Below, one piece after another: positions 1 through 64,000 of a DNA stretch of 64,000 nucleotides. Where the stretch lies: the NCBI GenBank assembly GCA_950097015.1, contig CATNEN010000002.1, positions 2,914,001 to 2,978,000 of the forward strand, written 5' to 3'. Position 1 is the first letter of the stretch; every line of letters begins with the position of its first letter. Below the pieces are notes generated by a model. The model had not been told where the DNA came from and searched no databases. It worked only from the letters and a program-made list of their open reading frames with translations. The stretch is from Macrostomum hystrix (Eukaryota > Animalia > Platyhelminthes). Made by a program: the position numbers and the translations under genes.

Positions 1-1036
1 CGAACTCTACTCGATAATACGACACGATAAACAACACAAATAAATCCTAGACAAAAAGATAGTCCCTATAACAAACAAGACAAATAACGCGAAACCTAAC
101 CAAAATCCCTAACATAAAACCGAGGCGACCAGCAAGCACTTCTGCACTATGGCACAACGATAGTTCTATCGTGCCACACCTAATGTCTGTTCGACGGCGT
201 CCCACCGATGATTGTCGGCGATATGGAGAGTGCTTCCGTGCTTGCCAATCCCTATCTAACACTCCGTCAGCAGTTGGCCAGACGTACCGAGCTCAGCGCA
301 AGCTACTTACTGACGTGGGGTTGAGTGTGGGGGTTTTCTTTGACTAACTAGTTGGACCGGTTTACCTGTCCCGGTATCTATTTACTAGGATGCGTAACAC
401 GAATGAGAACAATATCAAGATCAAGAGCAAGAGCAAGGTCGAACGCGAGACCAGAATCACATGAGAACAATATTTCAGCGCAATAGTCAGTTTTATAGTC
501 AAGCGCCCGCCCCAGCCCTCATCAAAGCCTGGGTGCCGGCCGCGCCGCTTGTTCTTCTGCCAGGTCGACCCTGCCGGTTAACGAACCGGCTGCTGATTGG
601 CCCGGCTCGGGGTGTCGCACTTAAGTCGGTTCACTTCAATCGGCTAGCCGTCCTCCCATTGGTTGGGCCCACCAGACCAGGGCTAGTCTGATGCCTTGGC
701 TGTAGAGCAGGGGTGACCGGCCGGTCGCGTGTTAGGCCTGGCTGGGGTGCGCATGTACAAACAACTAACCTATCAGATACATTAAAATAATTCATAATAT
801 TGACGTGCGCGAATAAGTTACTACAAGTAGAAATATACGCATTATAAAAACATGCCGACACTACAATGGCGCACTCAGAAAAATAACCAGACGAAAAAAT
901 TGCAAACAAAAAAGGAGTACTAACTGGATAAGTGGACACGCAACAAGAACAGTTCATACTAAAAAAACAATTAACAACACTAAAAATAAACTCGAGGGGT
1001 CTAGCATTGCGGCATGAGTCAACGGACACGGTGCAC

Positions 1037-1951
1037 TTACATTGGGGCCATACGCATCAAAGACTCTCGCAACCACCATCCTTCTACAAGTTCAACCACA
1101 GCCTGCCCGTACCGGGCCCTCAGATCCTGTGGTGTCGCTGCCAGTCCGCCGACCATTACTTCCGCTCGGGCTGCAGCCTCTTGAGCCATCTCGCGCCTGG
1201 TGGCCCGATCTTCCGCCGCAAACCCTTGCTGCACCCCCACCGACCAGCTGTCATCCCTCTGCCCCCGTGCGGCTCGGGCCAGGGACTCGGCCATTCCCAA
1301 CACCGCCGCTTCGCGTGCCGGCTCTCTTAGACTCCACTGAGCCCGGCGTTGCCTGCGCCGTTGGGCGCCGCCCCTTCGGCGTCTGGGCCTAGCCACTGCT
1401 TCTTCCCACTCCTCCTGACTATCCTCTGATGAAAGACTCCGAGGCCTAGGAGGCTCAAACTCAGGAGGTGGTGCTGGCCCCTCCGGTTCCTCCTCATCAC
1501 CGCTTGAGTCTTCGTCCAGCACCCCTTCATCTTCCGAGGGCATTCCAAATTGAAGTTGGGCCCAAATGTCCTCATTGGCATCCACTTGGGCATCCATGGA
1601 GCCACTGCTGCAGTCGCTACTTTGTGCCGGCCTGCGCACTTGTACCCCGGCTTCTGCAGTGTCGGGCACTGCCTGCACGGCCTTATTTTGCCTTTTCCCT
1701 GCTGGCCCGGAAGGAGTTGCGGTATGGCGTTTGACCGCCTGCTGCAAACGGGGAAGTGATGGCATAAATTGTTGGTGCCAACTCGGCGAGCACTGTCCCA
1801 ACGGAAAGGGCGCACTACCACCGAATTGACGCCTCAACAGTTCCACCCGTGTACTCACCTCCGCAGGCCCATCTACCCTCCGGACTATACCCATCAGTCG
1901 TGGGCGCGTGGGCACTCGTTCCTGTGGCTGGCGATTCTCTTTGTCTTCCAT
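1037..1951 (-). CDS. Gypsy accessory ORF3 (304 aa; N-terminal DKENxxP, acidic middle, Arg-rich motif; no signal peptide or TM)
   Basis: Open ATG-to-stop ORF about 200 nt downstream of pol. A homologous ORF occupies the same position in copy 2 (30228-31132), with conserved blocks at both termini. Confidence 0.8.
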   Translation of the reverse strand: MEDKENRQPQERVPTRPRLMGIVRRVDGPAEVSTRVELLRRQFGGSAPFPLGQCSPSWHQQFMPSLPRLQQAVKRHTATPSGPAGKRQNKAVQAVPDTAEAGVQVRRPAQSSDCSSGSMDAQVDANEDIWAQLQFGMPSEDEGVLDEDSSGDEEEPEGPAPPPEFEPPRPRSLSSEDSQEEWEEAVARPRRRRGGAQRRRQRRAQWSLREPAREAAVLGMAESLARAARGQRDDSWSVGVQQGFAAEDRATRREMAQEAAARAEVMVGGLAATPQDLRARYGQAVVELVEGWWLRESLMRMAPM

Positions 1952-2140
1952 TTATTTTAGGGACTTCTATGCCCTGATTCGGAAAGAGGAGGTCACTGAA
2001 ACATTGTAGGTAGGCCATACATCGCTCTGATAAAATAGGATTTTTTGCTAGGATCTATTTGTAGCCTTTCAGGCTCTCGCCTAACTCTCTGCGGCCTTTG
2101 CCGCGGCTCTGGATCCCTAGCCTCACCTACTTGAGCAGCC

Positions 2141-4921
2141 TCACCACCTATGCAAAGAGGATGGGATAGGGGGCAGGGTAGGAGAGGGCAACGGACTGTC
2201 CGACGGCAGGACAACCACATCACCAGACGCCTCCCCCGCCTCTTCTCCGTTGCAGATCTTGCGGCCGACCGACTCGTGGAGACTCGACCTGGAGTCAACT
2301 CGTGGTCGCAAGTGCCACCTTCGAGCGCTCCACAGGCCGATCTTGTCGTCGTCGCTGTTCTCGTTGCTGTTGTCTGGTTCGCCGGCCGCGGCAGCTGTCG
2401 GAGGGCTACCCTTGGGTGGCCTCCTGAGCTTTCGCCGTGCCGTGCTCGCCTCCTCCGTCCTGTCGCATATCGAGGCCGGAACCGGAAGCAGGTTGCGCCG
2501 ATGGACTACCAACACCTGCTTCCTGGCCTTCTTGGTGCTACCGTGTCGCCGGATCTTATACACTGTCTCGCCTTTACTCTCGAGTACCACGTATACCGAT
2601 TGAAGAGGCCGATGAAACTTGCTGATCTCTCCGGAATCGATCACCGGGTTGTTAAGTAAGACCAGCTGGCCCAGGCGGAGTGGTTTCGCCTGCGGTCTCT
2701 CTTGGTAGTGCTCTTCCCGCAGCACCTGATACCTCTCGAGCTTGTCCCGGGCACAATTGACCGCCTGGTCTATGCGCTCCTGGAACTGTCGGAGATAATC
2801 TGGCAGGTCTGCGTACTCAGCCAGTGCAGTCAGCGTGTTGTCGACAGGCAGCCGGTACTCCCGTCCGAAGACCAGGAAATACAGTGTGTACCCGGTCACA
2901 GGGTGGACACTGGTGCGCAACGCGATTAAGCACGCGGGCAGCATCAGGTCCCAATCCCTGTGATCCTTTTCCAACAAGCACGTGAGCACTGACTTAATCT
3001 GGCGATTCAGATTTTCGACCTGGCCATTGCTGGCCGGGTTATAGGGACACGTGTGCGTGTGACGGATGCCGTGCAGCTTACAGAAGTCCTCAAACTCTGC
3101 ACTCATAAAGTTCGTCCCCTGGTCCGTGTGCAGCCAGGCTGGTGCACCGTACTCGGGAATGAACCTATCTAGCAGCAGTTTGATCACAGTCTTAGTCTTC
3201 TGGTTTCGCATCGGATAGGCTAACGGGTATTTCGCACAGTTGCATCACACAGGGTTAGGATGTACCGATGTCCTCGGGCACTTGCTTGTGACAAAGGCCC
3301 GATTACGTCGGTGTGCACCCTTCCCAAGACCTCACACACTGGAAAGCTCTGCGGTGGAACCATCTCCTTCCGCCTTGTCTTGCTCTCCAGGCATGTCCTG
3401 CAACGCGCCACGTACCCCGTCGCCTCCGTCCAGAGACCGGGTCTCCAGAACCTGTCTCTCACTCTCTGCACCGTCTTGGACTGGCCGAGATGACCCGCCA
3501 AATGTGAGTCATGCAAGGCCTCAAAGACGCGCGAGTCTAATGCTTTCGGTAGCACCGGTCGCGGCGGCCGGTTGTCATCAAAGTCAATGACGAGCAACCC
3601 GTCGCGCACCTCCAGCTCCTCAAATGCACCCAGGAGGTCTCTGACCTCTTTCGGCATCTCGAGTCGCTGATCGAACCTGGGCTTTTCCCTTCCTGACAGC
3701 TTCAGTTCCGTCAGGTACCTGATTGCTGGGTCTTGGTGCTGAGCTTCTAGCAACTCGACCTGGCTAACCGGCACCCTCAGGAACTCTGTCACCACTGCTC
3801 TTACCGGAGGCAGCTCTCTACTGTCTTCGTCCTCCTTGTCCTTGGACCCAGGAGCCCTGGCAGCAGGGGGTGTCCTTGACAGGCGAGACTGGTCGCAACG
3901 AGTCTGACAACTCCCCTCCACCTCTGCTCCCTGTCCCACGGAGAGACCAACAGTCGGCAGGCAGGACTGGCTGCAACGAGCTGACTGCTGATCCTCCTGA
4001 CCCGAGGACCCTGACACAGCGGGATCCGTCGCTCGCAGGCAGGACTTGCTGCATCGAGCCAGCGACTTCTCCCCTGTTTCTGAGAACTCCTCAACAGCAG
4101 GATTCGGTGTCTGCAGGCAGGACTGGCTGCAACGAGCGGACACTTCCTCCTCTGTCTCCGGACACACCAGAGGCTCCGGATCCGGTGCCTGCAAGCAGAA
4201 CTGGCTGCAACGAGCGGGCACCTTTTCCTTTACCTCTGAGCCTTCTGCCAGCACCTGAGTCTGCACCTGTGCCTTGGCATCACAGCCCCGCACCCAGTGC
4301 TGCTCCCTTGTGGCTCCCTGTCTCCAGCTACCTTCAGTAGCTACCGTCTGCACGGCGGCATCCACAGTGCAGGCAGAACTGGCTGCAACGAGCTGACTGC
4401 GGAGCCCCGTAGACAGGTGCTTCCTGCCTCAAAAGCTGGCCTGCGGTCGTGTCTTCCTGACACCTTTGCAGCACCGCCTTATCTTGGCGCACCTGTACAG
4501 GTTCCAGGACCGGCTCTTCCACCAGTCCTTTAGACACAGCTGCTTCCCTTCCTGATCGGCCGTCAGCGACATCCTGAGCCTTGGGTTTCACCGCTCGCAG
4601 TGGCTCTGCAGCTTCTGTGATTTCATCCTGTTCATTGCCCCTTTCATGTCCCTCCTCCTGCTGACTCGAAAATTGGCGGGTGCACGCACTCGCACCGAAC
4701 TGGATGTGGGGTGTTAATACCCCAAAAGAACAATTAACCGGGTTATCCGGCTTTCTCGATATCGATTCAGCATTTTGGTGAGACTTTCCAGGACGATATA
4801 CATTGGTGAAATCAAACTCACTCATCCTCTCAACCCAACGGCCCAAGATGCCTGTTACCTTGTTGATACAGCGGTGAAAAGACCCTGCCGAATCCGTCAT
4901 GCCATATTGAACTACGTACAA
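2141..4921 (-). pseudogene. pol: Gypsy pol fragment: RNase H end, linker, integrase (frameshifted)
   Basis: HDSHLAGH...CRTC, VHTDVIGP, LHTDQGTNF, SNGQVENLN and a GPY/F-like C-terminus. Frameshift near 3230 (copy 2 reads CDATSKYPFAYPM continuously) and another near 4350. Confidence 0.92.
3879..4393. repeat. 78-bp-period coding repeat with a conserved 25-bp core (encodes ARCSQSCL) in the RNaseH-integrase linker
   Basis: Core GCAGGCAGGACTGGCTGCAACGAGC or variants start at 3879, 3957, 4035, 4113 and 4191 (exact 78-bp spacing), with a further copy at 4369. Confidence 0.9.
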
Positions 4922-4962
4922 ACACAGTCTTTTGGTTGAAGAAGAAATTCTCGTCTTAAAGA

Positions 4963-5250
4963 AATTTACTGAAAGTGTCTACAGATGGCCTTTGAATCAG
5001 AAAAGTATGCTGCGCTTGACTAATATTACTTACTGAGCGGTTTCACATTACTTACTAAATTTCTTACTGGTACACTAGTAGGTAAGAATATGCGATGCAA
5101 TTTGTTTATTTTGAACTAAGTACAACTAAAGTCCTATAGAAATTTACTGAAAGTGTCTACAGATGGCCTTTGCATCAGAAAAGTATGCTGCGCTTGACCA
5201 ATATTACTTCCTTAATTGATTCATATTACTCGTTAAATTTCTTACTGGTA
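4963..5250. repeat. Local duplication of an AT-rich segment, with a third copy at ~6899-7008
   Basis: AATTTACTGAAAGTGTCTACAGATGGCCTTTG...AAGTATGCTGCGCTTGAC occurs at ~4963 and ~5141. AGTATGCTGCGCTTGACTAATATTACTTAC...GCGATGCAATTTGTT recurs at 6901. Confidence 0.8.
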
Positions 5251-5386
5251 CACTGGAAATTGTTCTTACGCAGTCACATAGCGTAGGTCAATGCACATTT
5301 TAGTGTTTCGCAACTTTGCTGCAGAATTTGCTTTACTGAATGAGATGGTTGACTAGATCATTAATAAATTAAAAATTTCAAGGCAC

Positions 5387-6800
5387 TTACTCTGAGACAA
5401 CGTGCAGCAGCGGACGTTTGATGCCTCTGAGCATAGGCGACTGCGCATTCACGGTCGATGCCCATGGAACCGTCGGTGAAACGTAGCTGTTCCAAGTTAA
5501 CTGGACATCATTAGGAAATTCGCTGAACTCATTGCCATGAACTGGTGTAGAGGCGATCATCATAACCGATGGAGCACTCTGATTGAGATCCGCGGCCGTC
5601 ACATACTCGCTCGCGGCCGTGACATACTCGCTCGCGACACCGTGACTTCTGGCTTCTTCTGGGTGTCTGTCACAGTGCCTCCAAGCTTTTCATCAGAAGC
5701 CGACATTTTTCAGCTGGAAGTTATGAATTAGCGAGCATTTAATTGTTATCATTAAAAATGAAAGAGTGTAAATGTAAAAATCGAACTTGTCATAAATGCA
5801 AACTTAAGTTGCACAAGAAAGTAAAAGTAAATAAATTATGGAGTCATTTAAACCAACTTGCTAAAATTCGAAGTAAAGCGTGAAGCAAGCGGAATTATAA
5901 TTTACTTGTTTGCGTTGGAGTATTATGTGAAAGAATAAGCTGCAACATGACTATAAACGCCTACCATAGAAAAATTATATGGAGTTTGAAAGTCATTGAT
6001 AAAAACACGCTTAATTAAACAGTTTTTAGTTTGAATGCATGTTAAAACGTGGTTCATTGTTCACTTTCATTCCATAGACTTTTTCTTCCCTTTGGCGAAA
6101 CGACTCTTCCACATATTTACAAATGAAGGCATCAGCTTGCGCATTTCCTCTCGCTCAGCCGATGAGCAGAAGCGGAGCGATGGGTGACTCTCCACTCCAG
6201 TCATGTAGCTGCTCCTGCTGGGCAGCACCGGATGCGCGAAGCCTGGCCCGTTCTTTTGGAGGAGCTCTTCGATTACAAGTCGAATCGAGCGCCCGACTTT
6301 GCTGTTCATCAGCTCGGTGGACTTTTTTCGTCTTTCTGCCTGCGACATCAGGCCATCGTCGCTACAAAAGGCGTTTGAAGTGTGAAGAGATTTTAGTTTC
6401 TTTGTTGTGCGATTGAAAGCGGAAATATTTAGGTTGCGATACGTTATCAAACCCCAAAGTTTTGTTAAAGTGTATGTCTCTAGAACAAAAAATCCATTAT
6501 GCATAAAAAGCTTTCTGAACAAGTGAAAAAGATATTTACCTTGCAGACTGATCAAAGTTGCAAGCAATGGAGCCCGCCGGAGGGTTTGCAGCTCCTAATG
6601 CGTCTTCTGGTGAACAGGCCCTCGTGTCACACCTGCCAAAGTTAATTGTCCCATCTCTAAGCTACTTTTGAATTACATTCGAACAACAACTGCCAGATTT
6701 ACATATACTAAAATATAACATCAGAAATCAGTTCTCACCTAATTGGTGACAGCAGCAGGCCTTGACGTTGCTCGGGATGGCCAGGAGGAGGCGTGGATAC
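5387..6800 (-). pseudogene. Exon-like fragments of an unidentified spliced gene (probably pseudogenised)
   Basis: GC-richer blocks bounded by AG/GT on the minus strand (for example tttgtag|CGACGATGG...TCATTT|gtaaat near 6370-6123, and cttccag|CTGAAA near 5712). The last block contains in-frame stops. No recognisable domain. Confidence 0.35.
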
Positions 6801-7007
6801 CACAATACTACTTAATGGAGCACTCTCATTGAGCCTGAGTTTTTTACTTAATGGAGCACTCTCGATGAGCTTGAATTGTTTGTTGGAAATAAGAAGTTTA
6901 AGTATGCTGCGCTTGACTAATATTACTTACTGAGCTGTTTTATTACATTACTTACTAAATTTCTTACTGGTACACTAGTAGGCAAGAATATGCGATGCAA
7001 TTTGTTC

Positions 7008-7303
7008 ACCCATCGGCAACACTGTAAACTCAAACTGTCCTCTGTGGTGCACCGAGAACACGGTCAGGTGTCTGTCCTGCTCTCTCAGCGGGATCTGCTA
7101 GAAACCCTGAGTAAGATCGAGGGCGGAATAGTACTGCGCCCTCTCAAGTGCTCGAAGGTCTTCTGAATGTCTGGCAGCGGATAGACATGTTTCAGGCAGC
7201 GGCTGTTTAACTCGCGATAATCTAGGACAATCCTGATCGTCTTGTCTTTCTTAGGGACAATCAGGAGAGGCGTGTTGTAGCTAGAGGTCAACAATTTTGT
7301 CAA
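7008..7303 (-). pseudogene. pol: Gypsy reverse transcriptase fragment
   Basis: SSYNTPLLIVPKKDKTIRIVLDYRELN...YPLP, then after a frameshift YSALDLTQGF*QIPL...FEFTVLPMG (RT motifs). Confidence 0.9.
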
Positions 7304-7589
7304 TTTAATTGCAATTTCATTAATTTTGCCCCGATTTTATTGTCTAGTGTAGGGCTAACCGTTATGATATTTATTATCCCACTGATGCCACCAAAGTTGT
7401 ACCAGGTCTGATCTCACTGCTGCTGTTTTAAATAGATATTTTAGACTGGCGGCCCTTAAATGGGCCGTTTTAACTTCTCAATATGGTAGCGTATGTGTTG
7501 CACGAGCGGTAATTAGGCACTATATGTACTTTCCAGCCGATTAGGCGTTCCCGAGATCAGAGTTTAGCAGTTCCCTCTTAGTAATATTC

Positions 7590-7712
7590 TTAGTATAAAT
7601 CTGAGTATAGGTCTTAGTATAGCTTAGTATGGTTCTCAGTATAGTTCTTAGTATGGTTCTTAGTATAGTTCTTAGTATTGTACTCAGTATATCTCTCAGT
7701 ATCTTCTCACAA
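7590..7712. repeat. 12-bp minisatellite (AGTATAGTTCTT-like), about 9-10 degenerate units
   Basis: Visible tandem; produces the TILR-repeat ORF in the track. Confidence 0.8.
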
Positions 7713-8539
7713 ATGACTAACACAATGAATTATTTCCTCAAATCACTCTTTTATATCTCGAACACACTTAAAGCTTCAACAATGACCTGACTTTCGGCCA
7801 ACAATTTTACTCACACACTCTCTCACTGTCTTACACGCACGGTGAGTTTATTTTTCTGTCTGAAAAACTGCGGCTATATATATAAGAGTATTTTGGCATT
7901 TGTTTAAATGGTGAATTTTCAGAAAATAATATTTACACGGAAATCATTAAAACAAAAATATATTTATACAGTATTACTTTCAATATCAGAAAGGAGTAAA
8001 ACAAAATTTTGTAATTTTTGTATTTATATTTTGATTATATATATTGTATTATATACTTTTGTATGCGTATTTAATTGTTAGATTTTTGAGTATTTTTATT
8101 AAACGTATTTACAACAAAAAAGAAAAATATTTATACTAAAACTGATAATGTACGAGTATTTACACCGTTACAGTGAGATGTTTTGAAGTCCGGTGGACCA
8201 CTCTGAGTCTGAATTTTCAGCTCGGATTTTCGCTTGTATTTATAGTAAAATTTTTAGGGGAAAACTGGTTTAGGACCAGGTGTTTACATTGGGCATACAT
8301 GTTTGCACAGTGAGGTCAAACTTTTTTTTCAGCTGCGTTTTGGGTTTTTTCAGGTGAACATTACCATATTTAGAATTCAAGCAAATACAGCTGTCAGAAC
8401 CGGTTCTCCAGCTTCATGTCACATGACTTTGTTTCTAAAAATAGTGCATGATTCATATCTAAAAATAGATTAAACAATATGGCAAAGTTTCCTTGTAACA
8501 TTACTTTTAAGTAGCACGTTAAGCAAAAAGCATATTTTA

Positions 8540-9100
8540 CTATTCTCTACAAGGGTATTAGTATGTCACCCAGAAAAGTAGGTTGCCAAATGTGTTCTGC
8601 AGAAACAGGCGTCTCAAGGTAAACTCCTTTAAGTAGCTGTCCAACAGCAGCTTGGAGTTACCATACATGGCTCAAAACCTTGCTTTGGCATTTGCCCAGG
8701 AGCCTTTGATGCAATTAGTCTGAGCCTCAGGGTTGTTGAGGTCCACAAAGTTAACACAATTGTTCACAGTCAGGTGATTTAGCAGCTCTTTGTATGCTTG
8801 CCACTGGTGAGTGATGATCCTGTCATGTCCAGGAAAGACATGACAGTGGACAAAGTGATCACCATTTTGCTGCTAGAAGTGCATAGCTTGGTGGCTTGGG
8901 CATGTATCACAGAGCTGACCATTTGCAAGTAGGCAGTACTATATACAAGCCAACAAATTTTTGCAGAATTGTTGGCTGTAATGACAGCAAGCTGGCAAAT
9001 TGTAAGGACCAGATCACATAAGTCATTTTGATTGTACAGGTCATTAAGTGATACAGTAGTCGTAGGTGAAGGGGTAGCCAGCCATTTTCTGTGAGGAAAA
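8540..9100 (-). pseudogene. Highly decayed Merlin/ISXO2 (IS1016-like) transposase, not in the ORF track
   Basis: Manual translation gives FPGHDRIITHQWQAY...VNFVDLNNPEAQTNCIKGSWANAKARF*AMYG...SYLKEF.LRRLF..NTFGNLLFWV. This aligns with ILPGTRILTDGWLAY...HFVDPADPTLHTNTNEGTWAHAKAKL...SHLEEFLWRRLY..NSFGALLYWI at 10689-11000. Confidence 0.8.
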
Positions 9101-10688
9101 ATTATCATTTAAAAATAGGCAAAAAAAGTGCTTAGATATTGGAAATGTGAAATTGCTAGTGGTATATTGCTATAAGAATTGGCTTGGGGATTGAGATACA
9201 GCATGATGGAAAAATGCTTTATGGTAAGTGTAACTTTGACTTCAAGGCACTTATAACTTATGATAAACTTTGTACAAAGCTAAGGCATGTCATCTAGCAT
9301 TTTATCAAGCAGTTTTCTTACTTTTTGTCAAAATGTTTGAAAAAATAGGAGAAAATGATAATAAAATTTGCAAAAGTAAAAGATTGCCCTGCAGTCTTGT
9401 TGCAAAGCAAAACTTTCATTCCTTTGGTTTATGATCCCTAAAATTAGTGACAATCCCTATTGGAAAGATACAAGAGTAAAAAAGTAAGTTTTTAATCACA
9501 TTTCTAAACATCAGTCAAAACTTACTCCACTCATTTTATTTGCCTGTTATTTATTTATCACAACTGAATTCAGTCTAGAGTAACGAAAAGCAACAAAATG
9601 GATCCTATGTATCTAATTTGGTTTAGGATCATTTAAATAAGCAAAATACATATAAGTGATAGTAAACTAAAGGTAGGGGGGTTTTAGTCATAAATGTGCT
9701 ATGTTAAAATCAATGTTGAAGAACTGTTATATGATATGGATCCTATATATCCACATTGGTTTGTAGTCATTTTAATGGGGAAAATACATGTAAATGATCA
9801 TAAACCATCGGTAAAGATAGAGCCCGACCAGGATCCCGATCCCAATCCCGGATAGGCCGGGACCCAACTTTTTTGGAATCCTGACCAAGTTGGGAAAAAT
9901 CTTCAGGAGTTGGGAAAAGTCAGGCGGGATTTAAACAAATAGTTTTCAAATCTTTGGTCGGTGATCTTGTCTTGTGTTTTTGCATTATTCATTTCATCTC
10001 TTCACATCTTTGAAATCATTATTAAAATCTATGAAAAAACAAGTGTGCATCTCCGACCCCGAAGGTCTTTGTTCACCAAAACTATTTTTTATCCAAAAAA
10101 CATTAACTTCTAAGGTATCCTTACTGTCTTTTTCGTGCTGCTACATATACTGTAGCCACTGCCACCCAAATGATGGAATAATGCAAACAACATTGAAATG
10201 GAGCTTATACAGTTGTCCAGCAGAAACTTTCGTCTTGCAAAAAAAATCAACTATCAATACCTTGATTATCTACTCACTTGTCATTACCTATACCTCGTGC
10301 TCCTACATATACGCTCGTACTGTACTGAACGTCTCGGTCTCATTTATTTTTTCTGAATTCTACTTTTCTAACTTCTGAGTCTGACTGAGTACTGGCCACT
10401 ACTTAGTTTTTCTTAATCCTGACCTGAGACAGTCGTTTCTTCTTTGTTCGTTCTCAAAAAGTAGAAATAAGATCTACACTTGTCAAATGAAACACAAATT
10501 GTAAATTTCAAGCAAAGCAATAATGGCTATTAGAAAAGTCTTCACTTCGGCTTATGCAGAAGTAGAACAGTTGGGGCAATGTTCTACTTCCGTTCGTTAA
10601 ATTATTTTTTTGTTTGCAAACGACAGATAACGACAAATAACAAGTTTAACAGTAACAAAAAGTCAGTCGTTGGTCCGTCTTTCTTCCC

Positions 10689-11371
10689 TCAAACCGGGTA
10701 ATAGTGCCTAATCCAGTAGAGGAGGGCACCGAAGCTATTCTTGGGGTATAGACGGCGCCATAGGAATTCTTCGAGGTGGCTTTCAAATAGACCAGCACTT
10801 GTGCCATGCATTTGGCGCAGCTTGGCCTTCGCATGGGCCCAGGTGCCCTCATTGGTATTCGTATGGAGCGTTGGATCGGCCGGGTCCACAAAGTGGAGCC
10901 TGTGGTTGACAAATGCGTGGTTCTGCAAGCCGGCGTATGCGAGCCACCCATCGGTCAAGATGCGGGTCCCTGGCAGGATGTGGCGCTGCAGAATGGGCGA
11001 CCTCGACAATGATGCCTGGGCCACCAAGCTGGACGGGATGGTCAAGCAAATATTGTTGGCCAATGTCCCGAAGAAATTGCTGCCAGTCAACCGCAGTCTG
11101 GCGGGACAGGTCATACTGCTCTCGAATTGTGGTCGATGGCTGTCCAATTGCCCAGTAATAGGCCAGCTCAACCAGCTGGGACAGGGTGCAATGGGACCCT
11201 TCCCAGAACGACCCTTTCAGCACCGACACTTGGGCATTGCAGTTGCGGCAGCCCCGGGCACACCCATCCATAAAGCGGTCACCATCTCGACGCTGCACCC
11301 GCATCTTGATGTTGCAGCGACCGCAGTGCATCGTGTTTGCGAGCAGCCCGTACTTAACAAGCCAGCGCAGG
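10689..11371 (-). pseudogene. Merlin/ISXO2-type DDE transposase, 3' part (internal deletion removes the first catalytic D region)
   Basis: CGRC...C zinc ribbon, KGSFWE, QLGGPGIIVEV, then an abrupt jump to PILQRHILPGTRILTDGWLAY, TNTNEGTW and LEEFLWRR. The junction at ~11000 also shifts frame. Confidence 0.9.
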
Positions 11372-11730
11372 TGTCGCTTGGACAACAAACTAATTAGCAG
11401 TTTGGATAGAGTTTATTTAATGGCAGTGGAAGCAAAAGGTGAGGCAGATAGAAAGGAACATGGACACGCTTGAGGGCACGCTTACACGCTAAGAGAACCT
11501 GTAACGGAGAGGTGGTCTTGTACATAGATATAAAAGTGGTAAACGCAAATGGATGAGGTCACAGACAATAAATAATGTTAGTTGCAACTAATGTGTTAAG
11601 GGGACTAAAAGTACATGAAAACGTAAGACGAAGGCGAAGGCCCAAAAGAGGCGAAGAATTGGAGGATTATAATCCGACAGGTTCGGGGGGGGGCACGAAT
11701 GACACAAACATTGGAAGATGAATTCTGACA
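11372..11730 (-). repeat. BEL 3' LTR (359 bp)
   Basis: TGTCGCTTGG...GAATTCTGACA. Differs from 24290-24647 by 4 substitutions and one poly-G indel (manual count). Confidence 0.96.
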
Positions 11731-11891
11731 TTTTCCGGGGGGGGAACGGAGGACAACAGGCAAAACTGAGTTCACGACGAAAAGTAGTTGGCTAGCACGG
11801 GTGGTCGGATGAACTTCGGGAGCGGTTAAAGCTTTAAACATAGTCAATTGGGCAATTTATTCGTCACAGTAGTAAAATTGATAGGCATTAG

Positions 11892-13451
11892 TCACATGTC
11901 ACAGATGCCATCGCGGATCGCCTGGCGGCGAAAGGCGCGAAGATCTCTGGCAGAGAGGCCGTCGGCGGTGCCAGAAGCGCTCGAAGGCATGGAGTACAGC
12001 ATCGGCGGAGTAGTCTTAGAGGGTCTCGATGTGAAGAGCTCTTGTCGTGCAGCAGGTGACGAGCAGGGCCCAGCGCTTGGTGGAGAGTCGAAGCTTGCGG
12101 TCGTAGGTGAAGACGGGCCCGAGCTGGTCGACGAGCTCGGAGGCAAAGGGACCAGCTTCAGCATCGAGTCGCTCCTTGGGTAGCTGGCCATGTCCTGGTG
12201 GCCATGTCCATGTCCTGCACGGGTTGAGCCTTTGGCGAGGCGGCACTGGATGCATCTTGAGAGTGCTTCACGGACTGTCAGTAGGCCCTTCGGCACCCAG
12301 TATTTGTCGCGGAGCATTGCGAGGACGGTTGAGGCACCAGCGTGGCTGCTTTGACGGTGGAGGAGCAGGGCAAGCAGCCGGGTCAGGCAGTGGCCAGGTG
12401 GCAGCAGGAGCGGGTTCTTGGAGTCTTCGTCCATGGAAGCGTTGGCAAAGCGACTACCCAAGCGGATGAGGCCGTCACAGAGATGAAGGTCCAGCTGGGC
12501 AATGATCTTCTCGGATTTAGGTCGGCCGGACTCGAGGGCTCGGATGACAGCACCGTAGCACTCAGTCTGGGCTGATCGAATCCAAAGAAGCAAGGCCGCC
12601 TGACGCTCAGCATGGGAAGGCAGGAAGTCCTTCGAGAATGGCCGGCGCAGCATGAAGGCCTTCAGACGGAGGAAGTAGCAGGTGACACCAAGAATGCGTT
12701 CTAGCCGGTCGGAGCGTCTGAGGCTCAGGTGGCCAGGCGTCGTGTGGGTGGTGGATCCCGCAGCGAGTAGAGTGGCGACGGATGCTGTAGCCGTCTTACT
12801 GGTCGGAACGCCGTCCAGAAGACGAGGATCAGGCATTGCAGCGGTCCAGGAAGGCCACTCGGTGAATGGCTCCTTGAGGAAGGCAGGTCCCTCGTAGTAG
12901 TTGGACTGTTGCAGTTGAGCAAAGCTGAGCGGCTTTGTGCAGTGGTCGGCAGGGTTCGCGGCCGTGGGCACGTAGCGGTAGTCACGGGTGACGTCGGAGT
13001 CGAGGATCTGCTGAACGCGACGTGACTCGTAGGCACGGAGCTTTTTCCCGTTGGCAAGCCAGTAGAGCACGATCTGGCTGTCGATAAAATGAGTGACCCC
13101 TTCGAACTTAAGGTGGTTTCGCAGAGCATCGAGAATGAAAGATGCGGCGCGGGTGGCGATGAGGGCGGACCAGAGCTCGAGGCGTGGGACGGTGACGAGC
13201 AGGCCTTTCCTAACTGTCGGGGCAAGGCGGGTCTTGGCAAAGACGAGGCGGCAGGTGATGTTAGAGCCGATGCACTGCCAGATATAGATGGTGAACCCGT
13301 AGGCGCCTGGGGCACCGTCAGAAGACAACGAGGCGGACTGGTTGGTCAGCATCCTGGAGAGCGAAGCGTGGGACAGTGATCTCGTCGAGGCGGAGGAGGT
13401 CAGGCAAAAGTTTGGCCCATGCCGCACGGACCTCGGGACGGACGGCTTCAT
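11892..13451 (-). pseudogene. pol: BEL pol: Pao-type RNase H and truncated integrase
   Basis: LVFAKTRLAP...TVPRLELWSA, FIDSQIVLYW, YVPTAANPADHCTK, H-x3-SHAG...KYWVPKG...CIQCR. The integrase core is frameshifted and deleted after RALHIE. Confidence 0.92.
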
Positions 13452-13467
13452 CCCAGGAGCCTGAGGC

Positions 13468-15217
13468 TTAGAAGCTCTGGCGATAGGGAGGCGGGCGCCG
13501 AGGATGAGCGGAGTGGCGTAGCCAACCGGGTCGAAAGGGGTATAGACACCTGCAAAGAGTACGGCGGGTCAGCTCCTCGGGGCTCGGTAGGTTAGGCTTC
13601 TTGAGGGAGACGGCGTCGCGAACTGTGTCCCATCTGAGTCCTAGGAGGCCAACCGGGTTGTCGGCGAGGCGGTCCTCATCGGGGAGGTCAACAAGACAGC
13701 CGGGGATGTTGGTGGCGAACTCGCGGAGGTGGAAGCAAGCGCGATGGAAGAGCCCACGAAGGCGATGGACGAGGCGAGTCGCATCGTGTTCGGTGTCGGT
13801 GCCAACGAGATTGTCGACGTAGAGACCGCCTATGACGCGCTCGAGCTCAGTGCGGTAAAGGCCGGAGTCACCGGAGCTTAGAGCATCGTGGCAGATCTTG
13901 TGGAGGACTGCTAAAAGTATCCAGGGGCTGGGAGATGCCCCCATGACAATTCGAGTGAAGCGCCAGACCTCGTAATTGCCCTGAAGGAGCGGTTTGGTGA
14001 TGTCCTTTGGGAGGATGATGCGGAGGGCGTCGCGGTGTGGCTTGTGGACGCCGATCTGATAAAAGGCAGCCTTTAGATCAGATGAAATGGCAAAACGGTG
14101 GGAACGGTGCACTAGAAGAACCTGGAGCATGGAGGTCAGAATGTTGGGTCCGATGTCCAAGAGGTCATTAAGCGCAGTCCCAGCCAGAGAAGTCTTGGCG
14201 GAGGCGTCGACGACGGGGCGGATCTTGGTTGTGCTTGAGCTCTCCTTAAAGACCGGGAAATGTGGCAGGACATGGACGACTGGGCCGGCTGGCTGGTCGG
14301 TGGTAACGAGTTCTAGGACTCCTTCGTCTTTGCGTTTCTCAAATTCTGCGTAATAGGCCTCGCGTTCGGGAAGACTGAGACGGCGGTGAGTGGCTTGAGC
14401 GCGACCGAAGGCTTGGCCAAAATTGGAAGGCAGAAGCTCTGCACCAGGCTTGAACGGCAGGTCGACGAAGATGCGACCCTCCGGGTCGCGGCTGGCGGTG
14501 GCGAGGAGGCGTCGGGAGGCGTCGTCTTGCATGCAGGGCTTTCCGGCGTCTTTGTCGATGCCCAGAGCTTCGAGATTCGACATGCTGTCGAGTAGCTGTT
14601 CGAGACGGAGTCCGTTGTCGTTGAGATAGGTGTTAGCGACTAGTGCCTGAGACGAGCCTAGGAGGTCGTTGACGCGGCTGTTCGTTGTGCCTAGGGAGCC
14701 GTTGAGGATGGCACCGAATGGTGTCAGGTAGGCCGTGAGCGTTGGGCGCAGCGCCAGAGCAGGAACCGCGGGGCCGATGAGTAGTTGGTTGACGTCGCCG
14801 CCGAGGATGAGATCAAGAGAAACGTCCCTGTCGTGAGCGGGCGGTAGGTTGCAGACGCCGTTGGGTACGCTCTTGAGGGTGTTAATGACATCCTTTGAGA
14901 GGTTGACAGCAGGCATGTAGATTGGAGCTGCCAGCTGTTCGGAGGCGAGGACGGTGATTGGCCAGCGGCGGCCGTCTGGAGCCTGGAGGTCAAAATTCAC
15001 GAGATCCGCGGTGACATGGCGCCTGGATTCGGTGTGGAAGGTGGAGGTGGCGATCATGAGTTTCCTGGCAGCCTTGAGGCCAAGCTTGCGGGCGACGGCG
15101 CCGTCGAGGTGAGAATAGGAGCAGCCAGTGTCGATGAGGATGTTGCAGTCGATGGCGCAGCCGTCTTTAGGGTTGACGGCCTTCGCGCGGAGAGTGGCCA
15201 TGATGGTAGGAACGAAG
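13468..15217 (-). pseudogene. pol: BEL pol: aspartic protease and reverse transcriptase
   Basis: ILIDTGCSYS (protease), KIRPVVDAS, SDLKAAFYQI, GASPSPWIL, LYVDNL (RT). Confidence 0.94.
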
Positions 15218-15334
15218 CCCCCGACCGAAAATAAATGTCCCTTAAAAGCGTCAAATGGCACATACAAAATGAATTAGAGCGAAGCGCAAAATAACTGTCG
15301 AAACGTCCGGAAAATAGGCTTTTTCGACAATTGG

Positions 15335-15671
15335 TGGCACAGCGTGGCACAAATTTTACTGTGCCAAGCTGTGCCATATGGCCTAAGTGAGACAATTAGA
15401 AATCGATCATTTTAATTGTGCACTACTATGCCACAACTGTGTCAGTCGTCCTAGTTCGTTTTGAATACGTATAATTGCGCACAACTGTGCCAGAAATGTG
15501 CCATTTGGCGTAGATACACCTGACGAGTAAATGTGCTGTTTGAAGCAGTCAAACTGTGCCATTTGGTGTAGATACACCTGACGAGTAAATGTGCTGTTTG
15601 AAGCAGTCAAACTGTGCCATTTGGTGTAGATACACCTGACGAGTAAATGTGCTGTTTGAAGCAGTCAAACT
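15335..15671. repeat. Left subterminal repeats of the CMC element (TGTGCCA/TGGCACA motifs; 58-bp unit x3)
   Basis: Many TGTGCCA copies in both orientations; 58-bp tandem units at 15496, 15554 and 15612. Subterminal repeats are typical of CACTA/EnSpm elements. Confidence 0.88.
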
Positions 15672-16329
15672 AGGGGCGCAAATATGCCATTGATGCTGCT
15701 ATAGGTGACGCGTTAAAGTGCATGGAGTAGCCAGCATGTTGTGAAAAAGTACATGCTTAAAGGAGGGAACACAAATTGTAAAAGGTTGCCAATATAAATT
15801 AAACATTGAAACAATCGCGCGAAGGCGTACTTGAAATTAAAACGATCTGGAAAGTAATCCGGATGCTGCACATACATATATATTTGCTGGAAAATAGAAA
15901 AGAAGAATAGCGACGAAAAAATACGCAAGTATCAAAGCTATTATGACAGTAACTGCTATGGTTAGCAGCTAGTAGCGCAATAAATAGTGTGGAAAGCAGA
16001 TTATAAAATAAGAAAGAAAGCCAATTTAAACGAAAGAGGAAACAAAACCAATGGCGAAACCGAAAAAGCAAAAAGTTGAGGCTACGAAGCAAGCAAAAGT
16101 AAGAGCAAAACAGGTAAGTAACAAACAATGAAAAAGTGAAAAAAAACAGAAGCAGAACGTAGAACAAAACCCCTATACCGTTGTATTGCATGGCGTCATT
16201 GACGTCAGCCGACAGGTGATACCAGTGTGGCCTGACTCCTGGTGCTAGTCTAATTTACGATCCGGGAACTAACCATAATAGTGTAGTTGGTTGATTATGT
16301 GGGAAGGAGCAGATTTTCAGGGGAAAACC

Positions 16330-17709
16330 CTATAGAGGCATGGGGAAACAGGCCACGATCGGTCCCATATAGGCCAAACAAAGTTTTTTATGCTGGAAGC
16401 AACAGATCGGTCTTTCCTCGTGAGAGGCATTGGTCGCCTCCGACTGCACAGTGTCAGTGACACCGGCAGCCGCACCTTGTCGACGCTTCTTGACAGGCAA
16501 ACGTCCGGACCGCTTTTCACGTCGACTGACGGTGATGCAGCAACGGACGTAGGCCCTTTCGACAGCCTTCATACTGGTAGCGATGTCGATTCCAGTCAGA
16601 TAGTCGACAATGGCATTTAAGCGCCGCGTGTCCACTGGCAGGCGCGGCCGACCAGGCTCGGTAGCGCGACCACGCAACGACGTAACCAGCAGCTCGTCGT
16701 CGCTGAAACAACCGCGCACCATCTCGCGGACAAGCGCACTGAGGTTGGCCGGAGTCGCTGAAGCCTTGTAGACATTCACTCGCGCCGTGACCCTGGTCCG
16801 GGCGAGGTTCGACGTAAAGCCGACACCGACTGGCTGCAGAGGTGTGTTATATATAAAGATTGGAGAGCACATGAGTAACAATAAGATAGGGGCGCGATCA
16901 TAAATGACGGACTATTCAGGGCTTACCGTTGCATCAAGCGTTTCGGTGTCGTCGGCCAGCATGTCGTCAAGTGTGACGGCTGGGTCGACAAGCTGGTTGA
17001 GGTGGACGTCGAGGTGCTGCGTTAGCTGCTGCTTCAGTTGTTCTAATATGGCGGCAATCAAACGCGGTTGCGCCATTTTAGCGCGGCGGAACAGGTCAGT
17101 TCGCAAGTTGTCAATGACAACCTGACTGTCATCCGCCGAAATCGAAGCATCGGACGTCGCAGCCTCAGTACAAGTTGCACCGGATGTATGCGCAGCGCAC
17201 GGTTCCGTCACCGAAGCATGTGGTCCAGTCGCTTGCGTTAAAGCGAGAATGAGCTACTCGTTCTGTTGTGTCAATTGACGCAGTTGATCACGGGCGCGTT
17301 CAAGCCGCAACTCAAGCTCCTCTCGCTCGTGTTCGCTCTTTCGTAGTTCTTCCTCGATAGTTTTGTTGGCACCATCTCGCTTAGCCAGTGCGACAACATA
17401 AGACGCACACTGCGGACACGGTTTAGGCGTTGGTACCTTGGGTAAATGAGCACATGTGCGCTCATGTCTCTTGGCCTCGGCATACGACTGATATGGACCC
17501 TTCCGAATGTGAGCCTCATATCGCGTCCCGCGCAGTTTGTCGTCCGCCGTGACAACAAGAACGCGAGCACCGAGACTCGACTCCGCTGCAAATGGCGCCG
17601 GAGCCGGATCGACAATGCAGTCGTGGTCGACAGCCTGGTGGTTGCCCTTGGACACGAACTCGACAACCCAGAAGGTCTTTTTTGCCTTAGTGGTCTCGTC
17701 GGGTGCCAT
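16330..17709 (-). CDS. Spliced second gene of the CMC element: N-terminal domain, coiled coil, C-terminal BEN-like domain (one in-frame TAG at 17254)
   Basis: ORFs 17254-17709 and 16912-17211 are in frame across one stop. GT-AG intron 16926-16834 joins in phase to PVGVGF...LVREMVRGCFSDDELLVTSLRGR...LPVDTRRLNAIVDYL, a BEN-like pattern. Confidence 0.7.
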
Positions 17710-18285
17710 GTGAAATGCGCGTTGAATAGCTGAAATTGTTAATGTTCAGAGTCAGTAGTTGCATAAGTTGTCATCTATTCGTGATGAAACATGATCATTA
17801 CTGTAACTGAGTGGTAAAGCTCAGTAAAGTGACCAAAGTGACGAAAGGGTGATAGAAAACTGGTAAAGCTGTGGTACTGTGACGAAACATAAGCGATGCA
17901 CTCGCTTTCGGTTTATTGTACAGTTAAATGGAAGACATACAACGATGTCGACACGAAGGCCGTAAATAGACACATGACAACGCAAAACGGGTAGATACGA
18001 CTTCCAGTCCCAATTGCAATAGGTAACGAGAGACTGCATTCACGCATAGTTATTGAGGCGGCTCTGGCAAGCAAACTCGTTTCGTTGCTAGTTATGGCCA
18101 AAGACATTTGTCTTATATTTTTTTATACATGAAGCGCCTACGCTTCCAACCTCGCTATAAATTAAGCACGAAGACTAGAGGCAACGCCTTGAACCCACAC
18201 GCTCCGGACCGCCCATTTGCTTTGATAAATAAACACGCACGCTAACTTCACTGCAACTGCCTCCTTCAGCACAACAGCACAACAG

Positions 18286-20688
18286 TTATGAATATGAAAG
18301 TTGGGCACTCGGCAGTAGGCTGATGTGCGTGTCACTGACGACGCACGGTCCAGCAATAGAGGAGAAGCCAACAGAAGTCAACTCGCCATCAAACACATCG
18401 ATTGGACGGACAGATAGACGACGAACATGTGCAGCGCGACAGCACTCGTCAGTGCCGGAGTACGCGACTAAAGGTGACTCATTGGGCTCGATGACTGGCA
18501 CGATCCGACACTCAAAGGCCACACCCAGCGCTTCCGACGCGCTAATGGACTCGATTCTAGCGAACACGAATTTCTCCGGATCGTCGAAACACGAAGATGT
18601 TGACGTGCCGAGTCGCTGCTCGTCAAGTGTCCCGCACGGCTGAAGTACCATGCCACACGGCAGGATCACTCTTTTGTATAGTCCGGCACCTGCGTGATAG
18701 AATGGAATCACACGTAGACAGCCGACCGTCAAATGACGGTCGTTGTTGGCCAATTTTGAGAGGGTTGGCATGCGCCGTTGATGTCGCATCTCTCTGCGAC
18801 CAATGTCGAACTCGATCTGCATCACCAGCTACTTGTCGACCAGAGAGTTGCCGTGGACACGTGCGCGGGTTTTGCGATGTTCAGATTCGAACAATCCAGC
18901 AGACAACGAGGCAGTAGGACCCAATCGCAACACAGCAGCCGTCATATGACGACACACTGAGTGTGCGTTGTACGTCAGTGCTCGATTGGAATAGAGGACT
19001 CCGAGGTCGCGATAGAAATGGTCCAAGGTGACCTGAATCCGCGCCATGTAATTCCTGCTGGTGTTCTGGTAGCTGAGCCAGAAAAGAGCGGAGGACAACA
19101 ACAAAAAATGGTTGTAGTAGTCCCTGTGCAGCGGACCATCAGCCAGAACCATGGGGCCAAATGCAAACAACCAGCAAGCAAACTCGTGGCCGCGCATGAA
19201 CTTCAGTTCCCGTAGTGAACGGGGGTGTCGCCGTTGCACACTGCTTGGCATTGTAACACGCCGCAACCTGCCGTCAATGACGTCAATTGCATTGTGCAGA
19301 TTTGGCCTGGTCAAGCTTGGGTCCGGCTTCTCGTGTCCAATAAGAAACCACTGCGATAGTAACCAGCGTGCCAGTCCACTTAGTGCTTGGTGGAGGAAAC
19401 ATGGCGGGCAGTCGGCAATATAGTCGAACCCGATGACTCGACTGAATTCAGAGACGCCTTTAACACCGAACAGATGAAGGTCTCGCGGCGCCTTGATATT
19501 CGCCAGTGAAACCGTGTCCTCCAGATTTCGCAGTTCGACTTGACCCACATGATGGTCCAGCAATGCACGCACTGTTGTTTGGTCAATGGCGACTGGGTAG
19601 TATCTAGCGTTGCCTCGAACATTTGCCTGGCGCTTTGTTGCAATGTAGCACTTGTCACACCCGAATGTGCCATTGTACATTAACAGCTCCAGCGCTGCCT
19701 GACGCTGTGGTGCGTCCATGATGACACAGTGCACATGAAACCGCATGACAGAGTGCCGCCCCTCATTGACGTACGACACCCCATCAGTCCGAATTTTGTT
19801 CAATTGCAGCCGCAGTAGAGGAAGGTAGGCAGCCGTCGGCATCTTCGTCTTGCTACCCCATAGGCCACACACAACGAGGAAGCGGGACTTGTGTGTAGCG
19901 GACACTTCGTTGACGCTCAGGTAGATGGGACACATCTCATAGCGGGATGTCTTGTACATGGCGAACCCATCTATGTTTAGCGTGTAAGTTAGGTCCGCCC
20001 TGTCGTTCAGCCGGGTACCGCATGCGCGCTTGAATTCGGCGTACTTCTCGCTGTTAGTAAAGTGAATGGTGTCGGGTTCGGCAGTCATGTCCACCGGGAA
20101 GGTGACGTGCCGAAGGAACGAGCGACATTCGAGTGCGGACTGCAGTTGTCGACCGATGTCAAACTGCCAGTACCGGTTCAAGTTGATGTCAGCGAACGCT
20201 ATCCGACACTGTCGACAACCGTCTCGGGTCGCTTCGGCAGCTTCTGTGGCGGCCTTGCAGCTGCGACACACAACGTAACATTCTGTGTTGCATCCGGTAG
20301 TGTCAATGACATTATCCAGATAATACACAGAGCGTGGGAAGTGGCTCCCGACGGGCAACAGCTCGTCCAGTAGACGCAATAAACGGTCTGTTCCTTTGCG
20401 CGTCAATGACTCGGTCTCGGCAAACTCTGTTAGCAATAGCGCCGTCTCGATGTATGTTCGACGCGCACCTGGATAGATTGGCATGTCATTGATATGCTGT
20501 GGCATCGGTCGCGATGTGGTTGTAACTGTAGACCTCTCGGCTTGCTCAGGTGTCGGTGGATCAGCATTGTGACATTGGTCTCGATGCTTTCAATGTTGCC
20601 TCTGAATAATTTTGCGCACCGCATCTGGTACGACTTCTGTGTGGTTGACCTTTCGCACTTCATCTCGTAGCCTACGCGTAGGCGCCAT
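18286..20688 (-). pseudogene. CMC/EnSpm transposase (N-terminal stop near 20590, frameshift near 18830)
   Basis: LNIDGFAMYK..CPIYLSVNEV, VIMDAPQR..YNGTFGCDKC, FLHQALSGL, GHEFACW, YNAHSVCRH, GLFESEH: DDE motifs of the EnSpm-type transposase. Confidence 0.9.
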
Positions 20689-21089
20689 GTGTTGACTGGA
20701 ATGGGAATAACGAATACATTGTCATTTCCCGGAGTCCGTCCGTGTGAGATTGTTGAAATTGTTGTTTCTATTGTATAAACTTATATATAAACGTATATAA
20801 ACATTCTCGTGACTCGTGGGTACAGAGGGTAGACAGGCAGAACTGCTATGTCTGTGCCTACGGTCTAACTAACTCCGATCGCAACCGATCTTCGACATAC
20901 TACGAAAATTCGAGCCTTTCATATAAACGCCCCTATTACAACAGTACCGCCGGATACAACAGCAATACAAGAGATATTCTGTCAACATGTAACAGTGTAG
21001 GTTTGCACTCGTTCTGTCTTACATTCGTTCAGAAAATGCACATGACCATGTAACAGTCAACATGTAACAGTGTAGGTTTGCACATGAGT

Positions 21090-21899
21090 CTACATCAGCG
21101 AGTAATATTGCAACTCGATTGCTAGCACCGCTAGCACAATGCAGCGGTATGCGAGGCCCGCACGGAAACCGGTGTCAATGACGCCGGATATGCGGTTGCG
21201 GACACCGCCACCGCGCTTCTGCATTGACTTGTCTGCACGAGCGGCAGCCACAGAACTGCTTGCTTCCGCGAGCGCCTCCGCCAGCTCGGTTGGCAGGTTT
21301 GGAGGCTGCTCGTGCATAGTCAGGCGCCGCAGCTGTCCGCATGCCACCAGGTGATTGGCAGTCGAACGCACTGCGAAATCGAAGCAAGTAAAAGCGCAGC
21401 CAGCTTCGCGTTGCTGTTTTATAATCCGTATGAGCTGACTGTAACGCTCCCGCCACACGACGTTGTCTATCACGCTTACGGCGGGCGGCCTTACAAGGCA
21501 CTGATATGGCTCCTGTCGCCGGATGTGGACACACATAGCGGCGTGGTATGCATTCCGGACGTCAACCGGCGACGGACCATTGGCAGTTGCTGGCACTTCG
21601 TGCATGGGAGAATCACTGACTCTCCCATGAGACACTTCTACACCAGCCGCAATAGCGCTTTCTCGACCTGCGTCGACGATTTCGGTCCCAGGGCCGCCAG
21701 TGGCGACGATGGACGTTGCTGGCACTCCATGCACGGGCACGGCAGGTAGACGGCTTGTGAGGTGTCGCATCGCTGGATCGTGGTTTGCATTGTAATGCTC
21801 GTCACATAGCAACACGTACCTAGTGACGGTGCACGTGTGGCACAAAATAGTTGCCATTGTGTGGCACTTGCAGCACTGCATTGTTTTGTTGCACTGCAA
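21090..21899 (-). CDS. 269-aa ORF with an N-terminal B-box-like Cys/His cluster, inside the CMC element
   Basis: CCKC-x6-LCHTC-x7-LCDEH-x4-H-x5-H resembles a B-box zinc finger. The true start may lie in an upstream exon. Confidence 0.5.
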   Translation of the reverse strand: MQCNKTMQCCKCHTMATILCHTCTVTRYVLLCDEHYNANHDPAMRHLTSRLPAVPVHGVPATSIVATGGPGTEIVDAGRESAIAAGVEVSHGRVSDSPMHEVPATANGPSPVDVRNAYHAAMCVHIRRQEPYQCLVRPPAVSVIDNVVWRERYSQLIRIIKQQREAGCAFTCFDFAVRSTANHLVACGQLRRLTMHEQPPNLPTELAEALAEASSSVAAARADKSMQKRGGGVRNRISGVIDTGFRAGLAYRCIVLAVLAIELQYYSLM

Positions 21900-22359
21900 T
21901 AAATTGGATTAGTGTGGAGATATTCAATACGAATCATGTACTCCCTAAATAAAATATTTGTTCTGTCTGATTGTCTGATAAGGCAACGGTGATATAACCT
22001 TATTTAATCCCCAGCTTGGCCCAGCCAGTTGCCTATCTCCACAGTGTATTTTCATTTAACTGGCCTGAACCAGTCATTTAACGGCCTAGGCCGATTAAAT
22101 GTATAGTCTTCCTTTTCTTTCTTTTTCTTAATGATTTCTTAATGATTTGTCTATGGCAGTAACATGTGGGGGCTTCGCCCCCACACCCCCAGTGGGGGCA
22201 CTGCCCCCACACCCCCGACATTTCGTCTATAGCCAACTATTCAGCAAAAGAGCAAAAATAACAAGCCAAGGCCGAGATAGCTCGTACTGGCAAACAAACA
22301 GTCAATTATATATTTCGTACCAAAAATATAAGCTTTGTTTACTATGCCTGGTGGGCACA

Positions 22360-22712
22360 AAGAGGACAGACAAAGACAGTTATAACTGTGCCAAAGGGCA
22401 TATTTGTGGCACAACGGGCACATTTGTTACAAGTGCGCCAAGTACGTGCCAATTGGTTTTCGTGGTCAATTAGCAATAACAATATTAAATGTGCCAAGTG
22501 TGCCAAGAGGGACAGACAAAGACATTTACAACTGTGCAAAAGGGCATAGCTGTGGCACAACTGGCACATTTGTTACAAGTGTGCCAAGTGTGCCAATTGG
22601 TTTCAATGGGCAATTATCGTACAAAAGGTTATTTGTGCCACTTGTGCCAAACAGGACAGACGAAGACAGTTATAACTGTGGCAAAGGGCATATTTGTGGC
22701 ACAACTGGCACA
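22360..22712. repeat. Right subterminal repeats of the CMC element (TGTGCCA/TGGCACA)
   Basis: Same heptamer as the left end, more than 12 copies in both orientations, inside a duplicated ~150-bp block. Confidence 0.88.
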
Positions 22713-22751
22713 CTTACTGTTTTTGAGAGGACATTTATTTTCGGTCGGGCC

Positions 22752-24250
22752 TCCATCGGCTGCGGCAGAGACAAGGGAGTTGGCCTCCTTGGAGTCGGCA
22801 TCTCTAGCGGCGTTGAGGTGGGCGTTGTTACGAGGATTCGGTGAGCGATTTCCGGTGATGGTACTCTCGAATGTGGCCCCGTGGAGCGTGGTGTGGTGCG
22901 GGGCTTCGCACTCGCGGCAGCGTCGGTTGTCACGGCAGTCTTTAGTGTGGTGACGGCGGAGGCAGTTACGCAGAGGTTCTTCTGCCTGACGATCTTAAGG
23001 CGGTCGTCGGGCTTGCGAACCTTGTTGCAGGACATGGCAACGTGGTCGGAGCCGTCGCAGTAGAGACAGTTCTTGCTTGACCTCCAGTGTTGTGGACCGG
23101 TAATAGGAGTGGAAACTGCGGTAGGCCGTGGTGTAGTAGTAGTGCGATGAGCAGGTTCGGCACGTGGAACTGTTGTCGGCCGTCGTTCGCTGCGAGCAGG
23201 TGTCGGTCTGCAAGCAGTGTCGCCTAAAAGAGCTGCGGATGCGTATGGCACAGCCGGCACGGTGGCGGACGCAGCCCGGAGGGTCTTGCGCTTGCGGTCC
23301 AGATGATCCTGGAGCTCGGCCATGGTGGGTATGGTCGGCCATGAGAGGCTGTCAGTTGGAAGCGCGAACATTGCGGATCTCGCTCTGAAAGTCAGGCGGA
23401 AGTCGGCTCCAGAGGGCATAGACGTACCCGTTGAGTGTGCAATCAAGCTCTCCAAGGCGGAGAAGTTGGCCGGTGGCCAGGCGAAGGGCATCTGCAAACT
23501 CCTCGAGCTCCTCAAGGTCGGAAGCGGAGCTGCAGTGAAGGGCGAGAAGGCGCTGGAATGCGGCGTTCTTTTGTTCTTGTGTGTCGGCGTAGTTGGCTTT
23601 GAGCACGCGGCATGCCTCGGCGTAGGCGTTCGGTTGGCAGGCATCGAGGGCGCCCAGTTTCCTTAAGGCGGAGCCGGAGAGGAGACCTCGGAGTGCCTCG
23701 AACTTGTCAACTCGTTAAGGCTGGAGCGGTCGACGCGGTAGAGGAAGGTGTCCCAGAAGCTCGGAAATGCAGCTGGATCCGCACCGTCAAAGGTTGGGAG
23801 TTGGACGCTCTTGAGGATCGTAGAGCGGATGAGCCCAGCTGGATCTCCAGCTTGTGAGGTGGGCGGTGCAGCAGGCTCCGCTGTTGCGGTAGGATGGACT
23901 GCGGCAGCGAGCTGTTGTATTAGCTGTTGGTTCTGCTGCATCATCGCGGTCATAGAGGCGATCAATGCGTTGACATCGATGCCAGGAGTTGTCGGGCTGA
24001 GAGTGGCAGCAGTGACCGGCGCAGTAGGAGTAGCAGCCAGTTGTTGTGGGTACCCAGTCGGTCCCGGCGAGGTCGTAGCGGTCGTTAAAGTTGGCGTTAA
24101 AGAAGCAACGGGACCAGTGGGGGCTCCAGAACTAGTGCCAGCGGTGGCAGCAACAGCGGTCGGAGTGGGCGGCATGGTATGCGCCAGAGCAGTGGCGGTT
24201 GCAGAAGTGGAGGTGGTGTCGCCGGCATCCATCGAGCGCGTGATAACCAT
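22752..24250 (-). pseudogene. gag: BEL gag (DUF1759-like domain and Cys/His knuckles), frameshifted
   Basis: LPTFDGADPAAFPSFWDTF...KFEALRGLLSGSA (after a frameshift near 23710), CLYCDGSDHVAMSC, and C-x-NCLRRHHTKDC...CRECEAPHHTTLH after a second frameshift. Confidence 0.9.
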
Positions 24251-24273
24251 GAATTATTTGAAGAGTTGTGAAC

Positions 24274-24285
24274 GCTCTGCTACCA
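24274..24285 (-). other. Primer-binding site of the BEL element, complementary to initiator tRNA-Met 3' end
   Basis: TGGTAGCAGAGC, 4 nt inside the 5' LTR; metazoan tRNAi-Met ends ...CUCUGCUACCA. Confidence 0.8.
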
Positions 24286-24289
24286 AATT

Positions 24290-24647
24290 TGTCGCTTGGA
24301 CAACAAACTAATTAGCAGTTTGGATAGAGTTTATTTAGTGGCAGTGGAAGCAAAAGGTGAGGCAGATAGAAAGGAACATGGACACGCTTGAGGGCACGCT
24401 TACACGCTAAGAGAACCTGTAACGGAGAGGTGGTCTTGTACATAGATATAAAAGTGGTAAACGCAAATGGATGAGGTCACAGACAATAAATAAGGTTAGC
24501 TGCAACTAATGTGTTAAGGGGACTAAAAGTACATGAAAACGTAAGACGAAGGCAAAGGCCCAAAAGAGGCGAAGAATTGGAGGATTATAATCCGACAGGT
24601 TCGGGGGGGGCACGAATGACACAAACATTGGAAGATGAATTCTGACA
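24290..24647 (-). repeat. BEL 5' LTR (358 bp)
   Basis: Near-identical to 11372-11730. Confidence 0.96.
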
Positions 24648-24756
24648 GCAGGGTTGCCTGGACATTTGCTGTAGCCGCACACATGTCCCGGATCTTAAAA
24701 CTGTCCACAGTCAGGTTCAGCAGCTCAGCAGCATTCAGTATTCCATTTGGCGGCAT
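24648..24756 (-). pseudogene. 5' part of the Merlin transposase displaced by the BEL insertion
   Basis: MPPNGILNAAELLNLTVDSFKIRDMCAATANVQATL joins in frame to RWLVKYGLLANTMHCGRC (11366 leftwards) when BEL and one TSD are removed. Confidence 0.85.
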
Positions 24757-24778
24757 AAATGCAGATGGGGCTGCAGGT

Positions 24779-24840
24779 CAGTGGCGTATCCAAGGGGGGG
24801 GGATGGGGGGGATACATCCCCCCCCGAAGGGCTGAAGAAA
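24779..24840 (+). mobile_element. Possible hAT-like/MITE terminus (CAGTGGCGTATCCAAGGGGG...)
   Basis: Resembles CAGTGGCG/CAGGGGCG-type termini followed by G/C runs. No matching second end found. Confidence 0.35.
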
Positions 24841-25675
24841 AAAAATTTAGGTAATTAATTTTTTACACTTTTGCTTATTTTATCAGTGACTGGAGTGACG
24901 GGAGCCTGCCTGCCACGAATGTGTGGCACGAATTCAAACGAAAAATAATATAACGAACGGAAGTAGAACATTGCCACAGTTGGCAAATTGGCAGACAGAA
25001 ACAGCTTTTTTTAACATTATCTGCCTTAAGACATCTCCTTCGGGGCTGATAGATTTGGCCAGCTCGAGAAAAAAGGCGCTCGGTGCTTGCGACGGTGTTA
25101 TGCGAAAGTAAGACTCAAGCTCATTGCATGGGGCTCATGAAGCACTGAAAATGGCCTAGAGGTGCGATTTTTTTAAGCTGTGGCAGATGGTGATGAGGCT
25201 GCATGAGTTAAGTCAGCAGGAAGGGTGTCGAAGCTGTCACCGTCATCAGCAGGATCGTCAAGCTCAAGTTCATCAACTGATTGCAGGATCGCAGCTGCTG
25301 GAAGTATGCGACACCATGTCACCTAAATCAGAGAATGAGTGCGTAAAAAGAAAGTGAGTACAGTTATTTATACTTCCGTGTAATAAATAAATATCTATAT
25401 ATAACTGTAAAAATACATTAATATTCATAGTAATCCTATAACTATAAGTTCTGTAATATTATGTATGATTCTTTCTTACAAAATATGTTTGAGTAATCCT
25501 CAGGGAACTTGCTGGCCGGAGCTTTGCGATTTCGTGTTGATTTGCGTTGCATTGTTTTAGAATGACTGAAAGAAAGGTATTCATTCTGGAATCAGGTCTT
25601 AATTTGAGATGCCCATACATTAGCAATTATGCCATAAACAATATCTGATATACTAGAAATTTTCACAGTATAAAA

Positions 25676-26062
25676 TGTAGGAGTTTTAGGTCGTAAAAGT
25701 GATTAAGTGCAAGGCGGTGGTTCTTTTGGTTTGTTCAATCGATCTTGTAACCAAGCCAGGCAGTAAAGATTGTCCGCGGTGGGCATCGTTTATTTATAGT
25801 CAGCCGGAGCATCGCCGGAAACTTCTGGAACATTATGCGCATTACAACATAATACGAGGAGTTGTAAAATAGTTATTCTTATTAATTCTGTATTATTTGT
25901 TTGATGTACTAAATTACAACAATTAAAAAACATTGAAATAATGTAAATACGAGTATTGAAATGAAGTCAATAGAACATTCTAGAATTTAAATCGTACTTT
26001 GCTAGAGAAGTTTCTAGAAATTACTTATCATACGCTATCGAACTTTCGCGAAGGTCACTACA
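25676..26062 (-). mobile_element. Solo LTR (TGTAG...CTACA, 387 bp), diverged relative of 35533-35922
   Basis: Colinear similarity with 35533-35922, including GCAAGGCGGTGGTTCTTTTGGTTTGTT, TTATTTATAGTCAG and CGAACTTTCGCGA. TSD imperfect (AAAA/AATA). Confidence 0.8.
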
Positions 26063-26310
26063 AATATGTATATAAGAAATTTGTAACACTGGCCTGTCAT
26101 ATTGCTACTACACATTAAATTATTTCATGTCGTGTTCATATTTGAGCTTTTCATTTTAATTGAACACTACAAACACAAAAAAGACGAGTACTTTACACAA
26201 AAATCATGGCCAAAAGTTGCCTATTTTTTTATTCTAATTAGAAAAGAAATCATTGTAGCATAAAGCGATTATAGTTATTACCTTGTGTGCTAGTATTAGA
26301 AGTCTGTGGT

Positions 26311-28650
26311 TTAATCGTGCATGTATGAATAAATAGGTACAATAGCAAAAATGCGATCGGCACGCCATGGAACAAGCATACAGGGTGCGAGAAAACTTCT
26401 GCGTTGAACTGAGATATATGGAGCAGGTAATGAAGTGTCATATAGGTTGTATGATAAAAAACTACTCTTTGACTGTATCGTCCAGAACACCAATCCATTC
26501 GGTCTCAGAATTGTCCAGTGGAGTAGCGTCGACAGACTGGAAGGAGTCGCGAATAACTGGACCGAGGGGTTGCAGAATTCGTACAAAAGCTGTTTCGTCG
26601 GTTAATTCTTCAACCATACAAATTTACTTCGTGGATAAAAAAACAAGAGTTAGTGCTGTTGTGGAAATCTTCTGTGGTAGTGCGGTACAATGATTTGACG
26701 CTGTCGCCCATTACGAGTCTCGCGTCCTTGACAATTAGTTGTAGAGATTTATGTACAGCTTTGGAAGAGGATGCTGACAATGCACGGATCAGTTGCTTCG
26801 ACTGAATACACTTCTCTACAACTTGATTAGCGTAGCCTGTAGTACCAGTTACATACTTCTTATAGCGACCAATTGCGCTCTCGAACCCATACATTGACGC
26901 TACCGAAATCGGACCGTATTGCTCATAGAGTGATGGAAAGTGGGACAAAAAATGGAAATTAATGCGACACAATCTCTCACCATATAGAGAAGGTAATGTC
27001 TGCAGGATTTTTCTTCGCAAATAAGCGATTCTTTCACACGCAGAACGTTGATGAAACAGTAGACCGTACAAAATGCTAAGAGAAGCGATGAAGCAACGCA
27101 ATATATTCTTGGAAGTCGATCGAAGCAGTATTGGAACAGCAGCATACAGGAAGAAATTCCTATAATGTTTTCCCTTCCACATGGACTGCTTAAGTAGCGG
27201 TGGTGGCAAAGAAAAACCTTTGGGTGTTCTGCAGGTTGATAAGACTCTACCGATGAAAGAAATTGCGGAGACAGAAAGAGAGCAAGGCAAACCACTTTCA
27301 ATCATTTTGCTAATAACTGACTTGCACTGACCTTCAAAAAAGGCATGCATAGGATCAATAATATTGCCCTCCGGAAACTTCACACATTGTAGCATTGCGG
27401 CTTTGCCATAGACGCCGAACACTGCAACTCCACGACGCATGGCAGACTCAGCATGTTCCATGTGCAGTGGAGAAGATCGGAGAGGATACTCCGTCAGAAA
27501 ATTATCATTGCTGGTGATAAAAATGCGAACATGACCTTTCTCTGAGACCTTTAGTGTCTCTCCAGGATGCCAGCATTTTGGACAACCAAAATATCCATTG
27601 AATTGGTGAAACTTGAAAATTTGTGCTAACGCTGGTAGATCGGCCATGAAAAACGAAAAGTGAATGATGAAAGGACGTTGTCCGTGAGTAAACTTTCTGC
27701 TCAGACGTGAAAATAAAATAGGCCAATTTTTTCAAAGTGCGGCTTTTTCGCGCTCTTGATCATCGCAAGCAAGACAATATTCGCAAATGCCTGTCTATCG
27801 GTAGGACTTATGTTTAGGATCTGAGCCTGAACAGGCCAAAAAGACTTCTCAGTGGTTCTCACGAATTTTGCCCCATCAGCACAGACGAGGAGATGGACAT
27901 GGCTGCAATCGTCGGAAGACCTCTGCAACCGTTCATCAAAAGCCGATGCACTGTTAAGAACGTCGCTTCCAGGATTCTTTAACAAATGGTCTTCGTATTC
28001 GATAAATTGAGCAAACATTCTACTCATGATATCTTTGACTTGAGTGCTGAGCGATGGTACAACAACTTGACTGCGATGTGCATGCGCACCTGCGACACAT
28101 TCTGTGGGGCAAATCTGACAAACATAAAACTTTTCCACCGCTACAATACTACCTAGATCGATAGAGAAACGCTTGTCCATTATTCGATGGAGCGCCTGCA
28201 CGTTTGGTGGCAAGTTGTTTCCATTTCCCATAATTTTCTGCAGTCGAAGATTTACATCTAGCGCGGCATCACTGACACCGGACATGACGGCCCACAGGTA
28301 CGTCAGTGCAGCACGAGTAGCATCATCTTCGATTCCAGTAACGAATGGTACTTGAGGGTCACCCTCATCCTCAAAGCAGTCAGCAGCACCGCAATTACCG
28401 GCAGATGGGGTGTCATTTGGCACACCAGTCCTCATTCAGTGCATCGCCTTGGGTGCCACAAGCAGAAAGGAGCTCACTTGGTGTGCCGCCCTCATCAATT
28501 GCATCGCTCTGGGTGCCACAAGCAGAAAGAAGATTACTTGGTGTGCCGCCCTCATCAATTGCATCGCTCTGGGTGCCACCAGCAGAAAAGGGTGTGCCAC
28601 CCTCATCATCGGCGTCACTCTGCATGGTTTCCACCAACAGAATGGATGTC
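26311..28650 (-). pseudogene. Second, divergent CMC/EnSpm-type transposase (frameshifted)
   Basis: LLVCADGAKF..SFWPVQAQILNI, MADLPALA..FNGYFGCPKC, IDPMHAFFEG, WKGKHYRNF, INFHFLSH, SMYGFESAIG. Element ends not found. Confidence 0.88.
28430..28620. repeat. 60-bp coding tandem repeat x3 (GTQSDAIDEGGTP) in the transposase N-terminal region
   Basis: GCATCGC(C/T)(T/C)TGGGTGCCAC at 28441, 28501 and 28561. Confidence 0.9.
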
Positions 28651-29142
28651 ACACTGAGCTTGTGATTTTGACTTGATGAATGATGGCTGAAAAGAGTTAT
28701 CAGGCAACTTTACTTAGTTAAAGTAAAGGGACACTGTATTGGAACTACAGTTATTGTTGAACCCTAGATCTGAATTTGAGTGGTATATTATTCCATTGTA
28801 TTGTTAAGGATTGAAAGGGGATTTAACAAGTTCAAGAACTCATAAGCTCAAAACTGCACAAGCTCAAAGCTTCCAAAACTTGAAACTTCATAAGCTTAAA
28901 ATTTCAGTAAAAAATTTCACAAGCTGAATTTTAATTACCTTAATAGAGTAAAAGCCTTGTAACATTGCAACCTTGTAACATTTAATTAAATATGTAATGA
29001 ATCCCAGTTTTTTCATCCAAAAGTTTTTAGCATACCAAAAGAAAATACAAAACAGTTGAATTTTCAATGTCATAGATTTCAAAGCAATGGTATATAGGCT
29101 ATTTATGAAGTTTGTCATAAAAATATACCATATTGTTGTACC

Positions 29143-29728
29143 TGTGGTAGCGTGGCACACACAAATGGTGAAAATAACCAAGACAGGAACTAGATTCAGA
29201 GAGGAAAGTATCCGGCCTCAACACTGGTGCTTCGTCGCAGTGGAAGCAACCCGGTAGTCAGGCTCCGATTGCTAAGTAATCTCGTACTCCCTGTAGTCGA
29301 ACTACGTCTTGTTAGCTCTTATGGACCTTACACTCAAACGGGCTATACACAATGCTTCTAAATGCTATGTATAGCCTAGTTTGACAATAGATTGCTAAAG
29401 TCACAAGAGGCAAAGGCAAATGCAAAGCGCCAAATGCTAAACGCAGAGGCAAACGCAAACGCATGAAGAAAAACAGTCCACACAGTGCCATCAAAGTAGA
29501 GAATGCGTGCTGCCATAATGCTAACACAACCCGGTGTATTCGTCAGACTGTGCTCTACTTATAGTAGGAGCATTTGAGCGATATTCTGCCAGTCTTCTTC
29601 CGAACCGAAGCGATTGCACCATGGCGTGCAATGTGACTCAGTGCGCAGACAGAGCTGGAACGAGAGAGAGAAAGAGGAGGGGGTGGCGAGCGGAGGTGAA
29701 TGTGCACGGGAACCACAAACTACTTACA
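29143..29728 (-). repeat. Probable 3' LTR of Gypsy copy 2
   Basis: Minus strand reads TGTAAG...CGCTACCACA directly after a polypurine tract. No partner LTR in the window, so the left edge is tentative. Confidence 0.6.
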
Positions 29729-30227
29729 CCCCAGCCCTCCCAGACACCTAGGACAGCATGACTCACAGATTGCCTGGAGGCTGCTCAGCAGTCTACAGCA
29801 CATCACTCTCCTCCAGCTAAAGGATGACGGTCAACACCGGCTGGCCGTCAGCCGCACGTAAATCCAAAACAGGTATGTCCTTTTTATTTACTTTTTAACA
29901 AAAAGAGAACACAAACACACAAGAACAAATAGGACACCACTAAACAACAAGAACAAGGCAAATCGTTAAACATCAGTCAGCGAATAATAATAGTCACTTA
30001 GTCCGTGAGCTGAATAACAGAGACCATTTGGTCAACAATGGCGCATGCTCCATTCCTCATGGCGCAAATGAATAGAAATTGTCAGGCAGTCAAAATACAA
30101 CAAAACAAAGGGGGCACAGGCTTGTGACATAGACAACGCTAGGCCACACAGGCCTACTTCAGTAAAGGACAGAAAATAGAAAAAGGGGGCATTCTCAAGA
30201 GTAGGAGCTTACTAACATATCCAGCCT

Positions 30228-31132
30228 TTAAAACCTCGCCATACGGACCAAGGCCTCGGGGTACCAAGCCCCTTCAACCAATTCAATGACGGCCCATATC
30301 GAGCCACCAGGTGATATGGTGTCCTGGCCGGGCCTCCGATCATCTGCTCCGCTCGAATTGCTGCCTCTTGGAGCATCTCTTGTCGTGTAGCCCGCTGCTC
30401 TTCCATAAACGCTCGCTGCGTGGCGGCCGGCCAACCCTCATCTAGCTGTCCGCGAGTGGCCCGAGCCAGGGACTCAGCCACCGCCTGAGTGGCCGTCTCC
30501 CGGTCTGGAGCCCGCAGGCCCCACTGGGCTCGCCTCTGGCGACGTTTCTGGGCGCCCCCTCGCCGTCGTCTCGGTCGCACTGGCTCCTCTGCTTCCTCGC
30601 TCGATGACGAGCTTTGCGGTAGAGGTATCTCCAACCTCGGCGGTGCCGCGGGACCTTCTGCTTGCACGTGCTCATCCGATCCCTGGTCCGAGTCAGGATC
30701 AGACACACCTTCATCGTCCGAAGGCATGCCGTCCTGCAACTCGGGCCATAGATCTTCATCCGGATCGGCTTGAGCCTCATCGGACCCGCTGCTGCTGCTA
30801 GTTACCACTGGCCTGCGTACCTGTACACAGGCGTCTGCGGTGTCAGGCACCACCTGTACCGCCATATGCCGTCTCTTCGGCACTGGCCCAGCTGCAACAC
30901 CAGCAGGGCGCTTGACTGCCTGCTGTAATCGAGGTAGTGACGGCATGAAATGCTGATGCCAATTTGGCGAGCGCTGACCCAAAGAGAAGGGCGCACTTTG
31001 GCCAAATTGACTCCTCAGAAGTTCAACCCGCCTACTCACCTCCACCGGCACACCGACTTTCCTGACCACCCCCATGAGACGTGGGCGCGTTGGTAGCCGC
31101 TCTTCGGGGATCCTATTTTCCTTATCGTCCAT
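30228..31132 (-). pseudogene. Gypsy ORF3, copy 2 (frameshift near 30290)
   Basis: MDDKENRIPEERLPTRPRLMG... The homologous C-terminus ELVEGAWYPEALVRMARF (copy 1: ELVEGWWLRESLMRMAPM) lies in the shifted frame. Confidence 0.8.
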
Positions 31133-31321
31133 GTTCTTTCTATGTTTTGTTTTAAGGCTTCTTCACGCCAAGTTTCGGGCAATAGGAATCGCTGAACATT
31201 GTAGGTGGGCCATATATTGCTCTGATGAAGTAGGATTTCCTGCTAGGATCCACCTGTAGCCTCGCGGGTTCTCGCCTAACTCTCTGCGGCCTTTGCCGCG
31301 GCTCTTGATCCCTAGCCTCAC

Positions 31322-33265
31322 CTACTTCCTGATTCTGAGCAGCCTCACCTTCTTCTTCGACCCTAACACCATCAGCAACTTACCCGTGCACAGAGGATGG
31401 GATAGGGGGCAGGGTTGGAGAGGGCAACGGACTGTCCGACGGCAGGACAACCGCATCACCTGACGCCTCCCCCGCCTCTCATGGCCGACCTCATGGCCGA
31501 CTAGCTCGTGGAGACTCGACCCGGAGCCAACTCGTGATCGCATGTGCCACCTACGAGCGCTCCACAGGCCGATCTCATCGTCGTAGTCGTCATTGCTGTC
31601 TTCTGGCTCGCCGGACGCGTCAGCTGTCAGGGAGTCACCCTTGGGTCTCCTTCCGAGCTTCCGCCGTGCCGTGCTCGCCACCTCCGTCTCACTGCACATC
31701 GAGGCCGGTACCGGGAGCAGGTTGCGCCGATGAACTACCAGCACCTGCTTCCTGGCCTTCTTGGTGTTGCCGTGTCGCCTGATCTTATAGACTGTCTCGC
31801 CCTTGTTCTCGAGCACTACGTAGACCGACTGTCGGGGCCGATGGAACTTGCTGATCTCGCCGGACTCGATCACCCGGTTGTTGAGTAAGACCAGCTGGCC
31901 CGGGCGGAGTAGTTTCGCCTGCGGTCTTTCCTGATAATGCTCCTCTCGCAGCACCTGATATCTTTCGAGCTTGTCCCGGGCACAGTCAACAGCCTGGTTG
32001 ATGCGCTCCTGGAACTGTCGGAGGTAGTCTGGAAGGTCTGCGTATTCAGCCAGTGCAGTCAACGTGTTGTCCACGGACAGCCGGTACTCCCGTCCGAAGA
32101 CCAGGAAATACGGCGTGTACCCGGTCACAGGATGGACACTGGTGCGCAACGCGATTAAGCACGCGGGCAGCATCAGGTCCCAATCCCTGTGATCCTTTTC
32201 CAACAAACACGTGAGCACTGACTTAATCTGGCGATTCAGATTCTCAACCTGGCCATTGCTGGCTGGGTTGTAGGGACACGTGTGCGTGTGACGGATTCCG
32301 TACAGCTTACAGAAGTCTTCAAACTCTGCGCTCATGAAGTTCGTCCCCTGGTCCGTGTGCAACCAAGCTGGCGCACCGTACTCGGGAATAAACCGATCTA
32401 GCAGCAGTTTGAGCACTGTCTTGGTCTTCTGGTTCCTCATCGGGTAGGCGAACGGGTACTTCGATGTTGCATCACACAGGGTTAGGATGTACCGATGTCC
32501 TCGGGCGCTTAGTTGTGACAAAGGCCCGATCACGTCGGCATGCACCCTTCCCAATACCTCACACACTGGAAAGTTCTGCGGTGGGACCACCTCCTTCCGC
32601 CTCGACTTACTCTCCAGGCATGTCCTGCAACGCGCAACGTACCCCGTTGCCTCCGTCCAGAGACCGGGTCTCCAGAACCTGTCTCTCACTCTCTGCACCG
32701 TCTTGGACTGGCCGAGATGACCCGCCAAATGTGAGTCATGCAAGGCCTCAAAGACGCGCGAGTCTAATGCTTTCGGTAGCACCGGTCGCGGCGGCCGGTT
32801 ATCATCAAAGTCAATGACGAGTAACCCGTCGCGCACCTCCAGCTCCTCAAATGCACCCAGCAGGTCTCTGACCTCCTTCGGCATCTGGAGTCGCTGATCG
32901 AACCTGGGCTTTTCCCTTCCTGAGAGCTTCAGTTCCGTCAGGTAACGGATTGCCGGGTCTTGGTGCTGAGCTTCTAGCAACTCGACCTGGCTAACCGGCA
33001 CCCTCAGGAACTCTGTCACCACTGCTCTTACCGGAGGCAGCTCTCCACTGTCTTCGTCCTCCTTGTCCTTGGACCCAGGAGCCCTGGCAGCAGGGGGTGT
33101 CCTTGACAGGCGAGACTGGTCGCAACGAGTCTGACAACTCCCCTCCACCTCTGCTCCCTGTCCCACGGAGAGACCAACAGTCGGCAGGCAGGACTGGCTG
33201 CAACGAGCGGGCACCTTTTCCTTTACCTCTGAGCCTTCCGCCACCACCTGAGTCTGCACCTGTGC
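31322..33265 (-). pseudogene. pol: Gypsy pol fragment with an uninterrupted integrase reading frame
   Basis: HHCC, VHADVIGP, TDQGTNF, QVENLN and a GPY/F-like region in one frame. The upstream pol is missing. Confidence 0.92.
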
Positions 33266-35532
33266 CGAACCAATCATGCATGTTTTATCTAAAACATTTG
33301 ATAGACTCAACAAAGGCCCACGGTAGGATGTAGTTAGTCCTTGTGCGAGTGAAAGCGTTAGAAAAGTAAATTAAATTTGCAAATTTTCAAATTTTTACAG
33401 GCATGTATTATCCTTGTATACACGGATCATGCATGTTTTTACAATGAAAAAAGGTCCTAGGTACTAGATCACTGCTAATGTTTAAAATCGAAAGAAAATA
33501 AACTTCCACTTCTTAGAGTTTGCAATAAGACGCTCATCGAAATTGTATTCGTTCTCAGCGCTAAGAATAGCTCGTCTGTCAGCACATGCAGCGTGACCGG
33601 ATACGTCAGACGTTATGCCATCTCCAGCAGCCTTATAAAGGCGCAAGAGCGACACTTGTCTGCCAAATTCATTAATAGGTGCTCCCGACCAAGAAGGTGA
33701 ATTCTGCTGGGCCATACTTTAACGATTCGCTTAAGAAACATGAAATCTGGGTTGGTAGACAATATTGGACTGACGTTCGTAATGAGAGATTTTATCTTGT
33801 CAAAGAAACCACAAGTGACTCGGAGTCTCACTCCTTTAAGTGAGTGAAACCAGGCCCAAACGGGGTAGCATCCATATCGGAATCCTTTCGGACTAGCATG
33901 CGATCGGCAAAAGTAATAAAGGCGACCTATGCACAATAAAAAACGTGTCAAGACATTGTATTCCCCATGCCTGCCTGGCACTTCAAAATCAAAATCTGTG
34001 TGGCACTCCAAATCTAAACTGTTGTATGGTCGTCTGAGGTCTTTAGCGCTGGTCCGCTCCTTTAGCGCTCCAGCACAATTTGAGTAAGACAGCCTAAGGC
34101 TTAGGAACGCATCGTCGTTGGGTCGCAATCCCGTCATTATTCCGTGTAGCTGTTGACGCCCATGAAGGCCGGAAACGTTAGTCAATGCTTGGCCCAGCTG
34201 TTACGCCGCTGGCAATCTACGAGCTGTAAGCTGTAAGCTCGTAAGCTGCGGCTTCATGCAAACTGCATTTTGACGCTTTCGGCAATTTCATTAAATTATT
34301 TGTCAATTTGCCTTAATCGTTTCCGGTGATCTTGTGTGCGTGCTTTCAGCTTGATTGGCTTGATTGGCTCGCTTCGCTCGCTCTTTCTCGCTATCTACTA
34401 TCTATTGCCAGGACCTGCACCGGAGCGGTTACGAAAATTAGATTTCTCGGTAGTTGCACGCACTCTTTTGCACTGCTTGAGTAGTCTGATTTTTGTACGG
34501 CATGGCTGGTTCCAGCAGGTAGTTCCTCTGGATAAAAGCGCTTACCGCGCCCATTGACTTTCCAGCTGCCTTAATCGTTTCCGGTGATCTTGTTTGCGTG
34601 CTTTCAGCTTGATTGGCTGCGGCAAGCTACTATCTACTACCATGTGGCGGATTCCACAATGGCGCTGCTTCCCCATCCCAGACGTACTCAATTATACGCG
34701 AGACAAGGTGATTTTCTGCTTGCCTCAGCCACAACTCTGACTCTCGCTGCACAAACCGGGGCGATGCAGCATGCTGGTGGGTAAATTGACGTTTCTTGAC
34801 GTTATAAATAGCCTCATCGCTGGACAACACCTCATCAGCATATCAGGGCGGCCAGTTCTTTTCTTCCTAAGAATATGTTCATAGGCTGTAGTGACAGTCG
34901 ACAATCGGTAGAGCACAAAGATTGTTTATACTTTTTTCTCTGACCAATGCCATCCATCTTGGGCTGCTTCATTAGAACATAACGATAGAAACGGAAGCAC
35001 TCGTGGGCTTTATCCGTGGTGTAGAACTTGCATCTAGGCATACTGCAGTGTGAATAACTGCAGCAAAAACATTGGCACAGAAGGAGTTGCAGCTGCAACT
35101 CTTTCATTGCACGCCTAAGTCATACTGACTGACTCAGACTGAGTGTCCAAATCACAACTCGTTGGATCTTTAGCAACAGAAGCCAGATTATCTTCATTCG
35201 CAAAGCGAGTGGCAATTAACGTACAAACATAGTTTGGCATTCACGTTTGACGGTTGGAACCATTCCACTTAACGGCCATCGACCAAAGCAAGTCCATAGG
35301 CTTGCCAGAATCACCAGTCGTGCGTAGCTAAAATGTCCGATTCAGATATTCTGCCAGCAAACTTGCAATACCCGGTATGTGGGGGTAGTTAAAGCGAAAA
35401 TATTTTTAACAGCTGCTGCAGCAGAAATAGCGGCCAATCCACTGCATAATTAAGAGTAATGCTAATCGCAAGCACGCTGTTTGGCTCCCGCAAAAAAGTG
35501 TTTTCTTGATTCAAAGCCCATTTATAGTGACG

Positions 35533-35922
35533 TGTAGAAGGTTTTAAGTAGTAAAAGAGGTTAAGAGCAAGGCGGTGGTTCTTTTGGTTTGTTTAATTGA
35601 TCTTGTAACCAAGTCAAAGGGGGGAATGGAGAGGCGTAAAGGTTATCCGCAGTGGCCGTCGTTTATTTATAGTCAGACAGAGCATTGCCGGAAACTTCTA
35701 GAACATTCTGCGCATTATAACAAAACAGGTATAAATTATTTATTCTAGTTAGTTCAGTATTATTTTTTTGTTGTACTAAACTACTATAATTAATAAAACA
35801 TAGAAATAATATAAATGCGAGCATTGAAATTAAATCATAGAAAATTCAAAAGCTTTAAATCGCACTTTACCGAAGAAGTTTCTAGAAATTAATTATTATC
35901 GAACTTTCGCGACGTCACTACA
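35533..35922 (-). mobile_element. Solo LTR (390 bp) with 4-bp TSD GACG
   Basis: TGTAG...CTACA termini; GACG at 35529-35532 and 35923-35926; TATA-like CTATAAAT on the minus strand. Confidence 0.88.
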
Positions 35923-35926
35923 GACG

Positions 35927-36555
35927 ATTATGCAATAACAGCTCGACCACTGTGCGCTCTCTGAGCTCCAGTGTGAAAGCATGGTGTTGTACTCGCGACT
36001 TCCCGGAGGGGTGCCCCTAGGAGGGTCAGAGTACGCGGGCCCGTGCTGGCCTGCGTCAGGGCGCGAGTGTCCGCACGGGACCCTAAGTCTGGGGCGTCAG
36101 GACGCACCCAAGTGGCCGGCACACGCGTCGGGACGCTGTGATGTCGATCACCCTTCAGCGGGGTGTCAGGGCGCACGAGCTGGCGTCTGAGTACAGCGGG
36201 CGTACAATACAGGGTGACCCCTGGCTGGCTACCTGGTCTAGTCCCCCTCCTTAGTCGGCGTCAGGACACACGGACGGTCCCCACTACAGCCCCCGAAATG
36301 AAGGAGACAAGGCAGCGACTTACTTCTGGTTCACTCGCACTCGTGCGTGTAGTCAACTTCGTGCAGCGGACTTCTGATTGCGGCTGGCAGACCGGGTGGT
36401 CGATATTTATTAGTTATTATTTGTGCGTGGGGGACGGGTTATGGAAACAGAGTCAGGAGTTGTAGAGCGTGAACACGCGCACGGGGCAGCCACCCGCCCC
36501 CGGCCGCGCCTTTATAGGACACGGCTCACCAAGGACCGGGGCCCCCTATAGAGTA
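35927..36555 (-). other. GC-rich LTR-like or promoter-like segment of unresolved origin
   Basis: Minus-strand TATAAAGG (~36511) and AATAAA (~36405) about 100 bp apart, plus a GC box. No termini identified. Confidence 0.3.
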
Positions 36556-37200
36556 CTGAATGACACGAGCTGGACAATATGACACGGTTGGACAAAATGA
36601 CACGACTTTTTAGGGGGGGTGAATGAAGATGACCTGAAGCGGACAATATGACACAATGTGCATTTTGAAGAATGCTTAATTGGAAAATTTTAACAAACCT
36701 ATCCAAATTATAAAAGTATATTTTCACATACTACTTTCCCAAGAAAAATTGAGTCGCTGTTTTTGAGTAGGTATTGAGTAGCTGTTGTTTTCTCAGAGCT
36801 TGCTTTAGACAGACCTTTCATCCAGCATGAATTTGGAAAACAATTGATTTGACTGCATTGTAAGAGTCAGAAACTGGCGGGATGGAGGAAAAAAGCTTTA
36901 TCGTACGAACTATATTGATTGCCTATACAGAAGGTGGCGCCTCGATATACTGTAGCTCAATTATTGTCATTTTTCCCACAGTATAACATTAATAGAAGAT
37001 ACCTATGAACAACCCGCTTTGGAAGTTTCGGCCACACAGAAGAAATGGCACGATTGATTCAGTTGCAGATTATTAATAAAGACGGTGTATTCTCATTTGT
37101 GGAATGTGCTAATGATAACCGCGATGCCAGTTAAAAGGGGCGTATATGGATGGAAATAGGAGACAGGAGATAGGAGGCAGAAGAGATAGGGAAGAGTAAC

Positions 37201-37505
37201 AGCAGAGAGTGGAGAAAGCAGAGAGTGGAGAAAGCAGAGAGTGGAGAAAGCAGAGAGTGGAGAAAGCAGAGAGTGGAGAAAGCAGAGAGTGGAGAAAGCA
37301 TAGAGTGGAGAAAGCAGAGAGTGGAGAAAGCAGAGAGTGGAGAAAGCAGAGAGTGGAGAAAGCATAGAATGGAGAAAGCAGAGAGTGGAGAAAGCAGAGA
37401 GTGAAGAAAGCAGAGAGTGGAGAAAGCATAGAATGGAGAAAGCAGAGAGTGGAGAAAGCAGAGAGTGGAGAAAGCAGAGAGTGGAGAAAGCAGAGAGTGG
37501 AGACA
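37201..37505. repeat. 16-bp minisatellite AGCAGAGAGTGGAGAA, ~19 copies
   Basis: Direct reading; period 16. Confidence 0.95.
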
Positions 37506-37525
37506 GCTGATTGTGGAGACTGGAG

Positions 37526-38430
37526 AAATGGCTGAGAGGCTGGATGGACAAAATGACCTCAAATGGCTGAGAGGCTGGCCGGACAAAATGACCGTAAATG
37601 GCTGAGAGGCTGGCCGGACAAAATGACTTTAAATGGCTGAGAGGCTGGCCGGACAAAATGACCGTAAATGGCTGAGAGGCTGGATGGACAAAATGACCTT
37701 AAATGGCTGAGAGGCTGGATGGACAAAATGACCTCAAATGGCTGAGAGGCTGGCCGGATAAAATGACCGTAAATGGCTGAGAGGCTGGCCGGACAAAATG
37801 ACTTTAAATGGCTGAGAGGCTGGATGGACAAAATGACCGTAAATGGCTGAGAGGCTGGATGGACAAAATGACCGTAAATGGCTGAGAGGCTGGATGGACA
37901 AAATGACCGTAAATGGCTGAGAGGCTGGATGGACAAAATGACCTTAAATGGCTGAGAGGCTGGATGGACAAAATGACCTCAAATGGCTGAGAGGCTGGCC
38001 GGACAAAATGACCGTAAATGGCTGAGAGGCTGGCCGGACAAAATGACCGTAAATGGCTGAGAGGCTGGCCGGACAAAATGACCGTAAATGGCTGAGAGGC
38101 TGGCCGGACAAAATGACCGTAAATGGCTGAGAGGCTGGCCGGACAAAATGACTTTAAATGGCTGAGAGGCTGGCCGGACAAAATGACCGTAAATGGCTGA
38201 GAGGCTGGCCGGACAAAATGACCTTAAATGGCTGAGAGGCTGGCCGGACAAAATGACCGTAAATGGCTGAGAGGCTGGATGGACAAAATGAACTTAAATG
38301 GCTGAGAGGCTGGATGGACAAAATGACCTTAAATGGCTGAGAGGCTGGATGGACAAAATGACCTCAAATGGCTGAGAGGCTGGATGGACAAAATGACCTT
38401 AAATGGTTGAGAGGCTGGCCGGACAAAATG
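37526..38430. repeat. 35-bp minisatellite AAATGGCTGAGAGGCTGG(CC/AT)GGACAAAATGAC(CGT/CTT/CTC/TTT), ~26 copies
   Basis: Direct reading; period 35 with two variable positions. Confidence 0.95.
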
Positions 38431-38817
38431 GACATCAGGCGGGGAAAGAGAGAGGAGAGAGTTATATCATGTCAAAGATAATGTGTGCAGAACACGCGAC
38501 AGACAGAATAATATTAGTTTAAAATTAGCTAATGAGGGAATCCAAAAAATAAAACAGATTTTCTGTCCAGGACATGTTAGATTTAAAATTTCACTTAATG
38601 GTACAGATCTTGTGGGCTCTTGCAAGAACTTATTGGGAAGCTCAAGTCAGATCTTGTAAGAATAGGCAAGTCAATGTCATCTAGGGTAATTATAATACGA
38701 GTATATTTCGCGATTATTTGAAGAAAATGCAATTAGTAAATAACTTTCTTTTTGTCGAAAAAAGGGAACAACTGGTTAAGTCAGTACTACAGTTTAGTAA
38801 TACAGTAGACTTAGTTA

Positions 38818-39120
38818 CTAGTCACTTAAAAAGTGCTCGAGGCGCTCCAATCTCGACATTTTTGAGGCCAGCTTCAGCTTCTTCATGCCAACGATGAAGG
38901 CCTGGCTTTTAGCCTCGAAGCCAATGCCATGATTTGCCGCGGGCCGCACGTTGTCGACCCAATCCCGGGTTGGAGGCTCGTCCAAAAACTGCACATGGAC
39001 GCGGTTGCCACGTGTAGCTAATTTGCCTCTTGGCGGCAAGCAGACAATTGCAGGCCACCACTGCTCGCCATCGCCTGGCCAAAACGCAACCACCAAGTCA
39101 CCCGGCTGCCAGGCGTTCTG
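38818..39120 (-). other. PWWP domain at the C-terminus of the recombinase gene
   Basis: PGDLV...WWP.IV...RVHVQF(L)DEPPTRDWV closely follows the MSH6-type PWWP pattern (PGDLVW...PWWPCLV...RVHVQFFDDSPTRGWV). Confidence 0.9.
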
Positions 39121-42100
39121 ATTGCTTGGCGCAGTGTTGGCGCTGCGCTCCGACAAGGCGGTGGTGGCGCTGCACTCCGACGCGGCGGCGGTGGTGGCGC
39201 TGCGCTCCGACGCGGCGGCGCAGCGGTTTGAAGCGGGGGCGGGGGCGGTGGCGCGGCGCTTCGATGCAGCGGCGGTGGTAGCGCTGCGCTCCGAGAAGCC
39301 GGCGGTGGTGGCGCTGCGCTTTGATGCGGGGGCGGTGGCGCTGCGCTTCGACGCGGCGGCGGTGGTGGCGCTGCGCTTCGACGCGGCGGCGGTGGTGGCG
39401 CTGCGCTCCGACGCGGCGGCGGTGGCGCCGCACTCCAACGCGGCGGCGGTGGTGGCGCTGCGCTCCGACGCGGCGGCGCAGCGGTTTGAAGCGGGGGCGG
39501 GGGCGGTGGCGCGGCGCTTCGATGCAGCGGCGGTGGTAGCGCTGCGCTCCGAGAAGCCGGCGGTGGTGGCGCTGCGCTTTGATGCGGGGGCGGTGGCGCT
39601 GCGCTTCGATGCGGAGGCGGCGCTGCGGTTTGAAGCAGGGGCGGTGGCGCAGCGCTTCGACGCGGCGGCGGTGGTGGCGCTGCGCTTCGACGCGGCGGCG
39701 GTGGTGGCGCTGCGCTTCGACGCGGCGGCGGTGGTGGCGCTGCGCTCCGACGCGGCGGCGGTCGTGGTGCTGCGCTCCGAGGCGGTGGTGGCGCTGCACT
39801 CCGACGCGGCGGCGGTGGTAGCGCTGCGCTCCGACGCGGCGGCGCAGCGGTTTGAAGCGGGGGCGGTGGCGCAGCACTCCAACGCGGCGGCGGTCGTGGC
39901 GCTGAGCTCCGACGCAGCGGCGGAAGCTGCGTGCCGCGAGCGCTGCGTCGATGCCCGGGGCTGAATCGGCTGACGTGTGGCCTAATTTTGGTAATGAAAA
40001 ATTTCCTGCGTTCATTAATTTTCGTTTGTTTAACTAGTCTTAGAAAATAAATAAGGAATTATCTATTAAGAAGCATGCAGCATAAAATACAGCATAAAGC
40101 AAAGAGAAATTCTCAGCATAGCTCACCCGTCCGGCGCTGTCCTTCATTATTTGCTGCAGAACAGCGCTACCGGCCTGCCGGTACCAGTCCGTGTGGACCT
40201 GGTAAAAATCCCGCGCCACCTGTGGCGTATGATATAGCCGGTCCGCCACAAGTTGCGGGTCCTCGCCCGCCAGTAGTGCCTGAAAAGGAAGATGGCGAAT
40301 TGAAGAAGATAAAACATATTTGTTTTTTACCTACTGAATTTAATAGTTTCAGGTATGATGGGAATCGAATAGACCAGTAGCAGATTTCGGGTGCACAAGG
40401 CGACTCAGAACTGCTACTTCCAAAACTCTCGCCCTCCCCAATTTCTGGTGATTAATAAAAAATGAAGCTGAATGGTCTATGTAACGTAGTCTATGTATGA
40501 AAAGCATCTTACGATAGCTACTCACTTTCGTTTCGACAAAGATTCGAAACTCGGTGCAAGTGACACTTGCCAGCAGCGGACTAAAACGCTCTCGGTGTTC
40601 TCGAAACATGCCTTCAAATCCGCCGTACTTAAACTTGATGAACGGCAGTTTGGCGTCGCCGTCGGTTGGGTTAGCGGCTTCGCGACGTCGCAGCAGCCGC
40701 AGCAGCAGGCTGCGGCACTCGGTCACGTTAACTTTGGACGCGCCGAAGTAGGCACTGGTCTTGTGTTTGGCTACCTGAATAATATCAGTCAAATATATAT
40801 TCAAACTAAGAACTGATGCAATGTTTCTAATGCATTCTAACATATCCCTGTAAACAATTATGCAATCGACCCATTTTCCTCCGCTTCAGTAAAACTCCGC
40901 AAATATGTTTGACAAGGGAAAATAAAACTTATAAGAACAAGCACAAATTATAGATGATTATTTCAAGCTGCTAATATAGAATACACCAACATAATCTTCT
41001 GACATCAACTCCCAGCCCTCTGACATAACTCTGAGCCCTCTTCCAGCCAAGCTCAGAGTTTGGAGTCAGTTGTTGACTAAGTCGCCTGCGGTAAAAGGCA
41101 AATTTAGCCGTGATATTGTAAAATACCGGAGCCCAAAAATATCTGCAGGGTGCAAAATTCGCCTAGATTTTTAGGTATAGCTTAAATTTCCTTATTGCCG
41201 AATTTTCGCAGAGTGCGAAGACAGATCATGCATATTTACTACGTTCCCTGTTTTCATCATAAGGAATTCACTACTACATCGAGTTTACAACTAATGCAAA
41301 CTGACAAAATAATTTCAAGAATATTAAAATGTGCGAAAGCATTTCCTGAAATATGCAACTTCTAGGAATTTAAAAATTATTACCTACTATCCTAATTTCA
41401 GACAATTTTTTTAACTCAATAAAGGGCTCACCCATAGCTCCTTCGATGGGTCATTGGCCCACTGCCGAACTTCTTGCAGAGTGGCGTTGCAAGCCACGTC
41501 TTGTCGGTTGGCGTTGCCGTCGCCGAAGCAAACAACCATTCCGAAAGCCAGCATCTCGTTGTCGGAAATTTTGTCAGCCTCGGCATCATCGGTGATGGTC
41601 TCGGCCAGCAGGTGAGCCTTCATGGCCATCAGTTCGGCCACCTGGTCGTCGCTGAGGAGGCGAGCATGCTTTTTGTCCTGGGATATAGGGTTAGGGTTAG
41701 GTTAGGTTAAACGAGCAAAGAGTTTTTTGCTTTATAAGTTTTCAGGTGAACTCCAATTTACCTCAAACATGTTAAAATAGGTATTGTTTGTGACTATAGC
41801 CTTATACCGGCTTTCTAGGACAGGACACTGGCCCGCTAAAATTAGTAACTCAAAACCAAGGCTAAAACTCCTGCTAAAATTCTTAGCATATGTACGACTT
41901 TTCCCCTAAAACTCTTGTATCACAACTAATAATGCAAAAATGCACATTTAAGAGCAGCATGGAGTGACAAACTAGAATATATCTAAACAAAATACACAGA
42001 TGCTATGAATTTTACTCACCTTTAGTGCGGCATTGTAGATTTTCTTTCGCTTGTTATAGTATTGTGTCCACTTTGGACAACAAGCACAAAAGCTTGTGAG

Positions 42101-45100
42101 GTGGTCGCGAAGACCATTGGCATTAATGCTGCTCAGCCTGTTCATGGTCAGGTAGTCGCCCAACTTTTGGAGACTGCCGACCATTTCCTTCAGGACCCCG
42201 AAGCTCACAGTGGTCAGGGTTTCTGAGATCTATATAAATTGTGGGGATATAAAGCTTCAGTATTAAACTGTGGCAGTAACAATTTATAGCTAGGGGTAGG
42301 CCCTATACCAAGCTTGCAGTAAAAATATGATGTCTTGGAATTACCAAAGACGCATAGAAAAACACTAGACTGATAAAAAGAATTTTAAATCGTTGTATAA
42401 TCAGTTAAATTATATAAAGTATGTCTAAGTTATTTAAATAAAATGGCAATGCAATGTAGGCCTATTTTGCAAACAGCTCAAGTGCATAATATATAACTCA
42501 CCAAATCTCGGTGTGACTCATGAATAACATCTTCAATTTCATTGGCTCCAACCAGGTCCACCAGTCGGTTCATGTATGAGCCAACCTTCCTGATAGTTGA
42601 TTCGGCCAGTCCACCACCCATGGCTCCTTTCAGAGAGTTCTGCATTTTGTTTTGTGTTTCTGTTCTTCAAGTTGAGCTTTAGGTAGGCATAGCTAGGCCT
42701 AACAGCTAAAGGAAGTATAAAACTTAGTAAAACAAAAACTGAAGCTCTATAAAATTTATATATGGGCTGAACAAGTCCTACTCCTTTACAATAAGACTAA
42801 GTCTAAATATAGCCAAAGATAGTTCATTTTTTTAGAATCATAGCACTTACCAGGTATGGAATCAGAGCAGGAATGAAACTGCTGGTTTCACTCGCAAGTT
42901 TCTTGTCTTCAGCAATCTGAGAACAGTGAGGTGGAAAAATATATAGCTATGCTGTTTTTCATATCAGCCAGTGGGTGTACTAGAGAAGTTCAGCATATAT
43001 ACTCATAATCATATACTAGATCAATTCGCTAGCAAGAGAATCACGGACACTGTCAAACAGGTCGGATGAAGCACTATCTAACAAGTTAGAAAGAACGCCT
43101 TCTAATAGATGAGAAGGAAAACTGTTGAGAGCTGAGACTCAATTAAGAATAGTATAAAAGAAAGAGCCAGCGCGTAAAACTATCGGCCCTTACCTGATGG
43201 GCTTCTTCGATCAACGCTTGCACGTTGACCGGCTTGTCTACAGGTCGAACAAGCTCGTCAGAATGCCAGCGTGCTTTGTGCTTCCGAAAATTGTCGGCAG
43301 TGCCCGGAATGATGAGTGAACAGAGCTGGCAAAAGTTGCCGTCTGGCACGGCTGCTGAAGCGCTGCCGTCTGGCACCGCTCCTGAAGCGCTGCCGTCTGG
43401 CAGAGCTGTTGCCGGTCTGTGCCAGTTCAAGGGGTCATTTAAAAATAAATCAGAAGTTCTTTGTTTTCACTCTTTGCAATAGGACAAGTAAGCCAGTTTC
43501 AGTCAACCAATTTTATAGAACATGGCAAAACTAACAAGGGTCAAGGGAACAAAAACTATACTATATATGGAAGCACATGTGTGATCGCGGAACAGGGGAG
43601 AGTGGAGACGTATGAGAGTGGAGACGGGGGAGAGTGGAGACGTGTGAGAGTGGAGACGGGAGAGAGTGGAGACTGGGGAGAGTGGAGACGGGGGAGAGTG
43701 GAGACGGGAGAGTGGAGACGGGGGAGAGTGGAGACGGGGGAGAGTGGATACAGGGGAGAGTGGAGACGGGGGAGATTGGAGACGGGAGAGTGGAGACAGG
43801 GCAGAGTGGAGACGGGGGAGAGTGGAGACGAGAGAGTGGAGACGGAGGAGAGTGGAGACGAGAGAGTGGAGACGGAGGAGAGTGGAGACGGGGGAGAGTG
43901 GAGACGGGGGAGAGTGGAGACTGGGGAGAGTGGAGACGGGGGAGAGTGGAGACGAGAGAGTGGAGACGGAGGAGAGTGGAGACGGGGGAGATTGGAGACG
44001 GGAGAGTGGAGACAGGGCAGAGTGGAGACGGGGGAGAGTGGAGACTGGGGAGAGTGGAGACGGGGGAGAGTGGAGACGGGAGAGTGGAGACAGGGCAGAG
44101 TGGAGACAGGGGAGAGTGGAGACGGGGGAGAGTGGAGACGGGGGAGAGTGGAGACGAGAGAGTGGAGACGGAGGAGAGTGGAGACGGGGGAGATTGGAGA
44201 CGGGAGAGTGGAGACAGGGCAGAGTGGAGACGGGGGAGTGGAGACAGGGCAGAGTGGATCTGATAAGCAATATGTAACGAAAATCATGCAAATAAAATAA
44301 AGACGTTCGAATTACCTCCTTCCGGCCAGCTTCAATTTGCGCTCCTGGTCCTTCACTTTGATAAAAATCCGCAGACACTTGTGCACCTTTGAAGTATCGT
44401 TCTGATACTTTTGGAGAAAGCTGTCGTATATATGACGGTGGCAGTCTCTTACATGCTGCGCGAATCTGGAGTTGCGCACAATGCAGTTGGGTCGATATGG
44501 ACACGTGTAGCAACGCCCGGCTCTCTTGCTCTCTTCTTCGTCGTTGGCTCTGGCTCGCCGGGTTTTCGAGCTGCTTGCTGGCGGGGCTGACGTGCTGCTG
44601 GCTGCAGCTTGCGTATTTGGCGAGATGCTTGCTGGTGGGACTAATGTGCTACTGGCTGTGGCCTGCGTGGTCGGCGAGCAGATGGCTGGCCAGGCTGCAG
44701 CACTGCTATGACTAGCACGGTAGCTGCCGTTGACCTCGTAGCCGTAGCCATTGCCGCTGTTCTCGCCGTTTGCGCCGTTGCCGCCGTTGACAGCATAGCT
44801 GTAGCTGCCGTTGCCGCTGTAGCCGCTGTAGCCGCTGTAGCCGCCGTAGCCGCTGTAGCTGCCGTTGCCGCTGTAGCTGCCGTAGCCGCTGTAGCTGCCG
44901 TAGCCGCTGTAGCTGCCGTTGCCGCTGTAGCTGCCGTTGCCGCTGTAGCTGCCGTTGCCGCTGTAGCTGCCGTTGCCGCTGTAGCTGCCGTTGCCGCTGT
45001 AGCTGCCGTTGCCGCTGTAGCTGCCGTTGCCGCTGTAGCTGCCGTAGCCGCTGTAACCACCGTTGCCGCTGTAGCTGCCGTTGCCGCTGTAGCTGCCGTT

Positions 45101-45550
45101 GCCGCTGTAGCTGCCGTTGCCACTGTAGCCGTTGTTGCCGCTGTAGCCGCTGTAACCGGTAGTCACACTGCCGTTGGTGCCGTTGCAGCCGCTGCCGTTG
45201 TTCACGCCGTTAGCGACGTTGCAGTCGTTGTCGCCGTTGTCCGACACGCCGCTGCTGGCGCTTGATGGCGATCCGGCAGCGCCGCTGCTGGCGCTTGATG
45301 GCGATCCGGCAGCGCCGCTGCTGGCGCTTGATGGCGATCCGGCAGCGCCGCTGCTGGCGCTTGATGGCGATCCGGCAGCGCCGCTGCTGGCGCTTGATGG
45401 CGATCCGGCAGCGCCGCAGAGCTGGGTGCGAACTGCCTCAGCAATCGAAATCGGTGTATCCAAAGTCGCTGAGGCAAGGCTCTCCATGAGTGGGCCTGGC
45501 TTGTCAAACTCAAATTGTAAGCACTTGCTTAAACCTAATTCGAAGTTCAT
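38818..45550 (-). CDS. 9-exon gene, ~1227 aa: low-complexity repeats, 2 C2H2-like fingers, tyrosine recombinase (core-binding and catalytic), repeats, PWWP (Crypton-like)
   Basis: Exons 45550-44316, 43416-43194, 42916-42851, 42639-42502, 42229-42020, 41677-41432, 40774-40526, 40279-40127 and 39981-38818. Every intron is GT..AG and the phases match; total 3684 nt = 1228 codons with no internal stop. YR motifs GNANRQD, VAKHKT, TEFR, ADRLYHT...DFYQ. PWWP: PGDLVVAFWPGDGEQWWPAIV...VHVQFLDEPPTRDWV. Confidence 0.85.
39127..39930. repeat. GC-rich ~30-bp coding minisatellite (ASERSATTAA) with a 258-bp higher-order duplication
   Basis: GGCGGTGGTGGCGCTGCGCT units; blocks repeat at 39219 and 39477. Confidence 0.9.
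43594..44258. repeat. 13/15-bp G-rich minisatellite (GGGGAGAGTGGAGAC and variants) in intron 1 of the recombinase gene
   Basis: Direct reading; lies between donor 44315 and acceptor 43417. Confidence 0.92.
44805..45415. repeat. Coding repeats in exon 1: 18-bp (SGNGSY) array and 30-bp (GAAGSPSSAS) x5
   Basis: GCCGCTGTAGCTGCCGTT units at ~44810-45130; GGCGCTTGATGGCGATCCGGCAGCGCCGCT units at ~45258-45415. Confidence 0.92.
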
Positions 45551-46128
45551 GCAGTGGCTTTAGATTGTACGAAAGTATGGAAATTAGAAGTTATCAAAGG
45601 AAAATTTTGAAGGCAAATTGAAGGAAAATGAAACGTCGACAATTTATATGAGAGAGGCGTCCGGCACAAAGTCTGGGGTGTCAAGGACAGAACTGCCAGC
45701 CAATCAAATTAAGCGGGCATATTGAAGCAATCCAACCCAACTCCACGTAACTGCATAACAGCGAATGTTGCAGTTATTCGGAAATGACCAACCAATAAAA
45801 TGATCCAGACATATTGTAAAAACATCTACAAGATTGAAAAGTTATTGGCCATTCGCCTCAGGCGCCGAGGAATAATACAATGCTCCCTCAACCAATGAAA
45901 GCAGTTCGTGAGCAGTTCTCTGCGCGATCAGAGAAATGAAAACAAAAACTTTTGATGTTCTTGACAGCTAATTATCAACAGAAAACTATAATTCTACATT
46001 GACAGTTAAAGTCGCATATTTTGCCTTGCTAAAAATTTTAGTGCCATAACCTAACAAAAATATGCTACTGACAAAACAAGGATTTCTGACTAACGGGGTC
46101 GATGAATGAGAAAAGGGGCCTGACTCAC

Positions 46129-46667
46129 AAGCTAAGTTCTATTCACTGTTATGCAGTTATAGCACTGTGCTGTGTTAGAGAGTGAAAAAGCTAAGTTCTA
46201 TTTGCTGTTATGCAGTTATAGCACTGTGCTGTGTTAGAGAGTGAAAAAGCTAAGTTCTATTCGCTGTTATGCAGTTATAGCACTGTGCTGTGTTAGAGAG
46301 TGAAAAAGCTAAGTTCTATTCGCTGTTATGCAGTTATAGCACTGTGCTGTGTTAGAGAGTGAAAAAGCTAAGTTCTATTCGCTGTTATGCAGTTATAGCA
46401 CTGTGCTGTGTTAGAGAGTGAAAAAGCTAAGTTCTATTCGCTGTTATGCAGTTATAGCACTGTGCTGTGTTAGAGAGTGAAAAAGCTAAGTTCTATTCGC
46501 TGTTATGCAGTTATAGCACTGTGCTGTGTTAGAGAGTGAAAAAGCTAAGTTCTATTCGCTGTTATGCAGTTATAGCACTGTGCTGTGTTAGAGAGTGAAA
46601 AAGCTAAGTTCTATTCGCTGTTATGCAGTTATAGCACTGTGCTGTGTTAGAGAGTGAAAAAGCTAAG
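46129..46667. repeat. 59-bp tandem array, 9 nearly identical copies plus 8 bp, between divergently oriented genes
   Basis: AAGCTAAGTTCTATTCGCTGTTATGCAGTTATAGCACTGTGCTGTGTTAGAGAGTGAAA; only units 1-2 vary. Confidence 0.96.
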
Positions 46668-47386
46668 AATCTCATGAATCTCATTACAATAATCCCACGA
46701 AAGGTATATCATCCTTCTCAAAACTCAGCTACAAGCCTCCCAAAAATTGGGTAAAATAATTTTACACGAATGTGTGAAACTGAGCTCAATACAGCACCAC
46801 TCACAGCGTGAGTAAAAAAAGATAAGAGTTTTTAAATCAGATTGATGAATCCAAATTTCATTGCGCAACAAAGTCCTACAAAGAGCAAGCTCCTAATAGC
46901 CATTTAAACATTAAGGCAAATAATTTTACATGAATGTGTGAAACTGAGCACCACTCACAGCGGGAGTGAAAAAGATAAGAGCTTAGGGCAATCACTTTGT
47001 GACTATCCATTTAAAAACAGATAGATGAACATAAATTTCATTGCGCAACAAATCAAATGATGAGATGTCCAATTTGATGCATATTTAACATGAGCAAGAG
47101 GTGTGAAATATGCAACATGTACGTACGAAATGACCAATAAAATGAAATGAGATTCGAGTTTGATTTTCACTTTGCTTTTTGGTGTGAATTGCGCGATCAA
47201 GGAGCATGAGCTTGATCGATGGTCGACTGCCATTGGCTAAAAATATACTTGTTTCGGTTACATGTTATTAGATGTTACGTTGTGCATTTTTTAGGTCCAT
47301 TAATTGAGTTATAATTCAGTTGCAGCAATTATTTTTGCTTTTTAAATTAGGTACATTCGGTATTCAAGCATTTAGTTTTATGAATA

Positions 47387-47700
47387 ATGGCCAGCTTGTC
47401 GTGCCCGCTATGTACAAGTACTCGTATTGTTCATAGCCTCAAGGACAACGTTGAAAGACATATTAGGAATATGCATGGCCAAGATCCGCAGCCCGTCATC
47501 GAGTACGCGAAGTGGTCTAAAAAACCAGATATTCTTCTTTGTCGACTCTGTATATATTTCGAGAAGAATCTTAATAAGCATTACAAGCACAAGCATGCGA
47601 GCGAATTTGCAAAGTTTAAAGCTGCGTTTTCTGGCACCAAGGCAACAAAAGCAAGCCGACAGTCTGCTGTTTCGTATTTATCAGCACTTCGCACTTCGCA
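47387..47700 (+). pseudogene. Truncated zinc-finger paralog (2 C2H2-like fingers), cut off by the 124/126-bp array
   Basis: CPLC...RHIRNMH and CRLC...KHYKHKH, then VSYLSALRTS, which resembles the start of the core-binding region (IPYLNSLKG in the spliced gene) just before the array begins. Confidence 0.55.
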
Positions 47701-49034
47701 TGCGTCATCTGTGCAGCTGTGTATATCTGCCCCATCTATAGTGTCATTTCTCAGTCTTCTATTTGATTCTGTATATAGAAGGCGCCGCTTCAAGACAGTT
47801 AGAAACTGCTGAAATAGCAGGCCGCATGCGTCATCTGTGCAGCTGTGTATATCTGCCCCATCTATAGTGTCATTTCTCAGTCTTCTATTTGATTCTGTAT
47901 ATAGAAGGCGCCGCTTCAAGACAGTTAGAAACTGCTGAAATAGCAGGCCGCATGCGTCATCTGTGCAGCTGTGTATATCTGCCCCATCTAGTGTCATTTC
48001 TGAGTCTTCTATTTGATTCTGTATATAGAAGGCGCCGCTTCAAGTCAGTTAGAAACTGCTGAAATAGCAGGCCGCATGCGTCATCTGTGCAGCTGTGTAT
48101 ATCTGCCCCATCTAGTGTCATTTCTGAGTCTTCTATTTGATTCTGTATATAGAAGGCGCTGCTTCAAGACAGTTAGAAACTGCTGAAATAGCAGGCCGCA
48201 TGCGTCATCTGTGCAGCTGTGTATATCTGCCCCATCTAGTGTCATTTCTTAGTCTTCTATTTGATTCTGTATATAGAAGGCGCCGCTTCAAGACAGTTAG
48301 AAACTGCTGAAATAGCAGGCCGCATGCGTCATCTGTGCAGCTGTGTATATCTGCCCCATCTATAGTGTCATTTCTGAGTCTTCTATTTGATTCTGTATAT
48401 AGAAGGCGCCGCTTCAAGACAGTTAGAAACTGCTGAAATAGCAGGCCGCATGCGTCATCTGTGCAGCTGTGTATATCTGCCCCATCTATAGTGTCATTTC
48501 TGAGTCTTCTATTTGATTCTGTATATAGAAGGCGCCGCTTCAAGACAGTTAGAAACTGCTGAAATAGCAGGCCGCATGCGTCATCTGTGCAGCTGTGTAT
48601 ATCTGCCCCATCTAGTGTCATTTCTGAGTCTTCTATTTGATTCTGTATATAGAAGGCGCCGCTTCAAGTCAGTTAGAAACTGCTGAAATAGCAGGCCGCA
48701 TGCGTCATCTGTGCAGCTGTGTATATCTGCCCCATCTAGTGTCATTTCTGAGTCTTCTATTTGATTCTGTATATAGAAGGCGCTGCTTCAAGACAGTTAG
48801 AAACTGCTGAAATAGCAGGCCGCATGCGTCATCTGTGCAGCTGTGTATATCTGCCCCATCTAGTGTCATTTCTGAGTCTTCTATTTGATTCTGTATATAG
48901 AAGGCGCCGCTTCAAGACAGTTAGAAACTGCTGAAATAGCAGGCCGCATGCGTCATCTGTGCAGCTGTGTATATCTGCCCCATCTAGTGTCATTTCTGAG
49001 TCTTCTATTTGATTCTGTATATAGAAGGCGCCGC
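47698..49034 (+). repeat. 124/126-bp tandem array, ~10.7 copies
   Basis: Unit starts at 47698, 47824, 47950, 48074, 48198, 48322, 48448, 48574, 48698, 48822 and 48946; an AT indel accounts for 124 vs 126. Confidence 0.96.
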
Positions 49035-49685
49035 TATGATGCTTATGAGGATCGAATTGTTAGTGATAAAGTTTACGATTTGCAATATTTGTTTGGTTGT
49101 ATGGCGCAATTTTTTTGGTGACGAAACTATTTTTTCTTTTATTTGATATCCTGGTGCCATGGATACCATGGGTCCTATGGAGCCATGATGCACGGTTGTT
49201 TTGTGCGGTGTGAGATTTGCGTTTTTCTATCTCTCGACAGTTTTTTGAGTTAAGTAATAGATAATATATACTTCGCGGCTTTTTAAAAAGTTGTTCACGA
49301 AGCACGTATTATCAATATGGTCGAGTTTGCGCAACTTGAACACTCAAATAGACTCGAGTGTTTAGAGGTGGTGAATGATAGACGGTGACACCTATGTGAG
49401 GAGCATTTTTGTTGCACTATATTTATGATTGCGCAATTTTAAATCGGAGGCAAAGCAGTGCTTCCAATTCCAATTCTAATTTCCAATTTGAAATTTGAAT
49501 GAGAATTGTTATGCTTTTGCAAAGACTGTCGAAAGCCAAAACCAATGATATGCTATCTATATTTTTATTGGCCGATGACTGACTTCATCCCCACCTTTGA
49601 GCACAGGCATCGTATTTAAGTCATGACTCTAGATACATTTTTAATCATATAATCCTATTTTAAGTATATTTTTCGGTTTCAAAAA

Positions 49686-52316
49686 ATGGAAAAATCCTTC
49701 ATTGAAAAACTTCTTCAATGGGAGAAATGGACCTCCAGCAAAGTCCAGCAGCCCGCCACCGTCCAGCAGCCCGCCACCGTCCAGCAGCCCGCCACCGTCC
49801 AGCAGCCCGCCACCGTCCAACAGCCCGCCACCGTCCAACAGCCCGCCACCGTCCAACAGCCCGCTACCGTCCAGCAGCCCGCCACCGTCCAACAGCTCGC
49901 CACCGTCCAACAGCCCGCCACCGTCCAACAGCCTGCCGCCGTTGAGCCGAAGAAGATGCGGGCCGGGCAAGAGTACATCTGCCCTTTCGGCAATTGCTTG
50001 CCAATAAAAAAGTCCCGCTTCAGCGAGCACCTAAAAAGATCCCACGTGGCTGTGCTAGAGAGCACAAAGCAGCAGCTAGCAGCAACCGGAATTTCATCTG
50101 AAGCTGCGCTTCAAAAAGAGGCCTTAAAAGCTGTGCGTGCGGCAGTTAAGCTGCACACCCATCAGCTGACTGCCAGCCCGATGCCGGAGATGGCGCAGCA
50201 GTGCCACATCTGCGGCGAGTGGCGGAATAATCCGAATCTATTATCCAGCCACTTGCGCAACAGCCATCCTGTCGCTGTCAGAGCGGCAAAACAACAGAAG
50301 CTGGCTGACGCCAGGTTAAAAGTGCCGGCCAGAGCGGTGGTGGCCGAGCATCCTTCAGCCGCTGATGTTGAGGCCCTGTGCGTCTTCCTAGCGAGCTCGC
50401 TCGGCGGACGCAGAAAACCGGCTACGGTCCGGGAAATCCGGTGCTATCTGAAACGGCTGATGCAGCGCCTCGACATAGTCAGCTTTGAGCAGCTGATCGG
50501 CGAGGATCGGCGTGGCGCGGTAAGCGCCTACTTGGACAGCCTGACATACTCCATGCTGAAGCAGACAGTTTCCGCCCTTGAGAAGGTCGGAAACTTTCTG
50601 ATTTCGGCGCGCTACCAGCGCATCTTCGATGGTGGGCTGCAGCAGCAGCTCACCTCGTACCGGCAGGCCACCAAAAATTGGACGGCGAGCTCGAGCTCGT
50701 CGGCTGCTGCTAGCGCCGACCTGCCTGCTGCTGGCGCCGACCTGCCTGCTGCTGGCGCCGACCTGCCTGCTGCTGGCGCCGACATGCCTACTGCTGGCGC
50801 CGACCTGTCTGCTGCTGGCGCCGACCTGCCTGCTACTGGCGCCGACATGCCTACTGCTGGCGACGACCTGCCTGCTGCTGGCGCCGACATGCCTACTGCT
50901 GGCGCCGACCTGCCTGCCTGTAGCGCCGACCTGCCTGCCGCCGCTACTACGCTTCTAGAATTTTCATTTAGCTCGGACAACCATAACGGATTATTAGATG
51001 AATTATACGAGAATATTTACGGCACTGACGATGCTAGAGCTACAGATGCCTCCGCTTCCGCCGTCCTACCTGGCGCCGACCTGCCTGCTGCTGGCGCCGA
51101 CCTGCCTGCTGCTGGCGCCGACCTGCCTGCTGCTGGCGCCGAAATGCCTACTGCTGGCGCCGACCTTTCTGCTGCTGGCGCCGACATGCCTGCTGCTGGC
51201 GCCGACATGCCTACTGCTGGTGCCGACCTGCCTGCTGCTAGCGCCGACCTGCCTGCTACTGGCGCCGACCTGTCTGCTGCTGGCGCCGACCTGCCTGCTG
51301 CTGGCGCCGACATGCCTACTGCTGGCGCCGACCTGTCTGCTGCTGGCGCCGACCTGCCTGCTACTGGCGCCGACATGCCTACTGCTGGCGCCGACATGCC
51401 TACTGCTGGCGCCGACCTGCCTGCTGCTGGCGCCGACATGCCTACTGCTGGCGCCGACCTGCCTGCCTGTAGCGCCGACCTGCCTGCCGCCGCTACTACG
51501 CTTCTAGAATTTTCATTTAGCTCGGACAACCATAACGGATTATTAGATGAATTATACGAGAATATTTACGGCACTGACGATGCTAGAGCTACAGATGCCT
51601 CCGCTTCCGCCGTCCTACCTGGCGCCGACCTGCCTGCTGCTGGCGCCGACCTGCCTGCTGCTGGCGCCGACCTGCCTGCTGCTGGCGCCGAAATGCCTAC
51701 TGCTGGCGCCGACCTTTCTGCTGCTGGCGCCGACATGCCTGCTGCTGGCGCCGACATGCCTACTGCTGGCGCCGACCTGCCTGCTGCTAGCGCCGACCTG
51801 CCTGCTACTGGCGCCGACCTGTCTGCTGCTGGCGCCGACCTGTCTGCTGCTGGCGCCGACCTGTCTGCTGCTGGCGCCGACCTGCCTGCTGCTGGCGCTG
51901 AAGTCGACTCCGCCAAGCCGCCGGGTAACCGCTTGGCTCGAAAGCGACGTCCAGAGTTCAGCGCCAGCACCAGCGCCGCTAGTCCAGCGAGCAAGCGGCC
52001 AGAAGTTGAGCGGCAAGAAGTTCAGCCAGGCTGCCTTGTTCTCGGCTACTGGCCAACGGACGGCGAAAACTGGTGGCCGGCAATGGTTTGCCTACCCAGC
52101 CACGGTTCGAGCTGCACAAAAGGCATTTGCACTCTAAAAATTCATGTGCAATTTTTCGATAAACCGCCGTCGAGTGCCTGGCTCCACCGGTGGCAGCTTG
52201 TAAGCGGAGCAGAGCCGACTCCAAACAATGCCTCCAAAAAGCTCCGCCAAGCCTACGAACAAATGGCGAAGGCCAGCAAACTCGAAATTGAGTCTCGCTT
52301 GGACAGATTTTTATAA
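49686..52316 (+). CDS. Intronless 876-aa paralog: VQQPAT repeats, 2 C2H2 fingers, YR core-binding-like domain, AGADLP repeats, PWWP; no catalytic domain
   Basis: AGQEYICPFGNC...SRFSEHLKRSH matches AGRCYTCPYRPNC...SRFAQHVRDCH. FLASSLGGRRKPATVREIRCYLKRL matches YLNSLKGAMGGGLAESTIRKVGSYMNRL. PGCLVLGYWPTDGENWWPAMV...IHVQFFDKPPSSAWL is a PWWP. Confidence 0.85.
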   Translation: MEKSFIEKLLQWEKWTSSKVQQPATVQQPATVQQPATVQQPATVQQPATVQQPATVQQPATVQQPATVQQLATVQQPATVQQPAAVEPKKMRAGQEYICPFGNCLPIKKSRFSEHLKRSHVAVLESTKQQLAATGISSEAALQKEALKAVRAAVKLHTHQLTASPMPEMAQQCHICGEWRNNPNLLSSHLRNSHPVAVRAAKQQKLADARLKVPARAVVAEHPSAADVEALCVFLASSLGGRRKPATVREIRCYLKRLMQRLDIVSFEQLIGEDRRGAVSAYLDSLTYSMLKQTVSALEKVGNFLISARYQRIFDGGLQQQLTSYRQATKNWTASSSSSAAASADLPAAGADLPAAGADLPAAGADMPTAGADLSAAGADLPATGADMPTAGDDLPAAGADMPTAGADLPACSADLPAAATTLLEFSFSSDNHNGLLDELYENIYGTDDARATDASASAVLPGADLPAAGADLPAAGADLPAAGAEMPTAGADLSAAGADMPAAGADMPTAGADLPAASADLPATGADLSAAGADLPAAGADMPTAGADLSAAGADLPATGADMPTAGADMPTAGADLPAAGADMPTAGADLPACSADLPAAATTLLEFSFSSDNHNGLLDELYENIYGTDDARATDASASAVLPGADLPAAGADLPAAGADLPAAGAEMPTAGADLSAAGADMPAAGADMPTAGADLPAASADLPATGADLSAAGADLSAAGADLSAAGADLPAAGAEVDSAKPPGNRLARKRRPEFSASTSAASPASKRPEVERQEVQPGCLVLGYWPTDGENWWPAMVCLPSHGSSCTKGICTLKIHVQFFDKPPSSAWLHRWQLVSGAEPTPNNASKKLRQAYEQMAKASKLEIESRLDRFL
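50710..51900. repeat. 18-bp coding repeats (CTGGCGCCGACCTGCCTG) with a 549-bp internal duplication
   Basis: The unique block TTLLEFSFSSDNHNGLLDELYENIYGTDD occurs twice, 549 bp apart. Confidence 0.92.
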
Positions 52317-52482
52317 AGAATTAACTGTTTGCTCTTATCTATTATTTGCACGAAACTTTTTAATCTTTAACTTTATACTTGTAATTGCTCCGTAATATAC
52401 TTGTAATAACTGCGTAAAAATGTATAAAACTTGTACCATAATTCAAAAACACATTTCGCTGCGCTATTTCAATGCTAGACCA

Positions 52483-54152
52483 AAGACTGAGAAATGACAC
52501 TAGATGGGGCAGATATACACAGCTGCACAGATGACGCATGCGGCCTGCTATTTCAGCAGTTTCTAACTGTCTTGAAGCGGCGCCTTCTATATACAGAATC
52601 AAATAGAAGACTCAGAAATGACACTAGATGGGGCAGATATACACAGCTGCACAGATGACGCATGCGGCCTGCTATTTCAGCAGTTTCTAACTGTCTTGAA
52701 GCAGCGCCTTCTATATACAGAATCAAATAGAAGACTAAGAAATGACACTAGATGGGGCAGATATACACAGCTGCACAGATGACGCATGCGGCCTGCTATT
52801 TCAGCAGTTTCTAACTGTCTTGAAGCGGCGCCTTCTATATACAGAATCAAATAGAAGACTCAGAAATGACACTAGATGGGGCAGATATACACAGCTGCAC
52901 AGATGACGCATGCGGCCTGCTATTTCAGCAGTTTCTAACTGTCTTGAAGCGGCGCCTTCTATATACAGAATCAAATAGAAGACTCAGAAATGACACTAGA
53001 TGGGGCAGATATACACAGCTGCACAGATGACGCATGCGGCCTGCTATTTCAGCAGTTTCTAACTGTCTTGAAGCGGCGCCTTCTATATACAGAATCAAAT
53101 AGAAGACTCAGAAATGACACTAGATGGGGCAGATATACACAGCTGCACAGATGACGCATGCGGCCTGCTATTTCAGCAGTTTCTAACTGTCTTGAAGCGG
53201 CGCCTTCTATATACAGAATCAAATAGAAGACTCAGAAATGACACTATAGATGGGACAGATATACACAGCTGCACAGATGACGCATGCGGCCTGCTATTTC
53301 AGCAGTTTCTAACTGTCTTGAAGCGGCGCCTTCTATATACAGAATCAAATAGAAGACTAAGAAATGACACTAGATGGGGCAGATATACACAGCTGCACAG
53401 ATGACGCATGCGGCCTGCTATTTCAGCAGTTTCTAACTGTCTTGAAGCGGCGCCTTCTATATACAGAATCAAATAGAAGACTCAGAAATGACACTAGATG
53501 GGGCAGATATACACAGCTGCACAGATGACGCATGCGGCCTGCTATTTCAGCAGTTTCTAACTGTCTTGAAGCGGCGCCTTCTATATACAGAATCAAATAG
53601 AAGACTCAGAAATGACACTAGATGGGGCAGATATACACAGCTGCACAGATGACGCATGCGGCCTGCTATTTCAGCAGTTTCTAACTGTCTTGAAGCAGCG
53701 CCTTCTATATACAGAATCAAATAGAAGACTAAGAAATGACACTAGATGGGGCAGATATACACAGCTGCACAGATGACGCATGCGGCCTGCTATTTCAGCA
53801 GTTTCTAACTGTCTTGAAGCGGCGCCTTCTATATACAGAATCAAATAGAAGACTCAGAAATGACACTAGATGGGGCAGATATACACAGCTGCACAGATGA
53901 CGCATGCGGCCTGCTATTTCAGCAGTTTCTAACTGTCTTGAAGCAGCGCCTTCTATATACAGAATCAAATAGAAGACTAAGAAATGACACTAGATGGGGC
54001 AGATATACACAGCTGCACAGATGACGCATGCGGCCTGCTATTTCAGCAGTTTCTAACTGTCTTGAAGCAGCGCCTTCTATATACAGAATCAAATAGAAGA
54101 CTAAGAAATGACACTAGATGGGGCAGATATACACAGCTGCACAGATGACGCA
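52483..54152 (-). repeat. Reverse-complement array of the same 124/126-bp unit, ~13.5 copies
   Basis: GAAATGACACTAGATGGGGCAGATATACACAGCTGCACAGATGACGCATGCGGCC is the reverse complement of the 47698 unit. Confidence 0.96.
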
Positions 54153-56282
54153 GAGAAATCAGTGGGAAGAGTGGTAAAGGCGTGGACGTGGAAGGACAAT
54201 GGGATCGTTGGCAATGGTTACTCAGCAGCTTTTGGGATGATCTCCAAAGATAGCCATAGAGCCCATTGACAAGACAACAGCTTTTAGCAAATTGTCTGAT
54301 GATGAAGGGTTAGCAAAGCCAAACTTAGCTGCCGCCGAGAACAAAGCAAAGCCTTTTTCAGAATGCTGAATGCTGAAATTCAGAATGCTGAGGAGAATTT
54401 CAGTGTCAGAGTGAGCTGGAAAGCTGAGGCTATTGACCGAAATCTATTCAGGTTTAGTGTCGGACAACCCTCCAACTAAGCAATAAGCAAAGGGAAGATG
54501 CAGAGTCACTTGTCTCACGGCTCTAATACACTGTGGCGTTCTTCAGCCCTGTCTTTGTGTGCGCTCTTATTGTATTGCGCAATCTTAATTGGTCAGTCTA
54601 CTAGAGCTTTTGATATTCCATGTGCGCTTGGTCATGCTTTAGGTGTGTGCTGAACAGACAAAGCTTAGGCCTTCGCCGTCAGTTTCGTGGGAAGAAAGGG
54701 AAGGAAATGGGGTGGAAAGTCTTTTGGAGGCCGCTCAATTCGAAAAAATTATCGATCAAAACTTGTCTCTGTACACTCATCCAAACGCAAGGCTCTGAGA
54801 GCCAAAAGCTAATGTACATTGCCTACACAGACCCTCTGACAACTAAATGTGTCATTCTGTCCGTGTGAGGCCTGGATGAATAGTGTTTAGCTGAGATAGT
54901 CATGGTCGACGCCCTGGTTTGGAAGAGGATCGAGCGATTGAAGCGAAGTGAGAGTGGAAAGGAAAAGGGAAGACTTGCCTTTGCACCGGAACATCAACAC
55001 TGGATAATATAATCTTTATACTGCATCCATGAAAACTTTCGAATTTCTAAAGTTGCTAATACAAAAATAAGGAGTAGTGGCAAGAAAGTGTAACTTTTTT
55101 CTGGGCTGGGCTGAACTTTCTTCTGGGCTGAAATTCTCGCAAATCCAATATGTAGAAAATCTACATAAAATATAGTGTAGAATTTAAATTTAACTAAAGA
55201 GGAAGAAAATCTATTGCTTCCGGCTAAGAAAATTGGCTTATTCGCAGCGGCGAAATGAAGGGAACAAATCCCAGAAACTTTGATTTAGGCTAAATTCCAA
55301 GGCTAATGCTTATATCCTCATGCCTTTTGTGAGTGCGAGGGATAATAAAAAGCAGAGCCAAGACTCAAGTCAAGTGATAGCAGTATAGGGGTGTATGAAA
55401 TACACTAGCTCTATACACTATACACTAGTCATTACAGTTTAATTACTGTAATTTAATGTGACAATAAATCTAAATGCATTAGACTGCATTTATTATACTT
55501 GCGCTATCGCAGTGGATAGAATGGATTATTCTCGCTATACGGCAAAATCCCTCTGATTGTAATTTGTAGATGAGCTATGCATAGCTTGAAATAAAGACCA
55601 AGCAATGAGAAATATTCATCTTAAACGCTTCGGAATTTAAGAAAAAACTCATTCACTACTACGAGTCTTAGTTTAAGTAGCATGCGATGAATATAAAATA
55701 TAAATTTGACAAAACGACAAAAAACCCCACGAGTCTTTGTATCGAAGGTCGTGTCATTTTGTCCAAAAGCGAGTTCCGCACATGAACGGCAATTTTGTCC
55801 AAAACCGTGTCATTAGTGTGCCCCTCCCCCGCCCCACCCCCACCCACCACCCCGGCCCAGCTACCCACCGGCCAATCACGGCGCAGCTGGGGGAGGGGCA
55901 GCCTGGGGCGAGGACCAAAAAGGGCGGCCCAGCCAACCAGCGCGCAGCCAACACAATGGCGGCTAAGCGGCTTACACCGCTGAGCCTTTAACGCCAAAAC
56001 AACAATGCCAAAAACAACTGCGAGTGCACTTGTTGCGCGGGGGGGGGGGCGAGTGCACTTGAGCAGAGCAAGCGCACGTGCACAACAATGTTTATCAGTT
56101 AATAAAAGGCAATTGGGCCTTTATTAACTTATTTTGATGAAATCGAAAACCTCAGTCGCAGTAGAAATTACAGCATGCATGTTTAAGGCGCTATACGACT
56201 GCAACCGACCAAGTAAAATTTACTAATCGGGCTGCTGAAGTGTCGGTTTTAATGTTGAAGACCAGCTGTTATAGTCACTAAA

Positions 56283-56481
56283 TGTTGAAAACTAGCTACA
56301 TGCAGGGTATAGTCACTTTATCCTTGACAGTGATAACATGAAAATGTGGATAGTTCCTAGATGAAACAAGAAAGACATTATTATCATTGCTTTCATGTTG
56401 AAAACTAGCTATATGAGTATAGGCACTCTATCCTGGACAATCATAACATGAAAATGTTGATAATTACTAGATGAAACAAGA
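56283..56481. repeat. Diverged ~110-bp tandem duplication
   Basis: TGTTGAAAACTAGCTA...ATAACATGAAAATGT...CTAGATGAAACAAGA occurs twice. Confidence 0.75.
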
Positions 56482-56493
56482 CATGGTTATCAT

Positions 56494-56640
56494 CCCAAGT
56501 AACCAGCTACGTCGGATATATGTCGGAACTACGTCGGCGACATACATCGGTCGACAATCGGATTTTTCGCGCCAGCCAACGTCGGTAAGAGATCGGCAAC
56601 CAACATCGGTACACGGCAGAAATACTCTCCATATACGACG
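56494..56640 (+). mobile_element. Possible CMC/EnSpm-type terminus (CCCAAGTAACC) with subterminal TCGG repeats, interrupted by the LTR at 56679
   Basis: CCC-starting end followed by about 8 (G/A)TCGG motifs. No partner end in the window. Confidence 0.4.
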
Positions 56641-56678
56641 TACGCATTTTTGTAGGAATTTTTATTTCTTGCTGCTTG

Positions 56679-57390
56679 TGAAATGTTACAATTTAACCCA
56701 TGCGATTCACACCTATATGCGCTGATAAAAAACCAAAAATATCCTGTTTTCCTATTATGCGAAAATGCGTATGCAAGAGCTCCAGGATTCGCTCAAAGTC
56801 TCCTTTCGAATGACCGCCTTTGGTCAAGCACTATAAAAGTTCTTGCACTGAGAGAAAAGTGTTTCCCCAACCCTTAACCCTTACCCTTTTCCTCCCTGAA
56901 ATCATCTTACTCAAGCCAGCCGCAGTTAATATAATCCACTCACTTACTTAGCTAGCCATTGCTATCCCTGGCCAGCTACAAAGCTTAGACTACACCTTAG
57001 ACAAAGCTAAACTTATTTCATTAAGTTAGAATTCCTTGAATTCCTACCTGACCTTTAATTTGAAACCATACCCCCTCCGATTGTGATCTAACAAGAGGAT
57101 CCGTGAGTAACCACTAACAACTCGTGTTTGGGAAACACCTCTCAGTTAATTTTATAGAAAGTTTCATCATTGTGATTGCTTATTCTAAGACCATTTAAAT
57201 ATAATCCGATCGAGAGTATAATATCTAAAGTGTGTGCAACATCAGGAAAAGATAGTCGATTTCCCACGCCTCCTTATTTCTTAGAAATAGCCTTTCGTAA
57301 TGGGCTATTGTCGGAAACAACAATCGAATATAACAAGAATATTTATTAAGCTAGACATAGATAGATTAGAGACGAAACTAAAATATTTCA
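56679..57390 (+). repeat. LTR (712 bp)
   Basis: Matches 63179-63890; I noticed only 2 differences (56753/63253 and 56805/63305). Confidence 0.93.
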
Positions 57391-57391
57391 C

Positions 57392-57405
57392 TGGTTCCCT
57401 GACCG
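57392..57405 (+). other. Primer-binding site complementary to tRNA-Glu(CTC) 3' end
   Basis: TGGTTCCCTGACCG, 1 nt after the LTR; metazoan tRNA-Glu(CTC) ends ...CCGGUCAGGGAACCA. Confidence 0.85.
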
Positions 57406-59866
57406 TCTTTTCCTCCATGCACTCACTTTATTTCTACACCATGACTAAATTCATTATTGCTTAAGGCATGGCTGAGGGGCGTGGGGGGAGTAATCTGGCA
57501 ATTCCTTTCTGCAATTAATATTAAATTTTGTCGAGTTCGAAAAAATCTTGTGTTCTCCCGTGTTTCACTGCGTCCTCAATGAAATTCGAGGGCCCTCTTA
57601 AACCACAGTCAGTCAGTCAGTTAGTTAATTAGTCAGTCAGTCAGCTAGTTAGTTAGTCAGCTAGTAAGTCGATTATCGATAAATCAGTTTAAATGAAGAT
57701 AATGAAGCTTGAGGTGTTGGCGCGCAGATATAAATTAAAATCCTCCTAAGACTTTTAATAAGTCATAGTCGGCAAAACCTCTTTCTTCAACACCTTTCCG
57801 AGTCGTCAAGTTAGGTTTAGATTTCGTTGAATAAATTCAACACTCTCTAAATAACTTCTCAACTCAAAATCATTTCCCTCCAACTCTGCAAGTGTATAGC
57901 CTCCCTATCGTTGAAATTGGTTGGAAATTCCTCAAGTAAATTGTTAAATCAGACGGCAAGTCTTCTAAACGAAGATGTCTCTACTCCTCCAACGTAGAGA
58001 ACCATGCAAATTGTCTTCTAAAAAGACGATTCTGCCTAATATTTTATCTTAGACGCTTTCACTTGTAGAACTTTTAGCAACAAAAAACTTTTAAATTTAA
58101 CATAAAATCCTATAGTTACGCATTATCGCTTCTCTGCTGGGTCAACGCGAAAAAGTTTTTCTTTAACCAAACACTGTTGTCCTAAAGCAGCTTTCCGTTG
58201 TGTGGTCCATGCAAACAACCACGCGCTTCTCCCCAATTCTCCGCTGCGTCAACACAACAAAATTTTTCGTTTTTAACCAAACATCATTCTCCCAACGCAG
58301 CTTTAGGTTATACAAATATATGCAGAGCCTTTGGCCTTCCCAAGGCCCTCATTCATCAGCCCTCTAGATTTTTTTTGGGAAATTTTCTGCCTGAATCATT
58401 GATCAGGTTCGAAGCTGCATTCTGCTAAAACTTTTCTCGTTTACTTTACTCAGCCTCACTTGCATGTGAACCCAATATCCCATTTCTTTACGCAAACAAC
58501 AGCCCTATTCCATCATCCTGGCAAATTGGGTCAATAACGGCTCCCTCGGGATCGCTGGTTAAACTTTTCGCCGACAATGTTTCTCATTTCCCCTCCTAGG
58601 TCTTGTTTGTTCTTTCTCCTGAAACAGCATTGCAAATTCAGCACCATCTACGTCTCAATTTCATCAATTTTTGACTTGCCTCACGGGCAAGCTGGCAAAC
58701 AATGGAGGTCACGGCCCCAAACATCTATAAAACCTCCTCCCTCTATTCACATTCATCACTCTCAAAACTCAACTAAACTCAGTCATTCTGCATCTCCTCT
58801 GCGATCCGACCTACCTGCCGCATCCTTCGCCGTGTCTGCTGAAGCACTGCTAGTGCCATCCTGATCGTTCTTTCCTGAATTCCATCCTGAATTTCTCATT
58901 CTTCGTCTGCTTCTTCAACCACTTGTAACCAGACACATCTAACGCTGTAAATATACTTGATATGCTTACAAAATTCTATAAAAAAGCACATAAATATATA
59001 CCTTTTTATATCATATATAACATTACCTACTTAAGCTGTATATAAATATTTAACTACCTCTCTCTATGCTTACACACGTCAACGTTTCTGTATATATTTC
59101 CTCGTTCACAAACGAACATTTATCTAATAGGATGTATAATGAAGTTCCGCACTACACAAATAATATCTATTGCTTTCCTTTGAACATATCCTCTTGTAAA
59201 TACATATTTTCATATGTAACGACATGCGTATACCTGTCTTAATACTTATACTTTCAATAAAAGTGGTAAAATGAATAAATAAAAAATAAAAAACTCAAAA
59301 AATAACTAAAATATATTACCATCTAACTTGTCTTTGTTTATAACGTGAATATATATATAACCAAAAAACAAAAAATCACAAAATCAAAAAAGCAAATAAA
59401 AATAACAATATTAGAAAACAAAATAAAAGCAGTAATCTAAAAAGCGTCTAATGATTTAAATATTCCTACAACTTTTAAAATCCCTCCTCGCTATTACACT
59501 TTGCATTCTTTGCCTGACTCCAAAACCACGTGGTACCTATTCATTAATTAATTATTCGCCGTACTGATTCAATCTGAACGGAGAACACATTTCTCAATCA
59601 GACGCAGATGAACACGTTTAAATAAAAGCCGCATTACTTATTCTGAATCCCCAAAATTGCCAGAACTCCGGACCACGTGCCCGAAAGCCGTTGCCTGTTG
59701 CAACAAACCCTCTTCTTACTACTCGCAGTAACCAATACTTGCTTCACCATCAAGTTCTTACTCCGCCTTATCCGAATCTTGTTTTGCATTCAACTCCACA
59801 AGAGAGTTTAAAAGTACATGAATTTATTGCCTAGTTATACTCGCTCTGGAAAAAAATAATCAATCA

Positions 59867-61480
59867 TTGAAATTGGAGGACCCACAGCAATCTCAGATAC
59901 CGAATCAGTCCATAGACCCTGATTCTCTAGTTGAGGACAATCCAAACGGCACAAACCCCTCCGTCTTGTCCACACCTCACAATAGAACTGTTACAGGCGC
60001 ATCAACTTCCGTCACTTTTGGAGACTTACCGTCATACAGAGATAGTACATTACAAGATCAGCAACAAGAGTCTGTCGGTGGTGACGACGACATATCTGAA
60101 GAATCAGAGACTTCAGACCAGACGACAGTTAAAATACTTTTCTGTACAAAACAACACGCTCTATTACGATGATGACAATGGAAACATGCGACTCGTTATA
60201 CCACACTGTTATCGAGATGCCTTGTTATCCTCGTGTCATACTTCGGCTTTTGGCGGCCATTTAGGTCTTCAAAAGACTCTGCAGAGACTGACACGCTTCT
60301 ACTACTGGCCCACTCTCTACAAAGACGTACAAACTTTCGTTAATGGGTGTACAATATGTCACCGCGCCAAATCTGGCCCACGACTGCACCCAGAAAGAAA
60401 AGCCGTCAAGTTCAATGAAGTCTTCTCACACCTGGCTATCGACATAGTTGGACCTGTACCTCCTGCAAGCCGTGATAGAGACATTTTCAAGTACATCCTG
60501 ACCGCTCAGTGTGGCGTCAGCAAGTTTCTCTTCACGATCCCACTATGCGATACTACGACAGCTACAATCTGCTCCAATCTATTTCGATATGTGTTTTCCG
60601 TTGCCGGACTACCAGCCCATATCATCTCAGACAATGGTCCGCAGTTCATATCACAAGATTATCGCGACTTCATGAACACGCTAGGCATACAACTCATCTA
60701 CACCTCATACTATCAGCCATCTAGCAACTTGTTGAAAGAGCACACAAAACGCTCAAACAAACACTGACAGCATTTGTGCACGACAAACCCGAACTCTGGC
60801 TTGAATACCTTCCATCAGTTACGTTGGCATTAAATACGGCCGTACATGCTCATATGGGTGAATCTCCCTTCTATCTATTCTATGCTCGCGATTTCCTGCC
60901 ACCTAATGCTAGAATCATAGAGCATCAAACTACGGCCTACATAGATGTGATCAAGCCCGTCAACATTACGAGTTCTGCCATTTTACTCGCACGTGATATC
61001 GCCATTCAACATCTACACTCAGCAGCTGATGCTCGTACTACACGACATAATGAGCAAATGTCTCAATCCACTCCGTTAAAAGTCGGCGCTCGCTGCTATC
61101 TAGATGTTTCCGCCACTAAGGCAACTAAATTCTCTAATCCCTACCGTGGTCCTATGAGAATACTCAAATGGCTATCACCGCAGAATGTGCTCATCAATGA
61201 TGTGAACAAGCCTCATGAACAACCTATCGTGGTACATGCTTCAAAACTCAAACCTTCGCCGAACGATACGCCTCCTGAAGCCATGATACCTGAGTTCACA
61301 CATTCAACGGCTCAAACACACACTAATCATCGAGCGAATCTTACTCGCTCAATTGCGTTGCAAACATCTCAGACGGACATCAAGCAGTCGGAGAAGGGTG
61401 CAGACCGTAATGCAACACCTACAAACAACTTGAAAGAAGAGCCTAGATACCAACTACGCTCAAGAGCCGTACCACGATGA
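59867..61480 (+). pseudogene. pol: Gypsy integrase (frameshifts near 60075 and 60740)
   Basis: CHTSAFGGHLG...RFYYWP...CTIC, LAIDIVGP, ISDNGPQF, YQPSSN/LVERAHKTL split by a frameshift, KFSNPYRGP, and terminal RYQLRSR. Confidence 0.93.
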
Positions 61481-62338
61481 GCAATAATTCGCGCTATGAA
61501 CTCGATAAGATCGACATTCTTTAAATTCGTGCATGTTACCTTCTACGTTACCCATATTTTTATTTTGTTATAATTTCTTTCCCTTCTTCACCCTTGATGT
61601 TTGATATAGAATACCATCATTCCTCCACACATCTAATATCTATCTTCCATAGTGCACATTATATGCCTTGATATCACTTTTGTCAATCCAAAACACAAAA
61701 AACTACAAAAAATACCACTTTTCAATACACATTATTTAGTTTCTCGCTTACCCTATTTCTTTTCATAATTATAGATAATTTTATATATTACCTAAACTCG
61801 ACATACGGCTTCACCTATATTTATTCGCTACCTTTATTACCTCCTCATACACATTTTACTCAGCTACGACTATTTCGAAGACAGACCTCTTCTCCTTACA
61901 CTTGTTCTAAACAATCTTTCCAACATCTTTTCTTTCTGTCCTTTATTCCACATTCGCCTCGTTGAGGCTCGACCGTGTGACTAATCTGATGACCTGGCGA
62001 TTGACTAACCTGATGACCTGGCGATTGGCTAACCCGATGACCTGGCGATTGGCTAACCTGATGACCCGAAGTCTCACCGAATACCGCTGAAGCCGACACC
62101 GTGGCCTACACTGACACGCTGTCATTCATCCAGCTATCGACTCCATCCCATACTGTCTTAGCGTTTACACAAACAGCGGCACTAGCGTCTCTCCCATCAA
62201 TCAAGTCTCTCTGCCCGACTCCTGCAATTGCGATCTCTCGTGTCCGACACGAAGCAGAACCAGAAGCCTCATTTCAACGTGGTGGCCCTGAGAAGGGCCG
62301 TTTTAACGTTCACAATGGGCTAACATCATACTGTGCAG

Positions 62339-62617
62339 TCAACAGATCGACCCCGCAGCGAAATCGGCACCGTCTAGAGCAACTGCCGGACTAGCCGACC
62401 GCTGCTCTGGATGATGGGTATTCCGCCGTGGATATCGACATCTGCAGCCACAGCAGATGCACACCCACACGACCAGACTGACTAAGATGAAGGCGCCTAA
62501 CAGCGCCCACAGGCTAATCAGCTGCCACTCGACGATCTGCAGTCGCTTGTCGAGACGCTCGACCTGAACACCGAGGTCTGTTAAAAGCCAGCGCAGATTT
62601 GAAATTTGGTCTTGCAT
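62339..62617 (-). CDS. Antisense 92-aa ORF: heptad-like N-terminus, hydrophobic TM segment, Cys cluster, basic tail
   Basis: ATG start; ISNLRWLLTDLGVQVERLDKRLQIVE, then LISLWALLGAFILVSLVVWV, then CICCGCRCRYPRR. Confidence 0.5.
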   Translation of the reverse strand: MQDQISNLRWLLTDLGVQVERLDKRLQIVEWQLISLWALLGAFILVSLVVWVCICCGCRCRYPRRNTHHPEQRSASPAVALDGADFAAGSIC

Positions 62618-63178
62618 TGCAAGTTGAGAAACAGTTTAACTTTTAGAAACTCGCTAGAAGTCAAATGTTGCACGCATAGAGCCCCACGTTTTTCTGTCCC
62701 TTTATATCACTTTTCGTCGCTTTAATCCAAACCTCTCCTTTCCTTTACTTTCTAACTCAATAAACTTAACTGGACATGTACATTACTCGCGCACATAGTC
62801 TATGGCACTTCTCTGCGCTACCCCACTCCCTTTGTGCACCCTCCTTGACCCTGTCTAAGGTCTTGTATATGCCACTTGTTTTGACACTCCTAATCGATCG
62901 CGTTTTTCTATCATATTATTATACCAACTATGCATATAATCTTTTGATGTCACCTTACATTTAATGCTCCTTACAAATACTGCAATGCTATGCTACGTTT
63001 TAAATTTTACGGAACGACCTTTATCTATAAGCGTTTTGTCATTTTCCTATCTTTTGAAACCTGTTTCGAATGCATGCTATATCATTTTTTCTCCTACCCT
63101 ACACTATTTTACCCAATGATTATCAACATTTTGTTTCTTCGAGCTCGGAGGACCTTCGCTTCTGTAAAAAAGGGCCAA

Positions 63179-63890
63179 TGAAATGTTACAATTTAACCCA
63201 TGCGATTCACACCTATATGCGCTGATAAAAAACCAAAAATATCCTGTTTTCCCATTATGCGAAAATGCGTATGCAAGAGCTCCAGGATTCGCTCAAAGTC
63301 TCCTGTCGAATGACCGCCTTTGGTCAAGCACTATAAAAGTTCTTGCACTGAGAGAAAAGTGTTTCCCCAACCCTTAACCCTTACCCTTTTCCTCCCTGAA
63401 ATCATCTTACTCAAGCCAGCCGCAGTTAATATAATCCACTCACTTACTTAGCTAGCCATTGCTATCCCTGGCCAGCTACAAAGCTTAGACTACACCTTAG
63501 ACAAAGCTAAACTTATTTCATTAAGTTAGAATTCCTTGAATTCCTACCTGACCTTTAATTTGAAACCATACCCCCTCCGATTGTGATCTAACAAGAGGAT
63601 CCGTGAGTAACCACTAACAACTCGTGTTTGGGAAACACCTCTCAGTTAATTTTATAGAAAGTTTCATCATTGTGATTGCTTATTCTAAGACCATTTAAAT
63701 ATAATCCGATCGAGAGTATAATATCTAAAGTGTGTGCAACATCAGGAAAAGATAGTCGATTTCCCACGCCTCCTTATTTCTTAGAAATAGCCTTTCGTAA
63801 TGGGCTATTGTCGGAAACAACAATCGAATATAACAAGAATATTTATTAAGCTAGACATAGATAGATTAGAGACGAAACTAAAATATTTCA
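63179..63890 (+). repeat. Second LTR, followed by another PBS (63892-63905) and internal sequence
   Basis: 63891-64000 matches 57391-57500. Confidence 0.93.
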
Positions 63891-64000
63891 CTGGTTCCCT
63901 GACCGTCTTTTCCTCCATGCACTCACTTTATTTCTACACCATGACTAAATTCATTATTGCTTAAGGCATGGCTGAGGGGCGTGGGGGGAGTAATCTGGCA

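Follow-up and report, generated by a model that had tools for sequence, protein, structure and literature searches.

The choice of landing sites is a central question in the study of mobile elements. Two solutions in which integration is tethered to chromatin are known: chromodomains in the integrases of Ty3/Gypsy chromoviruses, and the hijacking of the host protein LEDGF/p75, through its PWWP domain, by the integrase of HIV. The locus described here raises the question whether a tyrosine recombinase and a PWWP domain have become joined in one chain. A first-pass annotation of the 64-kb window (the whole stretch of DNA that was analysed) had proposed a multi-exon gene for such a protein, and had considered it to be either a Crypton-like element or a domesticated recombinase.

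Gene structure

The proposed gene could be reproduced with all its exons, splice sites and the open frame. Nine exons on the minus strand (45550-38818), separated by eight GT-AG introns, combine to a stop-free frame of 1227 aa. The residues that had been assigned to catalytic positions were recovered as R682 (41504-41506), K711 (40760-40762), R783 (40544-40546), H806 (40229-40231) and Y815 (40202-40204).

Exon 1 (44316-45550, with the ATG at 45550) codes for low-complexity repeats, consisting of five copies of SGAAGSPSSAS (45248-45418) and about 20 copies of the GSYSGN type (44795-45163), and for a first C2H2-like pattern (44438-44512). A second such pattern (43263-43331) is found on exon 2 (43194-43416). 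Exon 3 (42851-42916) contributes a linker of 22 aa and the predicted first helix of an N-domain, and exons 4 (42639-42502) and 5 (42229-42020) each code for a part of this predicted helical N-terminal domain. The putative catalytic domain starts on exon 6 (41432-41677) with box I, which contains R682. It continues on exon 7 (40526-40774) with K711 and T780-x-x-R783, and on exon 8 (40127-40279) with the end of box II, including H806 and Y815. The first part of exon 9 (39127-39981) specifies about 285 aa of decapeptide repeats that are rich in Ser, Ala, Thr, Lys and Arg and are probably a disordered linker. The end of exon 9 (38818-39126, stop codon at 38818-38820) codes for the PWWP domain.

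All tandem arrays within exons have periods that are divisible by 3, among them those of exon 9 (30, 87 and 258); the array in intron 1 has periods of 16, 46 and 124. From the start of exon 9, the frame is open for 1161 nt up to the PWWP domain. Taken alone, the ORF of exon 9 is weak evidence, because its first part has a GC content of 0.72 and other frames are open too. At the last acceptor (exon start 39981), the AG is part of a TAG that lies in frame. An alternative AG is located 24 nt upstream (exon start 40005). With this AG, translation would end after 8 further residues, which results in a product of 847 aa that lacks the PWWP domain.

RNA contigs and splice junctions

A comparison with RNA across the eight junctions had been proposed beforehand. 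Six of them (introns 3-8) were confirmed, in contigs of a close copy: with a similarity of only 90-97% to the window sequence, the contigs are derived from a paralog or a relative and not demonstrably from this locus. The joints of introns 3 (42851|42639) and 4 (42229|42502) are each present in contigs from three runs. That of intron 5 (41677|42020) is found in run X3, with loose contig ends in X1 and X4, that of intron 6 (41432|40774) in X1 and X4, and that of intron 7 (40526|40279) in X4. The joint of intron 8 (40127|39981) is represented by one contig of low depth from X4. This contig is aligned up to 39982, and 25 of its 28 loose letters match the plus strand from 40128. The suspicion that a conveniently chosen AG has created the PWWP exon artificially could be dismissed on the basis of this contig and of the paralog described below.

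Introns 1 and 2 are without RNA support. Exon 1 lies beyond the stretch that was compared with the contigs, and exon 2 is not covered by them. At intron 2, contigs pass unspliced through the acceptor of exon 3 to 43022 and through the donor of exon 2, so that this intron appears to be retained. Several contigs are unspliced across intron 8 (X1, 40076-40279; X3, 39996-40179; X4, 40034-40155). Introns 5-7 are also unspliced in some contigs, and the libraries therefore contain pre-mRNA or DNA.

Divergence from the RNA copy is lower in exons than in introns, and synonymous changes make up half of those listed for codons. For exons 4-7, there are 14 synonymous and 9 non-synonymous changes, while all five changes listed for exon 3 are non-synonymous. 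The codon for R682 differs only synonymously.

An intronless paralog, zinc-finger patterns and the N-domain

A paralog of 876 aa is encoded on the plus strand at 49686-52316, in divergent orientation to the spliced gene. It consists of one uninterrupted ORF with two C2H2-like patterns, the N-domain, long repeats and a PWWP domain, but is devoid of the catalytic domain. By its sequence, the paralog supports independently that fingers, N-domain and PWWP domain belong to one architecture.

The C2H2 fingers that had been proposed for the spliced gene are retained as patterns. Using C-x2-5-C-x9-15-H-x3-5-H as the search pattern, two occurrences were found, and their positions are conserved in the paralog. 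For the first, tblastn gives an alignment to residues 87-131 of the paralog (E 8e-5), and the second, C-x2-C-x13-H-x4-H, is collinear with the second finger of the paralog. However, Pfam matches are restricted to the paralog and are below threshold (zf-C2H2_4, E 0.077; zf-Di19, E 0.029); Pfam finger matches were not obtained for the exons of the spliced gene itself. The N-domain part on exons 4-5 has its homologous counterpart in residues 235-333 of the paralog (tblastn E 2.6e-12). Structure prediction for the paralog N-domain from the single sequence (AlphaFold2) reached a pLDDT of 44.

The PWWP domain

That a PWWP domain closes the protein, as initially suggested, was corroborated by its sequence match to the PWWP domains of MSH6 and NSD3. 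When the tail was compared to PDB by phmmer, human MSH6 was found with E 1.2e-8 (2gfu) and NSD3 with E 1.7e-5. The Pfam model PF00855 scores 21.8 bits, which is under the cut-off of 25.6. The paralog PWWP domain, which is 44% identical to that of the spliced gene, is above it with 30.4 bits. NSD2/NSD3 and MSH6 are the best sequence matches, and the block RVHVQF-D--PTR-WV is almost identical to MSH6. Word-indexed homology searches with the PWWP tail, the paralog PWWP domain and the paralog N-domain returned no matches. The AlphaFold2 model of the PWWP domain, which was based on an alignment of two sequences, has a mean pLDDT of 43 and is not usable.

The motif GEQWWP, which had been pointed out before, is indeed present. 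At the positions that we take to form the methyl-lysine cage, assigned from MSH6 and LEDGF, the residues are E-W-F and not three aromatics. The Tyr in GYPWWP of MSH6 is replaced by Glu, preceded by an insertion of 2 residues, while according to the MSH6 alignment the other two cage residues, the second Trp and the VQF Phe, are retained. The paralog also has Glu at the first cage position.

The putative recombinase domain

The middle domain is likely to be a tyrosine recombinase, as judged from residue order, spacing and language-model look-alikes, the last being the only positive signals among the searches. Five of the six characteristic residues of tyrosine recombinases are found (R682, K711, R783, H806 and Y815), while the remaining His position is occupied by Thr780. 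The spacing R-29-K-69-T-3-R-23-H-9-Y compares to R-24-K-72-H-3-R-23-H-9-Y in XerD. For this part of the first-pass annotation, support is weak, and significant profile, PDB or homology matches were not obtained with single exons. In addition, if any residue is allowed at the His position, 1007 of 20000 composition-matched shuffles (5%) contain the residue pattern as well, and the real sequence contains other residue sets that conform to it, one of them 100 residues upstream (R585...R682, W706, Y715).

Because the domain is distributed over three exons (6-8), searches of Pfam, PHROGs, NCBIfam and PDB were made with single exons, and these gave no matches. For exon 7, phmmer found 0 relatives among 1.84 billion representatives and the Atlas language-model search returned nothing; neither exon 7 nor exon 8 had a match in metagenome scans. 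Exon 8 behaves differently in the Atlas: Phage_integrase (PF00589) accounts for 66 of the 100 best named matches, with a top score of 0.95 (recognition 2837), a score which shuffled sequences attain about once in 100 trials. The look-alikes of exon 6 are DUF3435 (0.87), DUF3504 (0.86), ResT-TelK_cat, Integrase_2, NDC10_II and Phage_integrase, with a recognition under the guide value of the tool. The Atlas matches share 100-147 of 256 features, which is below what is usual for true family members.

Offline comparisons (HMM, hhalign, and our own profile alignment with shuffles) used XerD, XerC, FimB, FimE, Cre and lambda Int as references, together with 80 XerD relatives. Alignments to the profiles of E. 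coli and phage recombinases were not significant (z 0.1 to 1.3). Weak local profile matches are located at the collinear expected spots, namely where the catalytic domain begins and at box II. In hhalign, a stretch of exon 8 is placed on XerD 245-272 with R247 and H270 matched (P = 0.6). Phage scans with lambda Int and Cre returned near-identical copies only.

Possible relationship to Cryptons

Cryptons are characterized by a catalytic tetrad R-H-R-Y (Kojima and Jurka 2011, PMC3212892). The spliced gene has R682-T780-R783-Y815, so that the tetrad is complete except for the His. The nine exons contain no further enzyme domain; as in Cryptons, the recombinase-like domain occurs without a reverse transcriptase. 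A search for a repeat between the flanks and for terminal repeats was negative, and DNA-level copies of the gene region were not found within the 64-kb window, where only one diverged paralog is recognizable at the protein level. With these ends and copies missing in the window, and with Thr in the tetrad, the assignment of the gene to the Cryptons is tentative. The nearest integrase ORF (31322-33313), which we read as Gypsy-type from its sequence, is at a distance of 5.5 kb from the gene, with tandem arrays in between; DNA repeats common to this ORF and the gene region were not found.

There are several traits in common with Cryptons, and in particular with CryptonA, including those of its members that encode DUF3504 (PMC3212892; Glomhoppers, PMC13465315). 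These have a gene for a recombinase only, without reverse transcriptase and often with introns. Copies of the CryptonA 'Glomhopper' vary in intron number and reside in repeat-rich locations (PMC13465315), and the neighbourhood of the gene described here is rich in repeats and transposons. DUF3504 and DUF3435 are among the exon 6 look-alikes. The differences are the Thr at the tetrad His, the lack of measurable sequence similarity in our comparisons, and the C-terminal PWWP domain and N-terminal C2H2-like fingers, neither of which is mentioned in PMC3212892 or PMC13465315. A literature search for 'Crypton' and 'PWWP' yielded no paper; in agreement with the initial remark that no fusion of a tyrosine recombinase to a PWWP domain was known, the papers searched do not describe such a pairing.

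A second group for comparison are host proteins with Crypton-derived recombinase domains: ZMYM2/3/4, WOC, QRICH1, KIAA1958, KCTD1, and Ndc10/Gcr1 from yeast. These also combine such a domain with zinc fingers or chromatin modules, and their genes have introns and are expressed. Fusions of Crypton-derived domains to zinc fingers have been documented (PMC3212892). None of these host genes has been described with a PWWP domain, and in the described DUF3504 genes neither the catalytic Tyr nor the second Arg has been preserved (PMC3212892), whereas the gene described here has kept both (Tyr815 and Arg783), along with R682, K711 and H806.

Alternative interpretations

We consider the chances to be about even that this is an intact nine-exon gene from a lineage-specific multi-copy family, which descends from a Crypton-like DNA element and perhaps still acts as one. 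Its product would consist of a low-complexity head, two C2H2-like fingers, the helical N-domain, a recombinase-like domain of Crypton type, a long disordered linker and an MSH6-like PWWP domain. Tyr815 would cleave and rejoin DNA, in spite of the Thr at the position of the first His, and the fingers would contact the DNA. The PWWP domain would keep the enzyme attached to nucleosomes and thus bias its site of action. We infer chromatin targeting, the reading of a histone mark and mobility purely from the sequence. In a bolder version, which we regard as improbable, the protein would be an active Crypton-type recombinase with its own nucleosome reader. Its pocket of Glu and two aromatics would prefer a lower state of methylation, or some other feature of histones, and thereby direct excision and integration towards certain chromatin, and the twin without catalytic domain would compete for these sites as a regulator.

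Domestication is somewhat unlikely. According to this alternative, a former Crypton recombinase has been kept by a non-mobile host gene family for a role in chromatin or DNA binding, in the manner of ZMYM/WOC, KIAA1958 and Ndc10, with functional PWWP domain and fingers, and with catalysis lost or irrelevant. The eight introns, the long in-frame low-complexity regions, the replacement of the tetrad His, the lack of element ends in the window and the documented zinc-finger fusions (PMC3212892) are in line with this, as is the adjacent paralog, which has fingers, N-domain and PWWP domain without the catalytic part. The lower divergence of exons and the share of synonymous changes also speak for a maintained host gene, but an active element would equally show purifying selection. 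Against domestication, both Arg, the Lys, the second His and the Tyr are retained, while the DUF3504 genes have given up two of these residues (PMC3212892). It is a good deal less probable that the resemblance of the middle domain to tyrosine recombinases is spurious, and that a motif has arisen by chance within the unassigned helical core of a chromatin protein with zinc fingers and PWWP domain. The frequency of the pattern in shuffles and the alternative residue sets would fit such a coincidence, as would the blank conventional searches with single exons and the non-significant profile alignments. Against it, exons 6 and 8 independently land on families of the recombinase clan in the Atlas, the best local profile matches occur at collinear expected positions, and the five intervals are within a few residues of those in XerD. 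We give the least credence to a main product of 847 aa without PWWP domain, which would be generated by the 40005 acceptor or by retention of intron 8, the PWWP form being minor or absent at this locus. The proximity of that acceptor with its early stop, the contigs that are unspliced through intron 8, and the dependence of the 39981 junction on one low-depth contig can be cited for it. However, this contig uses exactly 39981, the frame is open up to the PWWP domain, the paralog has its PWWP domain within a single ORF, and the unspliced state of introns 5-7 points to pre-mRNA or DNA as the source of the unspliced contigs.

Implications

The closest functional analogies to the leading interpretation, an intact gene of Crypton-like descent, are the chromovirus and HIV-LEDGF systems. 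Common to all would be the coupling of a DNA-integrating enzyme, putative in our case, to a reader of nucleosome marks that biases target choice. Chromoviruses and HIV rely on a DDE integrase, for which a chromodomain or a host protein on a separate chain serves as the reader, while the gene described here would combine a putative tyrosine recombinase and a PWWP domain in one chain, with targeting as a predicted function. Support is at present provided by sequence and splicing. If the interpretation is true, the combination would represent a third independent solution to targeting, among elements of a class that has received little study, and may serve as a natural model for recombinase tools that are directed to chromatin. 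In the case of an active element, it would be the first known example of a DNA transposon enzyme with a built-in PWWP domain. If the gene has been domesticated, it would be a further recombinase-derived chromatin factor, one in which nearly all catalytic residues have been kept.

Gene structure and transcripts

The minus-strand gene at 45550-38818 consists of nine exons (45550-44316, 43416-43194, 42916-42851, 42639-42502, 42229-42020, 41677-41432, 40774-40526, 40279-40127 and 39981-38818) with eight GT-AG introns between them. This model, proposed in the first-pass annotation, could be reproduced from the window sequence, and the spliced frame of 3684 nt has 1227 codons plus a stop and no internal stop. 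The GC content is 0.44-0.72 in exons as compared to 0.29-0.39 in introns 2-8. Tandem arrays within exons have periods which are all divisible by 3; the intron 1 array has periods of 16, 46 and 124. At the last acceptor (exon 9 start at 39981), the AG belongs to an in-frame TAG, so that any ORF opening after this TAG would seem phase-matched there. With an alternative, nearer AG (exon start at 40005), a stop follows 8 codons on, resulting in an 847-aa product without PWWP domain.

Exon 1 carries about 20 in-frame hexapeptide repeats (GSYSGN/GSYSGY; 44795-45163, minus strand), preceded by five SGAAGSPSSAS units at 45248-45418; this [G/S]Y[G/S] low-complexity stretch recalls FUS-type prion-like domains. 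A short telomere-like run (AACCT AACCT AACCCT AACCCT) is found in intron 5, shortly before the acceptor of exon 6 (about 41690-41715, minus strand).

RNA contigs from four runs were compared with positions 39850-43560, a range picked to exclude long tandem arrays. Contigs from "organism A" are 90-97% identical to the window, and their source is thus a relative or a paralogous copy. The sole 100% identical contig is from organism B and is unspliced (42537-42781). Exact joints were found for introns 3 and 4 (42639/42851 and 42229/42502, three runs each), intron 5 (41677/42020), intron 6 (40774/41432, two runs) and intron 7 (40279/40526). For intron 8, a contig from RNA run X4 has a loose end at 39982 with 28 letters beyond. 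As 25 of these agree with the plus strand from 40128, while only 7 of the 28 agree with an unspliced continuation, the junction is 40127/39981, as originally chosen. Introns 3-8 are thus supported by these similar contigs, but no joint over 39850-43560 supports introns 1 and 2: contigs spliced at introns 3-4 continue unbroken past the exon 3 acceptor up to 43022, a separate contig crosses the exon 2 donor unspliced, and exon 2 is without contig coverage. Introns 5-8 are also represented by unspliced contigs, which indicates that the libraries include pre-mRNA or DNA.

Two introns reveal structural divergence among copies or species: the expressed copy carries extra sequence of at least 147 nt in intron 2, inserted at 43021/43022 of the window, and has 26 letters in intron 6 in place of 308 nt of the window (41079-41388).

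Among 40 of the 114 differences between window and RNA copy, 28 codons are changed (14 synonymous, 14 non-synonymous), with synonymous to non-synonymous counts of 14:9 in exons 4-7 and 0:5 in exon 3. Because 40 of the 114 differences are taken in, this is a rough indication that exons 4-7 are under purifying selection. The codon for R682 is CGA in the window and CGG in the RNA copy.

PWWP domain and paralog

Over its C-terminal 115 residues, the protein matches the PWWP structures of MSH6 (E 1.2e-8) and NSD3 (E 1.7e-5), in agreement with the domain assignment made initially; the Pfam score (21.8 bits) is slightly below the cut-off of 25.6. Where MSH6 has GYPWWP, this protein has GEQWWP, so that the first cage aromatic is replaced by Glu, as had been noted; both proteins share the second Trp and the VQF Phe. 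An AlphaFold2 model from a two-sequence input was too uncertain for use (pLDDT 43).

ORF analysis and alignment revealed an intronless paralog of 876 aa (49686-52316, plus strand), in head-to-head orientation to the main gene, about 4.1 kb away. It has two C2H2-like patterns, the helical N-domain and a PWWP domain, but no catalytic domain; the expected place of the latter holds only repeats, the middle being a duplicated block of ADLPAAG-type repeats. The two proteins align at the first finger (E 8e-5), the N-domain (E 2.6e-12) and the PWWP domain (E 5e-17, 44% identity), and the positions of the two C2H2-like patterns are conserved. The paralog PWWP is above the Pfam cut-off (30.4 bits) and likewise has Glu at the cage position. 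As independent support at the sequence level, the paralog shows that fingers, N-domain and PWWP are parts of one protein in this family. Between both genes, a 141-aa ORF (47387-47812, plus strand) codes for two further C2H2-like patterns (CPLC...HIRNMH and CRLC...HYKHKH; weak zinc-finger matches only in Pfam). This ORF might belong to the paralog as an upstream exon, or else be what is left of a third family member.

The putative tyrosine recombinase

All catalytic-position residues named in the first-pass annotation are in place: R682 (41504-41506), K711 (40760-40762), T780 and R783 (the latter at 40544-40546), H806 (40229-40231) and Y815 (40202-40204). Their spacing is R-29-K-69-T-3-R-23-H-9-Y as compared to R-24-K-72-H-3-R-23-H-9-Y in XerD. 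However, the pattern with a free His position occurs in 5% of shuffled sequences (box II alone: 12%) and is therefore weak by itself. Single exons gave no match in Pfam, PHROGs, NCBIfam, PDB or metagenome searches, nor did exon 7 among 1.84 billion protein representatives. Upon comparison with E. coli and phage recombinases, the top local hhalign match placed box II on XerD 245-272 with R247 and H270 aligned (insignificant, P 0.6), the top match of the XerD-family HMM placed the catalytic-domain start (LS..QV..L) on XerD 110-123 (insignificant, E 0.05-0.5), and in-house profile alignment to bacterial and phage recombinases gave z 0.1-1.3. Positive evidence is provided by the language-model Atlas. 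For exon 8 (51 aa; recognition 2837), its top 100 named clusters include 66 of Phage_integrase, with a top score of 0.95 that about 1 in 100 shuffled proteins attain. Exon 6 matched DUF3435, DUF3504, protelomerase, Integrase_2, NDC10_II and Phage_integrase (scores 0.81-0.87, recognition under the guide value), all of them recombinase-clan families; exon 7 had no Atlas match. Since exons 6 and 8 independently match one clan at the box I and box II places, the middle region is likely a tyrosine recombinase.

Crypton-like element or host gene

A literature search for "Crypton" together with "PWWP" found no paper, and one for tyrosine recombinase, PWWP and transposon found no described fusion among the matches listed, the top-ranked paper having both terms separately. 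Word-indexed homology searches, which are insensitive, retrieved no protein of the same architecture.

The region is transposon-rich: judged from the ORF sequences only, an LTR-retroelement integrase (663 aa; 31322-33313, minus strand) is encoded downstream of the gene, along with two transposase-like proteins of 345 and 244 aa (26610-28435, minus strand). Very regular tandem arrays are found on both sides (37201-38430, 46129-46667 and 47697-48621); the identity is 94% for units of 16 bp and 35 bp, 99% for a 59-bp unit in nine copies and 98% for a 126-bp unit.

By definition, Cryptons encode a recombinase with an R-H-R-Y tetrad but no reverse transcriptase, and their ends carry short direct repeats; in DUF3504 host genes the Tyr and the second Arg are lost (PMC3212892). 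Here, the tetrad reads R-T-R-Y, the Thr having been recognized at the outset, and neither element ends nor DNA copies of the gene region are visible within the 64-kb window; membership in a fully domesticated gene family is possible, if somewhat doubtful. The surroundings abound in arrays and other elements, and this repeat-rich setting resembles that of the CryptonA "Glomhoppers", which vary in intron number, reside in repeat compartments and have an unclear boundary between active and co-opted copies (PMC13465315). The initial observation is thus confirmed and its interpretation supported in part. Taking tetrad, window content, surroundings and Glomhopper likeness together, we favor a Crypton-like origin over full domestication, and there is about an even chance that the gene belongs to a Crypton-like family.

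Follow-up and report, generated by a model that had tools for sequence, protein, structure and literature searches.

Our analyses indicate that the open reading frame at positions 49686–52316 (plus strand) of the window, the 64,000-nucleotide stretch of Macrostomum hystrix DNA analyzed here, is probably what remains of the coding region of an internally deleted, non-autonomous element in a Macrostomum-type family of recombinase transposons. The family consists of transposon-like flatworm genes whose products combine two zinc fingers with a tyrosine recombinase and, at the C terminus, a PWWP domain; in the gene studied here, deltaYR, the catalytic part of the recombinase has been lost in a deletion, and the deleted form has presumably multiplied to its four copies, each flanked on both sides by arrays of a 124-bp unit in inverted orientation. 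The deltaYR protein, if made, is predicted to bind DNA through its fingers and core-binding domain and chromatin through its PWWP domain, with no capacity for cutting and rejoining DNA. The spliced recombinase gene next to it is neither its twin nor its source, and deltaYR is not dedicated to it as a partner.

As the earlier note had stated, the 2.6-kb frame is intact, being open over 876 aa. The unit derived from the recombinase element is slightly longer than the frame: in alignment with L032 (C38:15.90 Mb), the closest relative with a catalytic domain, it covers positions 49481–52473 of the plus strand (aligned parts 49481–50692 and 51288–52473), extending beyond the ORF by ∼205 bp on the upstream side and by 157 bp on the downstream side. 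All features of the frame lie on the plus strand, starting with an in-frame tandem repeat encoding VQQPAT (11 units of 18 bp, 49743–49942). Zinc finger 1 (49974–50045) has the form C-x4-C...H-x4-H, and its equivalent in the relative L031 matches the U11-48K CHHC finger of Pfam; zinc finger 2 (50199–50267) is C2H2-like, C-x2-C-x12-H-x4-H, with a zf-C2H2_4 match at E 0.076. Pfam searches of the deltaYR N terminus gave weak finger matches only, and the tyrosine-recombinase core-binding (N-terminal SAM-like) domain, aa 221–310 (50346–50615), was recognized by fold comparison. The deletion junction (50673–50735) and an array of 21-bp AGADLP repeats (50704–51898), with acidic blocks at 50952–51023 and 51501–51572, separate this part from the MSH6/NSD2-like PWWP domain at aa 792–863 (52059–52274). 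The latter scores 26.8 bits against PF00855, above the gathering cutoff of 25.6, and matches the solved PWWP domains of MSH6 (E 1.2e-5) and NSD2 (E 7e-4); the Y, WWP and FF positions are visible in its sequence. The two fingers, the core-binding domain and the PWWP domain thus agree with the earlier description of the retained modules as putatively DNA- and chromatin-binding.

The assignment of the core-binding domain comes from a structure model of aa 87–339 (mean pLDDT 78), in which model residues 135–224 form the recombinase-like part. In the fold search, aa 221–310 matched XerD with Z 9.8 (rmsd 2.3 over 80 aa), followed by the Brujita integrase (Z 9.5), XerA (9.3), IntI (8.1) and the lambda Int core-binding domain (8.1), and ∼15 of the 20 top rows for the model were recombinase N-terminal domains. 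The model of the full-length L031, whose 1436-aa frame gave no reverse-transcriptase match in Pfam, is a two-domain tyrosine recombinase: recombinases and type IB topoisomerases fill all of the first 32 PDB rows, with Z 11.0 for the Brujita integrase and the archaeal Xer and 10.3 for the variola topoisomerase IB. DeltaYR itself has no catalytic domain. A relative's catalytic exon, used as a query, matched the neighboring gene and nine other loci but found nothing within 49686–52316 or in the three sister copies, confirming what had been claimed, and none of the catalytic residues Arg-Lys-(His)-Arg-His/Trp-Tyr is present in deltaYR. They are kept in the aligned relatives and in the neighbor's exons, the relatives' conserved motifs being GxANR, HK(T/S), (F/V)R..ET and NH(S/T)x7Y; L032 itself has stops and lacks the second catalytic Arg.

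The origin of the gene is best seen from its closest relatives, which are 69–90% identical and located elsewhere in the genome. They begin with the same continuous N terminus, proceed to catalytic exons and end with a GADLP/acidic linker and the PWWP domain. At the junction, the relatives continue with MGPKAKYYADL... and then with the catalytic exons, whereas in deltaYR KNWTASS runs directly into SSSAAASADLPAAG. From these alignments, deltaYR is the product of an in-frame deletion in the genome that begins immediately behind KNWTASS; since this point, after NWTASS, lies inside an exon of the relatives, the sequence was lost from the DNA and not by splicing. A single event probably removed the last part of exon 1 together with every catalytic exon and the associated introns, and codon ∼336 now continues in frame into the repeat-rich linker encoded by the last exon. 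The earlier note had regarded the AGADLP repeats and the acidic block as replacing the R-K-R-H-Y domain. They are, however, homologous to the linker of the catalytic relatives (39% identity over 54 aa, E 1e-5), and because the relatives carry the same linker after their catalytic exons, the repeats are native and have expanded. Two acidic blocks are indeed present, as had been noted, but they are no substitute for a domain: the second stems from a 549-bp in-frame tandem duplication, by which 50704–51349 and 51253–51898 are 96.9% identical.

In this genome, at least 55 matches and many open frames of 1100–1500 aa mark the family as large and young. Only ∼14 real relatives were found among 1.84 billion representatives, the named ones being from Macrostomum lignano. 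When public proteins were searched by words with aa 87–345 of deltaYR, no homologue of 482–1533 aa was found. In Pfam, neither DUF3504 nor Phage_integrase matched L031 or the catalytic exon of L023 at E up to 1, and ARAGORN found no tRNA-gene target beside L032. Our search did not find an intact autonomous element of deltaYR's own subfamily that could mobilize it.

The neighboring spliced gene on the minus strand is a poor candidate for a parent or a partner. We consider it very improbable that the two genes form a two-component recombinase system or that deltaYR is a domesticated host regulator, and the evidence largely refutes both. The genes do share their domain order, including the PWWP domain, and the similarity extends outside the latter, as the earlier note had recognized: finger 1 matches at 44689–44408 (27% identity, E 6e-5), the core-binding block at 42633–42487 (31%, E 0.02) and 42229–42065 (33%, E 3e-5), and the PWWP tail at 38827–39100 (39% over 103 aa, E 3e-20), all on the minus strand. 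Also correct was the observation that deltaYR reads without a break where the neighbor is split, the division falling between 42487 and 42229. The similarity is collinear but weak, ∼30% identity, and the closest relatives are already unspliced at the N terminus, and we therefore reject a retroposed copy of the neighbor and find no support for intron loss. Within the window the genes are divergent and 4.1 kb apart, an arrangement in favor of such a pair, but a satellite, a truncated finger ORF and a repeat array intervene, and the conserved pairing that a two-component locus would imply is lacking, with no recombinase gene found within ∼8–10 kb of the other three copies. For domestication, there is a precedent in the ALOG domain, a lone tyrosine-recombinase N-terminal domain recruited by the host (PMC3537659); a domesticated gene, however, should be single copy, intact throughout and conserved in orthologues, while deltaYR has four copies, two of them broken, and the word search gave no public homologue of comparable length.

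Exactly four copies are found at ≥98% nucleotide identity: the window copy on C2 and those on C1, C3 and C11. They have a common gene layout without the catalytic domain and common inverted 124-bp arrays; the junction itself was read in the window copy and C1, and C3 and C11 are assigned by their layout lacking the catalytic domain. Two of the four are broken, C3 by C815* and a 1-bp deletion and C11 by a 10-bp deletion. The linker varies in length, the 876-aa frame of the window copy contrasting with one of ∼605 aa in C1, which has no acidic block at all, and the 549-bp duplication is private to the window copy in the comparison with C1. Divergence among the copies is similar in coding (0.5–1.5%) and flanking noncoding sequence (1.0–2.4%). 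Around 9 of 18 changes among the four copies are synonymous, against ∼25% expected (binomial p≈0.02), and on the branch of the window copy 4 of 6 are (p≈0.04), but in both cases the counts are tiny and the expectation of 25% approximate; the excess weakly hints at some constraint on the deleted protein during the spread of the lineage. The dN/dS ratios of 0.24–0.44 against L032 and 0.09–0.17 against L023, for which dS is saturated, mostly reflect the history before the deletion.

The earlier proposal that the frame has been kept by selection fares poorly in a four-copy repeat of which half is broken. Tandem repeats with a period that is a multiple of three make up 53% of the frame, and the frame is open mainly because of this and because the copies have diverged by only 1–2%; the long open frame is thus weak evidence of function. 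Contigs from five runs match the ORF at low depth, and as they include the deletion allele of C11, they are probably DNA. Furthermore, at least 13–15 kb of context is common to three of the copies, and part of the amplification may therefore be segmental duplication rather than transposition. We infer that deltaYR is non-autonomous and effectively neutral, and that it spread after the deletion.

Despite this, a regulator built of zinc fingers, a core-binding domain and a PWWP domain, of a kind undescribed for tyrosine-recombinase elements, is conceivable, though we think it unlikely; it could occupy the recombination sites or chromatin targets of the family and so repress the active recombinases, or else it could direct how its own cassette flips and is copied. 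The first of these variants, to which we also give a low probability, would resemble the KP element: an expressed truncated protein would compete with recombinases of its own or related subfamilies for DNA sites, or enter the synaptic complex as an inactive subunit, and so damp transposition. KP provides a precedent among P elements, and the in-frame deletion of deltaYR has spared the entire DNA-binding N terminus and the PWWP domain as well as the native sequence on both sides of the frame; the deleted form is more numerous than any intact parent, and the slight synonymous excess points in the same direction. The broken sister copies and the free variation in linker length argue against such a role, and in the DNA-binding part the identity to the nearest intact recombinases is no higher than 69%, which makes a shared site specificity with them doubtful.

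The second variant concerns the surroundings of the gene. In the window, the left array (47697–49035, plus strand) consists of ∼11 and the inverted right array (52483–54152, minus strand) of ∼13.5 units of 124 bp, and the outer ends of both lie in the 8-bp palindrome CGCATGCG. A 445-bp spacer (49036–49480, plus strand) connects the left array to the unit derived from the recombinase element; all four copies have this spacer, and a 77% identical version lies ∼9 kb upstream of the relative L032. The 124-bp unit is confined to the deltaYR cassettes and one partial duplicate on C29, which rules out a generic foldback satellite; inverted repeats are absent from the 69% full-length family, and the long inverted arrays are present at the deltaYR cassette. 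There is no target-site duplication at 47697 and 54152, and a test for an empty site of the window cassette found none, since its left flank leads to C1:12423287 and its right flank to C29:1605512. The inner segment is inverted relative to the common flanks between C1 and C3, and C29 holds a flipped isomer of the window locus that is 100% identical, a piece that may be an assembly artifact. The protein could, in principle, act as a cis-acting helper that binds its own arrays and either brings in a full-length recombinase supplied in trans or anchors the cassette on marked chromatin, promoting inversion, copying or retention. The privacy of the unit, the flipped segments and the palindromic array ends speak in favor of such a helper. 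Homologous recombination between inverted repeats of 1.3–1.7 kb, however, explains the flipping without any protein, and we regard the helper as improbable, more so than a repressor.

Under the preferred reading, an internally deleted transposon remnant, deltaYR amounts to a naturally occurring domain-deletion mutant from an animal recombinase family that is rare and includes a chromatin reader. As such, it could serve as a reagent for studying the roles of the fingers, the core-binding domain and the PWWP domain without catalysis, and it allows one to ask whether tyrosine-recombinase transposons generate self-repressors similar to KP. A secondary lead, on cassette rearrangement, comes from the inverted arrays private to these loci and from the flipped isomers.

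Among known systems, the cassette resembles foldback elements (FB/NOF, Rehavkus) in having a gene between long inverted arms of tandem sub-repeats; it differs from them in that the arms consist of the private 124-bp unit and not of the 170-bp satellite, the window copy has no target-site duplication, and the cassette contains no transposase gene, Mutator-like or other. The non-autonomous Cryptons CryptonI-1N1_RPro and CryptonA-1N1/2_OL (Kojima and Jurka 2011, PMC3212892) are, as deltaYR would be, parent-dependent deletion derivatives of eukaryotic tyrosine-recombinase DNA transposons. Animal Cryptons have been described as having neither terminal repeats nor a recognizable domain besides the recombinase (PMC3212892), whereas the family of deltaYR adds zinc fingers and a PWWP domain to a recombinase with no DUF3504 or Phage_integrase match in Pfam, and deltaYR retains a long open frame between long inverted arrays. 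The ALOG domain proteins stem from DIRS1-like retroposons and regulate transcription as conserved proteins of the host (Iyer and Aravind 2012, PMC3537659); deltaYR, in contrast, is a young multicopy repeat with no sign of host recruitment. Genes with DUF3504 and the phage proteins MrpR, YopR and SroF, the latter three among the fold matches of the deltaYR and L031 models, are recombinase-derived and bind DNA without recombination, as deltaYR is predicted to do, but they keep the catalytic fold with mutated residues, while deltaYR has lost the entire domain. A further parallel is KP, which, like other P elements of Drosophila, is internally deleted and has been demonstrated experimentally to repress P transposition. 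The P transposase is an RNase-H-like/THAP enzyme and not a tyrosine recombinase, and the repression by KP is an experimental fact, whereas one by deltaYR would be hypothetical and half of its copies are broken. Nevertheless, the two share an in-frame internal deletion, a preserved DNA-binding N terminus, the loss of catalysis and subsequent amplification, and in both cases, the deleted form spreads and can exceed its parent in number.

The frame at 49686-52316 on the forward strand, 876 uninterrupted codons long, is best read as a young derivative, by in-frame deletion of the catalytic domain, of a rare flatworm element with zinc fingers, a recombinase and a PWWP domain. Along this strand it comprises an 18-bp repeat of 11 units in its first part (49743-49942), zinc finger 1 (49974-50045), zinc finger 2 (50199-50267), a helical domain, an array of about 56 units of a 21-bp repeat, broken up by two acidic blocks (50704-51898), and a PWWP domain at residues 792-863 (Pfam PF00855, scoring 26.8 bits where the cut-off is 25.6), nearest to the PWWPs of MSH6 (E 1.2e-5) and NSD2. 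The earlier note had described a catalysis-free reading frame collinear with a spliced gene, and this holds: in tblastn against the window, the protein gives four collinear weak matches (27-39% identity) on the neighbouring spliced gene (38818-45550, minus strand, starting at 45550), covering finger 1, two core-binding exons and the PWWP tail, and it is continuous across positions where the neighbour is split; the catalytic exon of a relative, used as a query, matched exons of the neighbour as well as nine further loci and had no match in the frame.

The structure of residues 87-339 was predicted from an alignment of eight paralogues, with a mean pLDDT of 78. Model residues 135-224 (residues 221-310 of the protein) match XerD in its N-terminal core-binding domain (Z 9.8; 80 residues superposed at rmsd 2.3 Å), followed by Brujita integrase (Z 9.5), XerA (9.3), IntI (8.1) and the core-binding domain of lambda Int (Z 8.1), and recombinase core-binding domains fill about 15 of the 20 top rows of the search. 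L031, a full-length unspliced relative with a 1436-aa frame, was modelled with 24 sequences and is predicted to have a two-domain tyrosine recombinase fold: each of the top 32 rows of this second search is a recombinase or a type IB topoisomerase, with Z 11.0 against Brujita integrase and archaeal Xer and Z 10.3 against variola topoisomerase over 172 residues. The family's catalytic domain is unrecognised by Pfam, so its identity as a recombinase stands on this fold and on the catalytic positions conserved across the family alignment, GxANR, HK(T/S), (F/V)R..ET and NH(S/T)x7Y.

A search of the whole 220-Mb assembly with residues 90-345 returned 24 matches. At the DNA level, exactly four copies are 98-100% identical: the window copy on C2, C1:5186004, C3:244994 and C11:928630. 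The next relatives are one 90%-identical copy (L032, C38:15902778), one fragment (C1:17806199) and a 69%-identical subfamily of four copies (L023-L026, at C2:9092056, C12:1384059, C14:1404620 and C39:6636318), and all have a continuous N-terminus, as in the frame. The frame had been proposed to be a retrocopy or intron-lost form of its neighbour; with the N-terminus unspliced throughout the subfamily, and identity to the neighbour at 27-39%, loss of introns from that gene is not needed and we reject the proposal. When L023 and L032 are read through, the first exon continues beyond NWTASS with MGPKAKYYADL... and ends in ...KDR, followed by an intron, the catalytic exon and a last exon carrying the acidic block, GADLP repeats and the PWWP domain. 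Since the acidic block and repeats of our frame align to this last exon (39% over 54 residues, E 1e-5), they represent the native linker and did not replace the catalytic domain, as had been suggested. A single in-frame genomic deletion, beginning inside the first exon and finishing in the last-exon linker, took out the catalytic exons with the introns between them, leaving the junction at 50673-50735 (+). All three sister copies match this gene layout and lack the catalytic domain, and the junction peptide is seen directly in C1. The four L023-L026 copies share a 100%-identical catalytic exon, an intron packed with a tandem repeat and, upstream of the first exon, a long satellite that continues its reading frame; this full-length subfamily looks to have been very recently active.

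All four copies of the deletion derivative lie inside a private cassette, flanked by inverted arrays of one 124-bp unit (11/14, 19/12, 3/2 and 6/27 units per copy), a unit found elsewhere in the genome only in a partial duplicate on C29 and as one diverged partial unit near L032; the 69% full-length family is without inverted repeats. Homology to L032 spans 49481-52473, and the recombinase-derived unit thus retains about 205 bp before the frame and 157 bp after it; the interval from 49036 to 49480, a 445-bp spacer, separates it from the left array. About 9 kb upstream of L032, G000:C38:15892676-15893832 (this assembly) holds a 77% copy of the spacer with one partial 124-bp unit; both may have long belonged to the element and not to a host satellite. 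Immediately beyond the 3' end of L032, the closest catalytic relative, a sequence resembling a tRNA T-arm (L032:8415-8480; GGTTCGATTCC when read on the opposite strand) was not called as a tRNA by ARAGORN. In C1, C3 and C11 the inverted structure extends outward through other satellites, with at least 13-15 kb of context in common; the window copy has the 6.5-kb core alone. The outer array ends of the latter (47697-47704 and 54144-54152) fall inside an 8-bp palindrome, CGCATGCG, present once per 124-bp unit and possibly a defined breakpoint or candidate recombination site. The window cassette has no target-site duplication, and its left and right flanks match different loci. At 47387-47696 (+), the start of a two-zinc-finger reading frame (MASLSCPLCT...) is broken off exactly at the left array, and a 97% copy of this flank at C1:12423287 loses homology at the array edge; the segment is probably the N-terminus of another family member, disrupted by the cassette. 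The C1 and C3 loci (C1:5178000-5197999, L021 and L034; C3:237000-256999, L022 and L035) have both outer flanks in common and their gene-bearing inner segments oppositely oriented relative to these; on this comparison, the cassette has been turned round between the inverted arms. A 100%-identical piece at C29:1605512-1608665 runs from the window's right flank through about 20 units of the array into the 5' spacer, of which it includes the first 101 bp; it is the window locus in flipped form, whether as an allele or haplotig or as an assembly artefact.

The frame and its neighbour had also been cast as a two-component recombinase system. They lie 4.1 kb apart, separated by a 59-bp satellite (nine units, 99% identity, 46129-46667), the truncated two-finger frame and the left array. 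We reject the partnership, as no catalytic domain was found within about 8-10 kb of the three sister copies and the two genes, about 30% identical where they bind DNA, are unlikely to recognise common sites. Their adjacency looks coincidental amid dense mobile elements. Positions 1-34000 and 59900-61500 form a mobile-element cluster with several retrotransposon frames (integrase, reverse transcriptase, gag-like); the window also holds near-duplicate gene pairs (1037-4365 versus 30212-33313) and large transposase-like frames (18829-20505, 26610-28435).

The intact 2.6-kb frame had been taken as a sign of retention, but tandem repeat whose period is divisible by three makes up 53% of it, and the repeat part is also open in other frames and on the reverse strand, so its length overstates the evidence for selection. 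Two copies are open, those of the window (876 residues) and C1 (about 605); the C3 copy has C815* within the PWWP domain and a 1-bp deletion close to the end, and the C11 copy a 10-bp deletion at 50193. A 549-bp in-frame duplication, private to the window copy, makes its second acidic block; of the two copies whose repeat regions were read, those of the window and C1, the C1 frame contains neither acidic block. Copies differ by 0.5-1.5% in unique coding DNA and by 1.0-2.4% in flanking non-coding DNA. Synonymous changes account for about 9 of some 18 substitution events (binomial p≈0.02 for an expectation of 25%), with 4 of 6 on the branch parting the window copy from the others (p≈0.04) and 5 of 11 among private changes (p≈0.11), which also include two frameshifts and one stop. 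Transposon genes usually show constraint during spread and neutral decay afterwards, and the counts, too few to rely on, hint weakly at the same course. Contigs from five small runs cover the sequence of the frame; they include the C11 deletion allele and are therefore most likely DNA, and none of the runs containing the sequence is recorded as RNA.

This genome contains at least 55 matches to the family, many with open frames of 1100-1500 residues. Among 1.84 billion public representatives there are 26 matches, about half to low-complexity sequence only, the named ones being hypothetical proteins of Macrostomum lignano; by this count the family is very rare in public data. Our literature search found no paper linking a Crypton or tyrosine recombinase with PWWP, or with Macrostomum. 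Truncated-transposase repressors of the KP type, named after an internally deleted P element of Drosophila, are a precedent for a possible fate of the truncated protein; a KP-like or cis-helper role, the two taken jointly, seems to us rather unlikely. Non-autonomous Crypton derivatives are already known (PMC3212892), and ALOG, in which a recombinase N-terminal domain was domesticated by itself, offers another precedent for such a fate (PMC3537659).
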